A DNA stretch of 64,000 bases from Mobula hypostoma (lineage: Eukaryota), in assembly GCF_963921235.1 (NCBI RefSeq), contig NC_086108.1, forward strand, positions 8,804,001 through 8,868,000. Direction: 5' to 3'. How positions within the stretch are numbered: the stretch's first letter is position 1; each line of letters begins with the position of its first letter. A program made the translations under genes and the position numbers. The notes beneath the pieces were generated by a model. It searched no databases. It was not told the DNA's origin and saw only the letters and a list, made by a program, of their open reading frames with translations. Positions 1-64,000 of the stretch are shown piece by piece.

Positions 1-72
1 GGTTCGGCTGGACAGCAAGTCCTTCCTGAGTCGGCACGGCATGGACATGAAGTTCACCTACTGCGATGCACG
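1..72 (+). CDS. HIF3A: HIF-alpha (HIF3A-like) exon, start of PAS-B (5' part outside window)
   Basis: Frame 2 reads VRLDSKSFLSRHGMDMKFTYCDAR, matching HIF-alpha [22 protein letters not shown]. Donor cg|gtaggc, phase 2. Confidence 0.9.
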
Positions 73-524
73 GTAGGCAGACGGGGTGAGGGTGGGGGGG
101 GGCAGCTTGAGAAACTCTCACCACTCGCTGCGGGCTGAAGCCACAGATTCTCAGCTGAGCTCATTATTGTGGTGTGGGCGGTGGGAGTGAGAGTGAATCA
201 CTGACTGACACTGGATACCGTGCTGTCTCGGTGAATGCTGGTTGCTTTGCCTCACCGCAGACACAGGCACAGCTAATGGTGGTGATGCTTCACAGCTGCA
301 GTGACCCTGTTTCAATCCTGACCTTCCTTTGTGTGCCGTCTGCACGAGCTGACGTCCCCAGGAATAAATGCCACATGGGTTCCCCCTGCACCTGGGGCTA
401 CAGTTTCTTCCCACATCCCATCAAATCCACAGCTTTTTGGGATGTCTGGACTGACTACTATAAGTGGTGGAACCTGGAGGAAGGTGGTTGGAACGCTGAG
501 GCAACGGTTGACTGGAACCGCTGA

Positions 525-1490
525 CGATCAACACTGGCGCACCTCAGGGGTGTGTGCTTAGCCCACTGCTCTACTCTATATCTACACATGACTGTGTGGC
601 TAGGCATAGCTCAAATACCATCCATAAATTTGCTGACGATACAAGCATTGTTGATAGAATCTCAGGTGGTGACGAGAGGGAGTACAGGAGTGAGGTATGC
701 CAACTAGTGGAATGGTGTCGCAGCAACAACCTGGCACTCAATGTCAGTAAGACGGAAGAGCTGATTGTGGACTTCAGGAAGGGTAAGATGAAGGAACACA
801 TACCAATCCTCATAAAGGGATCAGAAGTGGAGAGAGTGAGCAGCTTCAAGTTCCTGGGTGTCAAGATCTCTGAGGATCTAACCTGGTCCCAACATATTGA
901 TGTAGTTATAAAGAAGGCAAGACTTTATTAGGAGTTTGAAGAGATTTGGCATGTCAACAAATACACTCAAAAACTTCTATAGATGTACTGTGGAGAGCAC
1001 TCTGACAGGCTGCATCACTGTCTGGTATGGGAGGGCTACTGCACAGGACCGAAAGAAGCTGCAGGAAGTTGTAAATCTAGTCAGCTCCATCTTGGGTACT
1101 CGCCTACAAAGTACCCAGGACATCTTCAGGGAGCGGTGTCTCAGAAAGGCAGCGTCCATTATTAAGGACCTCCAGCACCCAGGACATGCCCTTTTCTCAC
1201 TGTTACCATCAGGTAGGAGGTACAGAAGCCTGAAGGCACACACTCAGCGATTCAGGAACAGCTTCTTCCCCTCTGACATCTGATTCCTAAATGGACATTG
1301 AGTCTTTGGACACTACCTCACTTTTTTTTAATTTACTGTATTTCTGTTTTTGCACGTTTTTTAAATATTCAATATATGTAATTGATTTACTTATTTTTAT
1401 TTTATTTTTTTGTCTGCTATATTATATATTGCATTGAACTGCTGCTGCTAAATTAACAAATTTCACGTCACATGCCGGTGATAATGAAAT
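525..1490 (+). mobile_element. Rex/Babar-type LINE, 5'-truncated 3' fragment
   Basis: ORFs 554-931 and 936-1283 carry LSPLLYS..THDC, KFADDT, NNLALNVSKT, FYRCTVES and LPSGRRYRS..RFRNSFFP, followed by an AT-rich 3' UTR. Confidence 0.85.
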
Positions 1491-1674
1491 TGTGAGAGAG
1501 AATGGGATTTCTCTGTGAGCTAGTATTGGCCGATGGGCCAAAACCTCCTCAAAACCAAAGGTGGAAAGATGAGAAATTCCATTCCAATGCAGATCCTCCC
1601 GTCGTGCTACAGGCTCTGTGGTGGTCTGTCAGTGAACACGATCCCACAAGCAGGAATAAGCGAATGACGAGGCA

Positions 1675-2320
1675 GCAACACACAAAATGCTCTGGGGGTG
1701 GGGGGGGGGGAAGCTCAGCAGGCCAGGCAGAATCTGTGGAGATGAATAAACAGTCGACGTTTCCGGCCAAGATCCTCCTTCTGGACTGGAAAGGAAAGGG
1801 GAAGACACCAGAATAAAAAGGTTGGGGGAGAGGAAGGAGGATTGCTAGAAGGTGATAGGTGAAGCCAGGTAGGTAGAAAAGATTAAGGGCTGGAGAAGGA
1901 GGAATCTGATAGGAGAGGAGAGTGGACCATAGGAGAAAGGGCAGGGAGAGATGAGAAGAGGCCAGAGTGGGGATTAGAAGAACAAGGAAGGATTTTTTTT
2001 TCACCGGAACAAAATCCATGTTCATGCCATCAGGTTGGAGGCTACCTGGACGGAATATAAGGTGTTGCTCCTCCACCCTGAGTGTGGCCTCATCTTGGAA
2101 CAAGAGGAGCCCATGGACCCAAATATTGGAATTGGAATTTAAATGTTTGGCCACCGGGAAATTCCGCCTTTTTCAGATGGTGCGGAGGTGCAAGATCTGA
2201 TTTATGACGGGGCCTCACCAATGTAGAGGAGGCCACATCAGGAGTACCGGACACAATAGACAACCCCAGCATATTCGCAGGTGAAGTGTTACCTCACCTG
2301 GAAGAACTGTTTGGGTCCCC
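1675..2320 (-). mobile_element. Penelope-like element 3' fragment (GIY-YIG C-terminus plus terminal repeat)
   Basis: Minus ORF contains EATLRVEEQHLIFRPGSLQPDGMNMDF, followed by a pyrimidine-rich tract and the recurrent terminal motif (aacacacaaaatgctggaggaactcagcagg on +). Confidence 0.75.
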
Positions 2321-2819
2321 AGATGACAAGGAAGTATTTTTTAATGATTTAAAGCCCCCAGGGTGTCACTCCTAGAGGTGAAAGCAAGCCTTGGTATAAT
2401 GCCCTGGGAGGGGCTGGGAGTGATCTCAGAGGCTGGGTGGGGGGGGAGGGAGGGGAAGGGGCTGCAGTAATCATATCTGTTTTCCTACAGCTGTACGTGT
2501 CTAGGATACGTGAAGAAAAGCAGGGAATGAGTCTGAGGGGTTAAATTCCTGACCGCCACTGTCTCTGTACATCGGAACGTTTTGTTCACTGGCGGGCTGC
2601 CAGCCTCGGGCTGAAAATAGAACAACAGTGGGTTTGCTGCACACATTTAAAGAGCACTTGGTACCATAGTGCTGGAGAGTGTTCTCAGGCAGTCTTTGGG
2701 GGTCTGGGATTGCTGAATCAGTGAGGGGTGTTGTTGGCGTTAACAACCAGCATTCCTGAGGATGTGCTGGGGGCAGCCCACAGGTGTGGCTATGCTCCGG
2801 CGACAACATTGCACAGCCA

Positions 2820-2980
2820 CAATTTACTAATCCGAACTTGTCCATACGCCTTTGGGCTGTGGGTGGAAACCGGAGCACCCGGAGGAAACCCACACAGTCA
2901 CGGGGAGAGCGTACAAACTCCTTACAGGTGGTGGCGAGAATTGAACCCGGGTTACTGGCGCTATAGTAGCGTTACGCTCC
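2820..2980 (-). mobile_element. tRNA-derived HE1/V-SINE-like SINE fragment
   Basis: ggaaaccggagcacccggaggaaacccacacagtcacgggg...gaattgaaccc is the reverse complement of a SINE head with B-box ggttcaattc. Related copies at ~8970-9190 (+), 17050-17185 (-) and 28730-28895 (-). Confidence 0.65.
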
Positions 2981-3854
2981 CCTGGCCACAATGCTCAGCA
3001 AAGCAACAGCACAGATGTACCTCCGTCTCCAGGGCAGGCCAGTCCCCAGAACCGGACTCTCGCACTTGCAGGCATCGGGATTCGGAATCAGAAATCGGGT
3101 TTAACAATTATGTATCGAGATAAAGCACGGAGTAAGCCCTTCCAGCTCTTTGAGCTGCAACGCCTAGTAATCCCCCGATTTAATCCTAGTCTAACCACGG
3201 GACAATTTACAATCACTAACTAATCTACCAACCTACAACGCCACTGCGCCGCCCCCTATCACTGGTATGTGTCATGAAGTTCGTTGTGGCAGCAGTACAT
3301 TGCAATACATAATAAAAAAATCTAAGATTACAGTAAGAAATGTATGTAAAAAATTTAAAGTAGTGCAAAAAGAGAGCAAGAAAAAAGTGATCTAGCGTTC
3401 ATGCGGACCGTGGGAACTGCAGATGGTCGGCAGTGTGGCGAGGAGGTGCCTTCCATGGGGTTTGTGTCTGCCCCCAGGATATGACCTCCGGAAGACAATG
3501 CTGCTCATGCTCCTTCCCCTTGGGCTGTGAAGACCTGGGAGTCAGTGGGAACATCCACATTTCTCAAAGAGAATGTCTTCAGATCTCTCCTCTGTCTGTG
3601 ACCCAGCTCTCAGTGGAGGGTGTGATCCGGGGATCTGGTCGGACGAGCAACATGACTTTTCCAGTGCATTTCCCACACGGTAATCCATGCCTCACTGCTG
3701 GGTCCAGCTTATTGAGCCAGTACTGGGGGCTGTTCCAGCACACGCTGTCTTGCAGATATTATCCTTGGCATTGTTACAGCATAAACTGTGTGTGGCACCA
3801 CTCCACAAAGTTTCAGATTCAAAAGAAAAACACACCAAAGGCAAAGAAACAACT

Positions 3855-4343
3855 GCACTCAGTAGCCTGTTGTGTGGATCCCAGCTGCTGTACTCCATCC
3901 ATTTCAAGGTTTGACGTGTTGTGCATTCAGATATGCTCTTCTGCACACCAGTGTCGTAACGCATGGTTATTCGAGTTACTGTCACCTTCCTGTCATCTTG
4001 AACTAATCTGTCCATTCTCCTCTGACCTCTCTCATTAACAAAGTGTTTTCACCCACAGAACTACCACTCACTGGATGCTTTTTTGTTCTTCGCACCACTC
4101 TCTGGTTGTGCATAAAGATCTCAGGAGATCAGCAATTTCTGAGATACTCAGACCAACAGTCATTCCATTGTCAAAGCCACTTGGATCACATTTATTCCCC
4201 ATTCTGACATTTGGTCTGAACAACAACTGAACTTCTTGACCATGTCTACATGCTTTAATGTATTGAGTTGCCACCACATGATTGGCTGATTAGATATTTG
4301 CATTAATGAGCAGGTGTATCTAATAAAGTAGCCACTCAGTGTA
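3855..4343 (-). mobile_element. Tc1/mariner non-autonomous remnant
   Basis: Terminal motifs cactcagtagcc ... ataaagtagccactcagtgta. The minus strand encodes an HTH-like transposase remnant (RLVQDDRKVTVTRITMRY..QKSISECTTRQTLKWMEYSS). A second partial copy lies at ~5340-5528. Confidence 0.7.
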
Positions 4344-4344
4344 T

Positions 4345-5340
4345 TTGCAACACACCCAAAATGCTGGAGGAACTCAGCAAGTCAGGCAGCATCTATGGAA
4401 GGGAATAAATAGTTGACATTTTGGGCTAAGACAACTTCTTCAGGACTGGAGAGGAAGGAGGAAGAGCCATAATGAGGTCTGGGGTAAGGAGTTCAAGCTG
4501 GCAGGAGATGGGTGATACCAGTTGAGTGGGAAGGCTAGGTGGGTAGAGTGGTGAAGTTAGAAGCTGGCAGATGATACCAGGTGAGTGGGAAGGCTAGGTG
4601 GGTAGAGTGGTGAAGTTAGAAGCTGGCAGATGATACCAGGTGAGTGGGAAGGCTAGGTGGGTAGGGTGGTGAAGTTAGAAGCTGGGAGATGATAGGTGGA
4701 AGAGGTAAAGGATTGAAGAAGGAGGAATTTGATAGAGGAGAGGAGGATGAACCATGGGAGAAAGGGAATAAGGAGGAGCACTAGAGGGAGGTGATAACCA
4801 GGTGAGGAGAAGAGAAGGGGTGAAAGGGAAGCTGGACACAAGATTCTGCAGATGCTGGAAATCCAGAGTAACGCACACAATACTGAAGGAACTCAGAGCT
4901 CAGGCAGCATCTATGGAGAGAAGTGAACAGTCAACCTTTCAGGTCAAGACCCTTCATCAGGACTGGAAAGGAAGGGGGAAGAAGCCAGAATAAGTTAGCT
5001 GGAGGGAGAGGACAGCTGACAGGTGATAGGTGAGGGGGAAGGTGGGTGGGGGGGGGTAAAATACCTCATTCCATTTGTGTGGCATCCAACCTGATGGCAT
5101 GAACACCAATTCCTCTAACTTATGATAATTTTCCACCCCCTTCACTCCACTTTCCCTCTCTCTCATTCCACATTCTGGTTCTTCTCTCGCTCTTCTCAGC
5201 TGCCATCGCTTCCCCTGGATCACCTCTTCCTTCCCTTTCTCCCCTGGTCCACTCTCCCCTACTTTCTGATTCCTCCTTCTCTAGCCCTTTACCATTTCCA
5301 CCTGTCTCCTCCAGCTTCCTACTTCATCCATACCTCCCCC
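4345..5340. mobile_element. cluster of Penelope-derived terminal fragments
   Basis: Repeated aatgctggaggaactcagc...cccttcatcaggactgga motifs at ~4350 and ~4840, and a + strand ggcatccaacctgatggcatgaac (QPDGMN) remnant at ~5080. Confidence 0.6.
4513..4694. repeat. 59-bp tandem repeat x3
   Basis: The unit gataccag(g/t)tgagtgggaaggctaggtgggtagagtggtgaagttagaagctggcagat recurs with a 59-bp period. Confidence 0.9.
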
Positions 5341-5701
5341 AACAATCATTCCACGGTCAAAGTCACTTAGATCACATTTCTTCTCTGTTCTGATGTTTGA
5401 GCTGAACAGCAACTGGACCTCTTGACCATGTCTGCATGCTTTTATGCATTGACGGCTGCCATGTGATTGGCTGATTAGATATTTGCATTAATGAGTAGGT
5501 GTACCTAGTAAAGTATCTACTGAGTGTACGTGACAAATAATCCTAATCTTTAAAAGTGTGGGAGTCCAGCTGACAAGGGGATTGAAATGGGCAAGCCTGG
5601 CATTAAGTGTTGTAGCAGCAGGTAGATTGAGGTGGGCTGGAGTTTGGGATTGCAGGCATGGAATGAGACAAAAACTGTCACTGATGGGCTAGAGAATGGT
5701 C

Positions 5702-5808
5702 ACTGACAAGGGAGGGAGAGGACGAGGGCTGACGAGGGAGGAGAGGACGAGGGCTGACGAGGGAGGAGAGGACGGGGGAGGACAAGGGCTGACGAGGGAG
5801 GGGGAGAA
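5702..5808. repeat. purine-rich ~25-bp tandem repeat
   Basis: About 4 imperfect copies of gggctgacgagggaggagaggacga, 60 bp upstream of exon 5869. Confidence 0.8.
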
Positions 5809-5868
5809 TGACTGCTGATGAGGTAGTGGGACCTGCTGCCCAGCCTGATTCTGCTTTTCTCTCTACAG

Positions 5869-5975
5869 AATCACCGAGCTCTGTGGTCACCGCCCGAATT
5901 TGCTGCTCGGACACACTGCCTATGAATTCTACCATTCGCTGGACTCTGACCACATGACCAAGACGCACCAAATCT
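5869..5975 (+). CDS. HIF3A: HIF3A-like exon, PAS-B
   Basis: Acceptor ctctctacag| and donor |gtaggt. 107 bp, [35 protein letters not shown], like HIF1A [34 protein letters not shown]. Phases 2/1 fit the neighbouring exons. Confidence 0.92.
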
Positions 5976-6002
5976 GTAGGTAGTTTCTGGTGGGACGTTA
6001 GC

Positions 6003-6548
6003 AATTGGGATGTTATGTTGAAGTTGTATAAGACATTGGTGAGACCTAATTTGGAGTATTGTGTGCAGTTCTGGGCACCTACCTACAGGAAAGATGTCAA
6101 TATGATTGAAAGAGTGCAGAGAAAATTTACAAGAATGTTGTTGGGTCTTGAGGAGCTGAATTATAGGGAAGGGTTGAGTATATTGGAGAATGAGGGGAAA
6201 TCTGATGAGGTACTGAAATAGAGGGATTTAAATAGGGTGAATGCAGACTTTTCCCCCTCAGATTGGGTGAGACGTCAACTAGAGGTCATGGGTTAAGGTG
6301 AAATGTTTAAGGGGAACATGAGGGTGAACTTCTTCACTCAGAGGGTGGTGAGAGTGTGGAACGAGCTGTCAGTAGAAGTTGTGGATGTGAGTTCAATTGC
6401 AACATTTAAGAGTAGTTTGGATAGGTACATGAATGGGAGGGATATGGAGGACTATGATCCAGACACGGGTTGATGGGACTTGGCAAAATACCAGTTCAGC
6501 ATGGGCTAGATGGGCTGAAGGGCCTGTTTCTGTGCGGCACTGTTCTAT
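6003..6548 (+). mobile_element. old CR1 LINE 3' fragment
   Basis: LYKTLVRPNLEYCVQFWAP..ERVQRKFTRML plus a CR1-type 3' UTR. Confidence 0.85.
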
Positions 6549-7029
6549 AGACACAAGAGCTACTGCAGGTGCTAGAAATCTGGAGCAATACACGCAGCGT
6601 ACTCAGCAGGTCGGACAGCGTCAATGGATGGGAATAAAGAGACAACGTTTCGAGCTGAGACCCTTCACTCTGGTTTCTGTTCTGTCACAGCCCACCAGAG
6701 AGAGCAGAAGGAGCTGAACTGTGTCCCCGGCTGGCTGTGTGTGACAAGCTCAGCTCTGTGTCTGTGCGGTGCTGATGGTGCAGGAATCCCTGGTATCTCA
6801 CCACTGGCCATCCCGTGTTTCACCAGAACGATTAAGTTGTCACCTGATCCAGGAATAGGCACTACTGGAAGTGACTGGGAGAGAAACTAGTCAAAGCAGC
6901 TGGTGGGGGTTAGGGTTAAAGAGCTTGACTACTGGACCCAGACCAGCCCTTCACTGCGCACCCTTACCATCACCTTGGAAACTTCAATCAGTAGAACCTT
7001 GCCTTTCCTCACACCCCGGGATATAATTC

Positions 7030-8530
7030 TGAAGTTAATTTGCCCGTTGAGTCAGTGGTAAGCAAGGCAAAAGCAATGTTAGCACTCATTTCCAGAGGAC
7101 TAGAATACAATAGACCATAAAACATAGGAGCATGTTTAGGCCATTTGGCCCATCGAGTCTGCTCCACCATTTCATCATGGCTGATCCATTACCCTCTCCA
7201 CTTATCCCTGACTAATCAGGAATCTATCAACCTCCGTCTTAAATATACCCAATGACCTGGTCTCCACCTGTGACAACGAATTCCACAGATTCACCACCCT
7301 CTGGGTAAAGAAATTCTTCCTCATCTTCGTTCTAAATGGACGTCCCTCTAGTCTGAGGCTGCGTCCTCTGGTCCGAGACATTCCCCCCACCCCCATCGGA
7401 AACATCCACTTCACATCAGTCGAGACCTTTCAACATTTGATAGGTTTCAATGAGATCACCCCTCATTCTTCTGAATTCCAGTGAGTATCGGCTCAAAGGA
7501 ATCAAACACTTCTCGTACGTTAATCCTTTCAATCCTGGAATCATTTTCTTGAACCTCCTTTGAACCCTCTCCAATATCAGCACATCCTTTCTTAGATGAT
7601 TGTGATCAGTTCTGGGCCCCTTATCTAAGTGAGGCTTCAACAATGCCTTATAAAGCCCCAGCATTGCATTCTTGCTTTTATATTCTAGTCCTCGTGAAAC
7701 GAATGCTAACATCGTATTTGCCTTTCTCATCATGCAAGCTGACCTCTGGCAAGTCCTGCACAAGGACTCCCAAGTCCGTTTGCACCTCAGATTTTTGAAT
7801 TTTCTCTCCATTTAGAAAATAGTCTACACACTTTTATTTCTTCTACCAAAGTGCATGACAATACACTTCCTGACACTGTATTCCATCTTTGTCCATTATC
7901 GTAATCTGTCCAAGTCCTTCTACAGCCTCCGGGCTTCCTCAACATTACCTACCTTTGTATCGTATGCAGACTTGGCCACAAAGCAGGATGTAATTAATGC
8001 TGAAGCTTCATAAGGCATTAGTCAGACTGCACTTGGAGTATTGTGAGCAGTTTTGGGCCCCTTATCTAAGAAAAGGTAAGTTGGAGAGGCTCCAGTGGAG
8101 GTTCACAAGAATGATCCTGGGTTAGAAAAGGATAATGTATAAGCGTTTGATAGAAGAATAAGGGAAGGGGCGGGAGTGGAATCTCATTGAAACCTATCGA
8201 ATGTTGAAAGGCCTATATAGAGTGGATGTTTCCTATTGTGGGGGAGTCTAGGGGCAGAGGGCACAGCCCCAGTATGCAAGGATGTCCCTTTAGAACAGGG
8301 ATGAGGAGGAATTTTTTTAGCCAGAGGGTAGTGAATCGGTGGAATTTGTTGCCTCAAAAACCGTGGAGGCCAAGTTGTTGAGTGTATTTAAAGCAGAGAT
8401 TGATAGGTCCATGATTAGTAAAGGTGTCAAAGATTGCGGGGAGAAGACAGGAGAACAGGATTGAAGGGGAAAGTAAGTCAGCTGTGGTGGAATGGTGGAG
8501 CAGACGAATGGCCCAACTCTACTCCTATGT
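7030..8530. mobile_element. nested old CR1 fragments (minus copy ~7110-7985 inside a plus copy)
   Basis: Minus ORFs carry KANTMLAF..LERVQRRF and KNFFTQRVVNLWNSL. The plus-strand CR1 sequence resumes at ~7995. Confidence 0.75.
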
Positions 8531-9721
8531 CTTATTTGTCTACCTCTCCTCCTCCTCCCTCCTACCTTTGCCCTTTCCCTCTCAGTCAATGCTGTTCTCA
8601 CCCCTGAGCTTGGTTTTTCATGTGGTAGAGCAGATTGTGGTCTCCTCCTCTCCGCCCCAGGCGGTGGATGTTGGGAGGGGCTCCCCAGAATGTCTTGTTT
8701 TCCCTCTCACTAACCAAAGTGCACGTCAGCCACTGACTGCTGTGAAAACAAGTTTACTTTGGGTGGTGTCCAGGGGCTGTATTCTGGGCACATTGCTTTA
8801 AAGGTATTCAGAGCTGTTGTTTACTGAGCACAGTGTTGAATGTCACCCCGTCCAAAGGTTGTCAGGGACTTGGTGCCTGGTACAGTTCTGCAGGCAGCAG
8901 CTCTGAGTTTTCATTTGTATGGAACTTTTTGAGCTGCCTTGTGGGAGTGTTATTGAACAAAAAACCATGGTGTGCCAGTGCAATAGTTAGCTTGACGCTT
9001 TAGCGAGCCAGTGATCAGCGATCGGTGTTCTATTCCCACCGCCGTCTGAAGGAGTTCCTACGTTCTTCCTGTGACCGCCCAGATTCCTCTGGGTGCTCCA
9101 GTTCCTCCCACAGTCCAAAGATATATGGGTTAGTGTTAGTTAGTTGTAGGTGTGCTATCTTGGTGCCAGGAGTGTCCCCAGCACATCCTCGGACAGTTTT
9201 GTGGGAGAAGCCGGAGACTGGTGGTAGACGGTTGCCTCTCTGACTGGAGGTCTGTGATTAGTGGGGTGCCACAGGGATCGGTGCTGGGTTGGTGGTTGTT
9301 TGCCATCTATACCAACGATCTGGGTGATAATGCAGTTAACTGTATCAGTAAATTTGTAGATGTCACCAAGATTGGGGGTGTAGTGGACGGTGAGAGAGGT
9401 CGTCATGGCTTGCGGCGGGATCTAGACCAGCCGGAAAAATTGGCTGAACAATGGCATTTGGAATTTAATGCAGACAGGTGCGAGGTGTAGGACTAACCAG
9501 GGTAGGTCTTACACAGTGAACAGTCGGGCACTGAGGAGTGCGGTAGTTCAAAGGAATCTGGGAATACAGGTCCATAATTCATTGAAGTAGTAGCACAGGT
9601 CGATAGAGCCGTAAAGAAAGCTTTTGGCCCATTGGTCTTCATAAATCAAAGTACTGAGTACAGGAGATGAGATGTTATGTTGAAGTTGTATAAGATGGTG
9701 AGGCCTAATTTGGAGTACCGT

Positions 9722-9945
9722 GCAACACACATCAAAGCTGCTGGTGAACGCAGCAGGCCAGGCAGCATCTCTACGAGGAGGTACAGTCGACGTTTCAGGC
9801 CGAGACCCTTCGTCAGGACTAATGAAGGGTCTCGGCCTGAAACATCGACTGTACCTCCTCCTAGAGATGCTGCCTGGCCTGCTGCGTTCACCAGCAACTT
9901 TGATGTGTGTTGCTTGAATTTCCAGCATCTGCAGAATTCCTCGTG
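9722..9945. mobile_element. palindromic Penelope-derived element carrying hammerhead motifs
   Basis: Near-perfect inverted repeat 9722-9913, flanked by the direct repeat ttggagtacYgtg (9710-9722 and 9946-9958). Confidence 0.8.
9785..9820 (-). ncRNA. minimal type-I hammerhead ribozyme motif
   Basis: Minus strand reads AGUC-CUGACGA-AGGGUCUCGGCCU-GAAAC-GUC^GACU: stem I AGUC/GACU, intact core, palindromic short stem III. Confidence 0.65.
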
Positions 9946-11155
9946 TTGGAGTACTGTGTGCAGTTTTGGTCACCTACCTTCAGAAAAGATGTAAACGAGG
10001 TTGAAAGAGTACAAAGAAAATATACAAGGATGTTGCCGGGTCTGGAGGACCTGAGTTATAAGAAAAGATTGAATAGGTTAGGACTTTATTCCGTGGCGCG
10101 TAGAAGATTAAGAGGAGATTTGACAGAGGTATACAAAATTGAGGTGTATAGATAGGGTAAATGCAAGCAGGCTTTTTTTTTACTTGAGGTTGGGTGGTTC
10201 TACAACCAGAGTTCATGGGTTAAGGGTGAAAGGTGAAAAGTTTAAGGGGAACATGAGGGGAATCTTCGTCACTCAGAGGGTGGTGAGAGTGTGGAACGAG
10301 CTGCCAACGTAAGTGGTGCATGCGAGCTCGATTTCAGTGTTTTAAAAGTAGTGTGGATAGGTACATGGATGGTAGGGGTATGGTATGGAGGACTATGGTC
10401 CTGGTGTGGGTTGATGGGAGTAGGTAGTTTATATAGTTTGGGACAGACTAGATGGGCCAAAAAGCCTGTTTCTGTGCTGTACTTTTCTACGACTCTATGT
10501 CGAAGCATTGTGGCACTTGCAGGCTCCCCCAGTACATCCTCGGGCTGTGCTGGTCACTGGCGCGAACGGCGCCTTCCGCTGTGTGTTTTGATATGTGACA
10601 AATAAAGCTAATCTTCAAACTGATGCCTAGCCACGTATTGAGGCATACAAGCAAGAACTTAATGGTTGAGGGATAGTAACTGTTTCTGAACCTGTTGGTG
10701 TGAGTCCTCGGGCTCCTATACCTCCTTCCTGATGGCAGCAGCAAGAAGAGAGCGTGTCCTGGGTGGTGGGGATCCCTGATGATGGATGTTGCTTTATGCA
10801 ACAGTGCTCCTTCTAGATGTGCTCAATGGTGGGGAGGGCTTTTCCCAATGAAACGATAACTCAGTCCCTCAAATCTTGGCAATATCCTGCCTAACCCCCT
10901 GAGTTCCTCCAGTACTTTCTGTGTGTTGCTCTGGATTTCCAGAATCTGCAGAATCTCTTGTGTTGGTCAATTTTTTATACACTTTGTAGCATCGTTACTA
11001 TACCATGGCCGAGTGGAGATCCCATAGTTTTATGACAAACGGATCTGTAAGCTCACACCCTAAATCTCTGGGTTTTGCTGTCTACAGCATTTGTGGCACA
11101 AGGCTATTTCCGACGGGTGACTGGGTATAACTGTCCTTTGTGTTTGCTTCCACAG

Positions 11156-11303
11156 TGCTGAATAAGGGCCAGGTCAGCTCTGGTCAGTACCGCTTTCTGG
11201 CCAAGAGTGGAGGATATGTGTGGTTGGAGACACAAGCCACTGTGATCTACAGTGGGGACAACTTAAAGCCGGAAAGCATTGTCTGCATTAACTATGTGCT
11301 CAG
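11156..11303 (+). CDS. HIF3A: HIF3A-like exon, PAS-B/PAC
   Basis: Acceptor ttccacag| and donor |gtaagt. 148 bp, [50 protein letters not shown]. The LLxKGQ and ESIVC motifs resemble HIF3A. Confidence 0.93.
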
Positions 11304-11667
11304 GTAAGTTCTCAGCAGAAACTGATGGTGTCTTGGAGAAAGGGAGTCCTGACATCGTGGGCAGTTTGAAGACTTATGAGGTCAGGGCAAACTTTTAAAA
11401 TTCCTCAGCCTAAAGTTTGTATCTCACCACTGTCTCACTTCACAAACACGAGATTCTGCAGATTCTGGAAATCCAGAGCAACATGTACAAAACACTCAAA
11501 TCATCAACTCTTATTCCTGTCCATGGATGCTGCCTGACCTGCTGAGTTCCAACAGCATTTTGTGTGTGTTGTATTGTCTCTGCAATACATGCCCACACTC
11601 TCATGCACACCCACACACACACCTCCAAACTCAGGACGGGCTGCGTCCAGAGTCCCTACCCCAGATG

Positions 11668-13945
11668 TGGTGGAATTCTTCATTAATATGGAGAGTGACA
11701 TAGTTAATTCAGAAACAAAGGTTCTGAACTTAAAGAGGGGTAACTTTGAAGGTATGAGACGTGAATTAGCTAAGATAGACTGGCAAATGACACTTAAAGG
11801 ATTGACGGTGGATATGCAATGGCAAGCATTTAAAGGTTGCATGGATGAACTACAACAATTGTTCATCCCAGTTTGACAAAAGAATAAATCAAGGAAGGTA
11901 GTGCACCCATGGCTGACAAGAGAAATTAGGGATAGTATCAATTCCAAAGAAGTAGCATACAAATTAGCCAGAGAAAGTGGCTCACCTGAGGACTGGGAGA
12001 AATTCAGAGTTCAGCAGAGGAGGACAAAGGGCTTAATTAGGAAGGGGAAAAAAGATTATGAGAGAAAACTGGCGGGGAACATAAAAACAGACTGTAAAAG
12101 CTTTTATAGATATGTAAAAAGGAAAAGACTGGTAAAGACAAATGTAGGTCCCCTGCAGACAGAAACAGGTGAATTGATTATGGGGAGCAAGGACATGGCA
12201 GACCAATTGAATAATTACTTTGGTTCTGTCTTCACTAAGGAGGACATAAATAATCTTCCAGAAATAGTAAGGGACAGAGGGTCCAGTGAGATGGAGGAAC
12301 TGAGCGAAATACATGTTAGTAGGGAAGTGGTGTTAGGTAAATTGAAGGGATTGAAGGCAGATAAATCCCCAGGGCCAGATGGTCTGCATCCTAGCGTGCT
12401 TAAGGAAGTAGCCCAAGAAATAGTGGATGCATTAATGATAATTTTTCAAAACTCGTTAGATTCTGGACTAGTTCCTGAGGATTGGAGGGTGGCTAATGTA
12501 ACCCCACTTTTTAAAAATGGAGGGAGAGAGAAACCGGGGAATTATAGACCGGTTAGCCTAACGTCGGTGGTGGGGAAACTGCTGGAGTCAGTTATCAAGG
12601 ATGTGATAACAGCACATTTGGAAAGCGGTGAAATGATCAGACAAAGTCAGCATGGATTTGTGAAAGGAAAATCATGTCTGACGAATCTCATAGAATTTTT
12701 TGAGGATGTAACTAGTAGAGTGGATAGGGGAGAACCAGTGGATGTGGTATATTTGGATTTTCAAAAGGCTTTTGACAAGGTCCCACACAGGAGATTAGTG
12801 TGCAAACTTAAAGCACACGGTATTGGGGGTAAGGTATTGGTGTGGGTGGAGAATTGGTTAGCAGACAGGAAGCAAAGAGTGGGAATAAACGGAACCTTTT
12901 CAGAATGGCAGGCGGTGACTAGTAGGGTACCGCAAGGCTCAGTGCTGGGACCCCAGTTGTTTACAATATATATTAATGACTTGGATGAGGGAATTAAATG
13001 CAGCATCTCCAAGTTTGCGGATGACACGAAGCTAGGTGGCAGTGTTAGCAGTGAGGAGGATGCTAAGAGGATGCAGGGTGACTTGGATAGGTTGGGTGAG
13101 TGGGCAAACTCATGGCAGATGCAATTTAATGTGGATAAATGTGAAGTTATCCACTTTGGTGGCAAAAATAGGAAAACAGATTATTATCTGAATGGTGGCC
13201 GATTAGGAAAAGGGGAGGTGCAACGAGACCTGGGTGTCATTATACACCAGTCATTGAAAGTGGGCATGCAGGTACAGCAGGCGGTGAAAAAGGCGAATGG
13301 TATGCTGGCATTTATAGCGAGAGGATTCGAGTACAGGAGCAGGGAGGTACTACTGCAGTTGTACAAGGCCTTGGTGAGACCACACCTGGAGTATTGTGTG
13401 CAGTTTTGGTCCCCTAATCTGAGGAAAGACATCTTTGCCATAGAGGGAGTACAAAGAAGGTTCACCAGATTGATTCCTGGGATGGCAGGACTTTCATATG
13501 AAGAAAGACTGGATGAACTGGGCTTGTACTCGTTGGAATTTAGAAGATTGAGGGGGGATCTGATTGAAATGTATAAGATCCTAAAGGGATTGGACAGGCT
13601 AGATGCAGGAAGATTGTTCCCGATGTTGGGGAAGTCCAGAACGAGGGGTCACAGTTTGAGGATAGAGGGGAAGCCTTTTAGGACCGAGATTAGGAAAAAC
13701 TTCTTCACACAGAGAGTGGTGAATCTGTGGAATTCTCTGCCACAGGAAACTGTTGAGGCCAGTTCATTGGCTATATTTAAGAGGGAGTTAGATATGGCCC
13801 TTGTGGCTACGGGGGTCAGGGGGTATGGAGGGAAGGCTGGGGCGGGGTTCTGAGTTGGATGATCAGCCATGATCATAATAAATGGCGGTGCAGGCTCGAA
13901 GGGCCGAATGGCCTACTCCTGCACCTATTTTCTATGTTTCTATGT
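11668..13945 (+). mobile_element. young CR1 LINE, 5'-truncated (RT ORF 11901-13853 open)
   Basis: 650-aa ORF with SPGPDG, YLDFQKAFD, PQGSVLGP and KFADD. 3' stem-loop and (TTCTATGT)n tail. One nonsense change at 11874-11876. Confidence 0.95.
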
Positions 13946-14324
13946 CTGGTCACACCAGCCCAAGAGCTCCGACCAGCCGTTCTTCAGTATTTGTGTCCGG
14001 TATCAACTCCAAGACTCTCCGATCACCAGACTTTGAACTGGGTGCCTTGCACTTGTATCGCAGCCTGCGTCCCTCCACCACTGGCCCGGCTTCACCCTGA
14101 ATTTCATCATCACACTGGCAGCAACCAAGTCTGTCCCTAATCTCTCTCTTGGCCTCCACATCTCTAACCCTTTCTTCACCTTATATCTACTCCTTGCTTA
14201 CCTATCTTCAGAGTTTAATTTCTCCCAAAGATCCTCCGGAGGAGCACCGTGGAATATTTGGTTGCTCTAAAACTCCATACTAATGTTGATTAGGTTTCCA
14301 AACGTTCTTTAAAATTTCAGAATA

Positions 14325-14665
14325 CAGGGCAGGATTCGGAGCAGTGTGGAGGAACAGAGGGATCTTGAGGTCCATGTCCGTAAATCCCTCAAAGTTGCCA
14401 CACAAGTTAAGAAGGTGTAAAATGTATTGGCCTTCATTAGTTGGAGGATTGAGTACAAGAGCTGTGAGGTAACGTTGCAACTCTATAAAACCCTGGTTAG
14501 ACCGCACTTGGAGTATTGTGTTCAGTTCTGGTCACCTCATTACAGGAAGGATGTGGGAGCTTTAGAGGGGGTGCAGAGGAGATTTACTAGCATGTCTTCT
14601 GAGGATAGGTTGCGCGAGCTAGGGCTTTTCTCTCTGAAGTGAAGGAGGATGAGGGGTGATTTGTA
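14325..14665 (+). mobile_element. old CR1 fragment
   Basis: LYKTLVRPHLEYCVQFWSPHYRKDV motif; ends just upstream of the exon-14705 acceptor. Confidence 0.8.
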
Positions 14666-14704
14666 ATGACTCTCTTTCCCCCCCCCCCCCCTGTCTCCCT
14701 ACAG

Positions 14705-14880
14705 TAAGGTAGTAGATGACGCACTCATCCTCTCCCTGGACCAGAACACAAGTCACCAGGAACCTGCAGTCGATCCCGGGAAAACCCAGGAGCTGCTCGC
14801 CCAGTGGAAGGACAATCCCACTGGCGCGGATGAGCTGGCACTAAGCTGTGTCGATATCATCGTCTCCCTGGATTTAAAAG
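14705..14880 (+). CDS. HIF3A: HIF3A-like exon, post-PAC / N-ODD-equivalent region
   Basis: C-rich tract plus acag| acceptor, donor |gtaccg. Reads KVVDDALILSLDQN...LLAQWKDNPTGADELALSCVDIIVSLDLK, which aligns to HIF1A LIFSLQQ...[28 protein letters not shown]. Confidence 0.88.
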
Positions 14881-15608
14881 GTACCGTGGGGCTTGGGGAC
14901 CCTCCCAGTGAGACATGTCCATCAACACCCAGGGGCTTCATGAGCCTCCTGCAACATGAAGGGTGTCATTGACCCTAACGCTGAGACTTGCAGCTGGGGA
15001 AACTTGTAGACAGAGGCAGAAACCGTAAAATTATTATTGGAAAGATTTCTTAGGCCGCTCATCATCACTTTGTGCCGCGTCATATGACCTGGGCGGTCAA
15101 GGTCTCCATGACCAGGATTGTGCTTGGCAGATGGTTCTACAGAAGTGGTTCCTTCTGGGCAGTGTCTTTACAAGACGGGTGACCCCTGTCCCTATCAACA
15201 CACTTCGGAGATTGTTTGCCTGGCGTGAGTGGTCACATAACCAGCACCATTCTGAAAAGAGTTCCTGCATCCAGCCCGTGACTGCGTAGATTTCCTCCAG
15301 GTGCTCCATTTTCCTCCCGTGGTCTGAAGCTGTATCCCGGGTAGGTTAATCGGCCATTGTAAATGGTCCCGTGGTCAGGTTAGGGTTAATTGAGTTTGTC
15401 GGGGATGCTGGGCTGGAAGAGCCTACTCCACACAGTAGTGCCAAATAAACATTTAAAAGTGTGGATGACAGGTGAACCAAGCTGAGCTTGAGCTGAGTGT
15501 TGGTAAATGGGAGCAGGTTAGACAGGTATTTATGGGCTGAAGGGCCTGTTTCTGTGCTGAATTATGGAGACTGTCCTCCCTAACCAACACCTTCCCTTTG
15601 TGTGTCAG

Positions 15609-15850
15609 ACCGGATGGATTCAAGCGCGTTCCACTTTACCAGGAAACTCATGGAAGGTGGAGAGGAGCTCTTGATGCCCGAGGAGTTCTGCAGCCCCGCG
15701 CTCTGCAAATTACTCTCGCCCATCTTCAACCACCGGCTGGAGCCAGTACCCAGCGGCGGCCAAGGCACGGAACCGGCAGCACGCAACAAATCTGGCCAGG
15801 CGGAGAGACGGGAGGCTGTGGTCACCAGGCCAAGTGACAGCGCCAACTCG
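15609..15850 (+). CDS. HIF3A: HIF3A-like exon with LxxLL motif
   Basis: Acceptor tgtgtcag| and donor |gtaagt. Contains FCSPALCKLLSPIFN, matching the HIF3A-type FCSPDLRRLLGPILD segment. Phases 1/0. Confidence 0.88.
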
Positions 15851-16189
15851 GTAAGTATCAGATTGGGGGGGCGGGGTTAGATCATTACAGAGAATAATTC
15901 CCAGGAGAGAGTTTTAGAGCACTACAGCACAAAAACAGACCCTTCGGCCCATTGACCTTCACCTGGATCATAACCCTCCATACCCCTCCCATCCAGGTAT
16001 CTGTACAACCTTCTCTTAAATGTTTCAATTGAACCTGCATCCATCACTTCGCTGGCAGCTCGTTCCACACTCACTGCCCTCTGAGTGAAGGGGTTCCCCC
16101 TCAGGGTCTCTGTAAATATTTCACCTTTCACCCTTAACCCATGACCCACCCAACCTCAGTGGTAAAGGCCTGCTTATGTTTACCCTAAT

Positions 16190-16612
16190 CCCTCAACAAA
16201 CTCATTCATAAGGCCAGTGATGTTGTGGGGATGGAACTGGACTCTCTGACGGTGGTGTCTGAAAAGAGGATGCTGTCTAAGTTGCATGCCATCTTGGACA
16301 ATGTCTCCCATCCACTACATAATGTACTGGGTGGGCACAGGAGTACATTCACCCAGAGACTCATTCCACCGAGATGCAACACAGAGCGTCATAGGAAGTC
16401 ATTCCTGCCTGTGGCCATCAAACTTTACAACTCCTCCCTTGGAGGGTCAGACACCCTGAGCCAATAGGCTGGTCCTGGACTTATTTCATAATTTACTGGC
16501 ATAATTTACATATTATTTAACTATTTATGGTTCTATTACTATTTATTATTTATGGTGCAACTGTAACGAAAACCAGTTTCCCCCGGGATCAATAAAGTAT
16601 GACTATGACTAC
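16190..16612 (+). mobile_element. Rex/Babar-type LINE 3' end
   Basis: ILDNVSHPLH...PRCNTERHRKSFLPVAIKLYN, then aataaag and a (GACTAT)n tail. Confidence 0.75.
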
Positions 16613-16642
16613 TTTAACAATACATTTACTTTCAACTTTTGT

Positions 16643-16950
16643 GGGCACGTGGCCAAGTGGTTAAGGCATTCGACTAGCCACCTGAAGGTCGTGAGTTCGA
16701 GCCCCAGCCAAGGGATCGTGTTGTGTCCTTGAGCAAGGCACTTAATCACACATTGCTCTGAGACGACACTGGTGCCAAGCTGTATGGGTCCTAATGCCCT
16801 TCCCTTGGAAAGCATGGGTGTGGTGGAGAGGGGAGACTTGCAGCATGGGCAACTGCCGGTCTTCCATACAACCTTGCCCAGGCCTGCGCCCTGGAGAGTG
16901 AAGACTTTCCAGGCGCAGATCCAAGGTCTTGCAAGCCTAACGAATGCCAC
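16643..16950 (+). mobile_element. tRNA-derived SINE with CORE-like segment
   Basis: A-box tggccaagtgg, B-box gttcgagcc, then gtgtccttgagcaaggcacttaa. Confidence 0.7.
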
Positions 16951-17439
16951 TTTCAACTTTGAACTTTTCTTTTTATTTGAAGATTCAGCACGGTAACAGG
17001 CCCTACTGGTCAATGAGCCCAAATTACCCAGTTACACTCATGTGACCGATAAACTTACTGACCTGTACATCTTTGGAATGTGGGAGAAAACCAGAGCACC
17101 TTGTGGAAGTCTACACTGACACGGGGAGAACATACAAACTGGCGGGAATCGGACCTGGGTTACTGACGCTGTGGTAGCATTGCCCTAACTGCTGTGCAAT
17201 CTTGAACACAGAACAATACAGCGCACGCACCCCCTACACCTCCCTCTCTGGCCCACAAAGCCATGCCAACCCTCCAGCCTTCCCCAGAATAAATCCAACT
17301 GTTTCCTTCCACACTGCCCGCCATTCCTTTCCCATCCATGTGCCCATCCTACAGTTCCCAGTGGATCTGCCTCTACCACCACCCCGACAGTGGACCCTCT
17401 GCACCCACTACTCTCCATGTGGGGAAAGAAAACTATTGC

Positions 17440-17905
17440 TTGTAGGGCTCTTCGCCAAGCGTGGAGGTGAGGTTGCAAACGTTTCGACACCAGTTGAGGT
17501 GACGTCATCAGTGCACGACTGAGTGTTGTTTTTCATTATTCCGACTGGTCGGCTGGCAACGCTGGCCGCAAGTCTGCACTGCGTCCCGGCCAACCAGGAT
17601 AGCTGGGTGATCTCTGCTGACCAGTATCCCTGGTTGTTGGTCGTTCAGAGAGTTGGTTGCTTGAGTGTCCACAGATCACCCCTCGGTCCCAATCCTACAG
17701 GCACATGGGTTTGTCTCTCACCCAGCACCCAATCAGTACAAGTTGGACCAATACAGACACGAGAACTCGGCAGAAACGACACTCATTTCCACACCGATGA
17801 TATCACCTCAACTGATGATGAAACGTTTGCGACCTAGCCACCAGGCTCGGCGAACAACCCCACAAACATGCAGCCAACCCGAGCTACCAACCTTCTCCTC
17901 CATTT
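17440..17905. mobile_element. second Penelope-derived family with inverted hammerhead-containing arms
   Basis: 17440-17515 is an inverted, diverged copy of 17790-17863. Both arms contain CYGATGA..GAAACGTTTGC. Confidence 0.65.
17474..17515 (-). ncRNA. minimal hammerhead ribozyme motif
   Basis: Minus strand reads UGCA-CUGAUGA-C-GUCACC-UCAACU-GGUGUC-GAAAC-GUU^UGCA. Confidence 0.6.
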
Positions 17906-18556
17906 CAAATCCACTTCTCTGGAGAAAGAGCGAGGGAAGCTGGCCGGAAATGAACGCCTATGGAGACAACACGTGAAAGGGGATGAGGGGAGTGGGATGG
18001 AGGGGACACGGAACAGCCCTTGTGTAGAAGCTGACACACACTGAGCTGGTGTTCAACGGGAGATTGGCTTGCATGTGAGATCCAGGCAATGGGGCTGCAG
18101 ATAAAGATTAGCTTTATTCGTCATATAAACAAGACAAAACCCCATGCTATTACAGGAACAATATTGGGGTGGATAGAAGATTGGCCGATTGACAGGAGGC
18201 AGAGTGAGTATCAAGGCTGCCTAGAATACAACAGCAAGAATGCAATGCTAAGACTTTACAAGGGTCAGACCGCACTTGGAGTGGTTTTGGGCTGCTTATC
18301 TAAGAGAGATTGTGCTGGCATTGGAGAAAGCCCAGAGGAGGCTCATGAGAATGAAAGGGGAGTGTTTGATGGCTCCGGGCCTGTACTCACTGGAGTTCAG
18401 AAGAAAGATGGGGAATCTCATTGAAACCTGTCCAATATTGAAAGGCCTGGATAGAGTGGGTGCGGAAAGGATGTTTCCTATACTGGGAGAGCTGAGGGCA
18501 CAGACTCAGAGTAGAAAGACGACTCTTTAGAACAGAGACGAAGAATTTCTTTAGCT

Positions 18557-19212
18557 AGATAGATAGATAGATATACTTCATTGATCCTGAGGGAAATTGG
18601 GTTTCGTTACAGCCGCACCAACCAAGGATAGAGCATAAATATAGCAATACAAAAACCACAAACAATCCAACAACAAAATGCAAACTATGCCAGATGGAAC
18701 TAAGTCCAGGACCAGCCTATTGGCTCAGGGTGTCTGACCCTCCACGGGAGGAGCTGCAAAGTTCGATGGCCACAGGCAGGAACGACCTCCCGTGCCCCCC
18801 AGTGTTGTATCTCGGTGGAATATGGCCGGAGTCCAACAGCAAAAAGTTCAATATCCAGTCTACAAACACGTTCCTCGATCGCAATATGACCCAGATTGCA
18901 CCATCCATTGTTAACCAGAACGGTAAGCCCCCCAACTCCTTTATGCTTACCGCTCTCAGTGCTCTTCCGGTCAGCCCGAACAGTCTGGAAGCCGTCTATG
19001 GAAAAGTTTTGATCGGGTATGTCCTCGTGCAGCCCCAGTAAAACATGTGACACTGCTCTCCCGAAATGTTCTCTGACTCCTGGCTAGCGCCATGAACTCG
19101 TCCATTTTATTACCCACCGAACTCCTCTTCTCCATAAGTCTCTGTCTCGACCCGGTTCTCTTTCCTCCCCTTTGTGATCCCCCTCTGCATCCTCTGTGTG
19201 TTTTCCTCCAGA
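18557..19212 (-). mobile_element. internally deleted Rex/Babar-type LINE
   Basis: The endonuclease N-terminus (SVGNKMDE..IDGFQTVRADR..GGLTVLVNNGWC..IELFAVGLRPY) is joined directly to the 3' end (RSFLPVAIEL..GGSDTLSQ) and a (TATC)n tail. Confidence 0.75.
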
Positions 19213-19265
19213 TTTCAGCCAGAGGGTGGCTCTTTTTTAAATAATCTGGTGTTTGGTGTTTGCAG

Positions 19266-19813
19266 GGGTTGCAGGACATGGACCTGGAGATGTTGGCACC
19301 ATACATCTCCATGGAAGAAGACTTCCAGCTGAACAGCTTTGAGTCTTTGACGGAAGGAATCGAGGGGCTGGTGTGCCCTAATGATCACCCAGAGACGGAG
19401 ACCAACAAGCGGCAGGACAGTCGGGGTCTGGCCAAACTGCTGACCGACTGCAAGAGCACACAACCTAACGTGTTGGGCCGCTCGCACCCAGTGCAACCTG
19501 AAGTCCTTGGTGTGGCAGGAGACCCCGGAGCCTCACAGCAGTGCAGCGGCAGTCCCAGTCAGGGCAAGATCCAGGCGTACGGCCCCAGCAACCAGCCCCT
19601 TGTGTTCGGAGGGCCAGGATTCACTCCGACTGTGGAGAAAGCCCTCCGTGCGATATTCCAGCCCCAGGACACTGCCAGTCCCATGGAGACTGGAGTCTCT
19701 GAGTCACCCGGTAAGGAGCAGGATGCAGCAACACCAACGTTCCAGCCCACTAACCAATCGGACACCGGAGGCACGGAGAGTGAGAGCAGCCAGTGCACAC
19801 CATCCAAGGACAG
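19266..19813 (+). CDS. HIF3A: HIF3A-like exon, C-ODD / N-TAD with PHD-hydroxylated LxxLAP
   Basis: Acceptor tttgcag| and donor |gtatga. GLQDMDLEMLAPYISMEEDFQLNSF matches HIF3A LDLEMLAPYISMDDDFQLN. Open for 548 bp, phases 0/2. Confidence 0.93.
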
Positions 19814-20472
19814 GTATGAAACTTAATGTCTTATTATTGTAACAGTTATGAGGATAGTTTCTGCTGAAGGGCCTGTTTGTAGGGTGCATGACACTAAAAC
19901 CTTGTTGCTGGGACCTCAAACGAGTCCTCCAGAAGATGGCCTTCTTCATTCAGGGGGCTGAGTTCAAGAGCTGCAAGATAATGTTACAGCTCTATAAAAC
20001 CCTGGTTAGTCCACACTTGGAATATTGTAGTCAGTTCTGGTCACCTCATTACAGGAAGGATGTGGAAGCTTTCAAGAGGGTGCAGAGAAGACTTACTAGG
20101 ATGCTGCCTGGATTAGAGAGCATGTATTATGACAATAGGTTGATTAAATTCTTCGGATTTGATTCGAAGAAGGAGTCTGAGAGTCTGAGTGGGAGTGCCG
20201 AGAAAGAGATTTTTGAAATTTTCGTTATTTTTTTTCTCCAACGGCTTTCTGAGAGGCGGGACTGCGCAGGCGTGTGACGTCGGGCAGTGCAGCGCGGCAG
20301 ATTTAAAAGGAACAGAGCCTCAGAGAGCGGGCAGCGTAGTTTGCGGGCTGCGGAGTGAGCCGGGAGCAGAGTGAAGACTTAAGGGCTTCGGCTCAACGGG
20401 CTTAGGCGGAAGCGGGCGAGGCGAGGAAGGTTTGGCATTCATTTTCTGTTGCTATTTGAGGAGAGGGGCATT

Positions 20473-21408
20473 ATGACTGTGAGGGCAGTTTGCTGTTCTC
20501 GGTGTCGGATGTGGGAGGCCATGGAGTCTCCAAGCCTCCCGGACGTCTACATCTGCGCCAAGTGCATCGAGATGCAGCTCCTAAGGGACCGCGTTACGGA
20601 ACTGGAGCTGCAGCTCGATGACCTTCGTCTGGTCAGGGAGAGCGAGGAGGTGATAGAGAGGAGTGGAAGGCAGGTGGTCACGCCGGGGCCACGGGAGGCA
20701 GACAAGTGGGTCACGGTTAGGAGGGGGAAGGGGAAAAGGCAGGTGATGGGGAGTACCCCGGCGGCTGTGCCCCTTAACAACAGGTACTCCTGTTTGAGTA
20801 CTGTTGGAGGGGACAGCTTACCCGGGGGAAGCGACAGTGGCCCTGCCTCCGGCACAGAGTCTGGCCCTGTAGCTCAGAAGGGTAGGGCAAGGAAGAGGAG
20901 GGCAGTTGTGATAGGGGACTCGATAGTAAGGGGGTCAGATAGGCGATTCTGTGGACGCAGTCCAGAGACTCGGATGGTAGTTTGCCTCCCTGGTGCCAGG
21001 GTCCGGGATATTTCTGATCGTGTCCAAGATATCCTGAAGTGGGAGGGTGAAGAGCCAGAGGTCCTGGTACATATAGGTACCAATGACATAGGTAGGAAAA
21101 GGGATGAGGTCCTGAAAGAAGAATATAGGGAGCTAGGAAGGGAGTTGAGAAAAAGGACCGCAAAGGTAGTAATCTCGGGATTACTGCCTGTGCCACGCGA
21201 CAGTGAGAGTAGGAATGCGATGAGGTGGAGGATAAATGCGTGGCTGAGGGATTGGAGCAGGGGGCATGGATTCAAGTTTTTGGATCATTGGGACCTCTTT
21301 TGGCGCAGGTGTGACCTGTACAAAAAGGACGGGTTACACTTAAATCCTAGGGGGACCAATATCCTGGCAGGGAGATTAGCGGGGGCTACTGAGGTGACTT
21401 TAAACTAG
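20473..21408 (+). CDS. CR1 ORF1: Cys-rich zinc finger / leucine zipper plus SGNH esterase
   Basis: CSRCRMW..CAKC, a heptad Leu run, and GDSIVR, HIGTND and DGLHLN motifs. Confidence 0.9.
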   Translation: MTVRAVCCSRCRMWEAMESPSLPDVYICAKCIEMQLLRDRVTELELQLDDLRLVRESEEVIERSGRQVVTPGPREADKWVTVRRGKGKRQVMGSTPAAVPLNNRYSCLSTVGGDSLPGGSDSGPASGTESGPVAQKGRARKRRAVVIGDSIVRGSDRRFCGRSPETRMVVCLPGARVRDISDRVQDILKWEGEEPEVLVHIGTNDIGRKRDEVLKEEYRELGRELRKRTAKVVISGLLPVPRDSESRNAMRWRINAWLRDWSRGHGFKFLDHWDLFWRRCDLYKKDGLHLNPRGTNILAGRLAGATEVTLN

Positions 21409-21413
21409 AATGG

Positions 21414-24400
21414 TTGGGGGGTGGGAATCAAATTAAAGAGGCTAGGTGTGAGGAGGTTAGTTCACAACAGAGGGATGGGAACCAGTGCAGAGAGACAGAG
21501 GGGTGTAAAGTGAGCGTAGAAGCAAAAAGTACAAAGGGGAAAAGTAAAAGTGGCAGGCCGACAAATCCAGGGCAAGCATTAAAAAGGGCCACTTTTCAAC
21601 ATAATTGTATAAGGGCTAAGAGAGTTGTAAAAGAGCGCCTGAAGGCTTTATGTGTCAATGCAAGGAGCATTCGTAATAAGGTGGATGAATTGAAAGTGCA
21701 GATTGTTATTAATGATTATGATATAGTTGGGATCACAGAGACATGGCTCCAGGGTGACCAGGGATGGGAGCTCAACGTTCAGGGATATTCAATATTCAGG
21801 AGGGATAGACATGAAGGAAGGGGAGGTGGGGTGGCGTTGCTGGTTAAAAAAGAGATTAACGCAATAGAAAGGAAGGACATAAGCCGGGAAGATGTGGAAT
21901 CGATATGGGTAGAGCTGCGTAACACTAAGGGGCAGAAGATGCTGGTGGGAGTTGTGTACAGGCCACCTAACAGTAGTAGTGAGGTCGGAGATGGTATTAA
22001 ACAGGAAATTAGAAATGTGTGCAATAAAGGAACAGCAGTTATAATGGGTGACTTCAATCTACATGTAGACTGGGTGAACCAAATTGGTAAAGGTGCTGAG
22101 GAAGAGGATTTCTTGGAATGTATGCGGGATGGTTTTTTGAACCAACATGTCGAGGAACCGACTAGAGAGCAGGCTATTCTGGACTGGGTTTTGAGCAATG
22201 AGGAAGGGTTAATTAGCGATCTTGTCGTGAGAGGCCCCTTGGGTAAGAGTGACCATAATATGGTGGAATTCTTCATTAACATGGAGAGTGACGTAGTTAA
22301 TTCAGAAACAAAGGTTCTGAACTTAAAGAGGGGTAACTTTGAAGGTATGAGTCGTGAATTAGCTAAGATAGACTGGCAAATGACACTTAAAGGATTGACG
22401 GTGGATATGCAATGGCAGGCATTTAAAGGTTGCATGGATGAACTACAACAATTGTTCATCCCAGTTTGGCAAAAGAATAAATCAAGGAAGGTAGTGCACC
22501 CGTGGCTGACAAGAGAAATTAGGGATAGTATCAATTCCAAAGAAGTAGCATACAAATTAGCCAGAGAAAGTGGCTCACCTGAGGACTGGGAGAAATTCAG
22601 AGTTCAGCAGAGGAGGACAAAGGGCTTAATTAGGAAGGGGAAAAAAGATTATGAGAGAAAACTGGCAGAGAACATAAAAACGGACTGTAAAAGCTTTTAT
22701 AGATATGTAAAAAGGAAAAGACTGATAAAGACAAATGTAGGTCCCCTGCAAACAGAAACAGGTGAATTGATTATGGGGAGCAAGGACATGGCAGACCAAT
22801 TGAATAATTACTTTGGTTCTGTCTTCACTAAGGAGGACATAAATAATCTTCCAGAAATAGTAAGGGACAGAGGGTCCAGTGAGATGGAGGAACTGAGCGA
22901 AATACATGTTAGTAGGGAAGTGGTGTTAGGTAAATTGAAGGGATTGAAGGCAGATAAATCCCCAGGGCCAGATGGTCTGCATCCCAGAGTGCTTAAGGAA
23001 GTAGCCCAAGAAATAGTGGATGCATTAGTGATAATTTTTCAAAACTCGTTAGATTCTGGACTAGTTCCTGAGGATTGGAGGGTGGCTAATGTAACCCCAC
23101 TTTTTAAAAAAGGAGGGAGAGAGAAACCGGGGAATTATAGGCCGGTTAGCCTAACGTCGGTGGTGGGGAAACTGCTGGAGTCAGTTATCAAGGATGTGAT
23201 AACAGCACATTTGGAAAGCGGTGAAATGATTGGACAAAGTCTAAGGAAAATCATGTCTGACGAATCTCATAGAATTTTTTGAGGATGTAACTAGTAGAGT
23301 GGATAGGGGAGAACCAGTGGATGTGGTATATTTGGATTTTCAAAAGGCTTTTGACAAGGTCCCACACAGGAGATTAGTGTGCAAACTTAAAGCACACGGT
23401 ATTGGGGGTAAGGTATTGGTGTGGGTGGAGAATTGGTTAGCAGACAGGAAGCAAAGAGTGGGAATAAACGGGACCTTTTCAGAATGGCAGGCGGTGACTA
23501 GTGGGGTACCGCAAGGCTCAGTGCTGGGACCCCAGTTGTTTACAATATATATTAATGACTTGGATGAGGGAATTAAATGCAGCACCTCCAAGTTTGCGGA
23601 TGACACGAAGCTGGGTGGCAGTGTTAGCAGTGAGGAGGATGCTAAGAGGATGCAGGGTGACTTGGATAGGTTGGGTGAGTGGGCAAACTCATGGCAGATG
23701 CAATTTAATGTGGATAAATGTGAAGTTATCCACTTTGGTGGCAAAAATAGGAAAACAGATTATTATCTGAATGGTGGCCGATTAGGAAAAGGGGAGGTGC
23801 AACGAGACCTGGGTGTCATTATACACCAGTCATTGAAAGTGGGCATGCAGGTACAGCAGGCGGTGAAAAAGGCGAACGGTATGCTGGCATTTATAGCGAG
23901 AGGATTCGAGTACAGGAGCAGGGAGGTACTACTGCAGTTGTACAAGGCCTTGGTGAGACCACACCTGGAGTATTGTGTGCAGTTTTGGTCCCCTAATCTG
24001 AGGAAAGACATCTTTGCCATAGAGGGAGTACAAAGAAGGTTCACCAGATTGATTCCTGGGATGGCAGGTCTTTCATATGAAGAAAGACTGGATGAACTGG
24101 GCTTGTACTCGTTGGAATTTAGAAGATTGAGGGGGGATCTGATTGAAACGTATAAGATCCTAAAGGGATTGGACAGGCTAGATGCGGGAAGATTGTTCCC
24201 GATGTTGGGGAGGTCCAGAACGAGGGGTCACAGTTTGAGGATAGAGGGGAAGCCTTTTAGGACCGAGATTAGGAAAAACTTCTTCACACAGAGAGTGGTG
24301 AATCTGTGGAATTCTCTGCCACAGCAAACTGTTGAGGCCAGTTCATTAGCTATGTTTAAAAGGAAGTTAGATATGGCCCTTGTGGCTACAGGGGTCAGGG

Positions 24401-24426
24401 GGTATGGAGGGAAGGCTGGGTTCTGA
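21414..24426 (+). pseudogene. CR1 ORF2 (APE endonuclease plus RT), frameshifted by a small deletion at ~23240
   Basis: NARSI, ITETW, YRPP, GDFN, SDHN and RT motifs are present. The QHGFV codons are missing relative to the copy at ~12650. Confidence 0.9.
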
Positions 24427-24647
24427 GTTGGATGATCAGCCATGATCATAATAAATGGCGGTGCAGGCTCGAAGGGCCGAATGGCCTACTCCTGCACCTA
24501 TTTTCTATGTTTCTATAAATTAGGGCCTTTCTCTTTGGAGTGAAGGAGGATGAGAGGTGACTTGATAGAGGTGTACAAGATGATAAGAGGTGTAGATCGA
24601 GTAGACAGCCAGAGACTTCTTCCCAGTGTGAAAATGGCTTACACAAG

Positions 24648-25020
24648 GTTTGTTCATTCATTATGTGCCATGTCGTATGATGTGAGCGATCACAGTCTTT
24701 CTATGACCATGATTGTTCTTGGCAAAATTTTCTACAGAACTGATTTGCCATTGCCTCCTTCTGGGCAGTGTCTTTACAAGACGGGTGACTCCAGTCATTA
24801 TCAATACTCTTCAGAGATTGTCTGCCTGGTGTCAGTGGTCACATAACCAGGACTTGTGATCTTCACCAGCTACTCATACGACCATCCACCACCTGCTCCC
24901 ATGGCTTCATATGACCCTGATCTGGGGAGGTGGGGGTGCTAAGCAGGTGCTACACCCTGCCGCAGGTTAGCGGTGGGGAGGAGCACCTTATACCCCCTTT
25001 GGTAGAGATGTCTCCACCAC
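24648..25020 (-). mobile_element. RTE-related SINE-like repeat
   Basis: tttgccattgcc(t)tc motif, similar to BovB/Sauria-type ends. Other copies at ~15055-15250, 25378-25720 (opposite strand) and 50065-50310. Confidence 0.55.
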
Positions 25021-26224
25021 CCATACAAGGGGGCACAATTTTAAGGTGACTGGAGGAACGTATAGAGATTATGCAAGATGTAAATTTTTTTTACACAGAG
25101 TGCTGGGTGTGTGGAATGCACTACCAGGGGTGGTGGGTAGCAGATACATTAGGGGCATTTAAGAAACTCCTAGATAGGCACATGGATAATAGAGAAATGG
25201 AGGGTTATGGAGAAGGGAAGGGTTAGATTGTTCCTGGTGTAAGTTAAAAGGTCAGCACAATATTGCGGGCCGAAAGGCGTGCACTGTAACTTATAGTAAT
25301 ATTTTTATCGGCTAATTTCTTAATTTTTGAATTGTACTGCTGCTGCAAAACAACAAATGTCATTACGTATGCTAGAGGTTGGGGTGGAGACGCGTGCCTA
25401 CCAAAGGACTCCTACCCTCTGCTAGCCCGCAGGTCACCCTTGGGCAAGGTGTAGCACCTGCTTAGCCTCCGATCAGGGTCACGTGAAGCCATGGGAGCAG
25501 GTGGTGGATGGTCGTACGAGCAGCCGGTGCATAACACAAGTCCTGGTTATGTGACCACTGACACCAGGCAGACAATCTCTGAAGAGTTTTGATAATGGCT
25601 GGAGTCACCGGTCTTGTAAAGACACTGGCAAACCAATTCTGTAGAAAAATTTTGCCAAGAACAATCATGGTCATGGAAAGACCTGGTCGCCCATTTCATA
25701 TGCACGGCACATAATGAATGATACTCCTCATAGTTTTGTATACCTCAATCAGATCTCCCCTATTTCTACTACGTTCCAGGTCTTAACCTATTCAACCCTT
25801 CCTGATAACTCAGGTCCTGGCAACATCCTTGTGAATTTTTTTCTGCACTCTTTCAGTCTTATTGATATCCTTCCTGTAGGTTGGTGACCAAAACTGCACA
25901 CAATACTCCAAATTAGACCTCACCAATGTCTTATACAACTTCAAAATGACATCACAACTCCTAAAGTCCTGACAGAAGCCATTTGTGGAATAGGTTGTTC
26001 TTGATCTTGTGATCAACTTCAACATAAAGTCCCAACTTTGGTATTCATTACTTTCCTGTTAATTAAATCTAGTTCCATCTTTGGAAAACAACCTGGGATT
26101 TTCTTCAAGACCCGGGAGGGAACAGGTCACTTTATTGCTGATCAAGTCCAAGGGCAGCTGCTGTTTGTGCAGGGGGAATGAGTGACCTCGAGGTTGTAAA
26201 TATGTTGATTGTTTCTGCACACAG

Positions 26225-26336
26225 CAGATCACTCGGTGAGAAGAGTTTCACAGGAGACCAGAAGCAGCAGGAACTCCAGATACGTGCCCTTTGCAGCCTG
26301 AAACGCAAGCATGGTCCGGAGCTCAAGAATTCGCTG
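26225..26336 (+). CDS. HIF3A: HIF3A-like exon, first half of bipartite NLS
   Basis: Acceptor cacacag| and donor |gtagga. RSLGEKSFTGDQKQQELQIRALCSLKRKHGPELKNSL resembles HIF1A ILALQNAQRKRKMEHD. Phases 2/0 fit. Confidence 0.75.
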
Positions 26337-27907
26337 GTAGGAACTGAATTGGACTCTGTCGTTCCACATTTTTGTTGCTACTTTGGGTGACTTTGAATTG
26401 GGGCAGCCTGCTGAACTGAAATATATATATATATGTATAACCATATAACAATTACAGCACGGAAACAGGCCATCTCGGCCCTTCTAGTCCGTGCCGAACT
26501 CTTACTCTCACCTAGTCCCACTGACCTGCACTCAGCCCATAACCCTCCATTCCTTCCCTGTCCATATATCTATCCAATTTAACTTTAAGTGACAATATCG
26601 AACCTGCCTCAACCACTTCTGCTGGAAGCTCGTTCCACACAGCCACCACTGGTTGAGATGGTTGAAGAAGTTTGGTGTGGGCCCCTAAATCCTGAGAACT
26701 TTCTACAGGGGCACAATTGAGAGCATCCTGACTGGCTGCATCATTGCCTGGTATGGGAACTGTACTTCCCTTAATCGCAGGACCCTGCAGAGAGTGGTGC
26801 GGACAGCCCAGCACATCTATAGTTGTGAACTTCCCATGATTCAGGACGTTTACAAAGACAGGTGTGTAAAAAGAACCCGTAGGATCATTGGGGATGCAAG
26901 CCATCTCAACCACCATCTATTCCAGCTGCTACCATCCGGGAAGCATATGCCTGGACTCTTTCAATTTTGTGTTTTGAGCTTTTTTGTTTGCTGTTTTATG
27001 CAATTTGCGCTTGTGGGGGGGTTGATAGTTTTTACTTGAGTGGATTCCATAGTGTTTCTTTGCTTCATGGCTGTCCGTGGGGAAGACAAATCTCAGGGTT
27101 GTATACTGCATATGTACTTTGATAATAAATGTAGTTTGAATTATCAGCACATCCCAGATCAGCTGACTACCAGGCTATTTGGTTAATTAGTTAGTGATTA
27201 TGTGAGCAGTACATAATCCTGTGAATACCTGCAAGAAAATGAATTTCAGGGTAGTAAATGGTGACGTATACAATAGGTACTTTGATAATAAATTTCCTTC
27301 GACTTTGACTGATTTTAATTGGCTAGCAAGGTGCCCAGTAGATTAACACACACAAATTGCTGGAGGAACTCAGCAGATCAGGCAGCATCTGTGGAAATGA
27401 ATCAACAGTCGACGTTTCGGGCCGAGAGCCTTCATCAGGACGTCAGCTGATGCGGGGAAAATCTCAGCATGTTGGGCAGTGTCTGGAACAAGGAACAGTC
27501 CTCGTTCCAGGTCTCTGATTCTACTTGGGATGTGGTCAGCTCTGCAGGAGTGTCACAGACCCGAAACGTCGACCGTTTCTCTTTCCGCAGATGCTGCTGA
27601 CTTCTGCCACTTTGGCTAATGGACTCCCGACGTAGCCAGTTGGAATGTCAGTTGATGGTGTTGCTAAACTGCTTGTGAGTGGAATCATAGAGTACCACAG
27701 CACAGAAGCAGGCCTTTCGGCCCGTCTAGTCCATGATGAACTATTACACTGCCTATCTCATCAACCTGTACCCAGTCCATATCCCTCCGTACCCCTCCTA
27801 TCCATGATCCTACACTTAAACGTTGGAATCTAACCTGCATCCACCACCTCTGCTGACAGCTCGTTCCGCACTCTCATCACCGTCTGAGTGATATATTTGG
27901 ATCTGAA

Positions 27908-27909
27908 GC

Positions 27910-27966
<57 letters not shown>

Positions 27967-28505
27967 CAATGCTGGAGGAACTCAGCAGGTCAGGCAGCAT
28001 CTATGAAAAGAGTAACCAGTTGACATTTCAGACAGAGACGCTTCCTCGGGACGAGGAAGGAAGGGGGAGGATGCCAGAATAAAAAGGTTGGGGGGAGGGG
28101 GAACGAGGTTAGCTAGAAGGTGAAGGGCTGGAGAGGAAGGAATCCGATAGGAGAGGAGAGTGGACCACTGGAGAAAGGGAAGGAGGAGGGGATCCAGGGA
28201 GGTGATAAGCAGGTGAGAAGAGGTAAAAGGCCAGAGTGGGGAATGGAGCGGGAGGGGAGGAGAAATCGATATTCATGCCATCAGGTTGGAGGCTACCCAA
28301 ATGGAATGTGGCTCCTTCACCCTTGGGGTGGCCTCTTTGTGGTGCAAGAGGAGGCCATGGACCGACATGTCAGAACAGGAATGGGAATTGGAATTAAAAT
28401 GTTTGGTCACCAGGAAGTTTCACTTTTTGCTGCCTGACCTGCTGAGTTCCTCCTGCATTTGGTGTGTTGTTCTTGGATTTCCAACATCGACAGAATCTCT
28501 TTCGT
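27908..28505 (-). mobile_element. Penelope-like 3' fragment containing a (CA)n microsatellite (27910-27965)
   Basis: GSLQPDGMNIDFS on the minus strand; the terminal acacaca motif is expanded to a long CA array. Confidence 0.7.
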
Positions 28506-28920
28506 TTACATTTGGATCTGATCCGTTTTGATTATAGTTTCCTCGTGTGATTGGTAGCTGGTTGGTAAATGGACGAATGGTTGGCTAAATAGATTTAATT
28601 GTGATGTACATCGGAACATACAGTGAAATGCATCATTTGCGCCAATGACCAATACAGTCTGAAGATGTGCTGGGAGCAGACCGCAGGTGTCACCACACTT
28701 CTTGTGCCAACATAGCATGCCCACAACTTACTAACCGTAACCTGTAGCCTTTGGACTGTGGGAGGAAATCAGCGCCTGGAGGAAGCCTTTGCGGTCACAG
28801 AGGAGAATGTACAGGCAGTGGGGAGCGGGGGAACTGAGCGCGGGATGCTGTCATTGTAACAGTGTAACACTAATTGCTATACTGTCTTGCCGCCCTTAAT
28901 GTAAATGTGTTTCTGTGCAG

Positions 28921-29029
28921 GAGCTGGATATTTCAGGAGTTACAGATCGTCACAGCGTTGGAACAAAGCGAGTGAGGAACATTGTAACCAGTGCATCCGC
29001 CAACCCTTTCACTCCAGCCCCACCAATGA
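28921..29029 (+). CDS. HIF3A: HIF3A-like exon, second half of bipartite NLS
   Basis: Acceptor ttctgtgcag| and donor |gtaagg. ELDISGVTDRHSVGTKRVRNIVTSASANPFTPAPPM; KRVR corresponds to HIF1A WKRVK. Phases 0/1. Confidence 0.72.
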
Positions 29030-29099
29030 GTAAGGCCACTCTTTAATTTTTGGATTCCTGTTTTTTTTTCTCTCTCCCTTAGTCACAGAGAAGTGAAGC

Positions 29100-29285
29100 A
29101 TTGTGATTGCACAGTACTGGCTGCATGGGCTAGAGATCCGTGTCCAAAATCAGAGTCAGCTTTGTCCCATAGTTTTGTGATCGCAGTGTTGGATGCACAG
29201 GTTAGACTTCCGTCTCCAAAATCCGAGTCAATGTTATCCCATAGTCTTGTGTCACTGGATGCACAGGCCAAAGATTTGTGTCCAG
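29100..29285. repeat. ~72-bp degenerate tandem repeat (~2.6 units)
   Basis: Repeated ttgtg..tggatgcacagg..tccaaaatc(a/c)gagtca..tcccatagt. Confidence 0.75.
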
Positions 29286-30968
29286 GCTCCAGAAGCTGTG
29301 TCCAACGTCGTGATCACGTGTGTGGGGATCTAAGTCCACTCTCTGGAGCCCAGTCCCGGTCACTGTAGCGGATGCAGAGTACGGGGACCTGCGGTCACAG
29401 TACAGGGTGCACAGCGGTGATCTACGTTCACACTCCCGAACCAAATCGTGAAACCAGTCTTAGCAAGGCTATTTTGTGAAGAGGGAGACATGGCCCACAG
29501 TAAGGAACTAAACACCCCACAGCTGACTTACTTTCTTCAGGATAATGAGTGAAATTGTTGTCTGTGCTACTGAACTTCCAAAGGAGCCAGAGCGGCCTTC
29601 AGTCAAGGAAGGAGGATGAGAGGTGTAGAAGATGATAAGAGGGATAGCTAGTGCGCACAGCCAGAGATTTTTCCCCAGGGCAGAAATGTTTGGTTCCATG
29701 TCTTGCCAATCTAATGCTGAGGAAGATTTGAAATCATCAAGGCGAGGAGATGTTTAGCATCGTCTGCCAGCCCCTCTCTCTCTCACTGACTGCTGCTGGA
29801 GGAAAATGGTCTGTGTGTGACAGTCCCTCAGCTGCTGCAGCTGGAGGATAGTGCCAGAGTTCTGGATCTTGGGCAAGGTTTAATTGACACTGTATGTGGA
29901 TTGGACTCTGTAGTTCACTTTATGGTGTGTTTCTGGTTTCTGAGCTGAATAAATACGCCTGGAACTCTTTCAGTTTTGTATTTTATATTCTGTGTTTTTT
30001 GCTCCTCTTTGTTGGTATTTGCATGATTTTATTTGCGCAGGTGGGGGGAGGGATACTGATATTTTCTTTGGGTTCCAGGGTGTTTCTTTGTTTCATGGCT
30101 GTCTGTGGGGAAGACAAATCTCAGGGTTGTATACTGCGTATGTACTTTGAATCTTTGAAAAGACATCAGGAGGGGAGGGGAGGAAAGTACAGGGGGGATG
30201 TCAGAGGTAGTTTTTTTTACACAGACAGTGGGTGTGTGGAACACCACTGGAAGATCAGATACTTTACGGACATTTGACCTCATTGAAACATATTAAATGC
30301 TGAAAGGCCCCAACAGAGTGGACATGGAGAGAATGTTTCCTATGGTGGGGGGAGTCTAGGACCAGAGGGCACAGCCTCAGGATAGGATAGATACCTCTTC
30401 CTAGAGATGCTGCCTAGCGTGCTGCGTTCACCAGCAACTTTGATGTGTGTTGCTCAGGATAGAGGGCTGTCTTTTAAGAAAGGAGACAAGTTCTTTCTTT
30501 AGCCAGAGAGTGGTAATCTGTGGAGTTCATTGCCACAGGTGGCTGTGGAGGCCAAGTCATTAGTATATTTAAAGCAGAGGTGTTTTTTTAGATTCTTGAT
30601 TAATCAGGGTATGAAGAGATACGGGGAGAAGGCAGGAGGTTGAGGCTGAGAGGAAAAATGGATCAGCCATGTTGAAATGGCCTAATTCTGTTTCTGTTTA
30701 AGGGTTACATGGATGATAGAAAAATAGAGGGCTATGTAGGAAGGAAGGGTTAGATTGATCTTGGAGTAGGTTAAAAGGTTGGCACAACATTGTGGGTCGA
30801 AGGGCCTGTACTGCATTGTATTCCATGTTGCGTGCTTATCTGATAACATAGGAGGGGACTGAGATGATGATCCAATGCCCTTTTAGCAACAGTAGTCACA
30901 GTGAGGTGGGGGACAAAAAGATGATATTCTGGTGGGACTTCCGGTATGGCGCAGATACAGCCAGCCGC

Positions 30969-32258
30969 ATAGAAACATAGAAACATAGAAAATAGGTGCA
31001 GGAGTAGGCCATTCGGCCCTTCGAGCCTGCACCGCCGTTTATTATGATCATAGAAACATAGAAAATAGGTGCAGGAGTAGGCCATTCGGCCCTTCGAGCC
31101 TGCACCGCCATTTATTATGATCATGGCTGATCATCCAACTCAGAACCCCGCCCCAGCCTTCCCTCCATACCCCCTGACCCCCGTAGCCACAAGGGCCATA
31201 TCTAACTCCCTCTTAAATATAGCCAATGAACTGGCCTCAACAGTTTCCTGTGGCAGAGAATTCCACAGATACACCACTCTCTGTGTGAAGAATTTTTTCC
31301 TAATCTCGGTCCTAAAAGGCTTCCCCTCTATCCTCAAACTGTGACCCCTCGTTCTGGACTTCCCCAACGTCGGGAACAATCTTCCTGCATCTAGCCTGTC
31401 CAATCCCTGTAGGATCTTATACGTTTCAATCAGATCCCCCCTCAATCTTCTAAATTCCAACGAGTACAAGCCCAGTTCATCCAGTCTTTCTTCATATGAA
31501 AGTCCTGCCATCCCAGGAATCAATCTGGTGAACCTTCTTTGTACTCCCTCTATGGCAAAGATGTCTTTCCTCAGATTAGGGGACCAAAACTGCACACAAT
31601 ACTCCAGGTGTGGTCTCACCAAGGCCTTGTACAACTGCAGTAGTACCTCCCTGCTCCTGTACTCGAATCCTCTCGCTATAAATGCCAGCATACCATTCGC
31701 CTTTTTCACCGCCTGCTGTACCTGCATGCCCACTTTCAATGACTGGTGTATAATGACACCCAGGTCTCGTTGCACCTCCCCTTTTCCTAATCGGCCACCA
31801 TTCAGATAATAATCTGTTTTCCTATTTTTGCCACCAAAGTGGATAACTTCACATTTATCCACATTAAATTGCATCTGCCATGAATTTGCCCACTCACCCA
31901 ACCTATCCAAGTCACCCTGCATCCTCTTAGCATCCTCCTCACAGCTAACACTGCCACCCAGCTTCGTGTCATCCGCAAACTTGGAGATGCTGCATTTAAT
32001 TCCCTCATCCAAGTCATTAATATATATTGTAAACAACTGGGGTCCCAGCACTGAGCCTTGCTGTACCCCACTAGTCACCGCCTGCCATTCTGAAAAGGTC
32101 CCGTTTATTCCCACTCTTTGCTTCCTGTCTGCTAACCAATTCTCCACCCACACCAATACCTTACCCCCAATACCGTGTGCTTTAAGTTTGCACACTAATC
32201 TCCTGTGTGGGACCTTGTTAAAAGCCTTTTGAAAATCCAAATATACCACATCCACTGG
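30969..32258 (-). mobile_element. young CR1 LINE, 5'-truncated, with duplicated 3' terminus
   Basis: 373-aa RT ORF 31140-32261; tail plus stem-loop present twice (30969-31049 and 31050-31122). Confidence 0.95.
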
Positions 32259-33690
32259 CATGATCAGTAAGGGCTCCCAGATGGTCTTATTTCCCCGTAA
32301 ATAAGAAACGGTTGCTTAAACAGAAAACTGGGTCTCGTAGCATGAAAGGGGGAAACAAAAGAAAGACGAGGAAAACCGCAACAAAACCCGAAGAGAAGCG
32401 ATAAAGTACCGACTGACGGTGAGGACACTGACGACGGCGCTAGCAACCAAGCTGAACACGAGGATACGGAGGCTGTTCATGCGAACGTCATGGCCGGAAT
32501 ACGGGCGCTTCGTTCGGACATGAAAAAAGAACTGAGTGATTCCTTGGGTTTTCTAAAGAAGGAGCTGGTAGATTTCAGAGAAGAAATTAACCAGAAGCTG
32601 AAGGCTATTGTTGGTGATTTAAAAGAAGTAACGGTTAGAGTTGAGGATATGGAGCAAAGGGTGGCAGAAGTGAAGAAATGGAATGCCAAAGCCAGGGAGG
32701 TTCTTTCCCGCGCACTGGAACTTCAGGAGATCATTCAAGCTCGACTAACGGACCTGGAGGCCCGTTCACGCAGGAATAACGTACTTTCCGAAGGGGCGGA
32801 AGGAGACAACATACAGGAATTTCTGGAAAAATTTTTTAAAACAGAGTTGTCCCTTCCCGATGCCGCCCTCTGTGTACAACACTGCCTTTGATCTCTTGGA
32901 TCCAGACCAGCACAAGGTTCCAACCCAAGGTCCGAGGTCATCTACTTTCTGGAGTATAAAATTAAAGAGTTGGTGCTTCGCTCTGCTTGGAAAAAATAAG
33001 AGATTTATTATGATGGGAAAAGAGTATTTTTTGATCAAGACTACCCGACCAAAATACTTATGAAAAGAAAGGCTTACTCCACCATCAGAAAAACGCTTAA
33101 AGCAAAGGGGCTCCAGTTCCAGACTCTTTACCCAGCCAAACTTCGAGTGTTTTTGACACTGGACAAGTCATCTACAGTAACGCATCGGAGGCGACGGAAG
33201 ACCTGAAGAACTGGGGATTTTTCCCGGACTGTCCCGGAATCGTGGCCCCCGCGGAAGTCACAGCCACCAAGAAACTGAGACAACTTTCCTGGGAGGCAGC
33301 TGGTGCAAAATCCCGCCGGGACTGAGAAACATATCTGAAACGCATCCAGGACAAGCTAAAGGAATTTTGACGCAACAAAGATACTGCGTGAGAGCTCTCA
33401 AAAGTATAGTGATAAAATATCCTTCAGCCAGGTCGGTAAAATCACATCTACCCTAACACCAAACTATAATTGACTTTGTATAAGAACTTAAAAATAGAAC
33501 ATAAATTATTTTTCCTCTGTAAGCTCTTATTACTATAACTAACCTGACCACAAACCTGGGAGTTGATGTTTGATTTTGTTCTTTTTTTGTGCAGTGTCGT
33601 GATTTCAATTATTCAGAGGCATCAACCTGCACTAGGAGGGGCCCCTTCGGGTTTAAGGGCTCTCTCTCCCCCCACCGACTTAGAAGTTTA

Positions 33691-34985
33691 GACAATAGGT
33701 GCAGGAGCAGGCCATTCGGCCCTTCGAGCCAGCACCGCCATTCACTGTGATCATGGCTGATCATCCACAATCAGTGCCCCGTTCCTGCCTTCTCCCCATA
33801 TCCCTTGACTCCGCTATCTTTAAGAGCTCAATCGAACTCTTTCTTGAAAGCATCCAGAGAATTGGCCTCCACTGCCTTCTGAGGCAGAGCATTCCACAGA
33901 TCCACAACCCTCTGAGTGAAAAAGTTCTTCCTCAACTCCGTTCTAAATGGAGTTGAGGAAGAACTCCACTTATTCTTAAACTGTGGCCTCTGGTTCTGGA
34001 CTCCCCCAAAATCGGGAACGTGTTTCCTGCCTCTAGCGTGTCCATTTCCTTAATAATCTTATGTTTCAATCGGATCCCCTCTCATCTTTCTAAATTCCAG
34101 TGTATACCAGCCCAGTCACTCCAATCTTTCAACGTATGACAGTCCCGCCATCCCGGGAATTAACCTCGTGAACCTATGCTGCACTCCCTCAATAGCAAGA
34201 ATGTCCTTCCTCAAATTTGGAGACCAAAACTGCACACAATACTCCAAGTGTGGTCTCACCAGGACCCTGTACAACTGCAGCAGGACCTCTTTGCTCCTAT
34301 ACTCAACTCCCCCTGTTATGAAGGCCAACGTGCCATTAGCTTTCTTCACTGCCTGCTGTACCTGCATGCTTACATTCAGTGACTGATGAACAAGGACATC
34401 TAGATCTCTTTGTACTTCCTCGTTTCCTAACTTGACATCATTCAGATAGTAATCTGCCTTCCTGTTCTTGCCACCAAAGTGGATAACCTCACAGTTATCC
34501 ACATTAAACTGCATCTGCCAAGCATCTGCCCACTCACCCAGCCTGTCCAAGTCACCCTGCGTTCTCATAACATCCTCCTCACATTTCACACTGCCACCCA
34601 GCTTTGTGTCATCTGCAAATTTGCTAATGTTACTTTTAATCCCTTCATCTAAATCATTAATGTATATTGTAAATAGCTGCGGACCCAGCACCGAGCCTTG
34701 CGGTACCCCACTAGTCACTGCCTGCCATTCTGAAAGGGACCCGTTAATCCCTACTCTTTGTTTCCTGTCTGCAAACCAATTTACGATCCATGTCAGTACC
34801 CTACCCCCAATATCATGTGCTTTAATTTTGCCCACTAATCTCCTATGTGGGACCTTGTCAAAGCTTTCTGAAAGTCCAGGTACACTACATCAAATGGCTC
34901 TCCCTTGTCCATTTTCAATTACATCTTCAAAAAATTCCAGAAGATTAGTCAAGCATGATTTCCCCTTCGTAAGTCCATGCTGACT
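33691..34985 (-). mobile_element. CR1 (second subfamily) inserted between the L1 ORFs
   Basis: RT ORF 34116-34835; TSD GAAGTTTA at 33683-33690 and 34986-34993. Confidence 0.9.
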
Positions 34986-35477
34986 GAAGTTTAAACTTCA
35001 AAGGTGGAAGTCACAGATGTTATGTGTTGTTTATATGTTAAATGTTAGTTTGTTGTACAGACAGAAGTTCATTTGTTTAGGTCATCTCGGGATTTTTAAC
35101 TATTTATATAAACCCTTTTTTACTGGTGTGGAATGCCGTATCAAGAATACAGAGTAATCACCCTTAATGTGAATGGGTTATAGAACCCAATCAAAAGAAT
35201 TTAGCTCTAGCTAAAATGAAGAGAGAAAAGCAAGATATAATTTTTTGGCAAGAAACTCACCTTTCAAAAATTGAACATGAGAAGTTACGCAAAATGGGAT
35301 TTAAAAATTGTTGTTACTCTTTTGAGAGGGGAAACGCAAGGGGAGTTGCAATATTAATCTCAAATAAAGTAAATTTCCGGTTTTCCTCGCAGATTACAGA
35401 CAAAGAAGAGCGTTATTTACTGGTGAAGGGTTTTATTGATCATAAAGAAGTTACACTAAATGTTTCATTTGTGGAAA

Positions 35478-38400
35478 CAACAGTTTCCTGTGGCAGAGAA
35501 TTCCACAGATTTTAGGACCGAGATTAGGAAAAACTTCTTCACACAGAGAGTGGTGAATCTGTGGAATTCTCTGCCACAGGAAACTGTTGAGGCCAGTTCA
35601 TTGGCTATGTTTAAGAGGGAGTTAGATATGGCCCTTGTGGCTACAGGGGTCAGGGGGTATGGAGGGAAGGCTGGGGCGGGGTTCTGAGTTGGATGATCAG
35701 CCATGATCATAATAAATGGCGGTGCAGGCTCGAAGGGCCGAATGGCCTACTCCTGCACCTATTTTCTATGTTTCTATTCACCACTCTCTGTGTGAAGAAG
35801 TTTTTCCTAATCTCGGTCCTAAAAGGCTTCCCCTCTATCCTCAAACTGTGACCCCTCGTTCTGGACTTCCCCAACATCGGGAACAATCTTCCTGCATCTA
35901 GCCTGTCCAATCCCTTTAGGATCTTATACGTTTCAATCAGATCCCCCCTCAATCTTCTAAATTCCAACGAGTACAAGCCCAGTTCATCCAGTCTTTCTTC
36001 ATATGAAAGTCCTGCCATCCCAGGAAATCAATCTGGTGAACCTTCTTTGTACTCCCTCTATGGCAAAGATGTCTTTCCTCAGATTAGGGGACCAAAACTG
36101 CACACAATACTCCAGGTGTGGTCTCACCAAGGCCTTGTACAACTGCAGTAGTACCTCCCTGCTCCTGTACTCGAATCCTCTCGCTATAAATGCCAGCATA
36201 CCATTTGCCTTTTTCACCGCCTGCTGTACCTGCATGCCCACTTTCAATGACTGGTGTATAATGACACCCAGGTCTCGTTGCACCTCCCCTTTTCCTAATC
36301 GGCCACCATTCAGATGATAATCTGTTTTCCTATTTTTGCCACCAAAGTGGATAACTTCACATTTATCCACATTAAATTGCATCTGCCATGAGTTTGCCCA
36401 CTCACCCAACCTATCCAAGTCACCCTGCATCCTCTTAGCATCCTCCTCACTGCTAACACTGCCACCCAGCTTCGTGTCATCCGCAAACTTGGAGATGCTG
36501 CATTTAATTCCCTCATCCAAGTCATTAATATATATTGTAAACAACTGGGGTCCCAGCACTGAGCCTTGCTGTACCCCACTAGTCACCGCCTGCCATTCTG
36601 AAAAGGTCCCGTTTATTCCCACTCTTTGCTTCCTGTCTGCTAACCAATTCTCCACCCACACCAATACCTTACCCCCAATACCGTGTGCTTTAAGTTTGCA
36701 CACTAATCTCCTGTGTGGGACCTTGTCAAAAGCCTTTTGAAAATCCAAATATACCACATCCACTGGTTCTCCCCTATCCACTCTACTAGTTACATCCTCA
36801 AAAAATTCTATGAGATTCGTCAGACATGATTTTCCTTTCACAAATCCATGCTGACTTTGTCCGATCATTTCACCGTTTTCCAAATGTGCTGTTATCACAT
36901 CTTTGACAACTGACTCCAGCAGTTTCCCCACCACCGACGTTAGGCTAACCGGTCTATAATTCCCCAGTTTCTCTCTCCTTCCTTTTTTAAAAAGTGGGGT
37001 TACATTAGCCACCCTCCAATCCTCAGGAACTAGTCCAGAATCTAACGAGTTTTGAAAAATTATCACTAATGCATCCACTATTTCTTGGGCTACTTCCTTA
37101 AGCACTCTAGGATGCAGACCATCTGGCCCTGGGGATTTATCTGCCTTCAATCCCTTCAATTTACCTAACACCACTTCCCTACTAACATATATTTCACTCA
37201 GTTCCTCCATCTCACTGGACCCTCTGTTCCTTACTATTTCTGGAAGATTATTTATGTCCTCCTTAGTGAAGACAGAACCAAAGTAATTATTCAATTGGTC
37301 TGCCATGTCCTTGCTCCCCATAATCAATTCACCTGTCTCTGTCTGCAGGGGACCTACATTTGTCTTTACCAGTCTTTTCCTTTTTACATATCTATAAAAG
37401 CTTTTACAGTCCGTTTTTATGTTCCCTGCCAGTTTTCTCTCATAATCTTTTTTCCCCTTCCTAATTAAGCCCTTTGTCCTCCTCTGCTGAACTCTGAATT
37501 TCTCCCAGTCCTCAGGTGAGCCACTTTCTCTGGCTAATTTGTATGCTACTTCTTTGGAATTGATACTATCCCTAATTTCTCTTGTCAGCCACGGGTGCAC
37601 TACCTTCCTTGATTTATTCTTTTGCCAGACTGGGATGAACAATTGTTGTAGTTCATCCATGCAACCTTTAAATGCTTGCCATTGCATATCCACGGTCAAT
37701 CCTTTGTGTCATTTGCCAGTCTATCTTAGCTAATTCACGTCTCATACCTTCAAAGTTACCCCTCTTTAAGTTCAGAACCTTTGTTTCTGAATTAACTATG
37801 TCACTCTCCATATTAATGAAGAATTCCACCATATTATGGTCACTCTTACCCAAGGGGCCTCTCACGACAAGATCGCTAATTAACCCTTCCTCATTGCTCA
37901 AAACCCAGTCCAGAATAGCCTGCTCTCTGGTTGGTTCCTCGACATGTTGGTTCAAAAAACCATCCCGCATACATTCCAAGAAATCCTCTTCCTCAGCACC
38001 TTTACCAATTTGGTTCACCCAGTCTACATGTAGATTGAAGTCACCCATTATAACTGCTGTTCCTTTATTGCACACATTTCTAATTTCCTGTTTAATACCA
38101 TCTCCGACCTCACTACTACTGTTAGGTGGCCTGTACACAACTCCCACCAGCGTCTTCTGCCCCTTAGTGTTACGCAGCTCTACCCATATCGATTCCACAT
38201 CTTCCCGGCTTATGTCCTTCCTTTCTATTGCATTAATCTCTTCTTTAACCAGCAACGCCACCCCACCTCCCCTTCCTTCATGTCTATCCCTCCTGACTAT
38301 TGAATATCCCTGAACGTTGAGCTCCCATCGCTGGTCACCCTGGAGCCATGTCTCTGTGATCCCAACTATATCATAATCATTAATAACAATCTGCACTTTC

Positions 38401-40107
38401 AATTCATCCATCTTATTACGAATGCTCCTTGCATTGACACATAAAGCCTTCAGGCGCTCTTTTACAACTCTCTTAGCCCTTATACAATTATGTTGAAAAG
38501 TGGCCCTTTTTAATGCTTGCCCTGGATTTGTCGGCCTGCCACTTTTACTTTTCTCCTTTGTACTTTTTGCTTCTACCCTCACTTTACACCCCTCTGTCTC
38601 TCTGCACTGGTTCCCATCCCTCTGTTGTGAACTAACCTCCTCACGCCTAGCCTCTTTAATTTGATTCCCACCCCCCAACCATTCTAGTTTAAAGTCACCT
38701 CAGTAGCCCTCGCTAATCTCCCTGCCAGGATATTGGTCCCCCTAGGATTCAAGTGTAACCCGTCCTTTTTGTACAGGTCACGCCTGCGCCAAAAGAGGTC
38801 CCAATGATCCAAAAACTTGAATCCCTGCCCCCGCTCCAATCCCTCAGCCACGCATTTATCCTCCACCTCATCGCATTCCTACTCTCACTGTCGCGTGGCA
38901 CAGGCAGTAATCCCGAGATTACTACCTTTGCGGTCCTTTTTCTCAACTCCCTTCCTAGCTCCCTATATTCTCCTTTCAGGACCTCATCCCTTTTCCTACC
39001 TATGTCATTGGTACCTATATGTACCACGACCTCTGGCTCCTCACCCTCCCACTTCAGGATATCTTGGACATGATCAGAAATATCCCGGACCCTGGCACCA
39101 GGGAGGCAAACTACCATCCGGGTCTCTGGACTGCGTCCACAGAATCGCCTATCTGACCCCCTTACTATCGAGTCCCCTATCACAACTGCCCTCCTCTTCC
39201 TTGCCCTACCCTTCTGAGCTACAGGGCCGGACTCTGTGCCGGAGGCACGGCCACTGTCGCTTCCCCCGGGTAAGCTGTCCCCCCCAACAGTACTCAAACA
39301 GGAGTACCTGTTGTTAAGGGGCACAGCCACCGGGGTACTCCCTATTACCTGACTCTTCCCCTTCCCCCTTCTAACCGTGACCCACTTGTCTGCCTCCCGT
39401 GGCCCCGGTGTGACCACCTGCCTTCCACTCCTCTCTATCACCTCCTCGCTCTCCCTGACTAGACGAAGGTCATCGAGCTGCAGCTCCAGTTCCGTAACGC
39501 GGTCCCTTAGGAGCTGCATCTCGATGCATTTGGCGCAGATGTAGACGTCCGGGAGGCTTGGAGACTCCAGGGCCTCCCACATCCGACACCGAGAACAGCA
39601 AACTGCCCTCACAGTCATAATGCCCCTCTCCTCAAATAGCAACAGAAAATGAATGTCAAACCTTCCTCGCCTCGCCCGCTTCCGCCTAAGCCCGTTGAGC
39701 CGAAGCCCTTAAGTCTTCACTCTGCTCCCGGCTCACTCCGCAGCCCGCAAACTACGCTGCCCGCTCTATGAGGCTTTGTTCCTTTTAAATCTGCCGCGCT
39801 GCACTGCCCGACGTCACATGCCTGCGCAGTCCCGCCTCTCAGAAAGCCGTTGGAGAAAAAAAAATAACGAAAATTTCAAAAATGTCTTTCTCGGCACTCC
39901 CACTCAGACTCTCAGACTCCTTCTTCGAATCAAACCCGAAGCAGGATGTCTGCCCTTTTAAATCTGCCGCGCTGCACTGCCCGACGTCACACGCCTGCGC
40001 AGTCCCGCCTCTCAGAAAGCCGTTGGAGAAAAAAAAAATAACGAAAATTTCAAAAATCTCTTTCTCGGCACTCCCACTCAGACTCTCAGACTCCTTCTTC
40101 GAATCAA
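35478..40107 (-). mobile_element. near-full-length young CR1 LINE (frameshifted), lacking its own 3' tail
   Basis: ORF1 38684-39642 and ORF2 pieces 37668-38678, 35999-37699 and 35707-36018. Nearly identical to 20151-24515. Confidence 0.95.
35511..35776 (+). mobile_element. short CR1 3' end in antisense inside the minus-strand CR1
   Basis: Runs from tttaggaccgag to the ctatgtttct tail; the host sequence cacagat|tcaccact is split around it. Confidence 0.85.
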
Positions 40108-43100
40108 TATATGGAGAGAGTTACACCCACTTGCTGGACATTTCAGCTTATTTTTTCCTCACCCCCACTCCGTGTACTCGAGAATAGATTATTTTTTATG
40201 TTTAATTCAGAGAGACACAGGATTATAAAATGCGATATAGGGGTAAGAGACATCTCTGACCACGCAGGGGTTAACTTAACATTACATTTAGACAACAAGC
40301 CCAAAGATACCTTGTGGGACTTAATACCAGTCTTTTGAATGAAGCCCTATATTCAAAATACCTAAAGAAAGAGTTTGAAGATTATACGATATATAATGAT
40401 GAGGAACAGTGTCCCCCAGAACTCTGTGGGATGCTGCAAAAGCTGTTATTAGGGGTAAACTCATAAAGTAGCCAGCTCTGAAGAAAAAGGAAAAAGAGAA
40501 ACAAATCAAGGATCTTACTGAAAAATTACAATTTTTGGAGAGTAAGCATATGGAGTATAATGACAGTAATGTCTTGAATCAAATTTTGGATACAAAACAA
40601 ACTGTAAATAATATTTATGAAAGTGAAGTTGAGAAGAGAACTAAGTTTGTTAAACAAACTTTCTATGAGAATAGTCCCAAATCTAAGAAATTACTTGCAT
40701 GGAGAATATGTAAACATCAGGCTGAGAGATCCATACACAGGGTGAAAGACCCCCAGGCTAATAAGATGCTTCACAAATTGGAAGACATGCAAAAATCTTT
40801 CAAAACCTACTACATAATGTTATACGCTCAACCCAAAGCTGCAGAGTTAGCAGACATATCTAACTTCTTAACGTCCTTAGATTTACCATCTGTAGGAACG
40901 GAGCAAAATAAAGTAATAACTCAGGAGATAACAGAAGAAGAAATAGGTAAGGCTATATCAGCATTAAAAACAAATAAAATCTCAGGCGTTGATGGCTATC
41001 CAGCGGAATGGTACAAAACTTTCAGAGAGATAATAATACCAATACTTAAGAAATGTTTTAATTATGTTCTCGGAGGAGGGGAGACTCCATTGTCCTGGAA
41101 TCAAGCAATAATTTTAGTAGTTCCTAAAAATGGTAAGGATCGGACTAAATGCAGTTTCTATAGGCCCATATCTGTTCTAAACATAGATTGTAGATTATTT
41201 GCATCAATATTAGTAAAAAGATTGGAAAATATAATTCTAGATCTAATTGACACAGGTCAAACAGGTTTTGTAAAAAATAGGCAAATCCAGGACAATGTGA
41301 GACGGGCCCTTCATCTCATTGACCACAGGAGCAATAATAACCTGGAATCTGTAGTTATTAGCCTTGATGCTGAAAAGGCCTTTGACTCGGTACTTGGTGC
41401 TTAAGCAGTTTGGCTTCAATAATCAGGTAGTTGGATGTCTGAAATCTTTATATTCTTCCCCTACAGCCAGAATTAAAATAAATGGGAATTTATCTAAAAC
41501 AATATTTCTTGAAAGGGGATGCCGACAAGGGTGCCCCTTAAGCCCCACGCTTTTCGCTCTTTTCATTGAGCCATTGGCCCAGGCAATTGGAGAAGACACG
41601 ATCATAACAGGTGTACTGATCAGAGATACAGAATATAAGATTTGTCTGTATGCGGATGACATTCTCGTGACTCTTACCAGTCCCAATGCAGGTTTGCCTA
41701 AATTATTATCCCTGCTGAAAGAATTTGGTTCCTACTCTGGCGATAAATTAAATTTACATAAAACCCAAACTTTGAATTTTAATTACGAACCACAAGAAAA
41801 CATTTACAGAATGAGTAAATTCCAATGGAAAGGTAATATTATTAAATACCTAGGAGTACAAATACCTAAAGACTTGTCTACTATCTACGAACATAATTAT
41901 ATTCCCATGACAGCTGATATTAGGCAGACTTAAACAGATGTTCACTGCTGCCAGTGAATATGTATAATCGAATAGAAGCCGTAAAGATGAATGTATTACC
42001 TAGATTGCTCTTTCTTTTTCAATCATTGCCTGTTGAAGTACCTTTTAAGCAATTTAATGAATGGAAAAGAATGATTTCAACATTTATTTGGGGAAAACAG
42101 AAACCAAGAATTAGATTTCAGACATTACAGCTGCGTAAGGATAAAGGTGGATTTGCTGCGCCTTGCTTTGAAGACTATTACAGAGCAGCACAGCTGCACA
42201 GTCTGGTCTGTTGGGGTGACCCTAATTGTGAGGCAAAGTGGAAGGATTTAGAGCAAAGTCTAATAAATATCCCTCTCCAATCTTCACTGGTGGATAAAAT
42301 ACTCCAAAGAAGCATTTAAATAAACTGACTCAGTGGACAATGGTCCCACTAAACATCTGGTATAAAGAATTGAAAGACCCAAAATTTGAAAGAAATGTAA
42401 AAATACTACGTTGGGTGGCACATGACACAGAATTCCTCCCAGCACAATTGGGTGGTAGGTTTACACATTGGACAAGTAAGGGAATCACCTCATACTGTAC
42501 AATATCTTCCATTAAGGGCTTGGCGTCCTTTCAACAACTCACAGAAACATATCACTTAGAGAAACAAAACTTCTTTAGATATCTTCAAAATATTTAAACT
42601 ATTGGAGAGAAAGGTTAAGTCTGATTAATATATTCATTGATGTGCCTAAAGGAATTTTAAAAAGAAACATAACCAGGATTTACTCGATTTTACAATCTAA
42701 CAGGGGTCTCTCCACAATGTATGTTAAATCAAAATGGGAGAGAGAAGCCAACATATAATTGACAGAAGATGATTGGTTAAACATACGCAGAACACATTCG
42801 ACTACTTCAAGCTCAGGTCTGTGGAGGGAATTCACCTGGAAGAATACCTTAAGATTTTTCATAACGCCAAAAATATAGAAGTTACAAAGTATCAGACCTG
42901 AACAAGGTCAATTTTGGAGAATGTGTGATAATGTGTTGGCTGATCATTTTCATATTTTCTGGGAGTGTCCAAAGATTCTGTCTTATTGGTTAGATGTGGT
43001 AACAGAGATAAGATCGATAATCAGCCCAGCAATTAATTTTGACTTTATCGTTATTTGGGTAATGTACCAAATAAGCTCAAAATTCATGAAAGATATTTGT

Positions 43101-43742
43101 TACAAATACTACCAGCAGCCAGTAAGAAAGTGATTATCAGGAAACGGCCAAGCAAAGAGTCTCCTATCGTCCTGGAAAGGATAGAAATAGTTCAAGAAAT
43201 ATATGTTATGGAACAATTGACACTAAAAAAATTGAAAAATACTGAGAAAATTGGACATTTTATTTGAACCTGAAATGACTTCTTCACTGTACATTTATTT
43301 GGATTGAAGAACTTTGTTTTATTTCTTCCTATGAGGGAACCTGCAGAATGGACTTTAAGGTCATGGATCTTAAGGTCCCCTGAGACTTTGAAGGACAATT
43401 ATGGACATAAGAGTGTGGTTAACCCAATGTAACCCTTTTCTATTATAAGATACGGATTTTACTTCACCTATTATGACCCTGTCTGTCTGTGTGTATTTAT
43501 CCTGTTTGTTCTGTTATTGGCAAAACAATGAAAATAAAGTTTAAAAGAAACTGATGTTCTGGCATCCATGGAGCCAGGAAATGATTTTAACATCTCACCC
43601 AATGTGTCTACCTGTTCATTGTTCTTTCAGTGCTGCACGGAGGTTTAAAACCAGAACGTTCTGACTTAGAGGCAGCTACTTGGTTAAAGTGCTATTAGGG
43701 TGAGGGTTCAGCTCTGTCTAACCTTGTGCTCTCTTTCCACAG

Positions 43743-44051
43743 AACTGACCATGCACCTACTCCAGACAGAGGCTTCTGAGCCCCCCCGAGCTGGCTGCTG
43801 CTGACTGTGGGGTCAGTACTCTATTACAGAACAGCCCAGGGAGCAGAGTTATGAAATCACCTTGGACCATGTCTCCCGAGGCCCTCGCTCCAACCACACA
43901 GAATCCCCTCTCTGGCAGACATCCCCACAGACTTCTTCCTGTGCCTCAACAGAGGCCGAGGCTTGGGTCAGCTCCTACACCTAGCTCAGAGCCGAAGTTT
44001 CTCTCGGTACCACAACCCAGTCTTTGGATGGATATAACACGAAAACTGTGA
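43743..44051 (+). CDS. HIF3A: HIF3A-like C-terminal exon with degenerate C-TAD (apparent 1-bp frameshift at C7 run 43781-43787)
   Basis: Acceptor ctctttccacag|. The spliced frame reads KLTMHLLQTEASEPPRAGCC* (stop 43802-43804). The shifted frame reads PPELAAADCGVSTLLQ, similar to [16 protein letters not shown], and stays open to 44051. Confidence 0.6.
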
Positions 44052-45539
44052 CCCATAGATGGGTGAATGCACAAGGGTTGTATACCTTCACTGAAGGCAG
44101 TACCCACCGTTCAATTTCAAATTCATTATCATCTGACTGTACATGTATACAACCAAACAAAACAACTTTTCTTTCCCTTGCCAGTTCGCTCTACAGCACT
44201 GTTCCTATATGTTTTCATTCATCCAGGATTTACCGCACAGCTACCTCAGTCTAAGGACAAATCTGAAATAAAACCATAATCTACAGACAATACACAGCAG
44301 GTCAGGCAGCATCAGTAGAGAGAGAAATATTTAACACTCGAAGCCAATGACTTTTGCTGGTAGCTCGTTTAAGACCATTTGGCCCATTGAGCCTGCTACC
44401 CCATTCCATCATGGCTGACTTATCTTCCCCCATCAAGCCCGTTCTCCTGCCTCCACGGCCGACTGTGGAAATGAATTCCACAGATTCACAAAGAAATTCC
44501 TCCTTGTAAAGACACAGAGTCTATGGAAGTGAGGCAAAGCAGCATCAACTTCATGGACCCTGTACAGATTACGCAGGAGGAGGTGCTTGCTATCCTGAGG
44601 CAAATTAGGGTGAATAAATCTCCTGACAAGGTGTTCCCTTAGACCCTATGGGAGGCAAGTGCAGAAATTGCCGGGGCCTTAGCAGAGACATTTAAATCAT
44701 TCTTAGCAACAGAAAAGGTCACAGCGGACTGGTGGATAGCTAATGTTGTTCCGCTGTGCGGGAAAGGATCTAAACCAGGGGATTATAGCCCTGAGGTTGG
44801 GTGGGACTACAACCAGAGGTCGTGGGTAAAAGGTGAAAAGCTTAAAGGGAACTGAAGGGGAAACTTCTTCACTCAGTGAGAGTGTGGAATGAGCTGCAAG
44901 TGGAAATGGTGCATGTGAGTTCTATTTCAACATTTAAGAGAAGTCTGAATTGGTACGTGGATGGCAGGGGTTTGGAGGGCTACGGTCCCAGTGCAGGTCG
45001 ATGGGAGTAGGCAGATCAAATACTTTGGCTCAAACTAGATGGTCTGTACTTTCTGCGATTATCTCTCTTCTAAAGGGAGGTCCTTGTATTCAGAGGTTGT
45101 GTCCTCTGGTCCTAGAATCCTCCACTATTGGACACATCCACTCTATCTATGGCCCTTGAATAGTCACTTATCGCTTTCAGTGTAGAGCTTAAACCTGTCT
45201 ATAACAGCAATAGCTTGCATTTTATCATTAATATTGTAAATATCCCCAAACAAGCTTAAACACAGACAGCAGGGGTAATAAATACATAAAAGCTGATAAT
45301 CTAAACTGTGCTGCAGATACTGAGCTGATTTGGCAGTGTCAATGGAGATAGAAGCAGGGGTTAATGTTCTCTGTCACTGACACAGACCTGGGAAAGCAAG
45401 TTCAAGAGTGAGAAGGGTTGAGGGAGAATGAGGTAGATATCCGATATGCCAATGTTTAAAAATTTTGAAAGGCAGCGAAGTCTCAAGGGGAAATTTCCAA
45501 GTCACTAACAGGAAAGAGTGCAGAGAACATTTGCAAGGA

Positions 45540-45872
45540 CTTGATTTACTGCCCATTATACCACTGGTATTTAAGGCAGCAGTGAAGATCTACCATCTCT
45601 GGTGGTGTTCAGGGCTTCCTTCATCATGTCAGTAGCTTCCTCTCGGTTTTCACTACTGTCAATGGTGTAAGTCCCAAGTGGAGACCCAGGAATTCCGTCG
45701 CACTCCCAGTGGACCACTCTTAGTCTGGCTTCTATTCTTTGACCTGTTTGGCATGGGTGACCCTACCAAGAGCCAAAGCACGAAGCCCTGACTCCAGCCA
45801 ACAAAGCTCTCTGGGCCATTGAGGCACACAAACCTTCCATCCCAACAACAAGGTTGTGATCCTCTTGGAGGA
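45540..45872 (-). mobile_element. RTE-related non-autonomous repeat (opposite-strand copy at ~57510-57875)
   Basis: Shares ggctggagtcagggct..ggtagggtcacccat and an accttcattg(c/t)tgccctaaatgccag end with 57510-57875. Confidence 0.5.
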
Positions 45873-47379
45873 CTGGGACTTGAGGTCCTGAGTCATGAGG
45901 AAAGATTGAATCGATTAGGGCAAGGGGAATGAGGGGAGGTCTAGATAGGTAAATGCAACCAGGCTTTTTCCACCGAGGTTGAGCGAGACTAGAATTGGAG
46001 GTTATGGGTTAAAGATCCAATGTCTTGTAAAGCCTTAGCATTATATCCTTGGTTTTATATACTAGAATATAAAATGAATGCTAATAGCACATTTGCCACC
46101 TTCACCACAGACTCAAGCTGCAAGTTAACTCCAGAATTGCATCCCAGGGGGATGGCAAGGTCTCCACGGTGATGCAGAAGGAACTTGGTGAAGGGTCAGT
46201 CTGGGTCCAGTGGTCAGCTTGCCCTCAGCTCCTTGACTTTAACCCCCACCAGATGCTTTGATAGGTTTCTCCCCATCCCCACCTGTCACTTCCTGGATCA
46301 GGTGGCCACTCTAGAACTAGCGGTCATAGGTTAAGGGTATAAAAGGTGAAATGTTTAAAGGGAAACGTCTTCACTCAGAGGGTGGTTAGAGTGTGGAATG
46401 AGCTGCCAGTGAAAGTGGTGGAGCAAGTTTGATCCCGTCTCAAGAGAAGTTTGGATAAGCACATGGGTGGCTGTGGTCCAGTTGCAGGTCGATGGAACTA
46501 GGCACTTGGACGCAGACGAGATGCATTTACAAGGATGTTGTCGGGACTTGAGGACCTCACTTATAGGGAATGTTTGAATAGGTCAATGGACTAGGCCTGA
46601 GGTTCCCAACCTTCTTTTTCCTGCTATGGACCCAAAGTTGGGAAGCCCTAGACTAGATAGACTGGGGAGCCTGTTTCTGTGCTGTTGTGCCCTATAACTC
46701 TAGCATGCACTTGAAGTTAAAACAGAGGCAATGATACTTCATTAGAAATGCAAATGCAAGTTACTATCGATGGGTTTTGGTCCGCAAGCTATTCAAAGGA
46801 AGGTAGAAGAGCAGGAGGCTGGAAAGCAGGCCTTGTGAGAGCAGAGGAGACTTGTGAACCCTTTCCATCCCTCACTGAGACAGCGCAGTGCCAGCAGGTG
46901 AGCGTGCATGAGTGGACAGGCACAATGGGAGCAGACGTTGGCATCAGACCCACTCAAACCCTTGTCACCCCGACTCTCTTCAAATTCTAACGTGTTCCCA
47001 AACTGCACATACAACACTGAAAAGAATTCAGCACATTTACTGCATGTTAAGAGAAAAACCCTGTAGAAATATCCTTACTGTGTCTAATGTAACTTCCCAT
47101 GGTGCTACAGATCTAGGTACCAACGTTGCAATTACGCCTCGACATTTCAAAGCGTTACACATCGATCCCCAGAGAACAAAACCTAGGAGAAAATACCTTG
47201 AGGGCATTAAAGCAAGTAGTTTTTAATTTACTTTTGATTTTTTTTTGTTTCTTGGATTTACATGTATTAGAGTTTTGAAAGTTGTCAAGAATTGTTCATT
47301 AGTTTTTGAGGAGTTTTCACAATCTGATTGGTGCAGATGACAGGCTGAGGCTTGACGGACATAAGAACCATCCACTGTA

Positions 47380-48025
47380 AGAAACATAGAAACATAGAAA
47401 ATAGGTGCAGGAGTAGGCCATTCAGCCCTTCGAGCCTGCACCGCCATTTATTATGATCATTGCTGATCATCCAACTCAGAACCCCGCCCCAGCCTTCCCT
47501 CCATACCCCCTGACCCCTGTAGCCACAAGGGCCATATCTAACTCCCTCTTAAATATAGCCAATGAACTGGCCTCAACAGTTTCCTGTGGCAGAGAATTCC
47601 ACAGATTCACCACTCTCTGTGTGAAGAAGTTTTTCCTAATCTCAGTCCTAAAAGGCTTCCCCTCTATCCTCAAACTGTGACCCCTCTTTCTGGATTTCCC
47701 CAACATCGGGAACAATCTTCCTTCATCTAGCCTGTCCAATCCCTTTAGGATCTTATACGTTTCAATCAGATCCCCCCTCAATCTTCTAAATTCCAACGAG
47801 TACAAGCCCAGTTCATCCAGTCTTTCTTCATATGAAAGTCCTGCCATCCCAGGAATCAATCTGGTGAACCTTCTTTGTACTCCCTCTATGGCAAAGATGT
47901 CTTTCCTCAGATTAGGGGACCAAAACTGCACACAATACTCCAGGTGTGGTCTCACCAAGGCCTTGTACAACTGCAGTAGTACCTCCCTGCTCCTGTACTC
48001 GAATCCTCTCACTATAAATGCCATA
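47380..48025 (-). mobile_element. young CR1 3' fragment
   Basis: RGFEYRSREVLLQ...GKAGAGF ORF and tail matching the young family. Confidence 0.9.
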
Positions 48026-48467
48026 AATGTAAGGTGGCATGGCACAGGAAGGGGGTGGGATGAGAATAAAACCTCCAGAACAACCAACAGTAACACACAC
48101 AAAAATGCTGGAGAAACTTAGCAGTTCAGGCAGCATCCACAGAGATGTCAATGTTTTGGGCCGAGGGCCAGTGGGCTCGATTGCAGCAACCAAACTTGTT
48201 ATCAAAGGTTATAAGTAATAGAAAATAATAAACGGTCGACACTTTGGGCTGATGAAGGGTCTCGGCCCAAAATGTTAATTGTTTATTCCTATTCATTTAC
48301 CCGCTGAGTTCTTCCAGTATTTTGTGTGTGTGTGTGCGTGTTGCTCTGGACTTCCAGCATCTGCAGAACCTCGTGTTTATACATTAATGTATGTCATGGA
48401 CTGAAATAACTAAACAGGAAATGTTACAATGTGCTGTGAACAGTAATTCCTTCTCACTATTCGCCAG

Positions 48468-48572
48468 AACAAGAATGGAACTCCCTTACCCCACCAGCCG
48501 CCCTGTACAGGACAGGAGCCTCCATTGCCTGGCCTACAGATTCCCAACTCAGTCTTGTTGACAACAGCATAA
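48468..48572 (+). CDS. candidate terminal exon of the HIF3A-like gene
   Basis: Non-repeat-looking sequence with acceptor ttctcactattcgccag|, a phase-0 ORF NKNGTPLP...VLLTTA*, and AATAAA at 48661-48666. No recognised homology. Confidence 0.3.
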   Translation, partial: NKNGTPLPHQPPCTGQEPPLPGLQIPNSVLLTTA

Positions 48573-50855
48573 TTTCTCATCGTAGCGCTAAGTGCCCGGA
48601 ATAATAACCTGTGGTGTCTTAATTAAATGTTTTTAAGTATGTAATCTCAGTACTAAAGGAAATAAAGTAAATGTAAATATTTTACAGAATCGTTCCTTTT
48701 AATAACTTAAAGGATGTTGCCAGGTCTGGAGGACCTGAGTTATAAGGAAAGGTTGAATAGGTTAGGACTTTATTCTTCGCAGTGTAGAAAATTGAGAGGA
48801 GATCTGATAGAGATATACAGAATTCTGGGGGGTATAGAGAGGATAAATGAAAGCAAGCTTTCCCCACTGAGGTTGAGTGGGACTACAACCAGAGTTCATG
48901 AATTAGGGGTGAAAGGTGAGAAATTTAAGGGGAACATGAGGGGAAACTTCTTCCCTCAGAGGATGGTGAGAGTGTGGATCAGGCTGCCACCGCAAGTGGT
49001 GCATACGAGGTTGATTTTGACATTTGAGGGACTTTTGGATAGATACATGGATTGGAGGGCTATGGTCCCAGGGCAGGTCAATGGGAGTAGACAGTTTGAA
49101 TGGCTCGGGCGAGACTAGATGGGCTGAAGGGCCTGTTTCTGTGCTGTACTTGTCCATGACTCATCCCCCAATTCTTTCACTCACCCCGAGTAGTTGCAGA
49201 AATTCTAAACACGTGGATACAAAACTTGCTTGTTTATGGGACAGTTTGTGACTGCAGGCTGTCCTGAACTAATGTGCACTGCAAAGTCCCACCAACCTGA
49301 CCCTGAGGTTGGATCAGGGATAAAGCAGCAAATGCAGGACTGCAAGCAGTCACCTAGCCTTTTGGACCTTTACACATCCCCATTTGGAAAGTCATTGTTC
49401 TAAGAGAAATGCACAAAGGAACTGGAGGGACTTGAGTGTGTGGGGGGGGCGGTCAGGCAGCTTCTGTGGAGGTTCAGGTCAAAACCCTTCATCTGCTCTA
49501 GAATAACAGCTCAGAAACATACATCAACAGTACTTTGACTTTGAGGAAAGAACGCTATCTCTTACTGAGCCACGGTAATACCCTGTATTATCTACAGCCT
49601 GAGAAAATTCTGTTTATTTATTGCGATAGAGTGCAGAATAGACCATTCCGGCCCTTTAAGCAACATTGCCCAGCAATCTCCTGATTAACTACAAGACAAT
49701 TTACAATGTCCTAACAATCTTTGGACTGTGTGAGGAGACAGGAGCTTCCAAAGGAAATCCACTCCACCATGCAGCACAGAAACAGGCCCTTCAACCATCC
49801 AGCCCATGCCGAGTCCCATCGACCTGCATCCGGACCATACCCCTCCATACCTGTCCCATCCATGTACCTATCCAAATTTCTCCTAAACATTGCAATCAAA
49901 CTCACATTCACCATTTGAGCTGGCAGCTCGTTCCACATTCACACAGCCCTCTGTTTCTCCTCAGGTTCCCTTAACTATTTCACCTTTCACCGGTAACCTA
50001 TGACCTTTAGTTCTCATCTCAACCAACCTCAATGGAAAGAGCCCGCTTGCATTTACACTAACGTTAATTTATTACATGCCATGTCGTATGACGTGGGTGA
50101 TCATGGTCTTTCAGTGACCATAATTGATCTTGGCAATTTTTTCTACAGAAGTGGTTTGTCATTGTCTTCTTCTGGGCAGTGTCTTTACAAGATGGGTGAC
50201 CCCAGCCAGTATCAATACTCTTCAGAGATTGTCTGCCTGCCTGGCATTAGTGGTCACATAATCTAGATTTGTGATACACACCAGCTACTCATATAACCAT
50301 CCACCACCTATTCCACACTATCTATAGCCCTCATAATTTTGTATGCCTCCATCAAATCTCCTCTCGGTCTTCTACATTCCAAGGAATAAAGTCCTAACCT
50401 ATTCAATCATTTCTTATAACTCAGGTCCTCCAGTCCTGGCAACATCCTTCTAAATTTTCTCTGTACTCTTTCAACATTGTTTACATCTTTCCTGAAGATG
50501 AAAACCACATGCAATACTCCAAATTAGGCCTCACCAATGTCTTATACAACTTCAACATAACATCCCGTCTCCTGTACATAAATCAAAGTATTGAGAAGGA
50601 CAACGTGTCGGAAGTTGTAACTACACATCGGCTTACGGAGCAGTCACACAGGCTTTCTGGCTTCTCCACCAATCCAGGAGTCACTGTGTCTGACTGGGAG
50701 TAACAGCCCTTCCTGATTAACAGGCCTCACGCCTCTGGTCACTGGCGTTATGCTAAACTACTGTGTCGCTAGAGGAACAAGCTCTGGCTGGTGATGGGAA
50801 GAGTTAAACCAGAATAACACACACAAAATGCTGGAGGAACTCAGCAGGTCAGGTA

Positions 50856-51580
50856 CATAAAAACATAGAATAGTGCAGCACAGTACAGGACCTTCAGCCC
50901 ACAATGTTGTGCTGACCCTCAGACCCTGCCTCCCATATAACCCCCTCCACCTTAAATTCCTCCATATACCTGTCTAGTAATCTCTTAAACTTCACTAGTG
51001 TATCTGCCTCCACCACTGACTCAGGCAGTGCATTCCACGCACCAACCACTCTCTGAGTAAAAAAGCTTCCTCTAATATCCCCCTTGAACTTCCCACCCCT
51101 TACCTTAAAGCCATGTCCTCTTGTATTGAGCAGTGGTGCCCTGGGGAAGAGGCGCTGGCTATCCACACTATCTATTCCTCTTATTATCTTGTACACCTCT
51201 ATCATGTCTCCTCTCATCCTCCTTCTCTCCAAAGAGTAAAGCCCTAGCTCCCTTAATCTCTGATCATATTGCATACTTTCTAAACCAGGCAACATCCTGG
51301 TAAATCTCCTCTGTACCCTTTCCAATGCTTCCACATCCTTCCTATAGTGAGGTGACCAGAACTGGACACAGTACTCCAAGTGTGGCCTAACCAGAGTTTT
51401 ATAGAGCTGCATCATTACATCACGACTCTTAAACTCTATCCCTCGACTTATGAAAGCTTTCTTAACTACCCTATCCACCTGTGAGGCAACTTTCAGGGAT
51501 CTGTGGACATGTACCCCCAGATCCCTCTGCTCCTCCACACTACCAAGTATCCTGCCATTTACTTTGTACTCTGCCTTGGA
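50856..51580 (-). mobile_element. CR1 3' fragment (another subfamily) inserted in a Penelope-derived repeat
   Basis: ORF 50894-51709 carries CR1 motifs; short direct repeat aggta on both sides. Confidence 0.85.
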
Positions 51581-51618
51581 GGTAGCATCTATAGCAATGA
51601 ATAAAGAGTCAATGTTTC

Positions 51619-54410
51619 TGTAGTATATAGATCTATTTCTTTTAGAGCAATGAGCCCCTCCCCCTTTAGTGTTACGTATTGGTATGTTGTCTGCGCGATG
51701 TGAATACACCTGTTAAAGTCGCCTCCTGCATACGGCTTTTATTTAATCAACATGTAGCTGTGCACAGTCACAACAAATTGGCAACAAGTACGAACCTGAA
51801 TGTCAGAAAATAACACGAACTGCACAACAGTTATGGGATGAAATAGCGAGAGTTAAACAGCACGAGAAAGCCGAAAGCCCTGTGAGTAACAGTGAAAGAC
51901 GCACTGAATTTAAAGTGAAAGTAACGCTGTGGTGGCTTGAGTCAGGAAAGTTGGTGAATTTGATAGCACTAATGAAAGCTGGGAGTTGTATATTGAGAGA
52001 GTTGAACTGTATTGTAACACAAATTTTGGAGGAGCAAAGACCCTACACTTCTTAACAGGTCATGGATGGACAGTCTCTCATGCAGCCTAGTAACCCATGA
52101 GAAGCCAGCAAGCAAGACATTCAATGAAATTCTTACAATTTTACAAAATCACTTGAGCCCTAAACTGCTGGTAATAGCTGAGAGATTTAGATTTTACAAA
52201 AGGAACCAGTCAAAGGATGAAAGCATTTCTGAATACATTGTAGAACTGCACAAACTTTCCCAGTACTGTGACATTAAAGATGGCTTTTCTGATGCATTAA
52301 GGTGCATTGATGCATTCTGATGCTTGTATGTGGCATGCATAGTCAAAGCACCCAAAAGAGGCTACTGTCTGAACGAGACTTAATCTTAGAATGGGCATTG
52401 ACCATTGAGACTGCAGCAAAGGGCACTGCAGAACTACAGAAAAGGAGGTTACAATGTGAAATGCACAAATTGTCCCTGAATGGTGCAAAAAGCAAAAAAA
52501 TGTCATCAATGTGACAAAACCTCCCATGATGCAAACAACTTGGTTCACAGACAAAGTCTGCAGAAAGTGTAGAGAGAATGTGCAAGGCAGACAAAAAGCA
52601 CAACCGAGTGAAAAGCAAATGCATAAAGTTACAAATGTAAAACAGAATTAGACAACATAGAGTCTGACAAAGGTGAACTGTCATGCCCAGCACTGCATGG
52701 TATTACTGAAGCAGATCACAAGATCATATGGATCACAATAGATGTTTCTGGTGTAAAACTGAAACTGGAGCTGGATACAGGGTCAGTTTTGTCCGTAATT
52801 CCAGAGGCTGACTACAACAGACCGTTTCCTAAGATACCATCAGAGAAGACTTCAGTGGTGCTAAAGACTTACACAGGCAGAGACAAACTGAAGGCGAATG
52901 TGATGTATGGAGGCCAAACACAACTTAGAAATGTGTTTATCAAAAACTGAGGACCAGCATTTTTCAGATGTGAACGCTTTGAGAAAAATCCAACTAAACT
53001 GGCACACGATCAAAGCTCTCAGTGTGGCATCATCAGGCAAAGGCAGCACTGATCAGAGACTGTCACAGCAGCTTAATGCTAATGAGAAGGTATTTGAGAA
53101 GAGGACTGGAAGCAGCAACTCCAAAATTCCGTAAAGTGCGTCCAGTGCCTTATGCACTATGTCCTAAGTGGCTGCAGAACCTCAGGGTGTGGAGAAGTCC
53201 AGAATTCTCTCCCAGGTTGAGTGGAGTGATTGGGTCACGCCCTTTGTCCCAGTGATCAAGAACAGGAAGGTCCGAGCTGTTCGCGTTCATGGGGACTTCA
53301 ATGTGAGCATCAGCCCTGTGCTGTGTACCGAGCAGTTTCCTCTGCCATGAATAGATTTTTGCATCCTTGGCACGTGGGAAGAGGTTTTCAAAGACTGATT
53401 TGTTACATGCTTATCTGCAAATGGAGACAGAGGAATCATGTTCCTCAGAGTCGACATTCACAAGGGATTGTTCCAGTATAATCGTCTCATCTTTGGCAAC
53501 ATATCAGCTCCAGCAACTTGGCAAAGAGTAATAGCCCAAGTGCTCCAAGGTATCCTGGAACATAGTGTTACCTTGATAACATCATCATGACTGGCAAAAA
53601 TGATGAAGCACACCTCCAGAACCTTGGTAGAGTGCTTACCAGACTGGGTGGGTGTGGTCTGTGCACAAAGAGAGAGAAATGCGAGTTTTTCAACAATAAA
53701 ATCTCACATTGTGGATGTTATTGACAAGCATAGCTTACATAAGTAAGAAGTGAAGACTGGAGCGGTGCTATAGACACCCAAACCGGGAAATGTGTCACAA
53801 CTCAGGTCATACTTGGGCCTTGTAAACTTCTACCACCGGTTTCTCCCAAACATTGCTACAGTGCTGCACCCATTGAACACACTGTTACAGGCAGGAGCAA
53901 AGTGGGAATGGTCAGAAAGATGTGAAAGAGCATTCAGGGAATCAGAGTCTAGTAACATCAGATGAATTGTTCACCCATTATGACCCATCCCTGCCCATCA
54001 GACTGGCGTGTGATGCATGCCTTTACGCCATTAGAGCCATTTTGGCACACATTATGAAAGGTGGGTCTGAACGCCCGATTGTGTTTGCTTCAAGATCACT
54101 GACAAGCATAGAACACAACTATGCACAGATTGACAGAGTCTAGTTCCACCAATACCTCTGCAGACAAAAGTTTACTCTAGTGACTGACCACCAGCCTCTT
54201 GTGTCCATTTTCAACCCCAAGAACGGGATTCCAGTAACGACTGCTACGCAGTTACAACGCTGGGCACTATTCCGAGGAGCCCACTCTTATGACATATAAC
54301 TCAACGGTACCAAACAACACAGCAATGCTGATGGCTTGTTACATCTTCCACTATTGGCAACTGAAGAGGAAAAGTCTTCATACTGCGACCCAGCAGAGGT
54401 GTTCCACACT
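51619..54410 (+). mobile_element. decayed Gypsy LTR retrotransposon (5' LTR ~51619-51775, gag, PR, RT, RNase H; integrase and 3' LTR not seen)
   Basis: TGTAGTAT...CAACA followed by PBS-like TGGCAAC. gag WELYIERVE and VIAERFRFYKRNQ; protease LELDTGS; RT WVTPFVPVIK..GDF; RNase H LACDAC..FASRSLT..NYAQID. Many stops and frameshifts. Confidence 0.85.
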
Positions 54411-54414
54411 GCAT

Positions 54415-57400
54415 TTGATCTCAGTCCGAAACTAATCCCTCCGACCTACACCATATTCCTCACATCTGTGCGCCTATCCAAATGTCTCTTAAAAGCCTCT
54501 CATGTATTTGCTTCTATCACCACATCAGGCAGCACATTCCAGGCATCCACCACTCTCTGAGTAAAAAAACTTACCCCTCACATCCCCCTTGAATCTACCC
54601 CCTCTCACCTTCAATGCATGCCCTCTGGTGTTAGACATTTCTACCCTGGGAAACAGATACTCTCTGTCCACTCTATCTATGCCTCTCATAATCTTATAAA
54701 CCTCTATCAGATATCCCGTCAGCCTCCGGCATTCCAGAGAAAACAACCCAAGTTTATCCAGCCTCTCATGATAGCACATGCCCTCTAAACCAGGCAGCAT
54801 CCTGGTAAACCTCTTCGTACCCTCTCCAAAGCCGCAACATCTTTCCTATAGTGGGGCAACTAGAACGGTATGAAACACTCCAGATGTGGCCTAACCAGAA
54901 TTTTATAAATCGCAACATAACCTCTTGGCTTTTGAACTCAGTGCCTCAACTAATACAAACCAAGCATTCTGTGTAGCCATTTTCAAGGAGCTATGAACTT
55001 GGATCCCAAGATCTCTCTACTCATCAACACTGTTAAGGACCTTGCCCTTAACAATGTACTGTCTCCTTGAATTTGCCCTACCAAGGTGCAACACCTCACA
55101 TTTATCTGGGTTAAACTGCATCTGCCATTTCTCTGCCCACATCTGCAACTGATCTATATCGTGCTATATTCTTTGTCAGTCTTCTACACTACCCACAACT
55201 CCACCAATCTTGGTACCATCCACAAACTTACTAACTCATCCATCTACAGTTTCATCCAGGTCATTATATACATCACAAAGAGCAGAAGTCCCAGCACAGA
55301 TCCCTGCAGAACTCCACTAATTACAGACCTCCAGCTCAGTTAAGCCCTTTCAACCACTACCCTCTGTCTTCTATGCAAAGCCAGTTCTGAATCCAAACAG
55401 CCAGTTCACCGCAGATCCCATGCATTTTAATCTTCTGGATCAGCCTCCCATGAGGGACTTTGTCAAGTGCCTTACTAAAATCCATGTGGACAATATCCAC
55501 TTCATCAACCTCTCTCATCACCTTGTCAAAAATCTCAATCAAGTTGGTAAAATACGACCTGCCCCACACAAAGCCATCCTGTTTCTCCCTAATTAGACCA
55601 TAGTTTTCCAAATGCTCATCTATCCTATCCATAAGAATTTTCTCCAGCAATTTCCCTACAACTGACATGAGACTCAACGGTCTACAGTTCCCAGGATTTT
55701 CCCTTGTTCCTTTCTTAAACAGAGGTGCAACATTAGCCACTCGTCAGTCTTCCGGGAATTTGCCTATGGCTAGAGAGGACACAAAGATATTTGTCAAGAC
55801 ATAGGAGCAGAATTAGGCCATTCAGCCCATCAAGTCTCCTCTGCCATTCCATCATGACTGATCCTGGATCCCACTCAACCCCACACATGTGCCTTCTTAT
55901 CATATCCTTTGATGTCCTGACCGAACAGGAAATGATCAGCTTCTGCCTTAATTATATCCATGGACTTGGCCCCCACCGCAGTCCCTAGCAGGGCATTCCA
56001 CAGATTCACTACTCTCTGGCTAAAAATTTCCTCCTTACCTCAATGAGATCCCCTCATATTCTTCTAGATACTAGTGAGCACAGAGCTAAAGCTGCCAAAT
56101 GCTCCTCATTCATTCCCAGAATCATCCTGGTGAACCTCCTCTGGACTCTCTCCAATGACAACACATCCTTTCTGAGATTTGGGCCCCAGAAATCTCGTCT
56201 CTTGCCTCCTTCAATAAGCTAGGGTAAACCCCATCAGGCCCTGGGGAATTAACCACCCTAATCCTCATTAGGAGACCCAATATTTCCTCCTCCTTGACCT
56301 CCAAACAGCCTAACATGTTTATACCCATTTATATCCATCCTTCTCCTTCTCTCTACCAGGAACGCCCAGGACATACCCTCTTCTCATTATTACCTCCAGG
56401 AAGGAGGTACAGAAGCCTGAAGACACACACTCAGTGATTCAAGAACAGCTTCTTTCCCTCTACCATCCGATTTCTAAATGGATATTGAACCCATGAACAC
56501 TGCTTTCACTTTTTTAATGTTTTTGCACTAACTGTTTAACTTACATATACTCACAGGAATCCATTTATTTATTGATTCATTCATTCATTCACTCTACATT
56601 TGTCATGTATTGCATTGTACTGCTGCATTAACAAATTTCACAACATTTTCCAGTGACATTAAATCTGATTCTGAACATGCCTTTCCTGCACTCTGTGTAA
56701 TTGATCTTTAAATGTCTGATGTGGACTTGCAGGAAAAAATAGGTGTTCCCAATGAACTCTCCTCAGTTCCTGCCTCATACCCTTGAACTTAGCCCTATCC
56801 AATTTAAAACTCCCTCAAGGACCGTACCTATTCTTATCTATAGCTATCCTGAAAGTTAAAGGTAAGGAGTTGTGGTCACTGTTCCTGAACTGCCCACCCA
56901 CTGAAAGGTCAGTTACCTGCCCAGGGTTATCACCCAACACCAGGTCCAGTACAGCCCCTCCTCTCATTGGACTGGCCACATATTGACTTAAGAAACCTTC
57001 CTGGATACACTTAAATTCTGTCTCGTTTAAACCTCTTATACCAAGACGGTCCCAGTTTATATTGGTGAAGTTGAAATCCCCCGAGACAACAACCCTATTA
57101 TTTTTGCACGTTCCCTTAATCTGATGATATATTTGTTCCTCAATGTTCAGGTGGCTAGTTGGGGTTCTGTAGTACAATCCTATCAGTGTATTTGCATCTT
57201 TAAATGCATGCCCTCTGGTATTAGACATTTCAATCCTGGGAAAAGATACTATCTGTCTACTCTATCTCTGTCTCTCACAATCTTAAGAACCTCTTTTAGA
57301 TCTCCCCTTGGCCTCCATTACTCCAGAGAAAACACCCCAGGTTTGTCCAGCCTCTTGATATAGCACATGCCCTCAATCCAGACAATGCCCAGGTAAACCT

Positions 57401-57510
57401 CTTCTGTGCCCTCTAAAGTCTCGAAATGCTGCCTGTAATGGGGCAACCGAAACTGTATGCAGTATTCCAGATGTGGCCTAACTAGAAGTTTATAAAGCTG
57501 CAACGTAACC
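54415..57510 (-). mobile_element. stack of old CR1 fragments with a Rex/Babar 3' fragment (~56360-56675, +)
   Basis: Minus ORFs carry ANVAPLFKKG, MDFSKALDKVPH, SPGPDG, GDFNF and SDHN motifs. Confidence 0.75.
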
Positions 57511-58519
57511 TGGTTTAGAGACTTGCGAGCCTCAATGACCTGGAGAGCTGCGTTGGCTGGAGTCAGGGCTTGGTAGGGTCACCCATTGCCAACCTGGTCA
57601 AAGGGTAGAGGCCAGACTAAGAGTGGCCCACAGGTTCAAGGGTTCAGCTCAGGATTAACAACCCTGACTGGTCAAACGAAAGTGTTATGCAAACAGCAAT
57701 GAAGAATCCTTCTACATCTGAGTGTGACTGTGTTCCTGAGTCTCCACCCGGGACTTGCATGAACACTGAGAGGAAGCTAATGACATAATGATGGAAGCCA
57801 TAAACACCGCTAGAAATAGAGGACCTTCATTGTTGCCCTAAATGCCAGCGGCCTGCGGCAGACAGCAAGTAAGTAGCAATGTATCTTCCTGACTTTTGAG
57901 CTGAACGTCTTATAAAGGCAAACATGCATATGCCTTCCTAATCACCCTGTGTAACCACAGTCACATGTAGCTATGTTCACAGCGACTGGGCGGGAATCCC
58001 AGAGCTCCCGCCCCATTAGCATAGTGGGAGCACCTTTACTGCCCAACTAAGGATGGACAGTAATTAACTCCTCTGTGGTTCCTGTAGTGCAGGGATCAGA
58101 AATGCACACAGTACTCTGGCTGGGCTAGCTAATGCTCTATTCAGTTCTAACATGACCCACCTGCTCTTAAATTCCAAGTGTCAGCCACTAAGTATCGCCT
58201 GTGATAACAGCCTCCTTATCCTTCTGTCACATTAATATTGAGGATCAGAATCAGTTTTAATATTACTGCACATGGTCCTGTGCAAAAGTGTAAGGCACGT
58301 ATCTATAACTAAAGTGCCTAAGATTTTACACAGTACTGCATTTGTCAACGTGGAGCAGAGAGCGAGTTTGTAAACCTGGAGCAAAGGATATTGGGAATGG
58401 CGAGGGATGGAGCATCACGGGAGGGGTGTGGGGCAGGTGGCAGAGAAGGACTTCTGGTGGGGGGGTGCTACAGACACACCAGCCCTGAGACACCAGGCAA
58501 GGTCATTTCATTCCAAACA

Positions 58520-58751
58520 CCAGGAATTCTGCAGATGCCGGAATTTCAAGCAACACACATAAAAGTTGCTGGTGAACACAGCAGGCCAGGCAGCATCTAT
58601 AGGAAGAGGTACAGTCGACGTTTTGGGCCGAGACCCTTCGTCAGGACTAACTGAAGGAAGAGTTAGTAAGAGATCTCTTCCTATCTCTTCTTTCAGTTAG
58701 TCCTGACAAAGGGTTTCAGCCCGAAACGTCGACTGTACCTCTTCCTATAGA
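58520..58751. mobile_element. palindromic Penelope-derived element with hammerhead motifs
   Basis: Inverted arms (58596-58657 and 58690-58752); TSD TCATTCCAAACA at 58508-58519 and 58752-58763. Confidence 0.8.
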
Positions 58752-61125
58752 TCATTCCAAACAATTGGTTTATTAATCATTACAGAATGTCTCTCTGGTG
58801 CTTCCTGCTCCCTCCCCTCTCCCTTCCCGTTTTCCCAACCATGATTCCTCTCTCCCTGCCCCCTTTCCCACTCTCAGCCCACAATCGAGACCCGTATCAG
58901 AATCAAGTTTATCATCACTCACATCTGTCATGAAATTTGCTTTTTTTCACAGTAGCAATGAAGTGGAATACACAGAATGACTACAGTACTGTGCAAAAGT
59001 CTTATATAAGACCAGGAGCAGAATTAGGCCATTTGGCCCATCAAGTCTGCTTCATCATTTCATCAAGGCTGATCCATTTCCCTCGCAGCTCCATTTGCCT
59101 GCCTTCTCCCCGTATCCCTTTATGCCCTGACTAATCAAGAATCTATCAACCCCTGCCTTAAATATACCCAATGACCTGGCCTCCACAGCTGTGTGTGGCA
59201 ACGAATTCCACAGATTCACCATCCCCTGGGTAAAGAAGTTCTTCCTAATCTTCATTCTAAATGGGCGTTCCTCTATTCTGAGATTGTCTACTCTGATCTT
59301 AGACTCCTCACACCATAGGAAGTATCCTCTTCACACCCACTCTGTCAAGGCCTTGCAACATTCAATAGATTTCAATGAGATCCCTCATTCCTCTGGATTC
59401 CAGTGAGCACAGGCCCAGAGCCGCCAGGCACTCCTCAAATGACAAGTCGTTCAATCCAGGAATCATTTCTGTGAACCTTCTTTGAGCGCTCTCCAATGTC
59501 AGCACATCCTTTCTTAAATAAGGGGCCCAAAACTGCCCACAGTACTCCAAGTGAAGCCTCACCAGTGCCTTATAAACGCTCATCCTTGCTATGAGATTGA
59601 AACCTTTGCGCAGTACTAGTGTACATCGTGAAATGTGTTGTTTTGTGACAGCTGTACAGTGCAATATATAATTTTAAAAACTAAATTACAATGAGGAATA
59701 TATATAAAAATTAAGTAGTGCGAAAAGAGAGCAAGAAAAAGAAACAACAGAGTTAGAGTTCATTGCCCATTCTGAGATCTGAAGGCAGAGGGGAAGAAAC
59801 TGTTCCAACACCAGTGTGCAAACAGACAGCACAATGTCCCCATACTCTCAATCTACGACCCGTGGATTACACTGTGCAGTTACTTGCCTTGTTAAGAAGA
59901 GTTCTGGATGTGGCTGGGGATAAGGATTCTTTCCCAGGACTTGGGTTTTAGTGGAGGGACTGAGAACAGGAGGACAGCCCCACCTGGTGGAGAAAGCAAT
60001 GTCCCAACACATTAACCCATCCACTTCCACCTGTGCCTATAGATGCAAACCACTTCACATCAACATTCAGTTCCAATTCAAATGCAATTCCAAGCCACAC
60101 AGGGACACATTAAGGTAGAGGTTAAAATCTCGGTCAGCAGCAGATATAAGGAAATTTTTAAAGTGCAAGAAATAGAGTCCTATAGACTTCCTCTTGCAGG
60201 CTCTACAACTCAGTATTATTTATCTACGTCATTTATTACTTGGTTCTTTCAGGTTGTTATAGCTGGGGGTGGTAATGGGGATAAGCTCCCACTAACTATT
60301 AAATGCTCCCAATGGTGTGTACCTCAAATGGTCTCCGACAACCATGCCCACTCCCGGCCTTCAAACATGGCTTAGCTACGAAGCCCACCGAAATCGCTTC
60401 TACTGACAGGGGAAGGGGCAAAGGCGGGTTATTGACACTTTAAAACCAGTCACTTCAGGCAGATGAGGCTCAAAGCTCAAAGTAAAATCTATTATCAGAG
60501 TACATGCATGTCGCCACATTCTTTTTCTCACAAGCATACTCAGCAAATCCATAGAATAGTCATTGCAAACAGGATCAATAAAAGAGCAAGAGCATCGAAG
60601 AGGATCTGTGCAAATCCACACATACATAGCAAGAGCATGAAATAACAAGATAGGGTCTTGAAGTGCTATCATTGGGTCTGGAAGACCAGAAATAGAATGA
60701 GTGTAGTTACCCTCTTTTCTTCAAGAGCGTGATAATTGAGGGGCCGTAACTGTCCTTGGACCTGGTGGTGCGAGTCCTGAGGCTCTTGTACCTTCTACCT
60801 GATGCAGCAGCGAGAAAAGAGCATGGCCTGGGTGGTGGGTATATCTGATGATGGATGCTGCTTTTCTGTGATGGTAGGGAGGGCTTTACCCATGATATAC
60901 TGGGCTAAATCCACGACCTTTTGTAGGATTTTCTGCTCAAAGGCATCTGACGCGCCGCCTGATGTGTTACCTATGTTTGGCAGCTCACCTAAGAAAAGGG
61001 AAACTCTGATCTCGAATCTCCTTTGCAGCTAAACCCACTCAAGGGGAAGGCTTCGGGAGTAAACCGGGGGGGAAAATCCAGAGCTGGAGTCCCTAAGGCT
61101 GTCTACGTTGAGTTCAATGCTGACT

Positions 61126-61755
61126 GAGGATTCGAGTACAGGAGCAGGGAGGTACTACTGCAGTTGTACAGGGCCTTGGTGAGACCACACCTGGAGTATT
61201 GTGTGCAGTTTTGGTCCCCTAATCTGAGGAAAGACATCCTTGCCATAGAGGGAGTACAAAGAAGGTTCACCAGATTGATTCCTGGGATGGCAGGACTTTC
61301 ATATGAAGAAAGACTAGATGAACTGGGCTTGTACTCGTTGGAATTTAGAAGATTGAGGGGGGATCTGATTGAAACGTATAAAATCCTAAAGGGATTGGAC
61401 AGGCTAGATGCAGGAAGATTGTTCCCGATGTTGGGGAAGTCCAGAATGAGGGGCCACAGTTTGAGGATAGAGGGGAAGCCTTTTAGGACCGAGATTAGGA
61501 AAAACTTCTTCACACAGAGAGTGGTGAATCTGTGGAATTCTCTGCCACAGGAAACAGTTGAGGCCAGTTCATTGGCTATATTTAAGAGGGAGTTAGATAT
61601 GGCCCTTGTGGCTACGGGGGTCAGGGGGTATGGAGGGAAGGCTGGGGCGGGGTTCCGAGTTGGATGATCAGCCATGATCATAATAAATGGTGGTGCAGGC
61701 TCGAAGGGCCGAACGGCCTACTCCTGCACCTATTTTCTATGTTTCTATGTTTCTA
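61126..61755 (+). mobile_element. young CR1 3' fragment
   Basis: ORF 61164-61667 and (TTCTATGT)n tail. Confidence 0.92.
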
Positions 61756-62728
61756 CAACTCCCGCGATGCAGCTGGTGCTAAATTGTGTCCGGTCTCTGC
61801 CATTCCTTTGAGTTCATCAGATGTGTAAAGAGGCTACATGGACAACAGCTTGCTCACCATATTGAACTGCCCAGGCTTGAGTATCGAGAGAGCCAGGACC
61901 CAATATCCATGGTCGACCCTGACCGACAGAGGCCTGTTTGTTCATAATGTGCATGATTTGTCGTTTGTTCATTGACTGTCAGTCAAGATTCAAGATTGTT
62001 TACTGTCACTTCCAGTATTCTGCTCACATTATTTATAGTTTTACATAAATCTTTTTATATAAGTAGTTATATAGTTTTACAAGATACAGGAGCAGAATTA
62101 GGCCATCTGGCCTATCGAGGCTGTTCTGCCGTTTCATCATGACTGATCCATTTTCCCTCCCAGACACAATCTCCTGCCTTCTCCCTGTATCCCTTCGTGC
62201 CCTGACTAATCAAGAATATACAAACCTCTGTCTTAAATATACCCAAAAACCTGGCCTCACCAGTACCTTATACAGCCTCAGCATTACATTCTAATCCTCT
62301 TGAAATTAATGTATTTGTTTTCCTCACCACCGACTCACCCTGCAAATTAACCTTCAGAGAATCCTGCATGAGGATTTCAAAGTGCCTTTGCACCTCAGAT
62401 TTTTTAATTTTCTCTCCATTTAGAAAATTGTATATGCTTTTATTTCTTCTACCAAAGTACAGGACCATACACTTCTCGACTCTGTATTGCATCTGCCACT
62501 TCTTTGCCCATTCTCCTAATCTATCTGTCCTTCTGTAGACTCTTTGCTTCCTCAACACTACATGACCCTCCATCCATCTTCATATTGTCTGCAAACTTGG
62601 CCACAAAATCCTATTGTATTTCTTCATTTTCCTGTAAAGGCTTGCAAGAAATTGTTTTTCAAGGCAGTATATGGTAACATATATGTACTTTGATAACAAA
62701 TTTACTTTCAACTTTGAGTAAGTTCCAT

Positions 62729-63918
62729 GATAGAAACATAGAAACACAGAAAATAGGCACAGGAGTAGGCCATTCAGCCCTTCGAGCCTGTACCGCCATT
62801 TATTATGATCATGGCTGATCATCCAACTCAGAACCCTGCACCAGCCTTCCCTCCATACCCCCTGATCCCCGTAGCCACAAGGGCCATATCTAACTCCCTC
62901 TTAAATATAGCCAATGAACTGGCCTCAACCGTTTCCTGTGGCAGAGAATTCCACAGATTCACCACTCTCTGTGTGAAGAAGTTTTTCCTAATCTCAGTCC
63001 TAAAAGGCTTCCCCTCTATCCTCAAACTGTGACCCCTTGTTCTGGACTTCCCCAACATCGGGAACAATCTTCCTGCATCTAGCCTGTCCAATCCCTTTAG
63101 GATTTTATACATTTCAATCAGATCCCCCCTCAATCTTCTAAATTCCAACGAGTACAAGCCCAGTTCATCCAGTCTTTCTTCATATGAAAGTCCTGCCATC
63201 CCAGGAATCAATCTGGTGAACCTTCTTTGTACTCCCTCTATGGCAAGGATGTCTTTCCTCAGATTAGGGGACCAAAACTGCACACAATACTCCAGGTGTG
63301 GTCTCACCAAGGCCTTGTACAACTGCAGTAGTACCTCCCTGCTCCTGTACTCGAATCCTCTCGCTATAAATGCCAGCATACCATTCGCCTTTTTCACCGC
63401 CTGCTGTACCTGCATGCCCACTTTCAATGACTGGTGTATAATGACACCCAGGTCTCGTTGCACCTCCCCTTTTCCTAATCGGCCACCATTCAAATAATAA
63501 TCTGTTTTCCTGTTTTTGCCACCAAAGTGGATAACCTCACATTTATCCACATTAAATTGCATCTGCCATGAATTTGCCCACTCACCCAACCTATCCAAGT
63601 CACCCTGCATCCTCTTAGCATCCTCCTCACAGCTAACACTGCCGCCCAGCTTCGTGTCATCCACAAACTTGGAGATGCTGCATTTAATTCCCTCATCTAA
63701 GTCATTAATATATATTGTAAACAACTGGGGTCCCAGCACTGAGCCTTGCAGTACCCCACTAGTCACCGCCTGCCATTCTGAAAAGGTCCCGTTTATTCCC
63801 ACTCTTTGCTTCCTGTCTGCCAACCAATTCTCTATCCACATCAATACCTTACCCCCAATACCGTGTGCTTTAAGTTTGCACACTGATCTCCTGTGTGGGA
63901 CCTTGTCAAAAGTCTTTT
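62729..63918 (-). mobile_element. young CR1, 5'-truncated
   Basis: 351-aa RT ORF 62828-63883 and tail. Confidence 0.92.
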
Positions 63919-64000
63919 GGAATTCCAGACCAGAGTTTAGGACTCAAGCTGCTGAAGGCGTAGTGGAGTGGGGGTTTATAATTAAATTCTGCGCTGATTA

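Follow-up and report, generated by a model that had tools for sequence, protein, structure and literature searches.

A conserved slippery heptamer at the end of ORF1 points to probable -1 frameshifting in a CR1-type LINE of Mobula hypostoma

The window analysed here is a stretch of 64,000 nucleotides of Mobula hypostoma DNA (NC_086108.1, positions 8,804,001 to 8,868,000 of the forward strand), which contains two closely related copies of a CR1-type LINE (Table 1). In the plus-strand copy, ORF2 is disrupted by a frameshift near 23240-23280, and in the minus-strand copy, one indel breaks ORF1 and another breaks ORF2. The sequence around the ORF1/ORF2 junction is identical in the two copies. ORF1 matches Lipase_GDSL_2 in Pfam (E 1e-16), and its profile matches the ZfL2-1 esterase (4C1B, E 7e-45). 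An esterase ORF1 alone is not diagnostic of CR1, because L2 elements also have one. The window element combines this type of ORF1, including the N-terminal Cys motifs, with an ORF2 encoding an APE endonuclease and a reverse transcriptase (Pfam). Its 3′ UTR contains hairpins (MFE -30.4 kcal/mol, folded without a shuffle control) and an octamer microsatellite without poly(A), the 3′ arrangement by which vertebrate CR1 is defined according to PMC4316615. Based on this architecture and on the CR1-labelled elements of PMC13343379 that share the junction, the window element is most likely a vertebrate canonical CR1 LINE.

Table 1. Features of the two CR1-type copies in the window
Feature	Position	Strand	Basis or remark
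CR1-type LINE, full-length copy, ~4.37 kb	20151..24515	+	TAAATT TSD 20145-20150 / 24516-24521
ORF1, 311 aa, ATG 20473	20473..21408	+	N-terminal CxxC..CxxC, C-terminal SGNH/GDSL esterase, Leu-Asn-stop end
ORF1 esterase motifs	GDS 20914, GTND 21076, DGLHL 21328	+	Motif positions
-1-frame stop TGA, 6 nt before the heptamer	21390..21392	+	Frame reading
ORF2, -1 frame	21393..24426	+	Pfam Exo_endo_phos, RVT_1
Slippery heptamer U_UUA_AAC, predicted -1 shift site	21399..21405	+	X_XXY_YYZ phase in ORF1
ORF1 stop TAG, directly 3′ of the heptamer	21406..21408	+	ORF1 end reads ACT TTA AAC TAG
Basic linker, about 84 codons, ORF2 frame, ATG absent	21406..21656	+	Near-cognates TTG 21414, GTG 21510, CTG 21639
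G6 run, candidate 3′ stimulator	21416..21421	+	Conserved G5 at 10-14 nt after the heptamer
ORF2 landmarks	NARSI 21657, ITETW 21732, SDHN 22248, FADD 23593	+	First three APE endonuclease; FADD reverse transcriptase
3′ UTR	24427..24515	+	Hairpins, 8-nt tail unit repeated twice, poly(A) absent
Second copy, near full length	35776..39941	-	97.9% identical to the 20151-24515 copy
Minus-copy heptamer and stop	38687-38693, stop 38684-38686	-	Sequence comparison with the plus copy

An earlier note on this DNA, made from the sequence alone, had described a TTTAAAC heptamer in X_XXY_YYZ phase before the ORF1 stop, an ORF2 in the -1 frame, a G-rich tract shortly downstream and the same arrangement in the minus copy. 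Frame reading and comparison of the copies confirmed each of these points. ORF2 is open from 21393 through the NARSI and ITETW motifs and overlaps ORF1 by only 16 nt (21393-21408), and the G-rich tract begins at 21412. Within the window alone, TTTAAACTAG is matched five times with at most one mismatch against 4.34 expected, which is not beyond chance, and both exact matches are copies of the one 97.9%-identical element. A chance origin of the motif is argued against by the relatives of the element rather than by counts in the window.

The search for metagenome loci used a motif located upstream in ORF1 and made no use of the heptamer. Of the 43 loci, 20 extend to the end of ORF1; the other 23 terminate or are interrupted short of its stop codon and were excluded. 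Nineteen of the 20 carry the heptamer where ORF1 ends (17 TTTAAAC, one GTTAAAC and one TTTAAAT; absent in L037), and the DNA upstream of it is only 36-90% alike among the loci. The phase conservation that the earlier note had named as a check on its reading was borne out: the heptamer lies in the esterase-frame phase in the intact loci and is offset by indels in three decayed ones (L002, L031 and L036). It is followed by TAG in 15 of the 20 junctions, by TAA in one and by TGA in one. The first-base variant G_UUA_AAC (L009) retains TTA AAC, and its -1 frame is open. From the heptamer to the endonuclease motif, the -1 frame is open in all 12 junctions that have the motif in frame, and their linkers span 38-90 codons; no in-frame endonuclease motif was found in the remaining eight junctions, which are truncated or decayed. 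An in-phase heptamer and an open downstream -1 ORF are both features of canonical -1 programmed frameshifting. In 9/20 junctions the -1 frame is blocked 3-6 nt before the heptamer, which makes this nearly the sole entry to ORF2. Copies of the window family were taken from the window itself and from sequencing-run contigs. Across four runs from four organisms, positions 21396-21434 showed zero substitutions at a frequency of at least 3%, and 34 variable positions lay elsewhere in 21280-21520. By inspection, 11 of the 12 TTTAAACTAG matches in a published CR1-group library are located at the ORF1 end. The U_UUA_AAC that precedes the ORF1 stop belongs to the conserved sequence of this CR1-type LINE.

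For a comparison of silent sites, the junctions, window included, were placed into 12 groups by single linkage at 75% nucleotide identity. TTA and AAC are each found in 12/12 groups and the preceding base is T in 11 (G once), whereas the modal frequency at ten upstream third positions is only 3-6 of 12. ORF1 codon usage is 14% TTA among Leu codons, 34% AAC among Asn codons and 25% T at third positions; the groups share ancestry, and probabilities computed per group overstate their independence. Nucleotide conservation inside the heptamer exceeds coding need. These data bear on a protein constraint or inertia, by which the esterase would require a C-terminal Leu-Asn and its codons would have been inherited by chance. 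Leu-Asn is nearly invariant in the ORF1 alignment, and the related elements have a common ancestry. However, this explanation is largely refuted by the fixed TTA, AAC and preceding T beside saturated third positions, and we give it hardly any credence. The ZfL2-1 esterase also folds without reaching the Leu-Asn columns, its crystallised chain ending about two profile positions before them, and two positions of a downstream G5 run that are silent in the ORF2 frame are fixed (18/19 and 18/18).

Among ORF1 homologs, 132/192 end in Leu-Asn at identities down to about 28%. They span rays, sharks, coelacanth, frogs, turtles, squamates and one bird, and in 130 of the 132 the residue before Leu-Asn can be encoded with a final T. 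Sixteen of the remaining 60 have GN, KN or GF as their last residues, the dipeptides encoded by other highly shifty heptamers (a post hoc test on protein only), and in 44 the last two residues fit no strict heptamer. Other lineages appear to swap to other shifty heptamers. No relatives supplying DNA of the GN, KN or GF lineages were found in viral contigs (three scans), plasmids or phages, and a scan of genome contigs gave four loci, three unrelated and one a decayed 506-nt ORF1 fragment without the junction. A protein search for long natural fusions of ORF1 and ORF2 gave five, which are weak evidence either way. P0121, P0036 and P0057 were rejected as evidence of fusion, since they resemble gene models or copies that carry indels; they enter the -1 frame as Phe-Lys-Leu, consistent with the heptamer.

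Downstream of the heptamer, GGGGG begins exactly 10 nt away in 16 of the 18 junctions long enough to show the offset, and several published consensi have a spacing of about 6 to 13 nt or lack the run. The G-quadruplex that the earlier note had proposed as a stimulator is not a conserved feature: a 3-tier motif occurs in 0/19 junctions and a loose 2-tier motif in 7/19. Local folding of the 19 junctions gave z scores from -1.94 to +1.64, none below -2, with models that do not treat pseudoknots explicitly. No duplex shared across junctions was found for long-range or upstream pairing of the G-run, and Rfam returned one chance match only (15 bits; gathering score 60). The 3′ stimulatory RNA structure of canonical -1 frameshifting was not found in the 19 junctions, and the efficiency of frameshifting could be low because a conserved stimulatory structure is lacking.

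The motif could be another RNA or DNA signal, for protein binding, packaging, splicing or recombination, that resembles a slippery site by chance. Silent-site conservation shows a nucleotide-level role only, and the G5 run is sequence-specific and unstructured, both of which such a signal would accommodate. However, it would not have to lie in X_XXY_YYZ phase or be joined to a -1-frame ORF2, the G_UUA_AAC variant keeps TTA AAC together with its open -1 frame, and the ORF1 ends of distant lineages are dipeptides that other shifty heptamers encode; we regard this explanation as very improbable. Readings of the motif as a splice acceptor or an L1 target site were rejected by reasoning only. A pyrimidine tract is missing from the motif, and a branch point would adjoin the AG.

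Ribosomes might instead terminate at TAG and restart at a downstream AUG or near-cognate codon (TTG 21414 or GTG 21510), producing a separate ORF2 protein and leaving the heptamer and G-run as a reinitiation signal or a relic. Reinitiation is the model published for L1 and SART1, as presented in PMC2881922 and PMC3894237. Some relatives carry suitable start codons: in L001, L002, L006 and L012 an in-frame ATG lies 2 nt past the stop, in L030 the two overlap as TAATG, a linker Met is present in 7 of the 12 junctions with an in-frame endonuclease motif, and the sister-family protein P0281 (89% identical in the endonuclease) has a Met at the position of GTG 21510. The description of ORF2 as ATG-less in the earlier note consequently stands for the window family and fails as a general statement. 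The codon 2 nt past the stop, however, is not conserved (ATG, GTG, TCG, TGG, GCA and others), five of the 12 junctions, including the window family, have no linker Met, and the first Met of related ORF2 proteins is scattered from 4 to 90 residues before the endonuclease (predicted starts, some of which may be GTG or TTG). The ATG at 21410 is out of the ORF2 frame and opens 8 codons only, and an in-frame stop-start overlap of the SART1 type occurs in 1/20 junctions (L030). As the earlier note had stated, the first ORF2-frame Met of the plus copy, at 21939, is ACG in the minus copy; there, a Met already occurs within the endonuclease at codon 95 counted from the heptamer, a codon that reads GTG in the plus copy. 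Reinitiation predicts neither the fixed TTA and AAC upstream of the stop nor the swaps to GN, KN and GF, and we consider it unlikely.

We consider it probable that the CR1-type LINE makes an ORF1-ORF2 fusion by -1 programmed frameshifting at U_UUA_AAC. The frameshift proposed in the earlier note gains strong comparative support from the silent sites, the -1 frame and the apparent heptamer swaps, from which we infer the fusion product. In the proposed mechanism, UUA would occupy the ribosomal P site and AAC the A site, and the tRNAs would re-pair to UUU and AAA, one base back. Slipped ribosomes would bypass UAG and continue as Leu-Glu-Trp. The pause would be caused by the adjacent stop and by the G5 run at the mRNA entry channel, probably not by an RNA fold, and the G5 run would most plausibly act through a putative G-run-binding protein. 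The predicted product is a fusion of ORF1, linker, endonuclease and reverse transcriptase of about 1,300 residues, and the 311-residue ORF1 protein would be far more abundant. Frameshifting would fix a gag-pol-like ratio of the two proteins and tether the ORF2 protein to the ORF1 protein. A wider reading, put forward tentatively and with rather less than an even chance, is that a retrovirus-like -1 frameshift in esterase-ORF1 CR1 elements predates the divergence of jawed vertebrates, with distant lineages swapping among the four most shifty heptamers, a structure-free G5 stimulator 10 nt downstream read by a protein of the host or of the element, as a cellular counterpart to the trans-activated frameshifting of PRRSV, and a membrane-targeting esterase-endonuclease-reverse transcriptase fusion as the product.

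In birds, reptiles and sharks, CR1 LINEs with an esterase ORF1 dominate among the retrotransposons, and the translation of LINE ORF2 has been described as an open question (PMC3894237). Slippage, if true, would explain how CR1, whose ORF1 has this ending in rays as well as in birds, produces the reverse transcriptase of so widespread an element. The most widespread vertebrate LINE group would then make a Gag-Pol-like fusion in which an esterase is covalently joined to the reverse transcriptase, and ORF2 annotations and engineered CR1 constructs would begin at the wrong place. The junction would also offer a natural, deeply conserved and apparently structure-free frameshift cassette for study in vertebrate cells.

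U_UUA_AAC ranks among the most shifty heptamers according to PMC5009743. Frameshifting in IBV and other coronaviruses and in retroviral gag-pol relies on a heptamer of the same class, placed in phase where a structural ORF ends, and has the enzyme ORF in the -1 frame. In contrast to these systems, the host of the window site is a non-LTR retrotransposon, the stop adjoins the heptamer, Pfam found no protease domain in ORF2, and no pseudoknot or stem was found 3′ of the site, pseudoknots not being explicitly modelled. In PRRSV, according to PMC5009743, nsp1beta and poly(C)-binding protein bind a C-rich motif 11 nt after the shift site. This is likewise a short unstructured motif at a fixed 3′ distance, comparable to the G5 run at 10 nt, but the window motif is G-rich; the analogy is geometric only, and a G5-binding protein is hypothetical. 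Dictyostelium TRE5-A and TRE3-A are APE-RT LINEs like the window element, and their ORF2 requires a -1 frameshift as described in a review (PMC5911963), on which this likeness is based. They differ in the kingdom of the host, in an ORF1 not described as an esterase, in targeting tRNA genes and in an oligo(A) tail. L1 and SART1 also have a bicistronic LINE RNA with ORF2 dependent on ORF1 translation, whereas the window family has a conserved slippery site instead of an in-frame stop-start overlap or AUG. The earlier note had cautioned that overlapping CR1 ORFs may already have been reported; our literature search, whose coverage excluded the primary papers of 1997 and 2003, found no report of CR1 frameshifting. 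Vertebrate canonical CR1 (type IVB; CR1 subgroup 7, Metcalfe and Casane 2014; PMC13343379) has in common with the window element the esterase ORF1 with Cys motifs, the APE-RT ORF2, the 3′ hairpin and the octamer repeat. Its published descriptions never use the word frameshift in their main text, whereas the window element carries a conserved slippery site.

The ORF1 of the plus-strand CR1 element ends with ACT TTA AAC TAG, and the heptamer T TTA AAC (21399-21405) sits in X_XXY_YYZ phase. The -1 frame, ORF2, opens 6 nt before the heptamer, after a TGA, and continues via an 84-codon linker into the endonuclease (EN); its first Met is at 21939, and it carries APE and reverse transcriptase domains. 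The junction sequence is identical between the plus and minus copies. An earlier note had described this arrangement from the sequence alone, and all of its coordinates were borne out. Near-matches to the motif in the window (5 observed vs 4.34 expected) are unremarkable, so the case depends on relatives. In run X1, about 4% of the depth has lost one base of the G6 run (21416-21421). Following the predicted shift, ORF2 would then no longer be read in frame, which fits dead copies.

Principal features located in the window
Feature	Position	Strand	Remarks
Full-length CR1-type LINE	20151-24515	+	TAAATT target-site duplication
Second LINE copy	35776-39941	-	97.9% identical to the plus copy
ORF1	20473-21408	+	311 aa, SGNH esterase
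Open frame with LAPYISMEEDFQL motif	19245-19826	+	

LINE fragments are dense throughout the animal DNA of the window, and the closest named homolog of its ORF1 is a Mobula hypostoma protein (98% identity). The plus copy is inserted in an older CR1-like 3' fragment (19858-20150 and 24516-24640), whose reading frame resumes past the target-site duplication. A duplicate of the element's first ~150 nt (98.7%) lies at 39954-40107 on the minus strand, just upstream of the 5' end of the minus copy, and may be a tandem 5' repeat unit or the product of a template jump. Six more 5'-truncated copies of the family (11665-13942, 31051-32258, 35510-35776, 47387-48023, 61126-61747 and 62739-63927) are 96-98% identical, which indicates recent activity. 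By eye, 32346-33167, 35168-35515 and 40472-42319 look like L1/Tx1-type LINE ORF fragments, 52018-52950 like a Gypsy gag-protease, and 512-1283 like another reverse transcriptase family. The LAPYISMEEDFQL motif resembles the motif for oxygen-dependent degradation in HIF-alpha proteins, and a HIF-alpha-like gene may carry the LINE in one of its introns.

The query for the metagenome scan was a motif further upstream in ORF1 rather than the heptamer. It returned 43 host-DNA loci, 20 of which extend to the ORF1 end while 23 fall short. A heptamer is present there in 19 of the 20 (17 TTTAAAC, one GTTAAAC and one TTTAAAT), locus L037 being the sole exception. Together with that of the window there are 20 junctions, with upstream DNA 36-90% alike, and they fall into 12 groups at 75%. 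All 12 groups have TTA and AAC, and 11 have a T just before them. At ten upstream third positions the modal base reaches only 3-6 of the 12 groups, and these saturated silent sites serve as a control for shared ancestry. From ORF1 codon usage, T-TTA-AAC has a chance of about 1.2% per element, although shared ancestry inflates any joint probability. The -1 frame is uninterrupted from the heptamer to the EN motif in all 12 junctions with an in-frame motif, over linkers 38-90 codons long; the remaining 8 junctions are decayed or truncated. Locus L009 carries a G_UUA_AAC variant near 672-678, with the G-run 3 nt closer and the -1 ORF2 intact.

In contigs from four runs and four organisms, no substitutions at 3% or above fall in 21396-21434, whereas the rest of the 241 nt has 34 variable positions; such contigs drop rare variants, and two of the runs have low cover. 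Diverged families in three runs hold TTTAAA in the same register within loose ends. In the part of the PMC13343379 supplement covered, a search by the motif itself over the first 400 nt per consensus, without a denominator, gave 12 TTTAAACTAG matches. By our reading, 11 are at the ORF1 end (names read as alligator, crocodile (3), bowfin, frog, chimaera, coelacanth, sawfish, dogfish and a teleost Crack element) and one is in a 5' UTR.

In the proteins, C-terminal Leu-Asn (LN), the dipeptide that TTA AAC encodes in the window element, ends 84 of the 98 first-search homologs reaching the esterase end, 48 of 112 new 50%-cluster representatives, and 132 of 192 proteins whose ORF stops 3-25 residues beyond the profile end. 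Carriers include rays, sharks, Latimeria, Hyla, Xenopus, turtles, squamates and Calypte, at identities down to about 28%. The residue preceding LN allows a T-ending codon in 130 of the 132, where incompatible residues are expected at about 13%. The ZfL2-1 esterase crystal chain (4C1B, E 7e-45) ends about two profile positions short of the LN columns, so the fold seemingly does not need LN. CR1 ORF1 sequences are also filed under Pseudomonas aeruginosa (P0021), Protopolystoma xenopodis (P0082) and a Providencia contig (L047), probably through contamination with vertebrate DNA.

The 60 ends other than LN include 16 with GN (11), KN (3) or GF (2), where slippery-compatible dipeptides are expected at 4.4% (p 5e-9; by clusters 9/30, p 4e-6), and the residue before them is compatible with the required first base in all cases. 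Another 8 have a slippery-compatible dipeptide one residue earlier. These are apparent swaps to other heptamers, ranked as support and not proof because the pattern was noticed before the test and is known from protein alone. In a distant ORF1 group (P0181, P0199, P0210, P0224, P0239, P0247 and P0254; alignment A5), Lys-Asn is conserved at about 8-13 residues from the stop, as a possible A_AAA_AAC site that does not adjoin it.

The heptamer junction is a real and deeply conserved feature. From its sequence, we consider it probable that it functions in the manner of a retroviral -1 frameshift cassette, in line with the frameshifting that the earlier note proposed; the fixed heptamer codons and the open -1 frame (12/12) favor this reading, whereas a conserved 3' structure does not accompany them. 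No stable fold was found 3' of the site (z from -0.88 to +0.51 at first, and from -1.94 to +1.64 over 19 junctions), nor any recurring long-range pairing partner in these 19. The suggested G-quadruplex stimulator is not conserved, with 3-tier motifs in 0/19 and 2-tier motifs in 7/19 junctions. What the CR1 junction has instead of the classical 3' structure of programmed -1 frameshifting is a G5 run at a fixed distance: GGGGG lies at exactly 10-14 nt past the heptamer in 16/18 junctions, and two of its positions are silent in the ORF2 frame. In the published consensi covered, some share this spacing, and others have the run at about 6-13 nt or no run. The stop codon adjoining the heptamer may add a pause.

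For L1 and SART1, the model given in the covered parts of PMC2881922 and PMC3894237 is reinitiation, in which ORF2 would be started anew after the ORF1 stop. The lack of an ATG in ORF2 holds for the window family but not generally: an in-frame linker Met occurs in 7/12 junctions, in four it follows the stop by 2 nt, and L030 carries TAATG. In the sister family, P0281 has a Met at the position of GTG 21510 of the window family, where the P0282 model begins. Reinitiation nevertheless leaves unexplained why the codons ahead of the stop are fixed, and we regard it as unlikely to be the general mechanism, although some CR1 lineages may use it or it may act together with frameshifting. All other explanations together seem less likely still.

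A full-text literature search returned no proposal of CR1 frameshifting; novelty is provisional because the primary descriptions outside its scope (Haas 1997, Kajikawa 1997, Kapitonov and Jurka 2003) may already mention ORF overlap. The word 'frameshift' is absent from the main text of PMC4120745, PMC3905857, PMC13343379 and PMC4316615, and 'CR1' from the first 300,000 characters of PMC5009743. The literature covered also includes passages of PMC11835228, PMC6609765, PMC2881922, PMC9004415, PMC5006619, PMC4255032 and PMC3894237, and portions of the supplements of PMC4120745, PMC3905857 and PMC13343379. LINE frameshifting has a precedent, since TRE5-A and TRE3-A require a -1 frameshift according to the covered part of PMC5911963; that of PMC5009743 mentions frameshifting in HeT-A gag. 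The same part of PMC5009743 describes a PRRSV shift whose stimulator is a C-rich motif that lies 11 nt downstream and is bound by protein. The G5 run of CR1 begins at 10 nt, and this likeness, which is one of geometry only, suggests that the run may be read by a protein.

Follow-up and report, generated by a model that had tools for sequence, protein, structure and literature searches.

Is the absence of a C-TAD, the transactivation domain at the C-terminus, a defining property of HIF3A, or was the domain lost separately in several lineages? The question is raised by 64,000 nucleotides from the ray Mobula hypostoma (NCBI RefSeq assembly GCF_963921235.1, contig NC_086108.1, positions 8,804,001 to 8,868,000 of the forward strand), hereafter the window, in which the last exon of a HIF3A-like gene begins as a C-TAD exon and soon reaches a stop. 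HIF-3alpha has been described in a 2026 review as lacking the C-TAD and as a weak activator or a competitor for ARNT and HRE in mammals (PMC13760070, available text). Outside HIF-1, HIF-2, and HIF-alpha-like sequences, Graham and Presnell (2017) have found no C-TAD, and they refer to earlier work for its loss in HIF-3 (PMC5470732, available text). Townley (2022) has confirmed that ray-finned HIF3 is without CEVN (PMC9789988, available text). In the available portions of these three sources (PMC5470732, PMC9789988, PMC13760070), lack of a C-TAD and of an FIH site counts as a trait that defines the HIF3 paralogue.

The last nine exons of Mobula hypostoma HIF3A lie in the window (Table 1). All nine have AG/GT borders, and when joined they give exactly residues 231-753 and the stop of XP_062919669.1, the RefSeq HIF 3-alpha-like protein of Mobula hypostoma, to which the ODD exon (19266-19813) is 100% identical. 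The window covers PAS-B onward only; the complete protein contains the bHLH (PF23171) and two PAS domains, and its C-terminal ODD (PF11413) with LxxLAP scores 52.6 bits. Isoforms differing by one Ser at the tandem acceptor 26225/26228 are found in the models of Mobula, Hypanus, and Hemitrygon. Self-repeats make up about half of the window. Two long and closely similar LINE copies, which we take to be CR1-like by their ORFs, lie in inverted orientation at 20383-24426 (+) and 35999-39708 (-), in the introns either side of the exons at 26228 and 28921. An element of LTR-retrotransposon type with broken RT and RNase H pieces (PF17919, PF17917) is present at 53566-54296 (+). A Pfam scan of 114 non-repeated frames of at least 42 codons in 44300-64000 gave no neighbouring cellular gene for synteny; five frames matched retroelement domains, and a herpes UL73 match of one frame fell below the cut-off and was taken as chance.

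Table 1. Features of the HIF3A locus, numbered from the first letter of the window.
Feature	Positions	Strand	Remarks
HIF3A exon, PAS-B start; begins before the window	2..72	+	tblastn to XP_062919669.1 residues 231-254; GT donor
HIF3A PAS-B exon, 107 nt	5869..5975	+	tblastn
HIF3A PAS-B/PAC exon, 148 nt	11156..11303	+	tblastn
Exon with degenerate N-terminal ODD, without the target proline	14705..14880	+	LAL at about 14835-14843, LAP in sharks
Exon with the HIF3-type FCSP.L..LL.PI motif	15609..15850	+	
C-terminal ODD / N-TAD exon (PF11413)	19266..19813	+	LAPYISM intact from 19293
Exon with KRK basic motif	26228..26336	+	tandem acceptor 3 nt upstream, fits RefSeq isoform X1
Penultimate exon, 109 nt, phase 0 to 1	28921..29029	+	its final 30 nt form the loose end spliced to 43743
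Last exon, coding part	43743..43804	+	opens with the N-terminal C-TAD part in frame; then five residues of the shifted frame and the stop
C7 run, where the first (+1) frameshift lies	43781..43787	+	judged real, not an assembly error
Predicted fossil piece 2, helix-2 region	43782..43832	+	CGVSTL for shark CEVNAP; Ser at the Asn position; out of frame
3' untranslated region covered by spliced contigs	43805..44300	+	about 240 further letters of two contigs beyond
Predicted fossil piece 3, QGAEL, start of helix 3	43837..43851	+	third frame, then stop
Predicted fossil piece 4, ITLDHVS (43856-43876), end of helix 3	43856..43879	+	codon 43877-43879 is CGA

The last exon has its acceptor AG at 43741-43742 and starts at 43743 in phase 1, after the exon 28921-29029. 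The frame read from 43745 encodes 19 residues, ends in RAGCC, and stops at TGA 43802-43804, with five residues beyond ASEPP before the stop. The protein ends about 20 residues into the exon and keeps the first 14 residues of the C-TAD exon. Four runs of the 23 listed, one from each of four organisms, were aligned to 43600-44300 as contigs rather than raw reads; no listed run is recorded as RNA, and the RNA status of these four was guessed or unlabelled. Contigs started exactly at 43743 in all four, and in at least three of the four, among the matches listed, the loose 5' end corresponded to 29000-29029 (30/30 letters in X10, 28/30 in X17, and 29/30 in X19). The presence of an exon-exon junction within contigs shows splicing despite the guessed RNA status. 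Hexamers resembling poly(A) signals (AATAAA or ATTAAA) occur at about 44267 and 44613. A short repeated element lies within the 3'UTR at 44104-44170, where many unrelated contigs stack in all four runs.

None of the four runs has an indel at the C run, and run X5, from another individual of the same organism, has no differences over 43743-44300. X19, the most distant run, has a substitution inside the C run, keeps the shift and the stop, and reads TAA in place of TGA. Three indels are listed for X19 in 43743-43879 (3 letters out; 11 and 1 in), leaving the net frame unchanged relative to the window, and its changes in the C-TAD frame near the break fall on P, E, and D positions. The X19 substitutions among the matches listed (4 of 62 coding positions, 4 of 75 fossil positions, and 18 of 221 other UTR positions) are uninformative on constraint, because they are too few and the listing is partial. 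In M. birostris, Hypanus sabinus, and Hemitrygon akajei, too, the annotated proteins close with the same shifted RAGC(C) tail. Since the runs carry no indel and three other species have the same tail, the frameshift is judged to be real and older than the split between devil rays and whiptail stingrays.

Downstream of the break, the +1 frame from 43782 contains CGVSTL and is open for 89 codons to the stop at 44049-44051. Positions 43782-43900 were compared with 11 C-TAD tails by frameshift-aware alignment. Four of these queries were controlled, each against 60 segments drawn at random from the window and 40 shuffles. The scores of the Heptranchias (38), skate-type (54), and orang-utan HIF1A (36) tails were each reached by none of the 60 segments and none of the 40 shuffles; the score of the Narcine tail (20) was reached by one random segment and three shuffles. 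For nine of the 11 tails the alignment ends at 43876, the point at which shark proteins terminate, and the first break is followed by one or two more; the parses for Heptranchias, Pristiophorus, and Narcine put QGAEL and ITLDHVS in two other frames. As the remnant continues in other frames to the end of the shark C-TAD, the domain is broken two or three times rather than once, the number of later breaks being ambiguous in the alignments. The codon 43877-43879 lies where shark C-TADs stop and reads CGA in the window and TGA in X10. Retention of an ancestral stop was considered for this TGA but given no weight, since the codon is unchanged in the other three runs and a CpG transition explains the difference.

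Profile searches gave no Pfam match (PF08778 cut-off 25) for any of three window readings, namely the one-break tail read through the C run with X and either unjoined frame. Against a profile of 22 non-HIF3 C-TADs, the translated exon scored 0.4 bits and the one-break reading 7.4-9.1 bits, with a null maximum of 8.4 bits among 8520 window segments. A three-break reading, with breaks of our own choosing, scored 16.5 bits; in-frame skate and Narcine tails scored 4-21 bits and full shark tails 48-75 bits. The leucines of helix 3 are not in frame with helix 2 in the window and are split over other frames. Helix 3 (Leu818, Leu822) has been reported to carry key p300-binding residues (PMC5576430 and PMC1473195, available text). 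On its own, the C-TAD is disordered. Because no Pfam match is obtained and the last helix is broken by one or two more frameshifts, a change of one base would not restore a working domain.

The sequence-only reading had raised a homopolymer assembly error, in which the true sequence with six C's encodes an FIH-insensitive C-TAD-like tail. Such an error would fit the position of the break in the C7 run and the finding that one C fewer restores shark spacing through the helix-2 region. It has practically no chance of being correct, given four runs free of an indel, a second individual among them, the same tail in three other species, and a broken C run with the shift kept in X19. The one-break tail, moreover, lacks helix 3, runs into an unrelated tail, and gave no PF08778 match when the corrected peptide was scored, a check that the same reading had proposed; that one C hides a working tail is likewise refuted. 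Recoding, by which frameshifting at the C run or read-through of the TGA yields a minor C-TAD-bearing protein, could draw on the 89 open codons from 43782 and on the return of the last fossil piece to the upstream coding frame. TGA followed by C is also a leaky stop context. Recoding is nevertheless very improbable: X19 has an interrupted C run, a TAA stop, and changed conserved residues in the C-TAD frame, neither frameshifting nor read-through alone gives both helix 2 and helix 3, and the remnant is without the Asn and without the Tyr. The likeness downstream of the stop could also be due to chance, with no C-TAD remnant in the 3'UTR, which would agree with the failure of three window readings in Pfam, a one-break score near the null maximum, and a Narcine query not clearly above its controls. 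The likelihood of this is equally slight, as three of the four controlled alignments beat all nulls and the match opens immediately behind the start of the orthologous exon and, in nine of 11 alignments, closes at the orthologous C-terminus. The 3'UTR of ray HIF3A very probably holds a real, multiply broken C-TAD fossil, and neither an assembly error nor a hidden FIH-insensitive domain. Other parts of the sequence-only reading fared better. The 29029-to-43743 junction is used (at least three of the four runs, among the matches listed), the tail is a C-TAD vestige by alignments above the nulls for three of four queries, and Ser (CGVSTL) stands at the FIH Asn position in the +1 frame. The exon starts at 43743 in phase 1 as claimed, although the stop does not follow ASEPP immediately and five more residues come first; likewise, the C7 run is the first break of the domain but not the only one.

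Raw scores and most RefSeq names do not point to HIF3A, and orthology was therefore tested by trees. A shark bHLH-PAS region scored 510 bits against the solved structure of HIF1A, 468 against HIF2A, and 433 against HIF3A, and most orthologues carry the RefSeq label 'HIF1-alpha-like'. In a bHLH-PAS tree of 30 rows (LG+G4), the eight shark and ray rows form one clade (100/100) that is sister to seven bony-vertebrate HIF3A rows (100/99). A quick full-length tree of 48 rows recovers the same grouping of sharks and rays with HIF3A (SH-aLRT 99), which agrees with the earlier description of the gene as HIF3A-like. In both trees, this clade is separate from the HIF1A that these sharks and rays also have, from HIF2A, and from three candidate HIF4A rows. 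The rows were hand-picked to cover each paralogue, comprise only two of HIF2A, and are without chimaera, shark HIF2A, or shark HIF4A; the HIF4A labels are our own, based on motifs and placement in the tree. The window gene lies outside the HIF1A clade, and a separate HIF1A exists in Heptranchias, Narcine, and Pristis alike. The 24 proteins retrieved with the shark ODD region all belong to this clade or are of HIF3A/hif1al type. An axolotl (Ambystoma) protein named 'EPAS1-like' groups with the coelacanth and bichir candidate HIF4A rows (100/100, bHLH-PAS tree); HIF4 has been reported as lost in tetrapods (PMC10958119, available text).

If the gene were instead HIF4A or a duplicate of HIF1A, the shark C-TADs would be unremarkable and only the ray loss would be new. 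The raw bHLH-PAS scores and mixed RefSeq names lean this way, and HIF4A has been reported to be without the N-terminal ODD and to have the CEVN position (PMC9789988, available text). This identity is nonetheless quite unlikely, as both trees join the gene to HIF3A with strong support and set HIF1A, HIF2A, and candidate HIF4A apart. FCSP.L..LL.PI and LAPYISM are common to the window gene and HIF3A; the candidate HIF4A rows have LAPYIPMDGEDF and are without the first motif. The N-terminal ODD proline kept in sharks also speaks against HIF4A. On trees and motifs, with most orthologues being gene models rather than checked cDNAs, the window gene is a HIF3A orthologue, and many shark 'HIF1-alpha-like' annotations are HIF3A.

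Comparison of the exon among cartilaginous fishes, also suggested from the sequence alone, has proved informative. PF08778 is above the cut-off in 10 of 11 sharks (29-65 bits) and in none of eight batoids (rays and skates). The FIH Asn is kept in nine of the 10 positive sharks: CEVNAP is exact in seven, Heterodontus and Cetorhinus have the Asn with neighbouring changes, and Scyliorhinus has Glu. The N-terminal ODD proline is present in 11/11 sharks and 0/8 batoids. Among the batoids, Narcine, Rhinoraja, and Amblyraja have an in-frame tail that carries Asp in place of the Asn, and in the four myliobatiform rays the tail of the last exon is shifted. Asp at this site may still be a substrate of FIH. 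Absence of the C-TAD and FIH Asn does not define the HIF3A clade, because 10 of the 11 shark orthologues have a C-TAD. The one shark without PF08778 is Carcharodon carcharias, whose isoform models, four in number, all pass into unrelated sequence beyond the ODD exon; this tail is probably a gap or a mis-model. The Pristis pectinata model ends in the +1 frame of the penultimate exon, with TLSLQ common to that frame of 28921-29029 in the window, has its stop at the end of that exon, and reflects a separate truncation or an assembly error. In the epaulette shark, Hemiscyllium ocellatum, the model keeps CEVNAP and its last residues fit the +1 frame of Chiloscyllium helix 3 (7-residue run, reached in 0/300 shuffles), pointing to real loss of helix 3 or an assembly error. 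The epaulette shark is hypoxia-tolerant.

Related tails also occur among bony vertebrates. Coelacanth (Latimeria) HIF3A matches PF08778 at 65.6 bits and carries Ala in place of the Asn. The N803A mutant is constitutively active, and the coelacanth Ala is its natural counterpart. Full-length lungfish (Protopterus) HIF3A has an in-frame PF08778 match of 29.2 bits with Asp at the Asn position, and a lungfish-like protein scores 25.3 bits. Chi (2013) reported lungfish HIF-3alpha as undetected and inferred its loss (PMC3836196, available text), which the present lungfish HIF3A contradicts. PF08778 was found in none of the five other bony-vertebrate HIF3A proteins scanned (caecilian, newt, deer mouse, gar, and reedfish). 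The caecilian and newt tails align with C-TADs by eye, but were rejected because their scores of 4.5 and 4.3 bits do not reach the null maximum of 8.4. The N-terminal ODD proline is also present in coelacanth, caecilian, and two teleosts and absent in lungfish HIF3A. A CEVN-type motif is found in the HIF1A, HIF2A, candidate HIF4A, and lamprey rows.

These distributions suggest a staged history. The ancestral jawed-vertebrate HIF3A would have had two ODD prolines and a CEVN C-TAD, as sharks still do. The ancestor of rays and skates would have lost the N-terminal ODD proline and the FIH Asn with its tail still in frame, as in Narcine, Rhinoraja, and Amblyraja, and a +1 shift would then have severed the domain in the common ancestor of Mobula, Hypanus, and Hemitrygon, before further indels accumulated. 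Parsimony on the tree would place loss of the Asn on the batoid stem, among bony vertebrates, and in one catshark, and loss of the whole domain at least three times, in myliobatiform rays, ray-finned fishes, and tetrapods. Loss in the last two would be separate because coelacanth and lungfish, which lie between them, keep a Pfam-positive tail. In both rays and lobe-finned vertebrates an Asn-less in-frame state is seen in lineages that branch before full loss, and the inferred order is Asn first and frame later. The sequence-only reading had offered, as one of two options, that the ray tail is an intermediate in C-TAD loss; loss it is, although apparently as the end state of a separate ray event and not as a step toward the mammalian state. 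The true intermediates, in frame and without the Asn, would be those of the skates, electric ray, coelacanth, and lungfish. Ray HIF3A thus described, ending about 20 residues into the last exon with the remainder of the ancestral C-TAD frameshifted in the 3'UTR and the mammal-like state reached independently, is held with high confidence. Because most sharks sampled still encode a C-TAD and rays stop before it, HIF3A has likely lost the domain several times independently, not once as textbooks imply.

The coding sequence of the ray mRNA specifies bHLH-PAS-PAS, a single ODD proline, and the N-TAD region, and it terminates ahead of the sites for FIH and p300. The protein would dimerize with ARNT, bind HREs, and be degraded through its one remaining proline, and may act as a weak activator with an N-TAD only or as a competitor of HIF1A and HIF2A at ARNT and HREs. 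From the HIF pathway, and as described for mammalian HIF3A, it is likely to be regulated by PHD/VHL and to be without both a C-TAD route to p300/CBP and FIH control. A broader proposal is tentative and on balance doubtful: HIF3A would have begun as an FIH-controlled, p300-recruiting activator, still so in most sharks, with decay in a repeatable, Asn-first order separately in rays and lobe-finned vertebrates and loss also in ray-finned fishes. If true, the Asn-less tails of skates, electric rays, lungfish, and coelacanth would be natural activation domains that escape FIH, the Mobula 3'UTR fossil would be the last step of decay, and the shark-skate-stingray series would directly test the effect of the C-TAD on activator versus repressor behaviour of HIF3.

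By itself the ray locus shows ordinary decay of a domain; it gains value as the legible end of a comparative series that corrects the standard statement on HIF3A. In that series absence of the C-TAD is lineage-specific: sharks retain the domain, skates, coelacanth, and lungfish have an eroded one, and at least three independent truncations are likely. Repeated loss points to relaxation of, or selection against, strong activation by HIF3, and the natural variants (intact, Asn-less, and truncated) bear on whether HIF3 is an activator or a brake. The word 'shark' is absent from the text of Townley (2022; PMC9789988), and 'shark', 'cartilaginous', and 'coelacanth' from that of the 2026 review (PMC13760070). 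The available portions of PMC10958119, PMC13720435, and PMC11370800 do not address a shark HIF3A C-TAD or its loss in rays, and one supplementary file of PMC10958119 has no shark terms. What PMC13720435 reports, in its available text, is confined to CTAD regions, extended or truncated, of chondrichthyan sequences that it assigns to HIF-1alpha. The open-access literature, covered mostly by title and start of abstract, gave no report of a shark HIF3A C-TAD or of ray loss; prior notice is possible, including in supplementary alignments. Shark HIFs were reportedly studied by Rytkonen et al. in 2011, who may already note the shark C-TAD. Pfam labels of these orthologues are already in public databases.

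Among known systems, mammalian HIF3A is an orthologue of the ray gene; both have bHLH-PAS-PAS and the PF11413 ODD/N-TAD with LAPYISM, and neither has an FIH site because neither has a translated C-TAD. The ray loss differs in being separate and recent enough for the domain to stay readable in the 3'UTR, and in that the protein retains the first 14 residues of the C-TAD exon. Some mammalian and teleost HIF3A isoforms carry an LZIP at the C-terminus. The orthologous Hif3a (hif1al) of ray-finned fishes is without CEVN (PMC9789988, available text) and, in gar and reedfish, without PF08778; two teleost rows keep the N-terminal ODD LxxLAP that is absent in rays, and no C-TAD remnant was seen in the ray-finned protein tails (at most 0.4 bits, non-HIF3 profile). 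With the C-TAD of HIF1A and HIF2A (PF08778; FIH target Asn803; ligand of p300/CBP TAZ1) the window shares the phase of the last exon and a colinear remnant, whereas its own domain lies outside the translated region, carries two or three breaks, and has Ser in place of the Asn. In the shark HIF3A orthologues, the same gene has a tail colinear with the window fossil; in contrast to the window gene, 10 of the 11 sharks encode the C-TAD in frame, nine of those 10 keep the Asn, and all 11 keep the N-terminal ODD proline.
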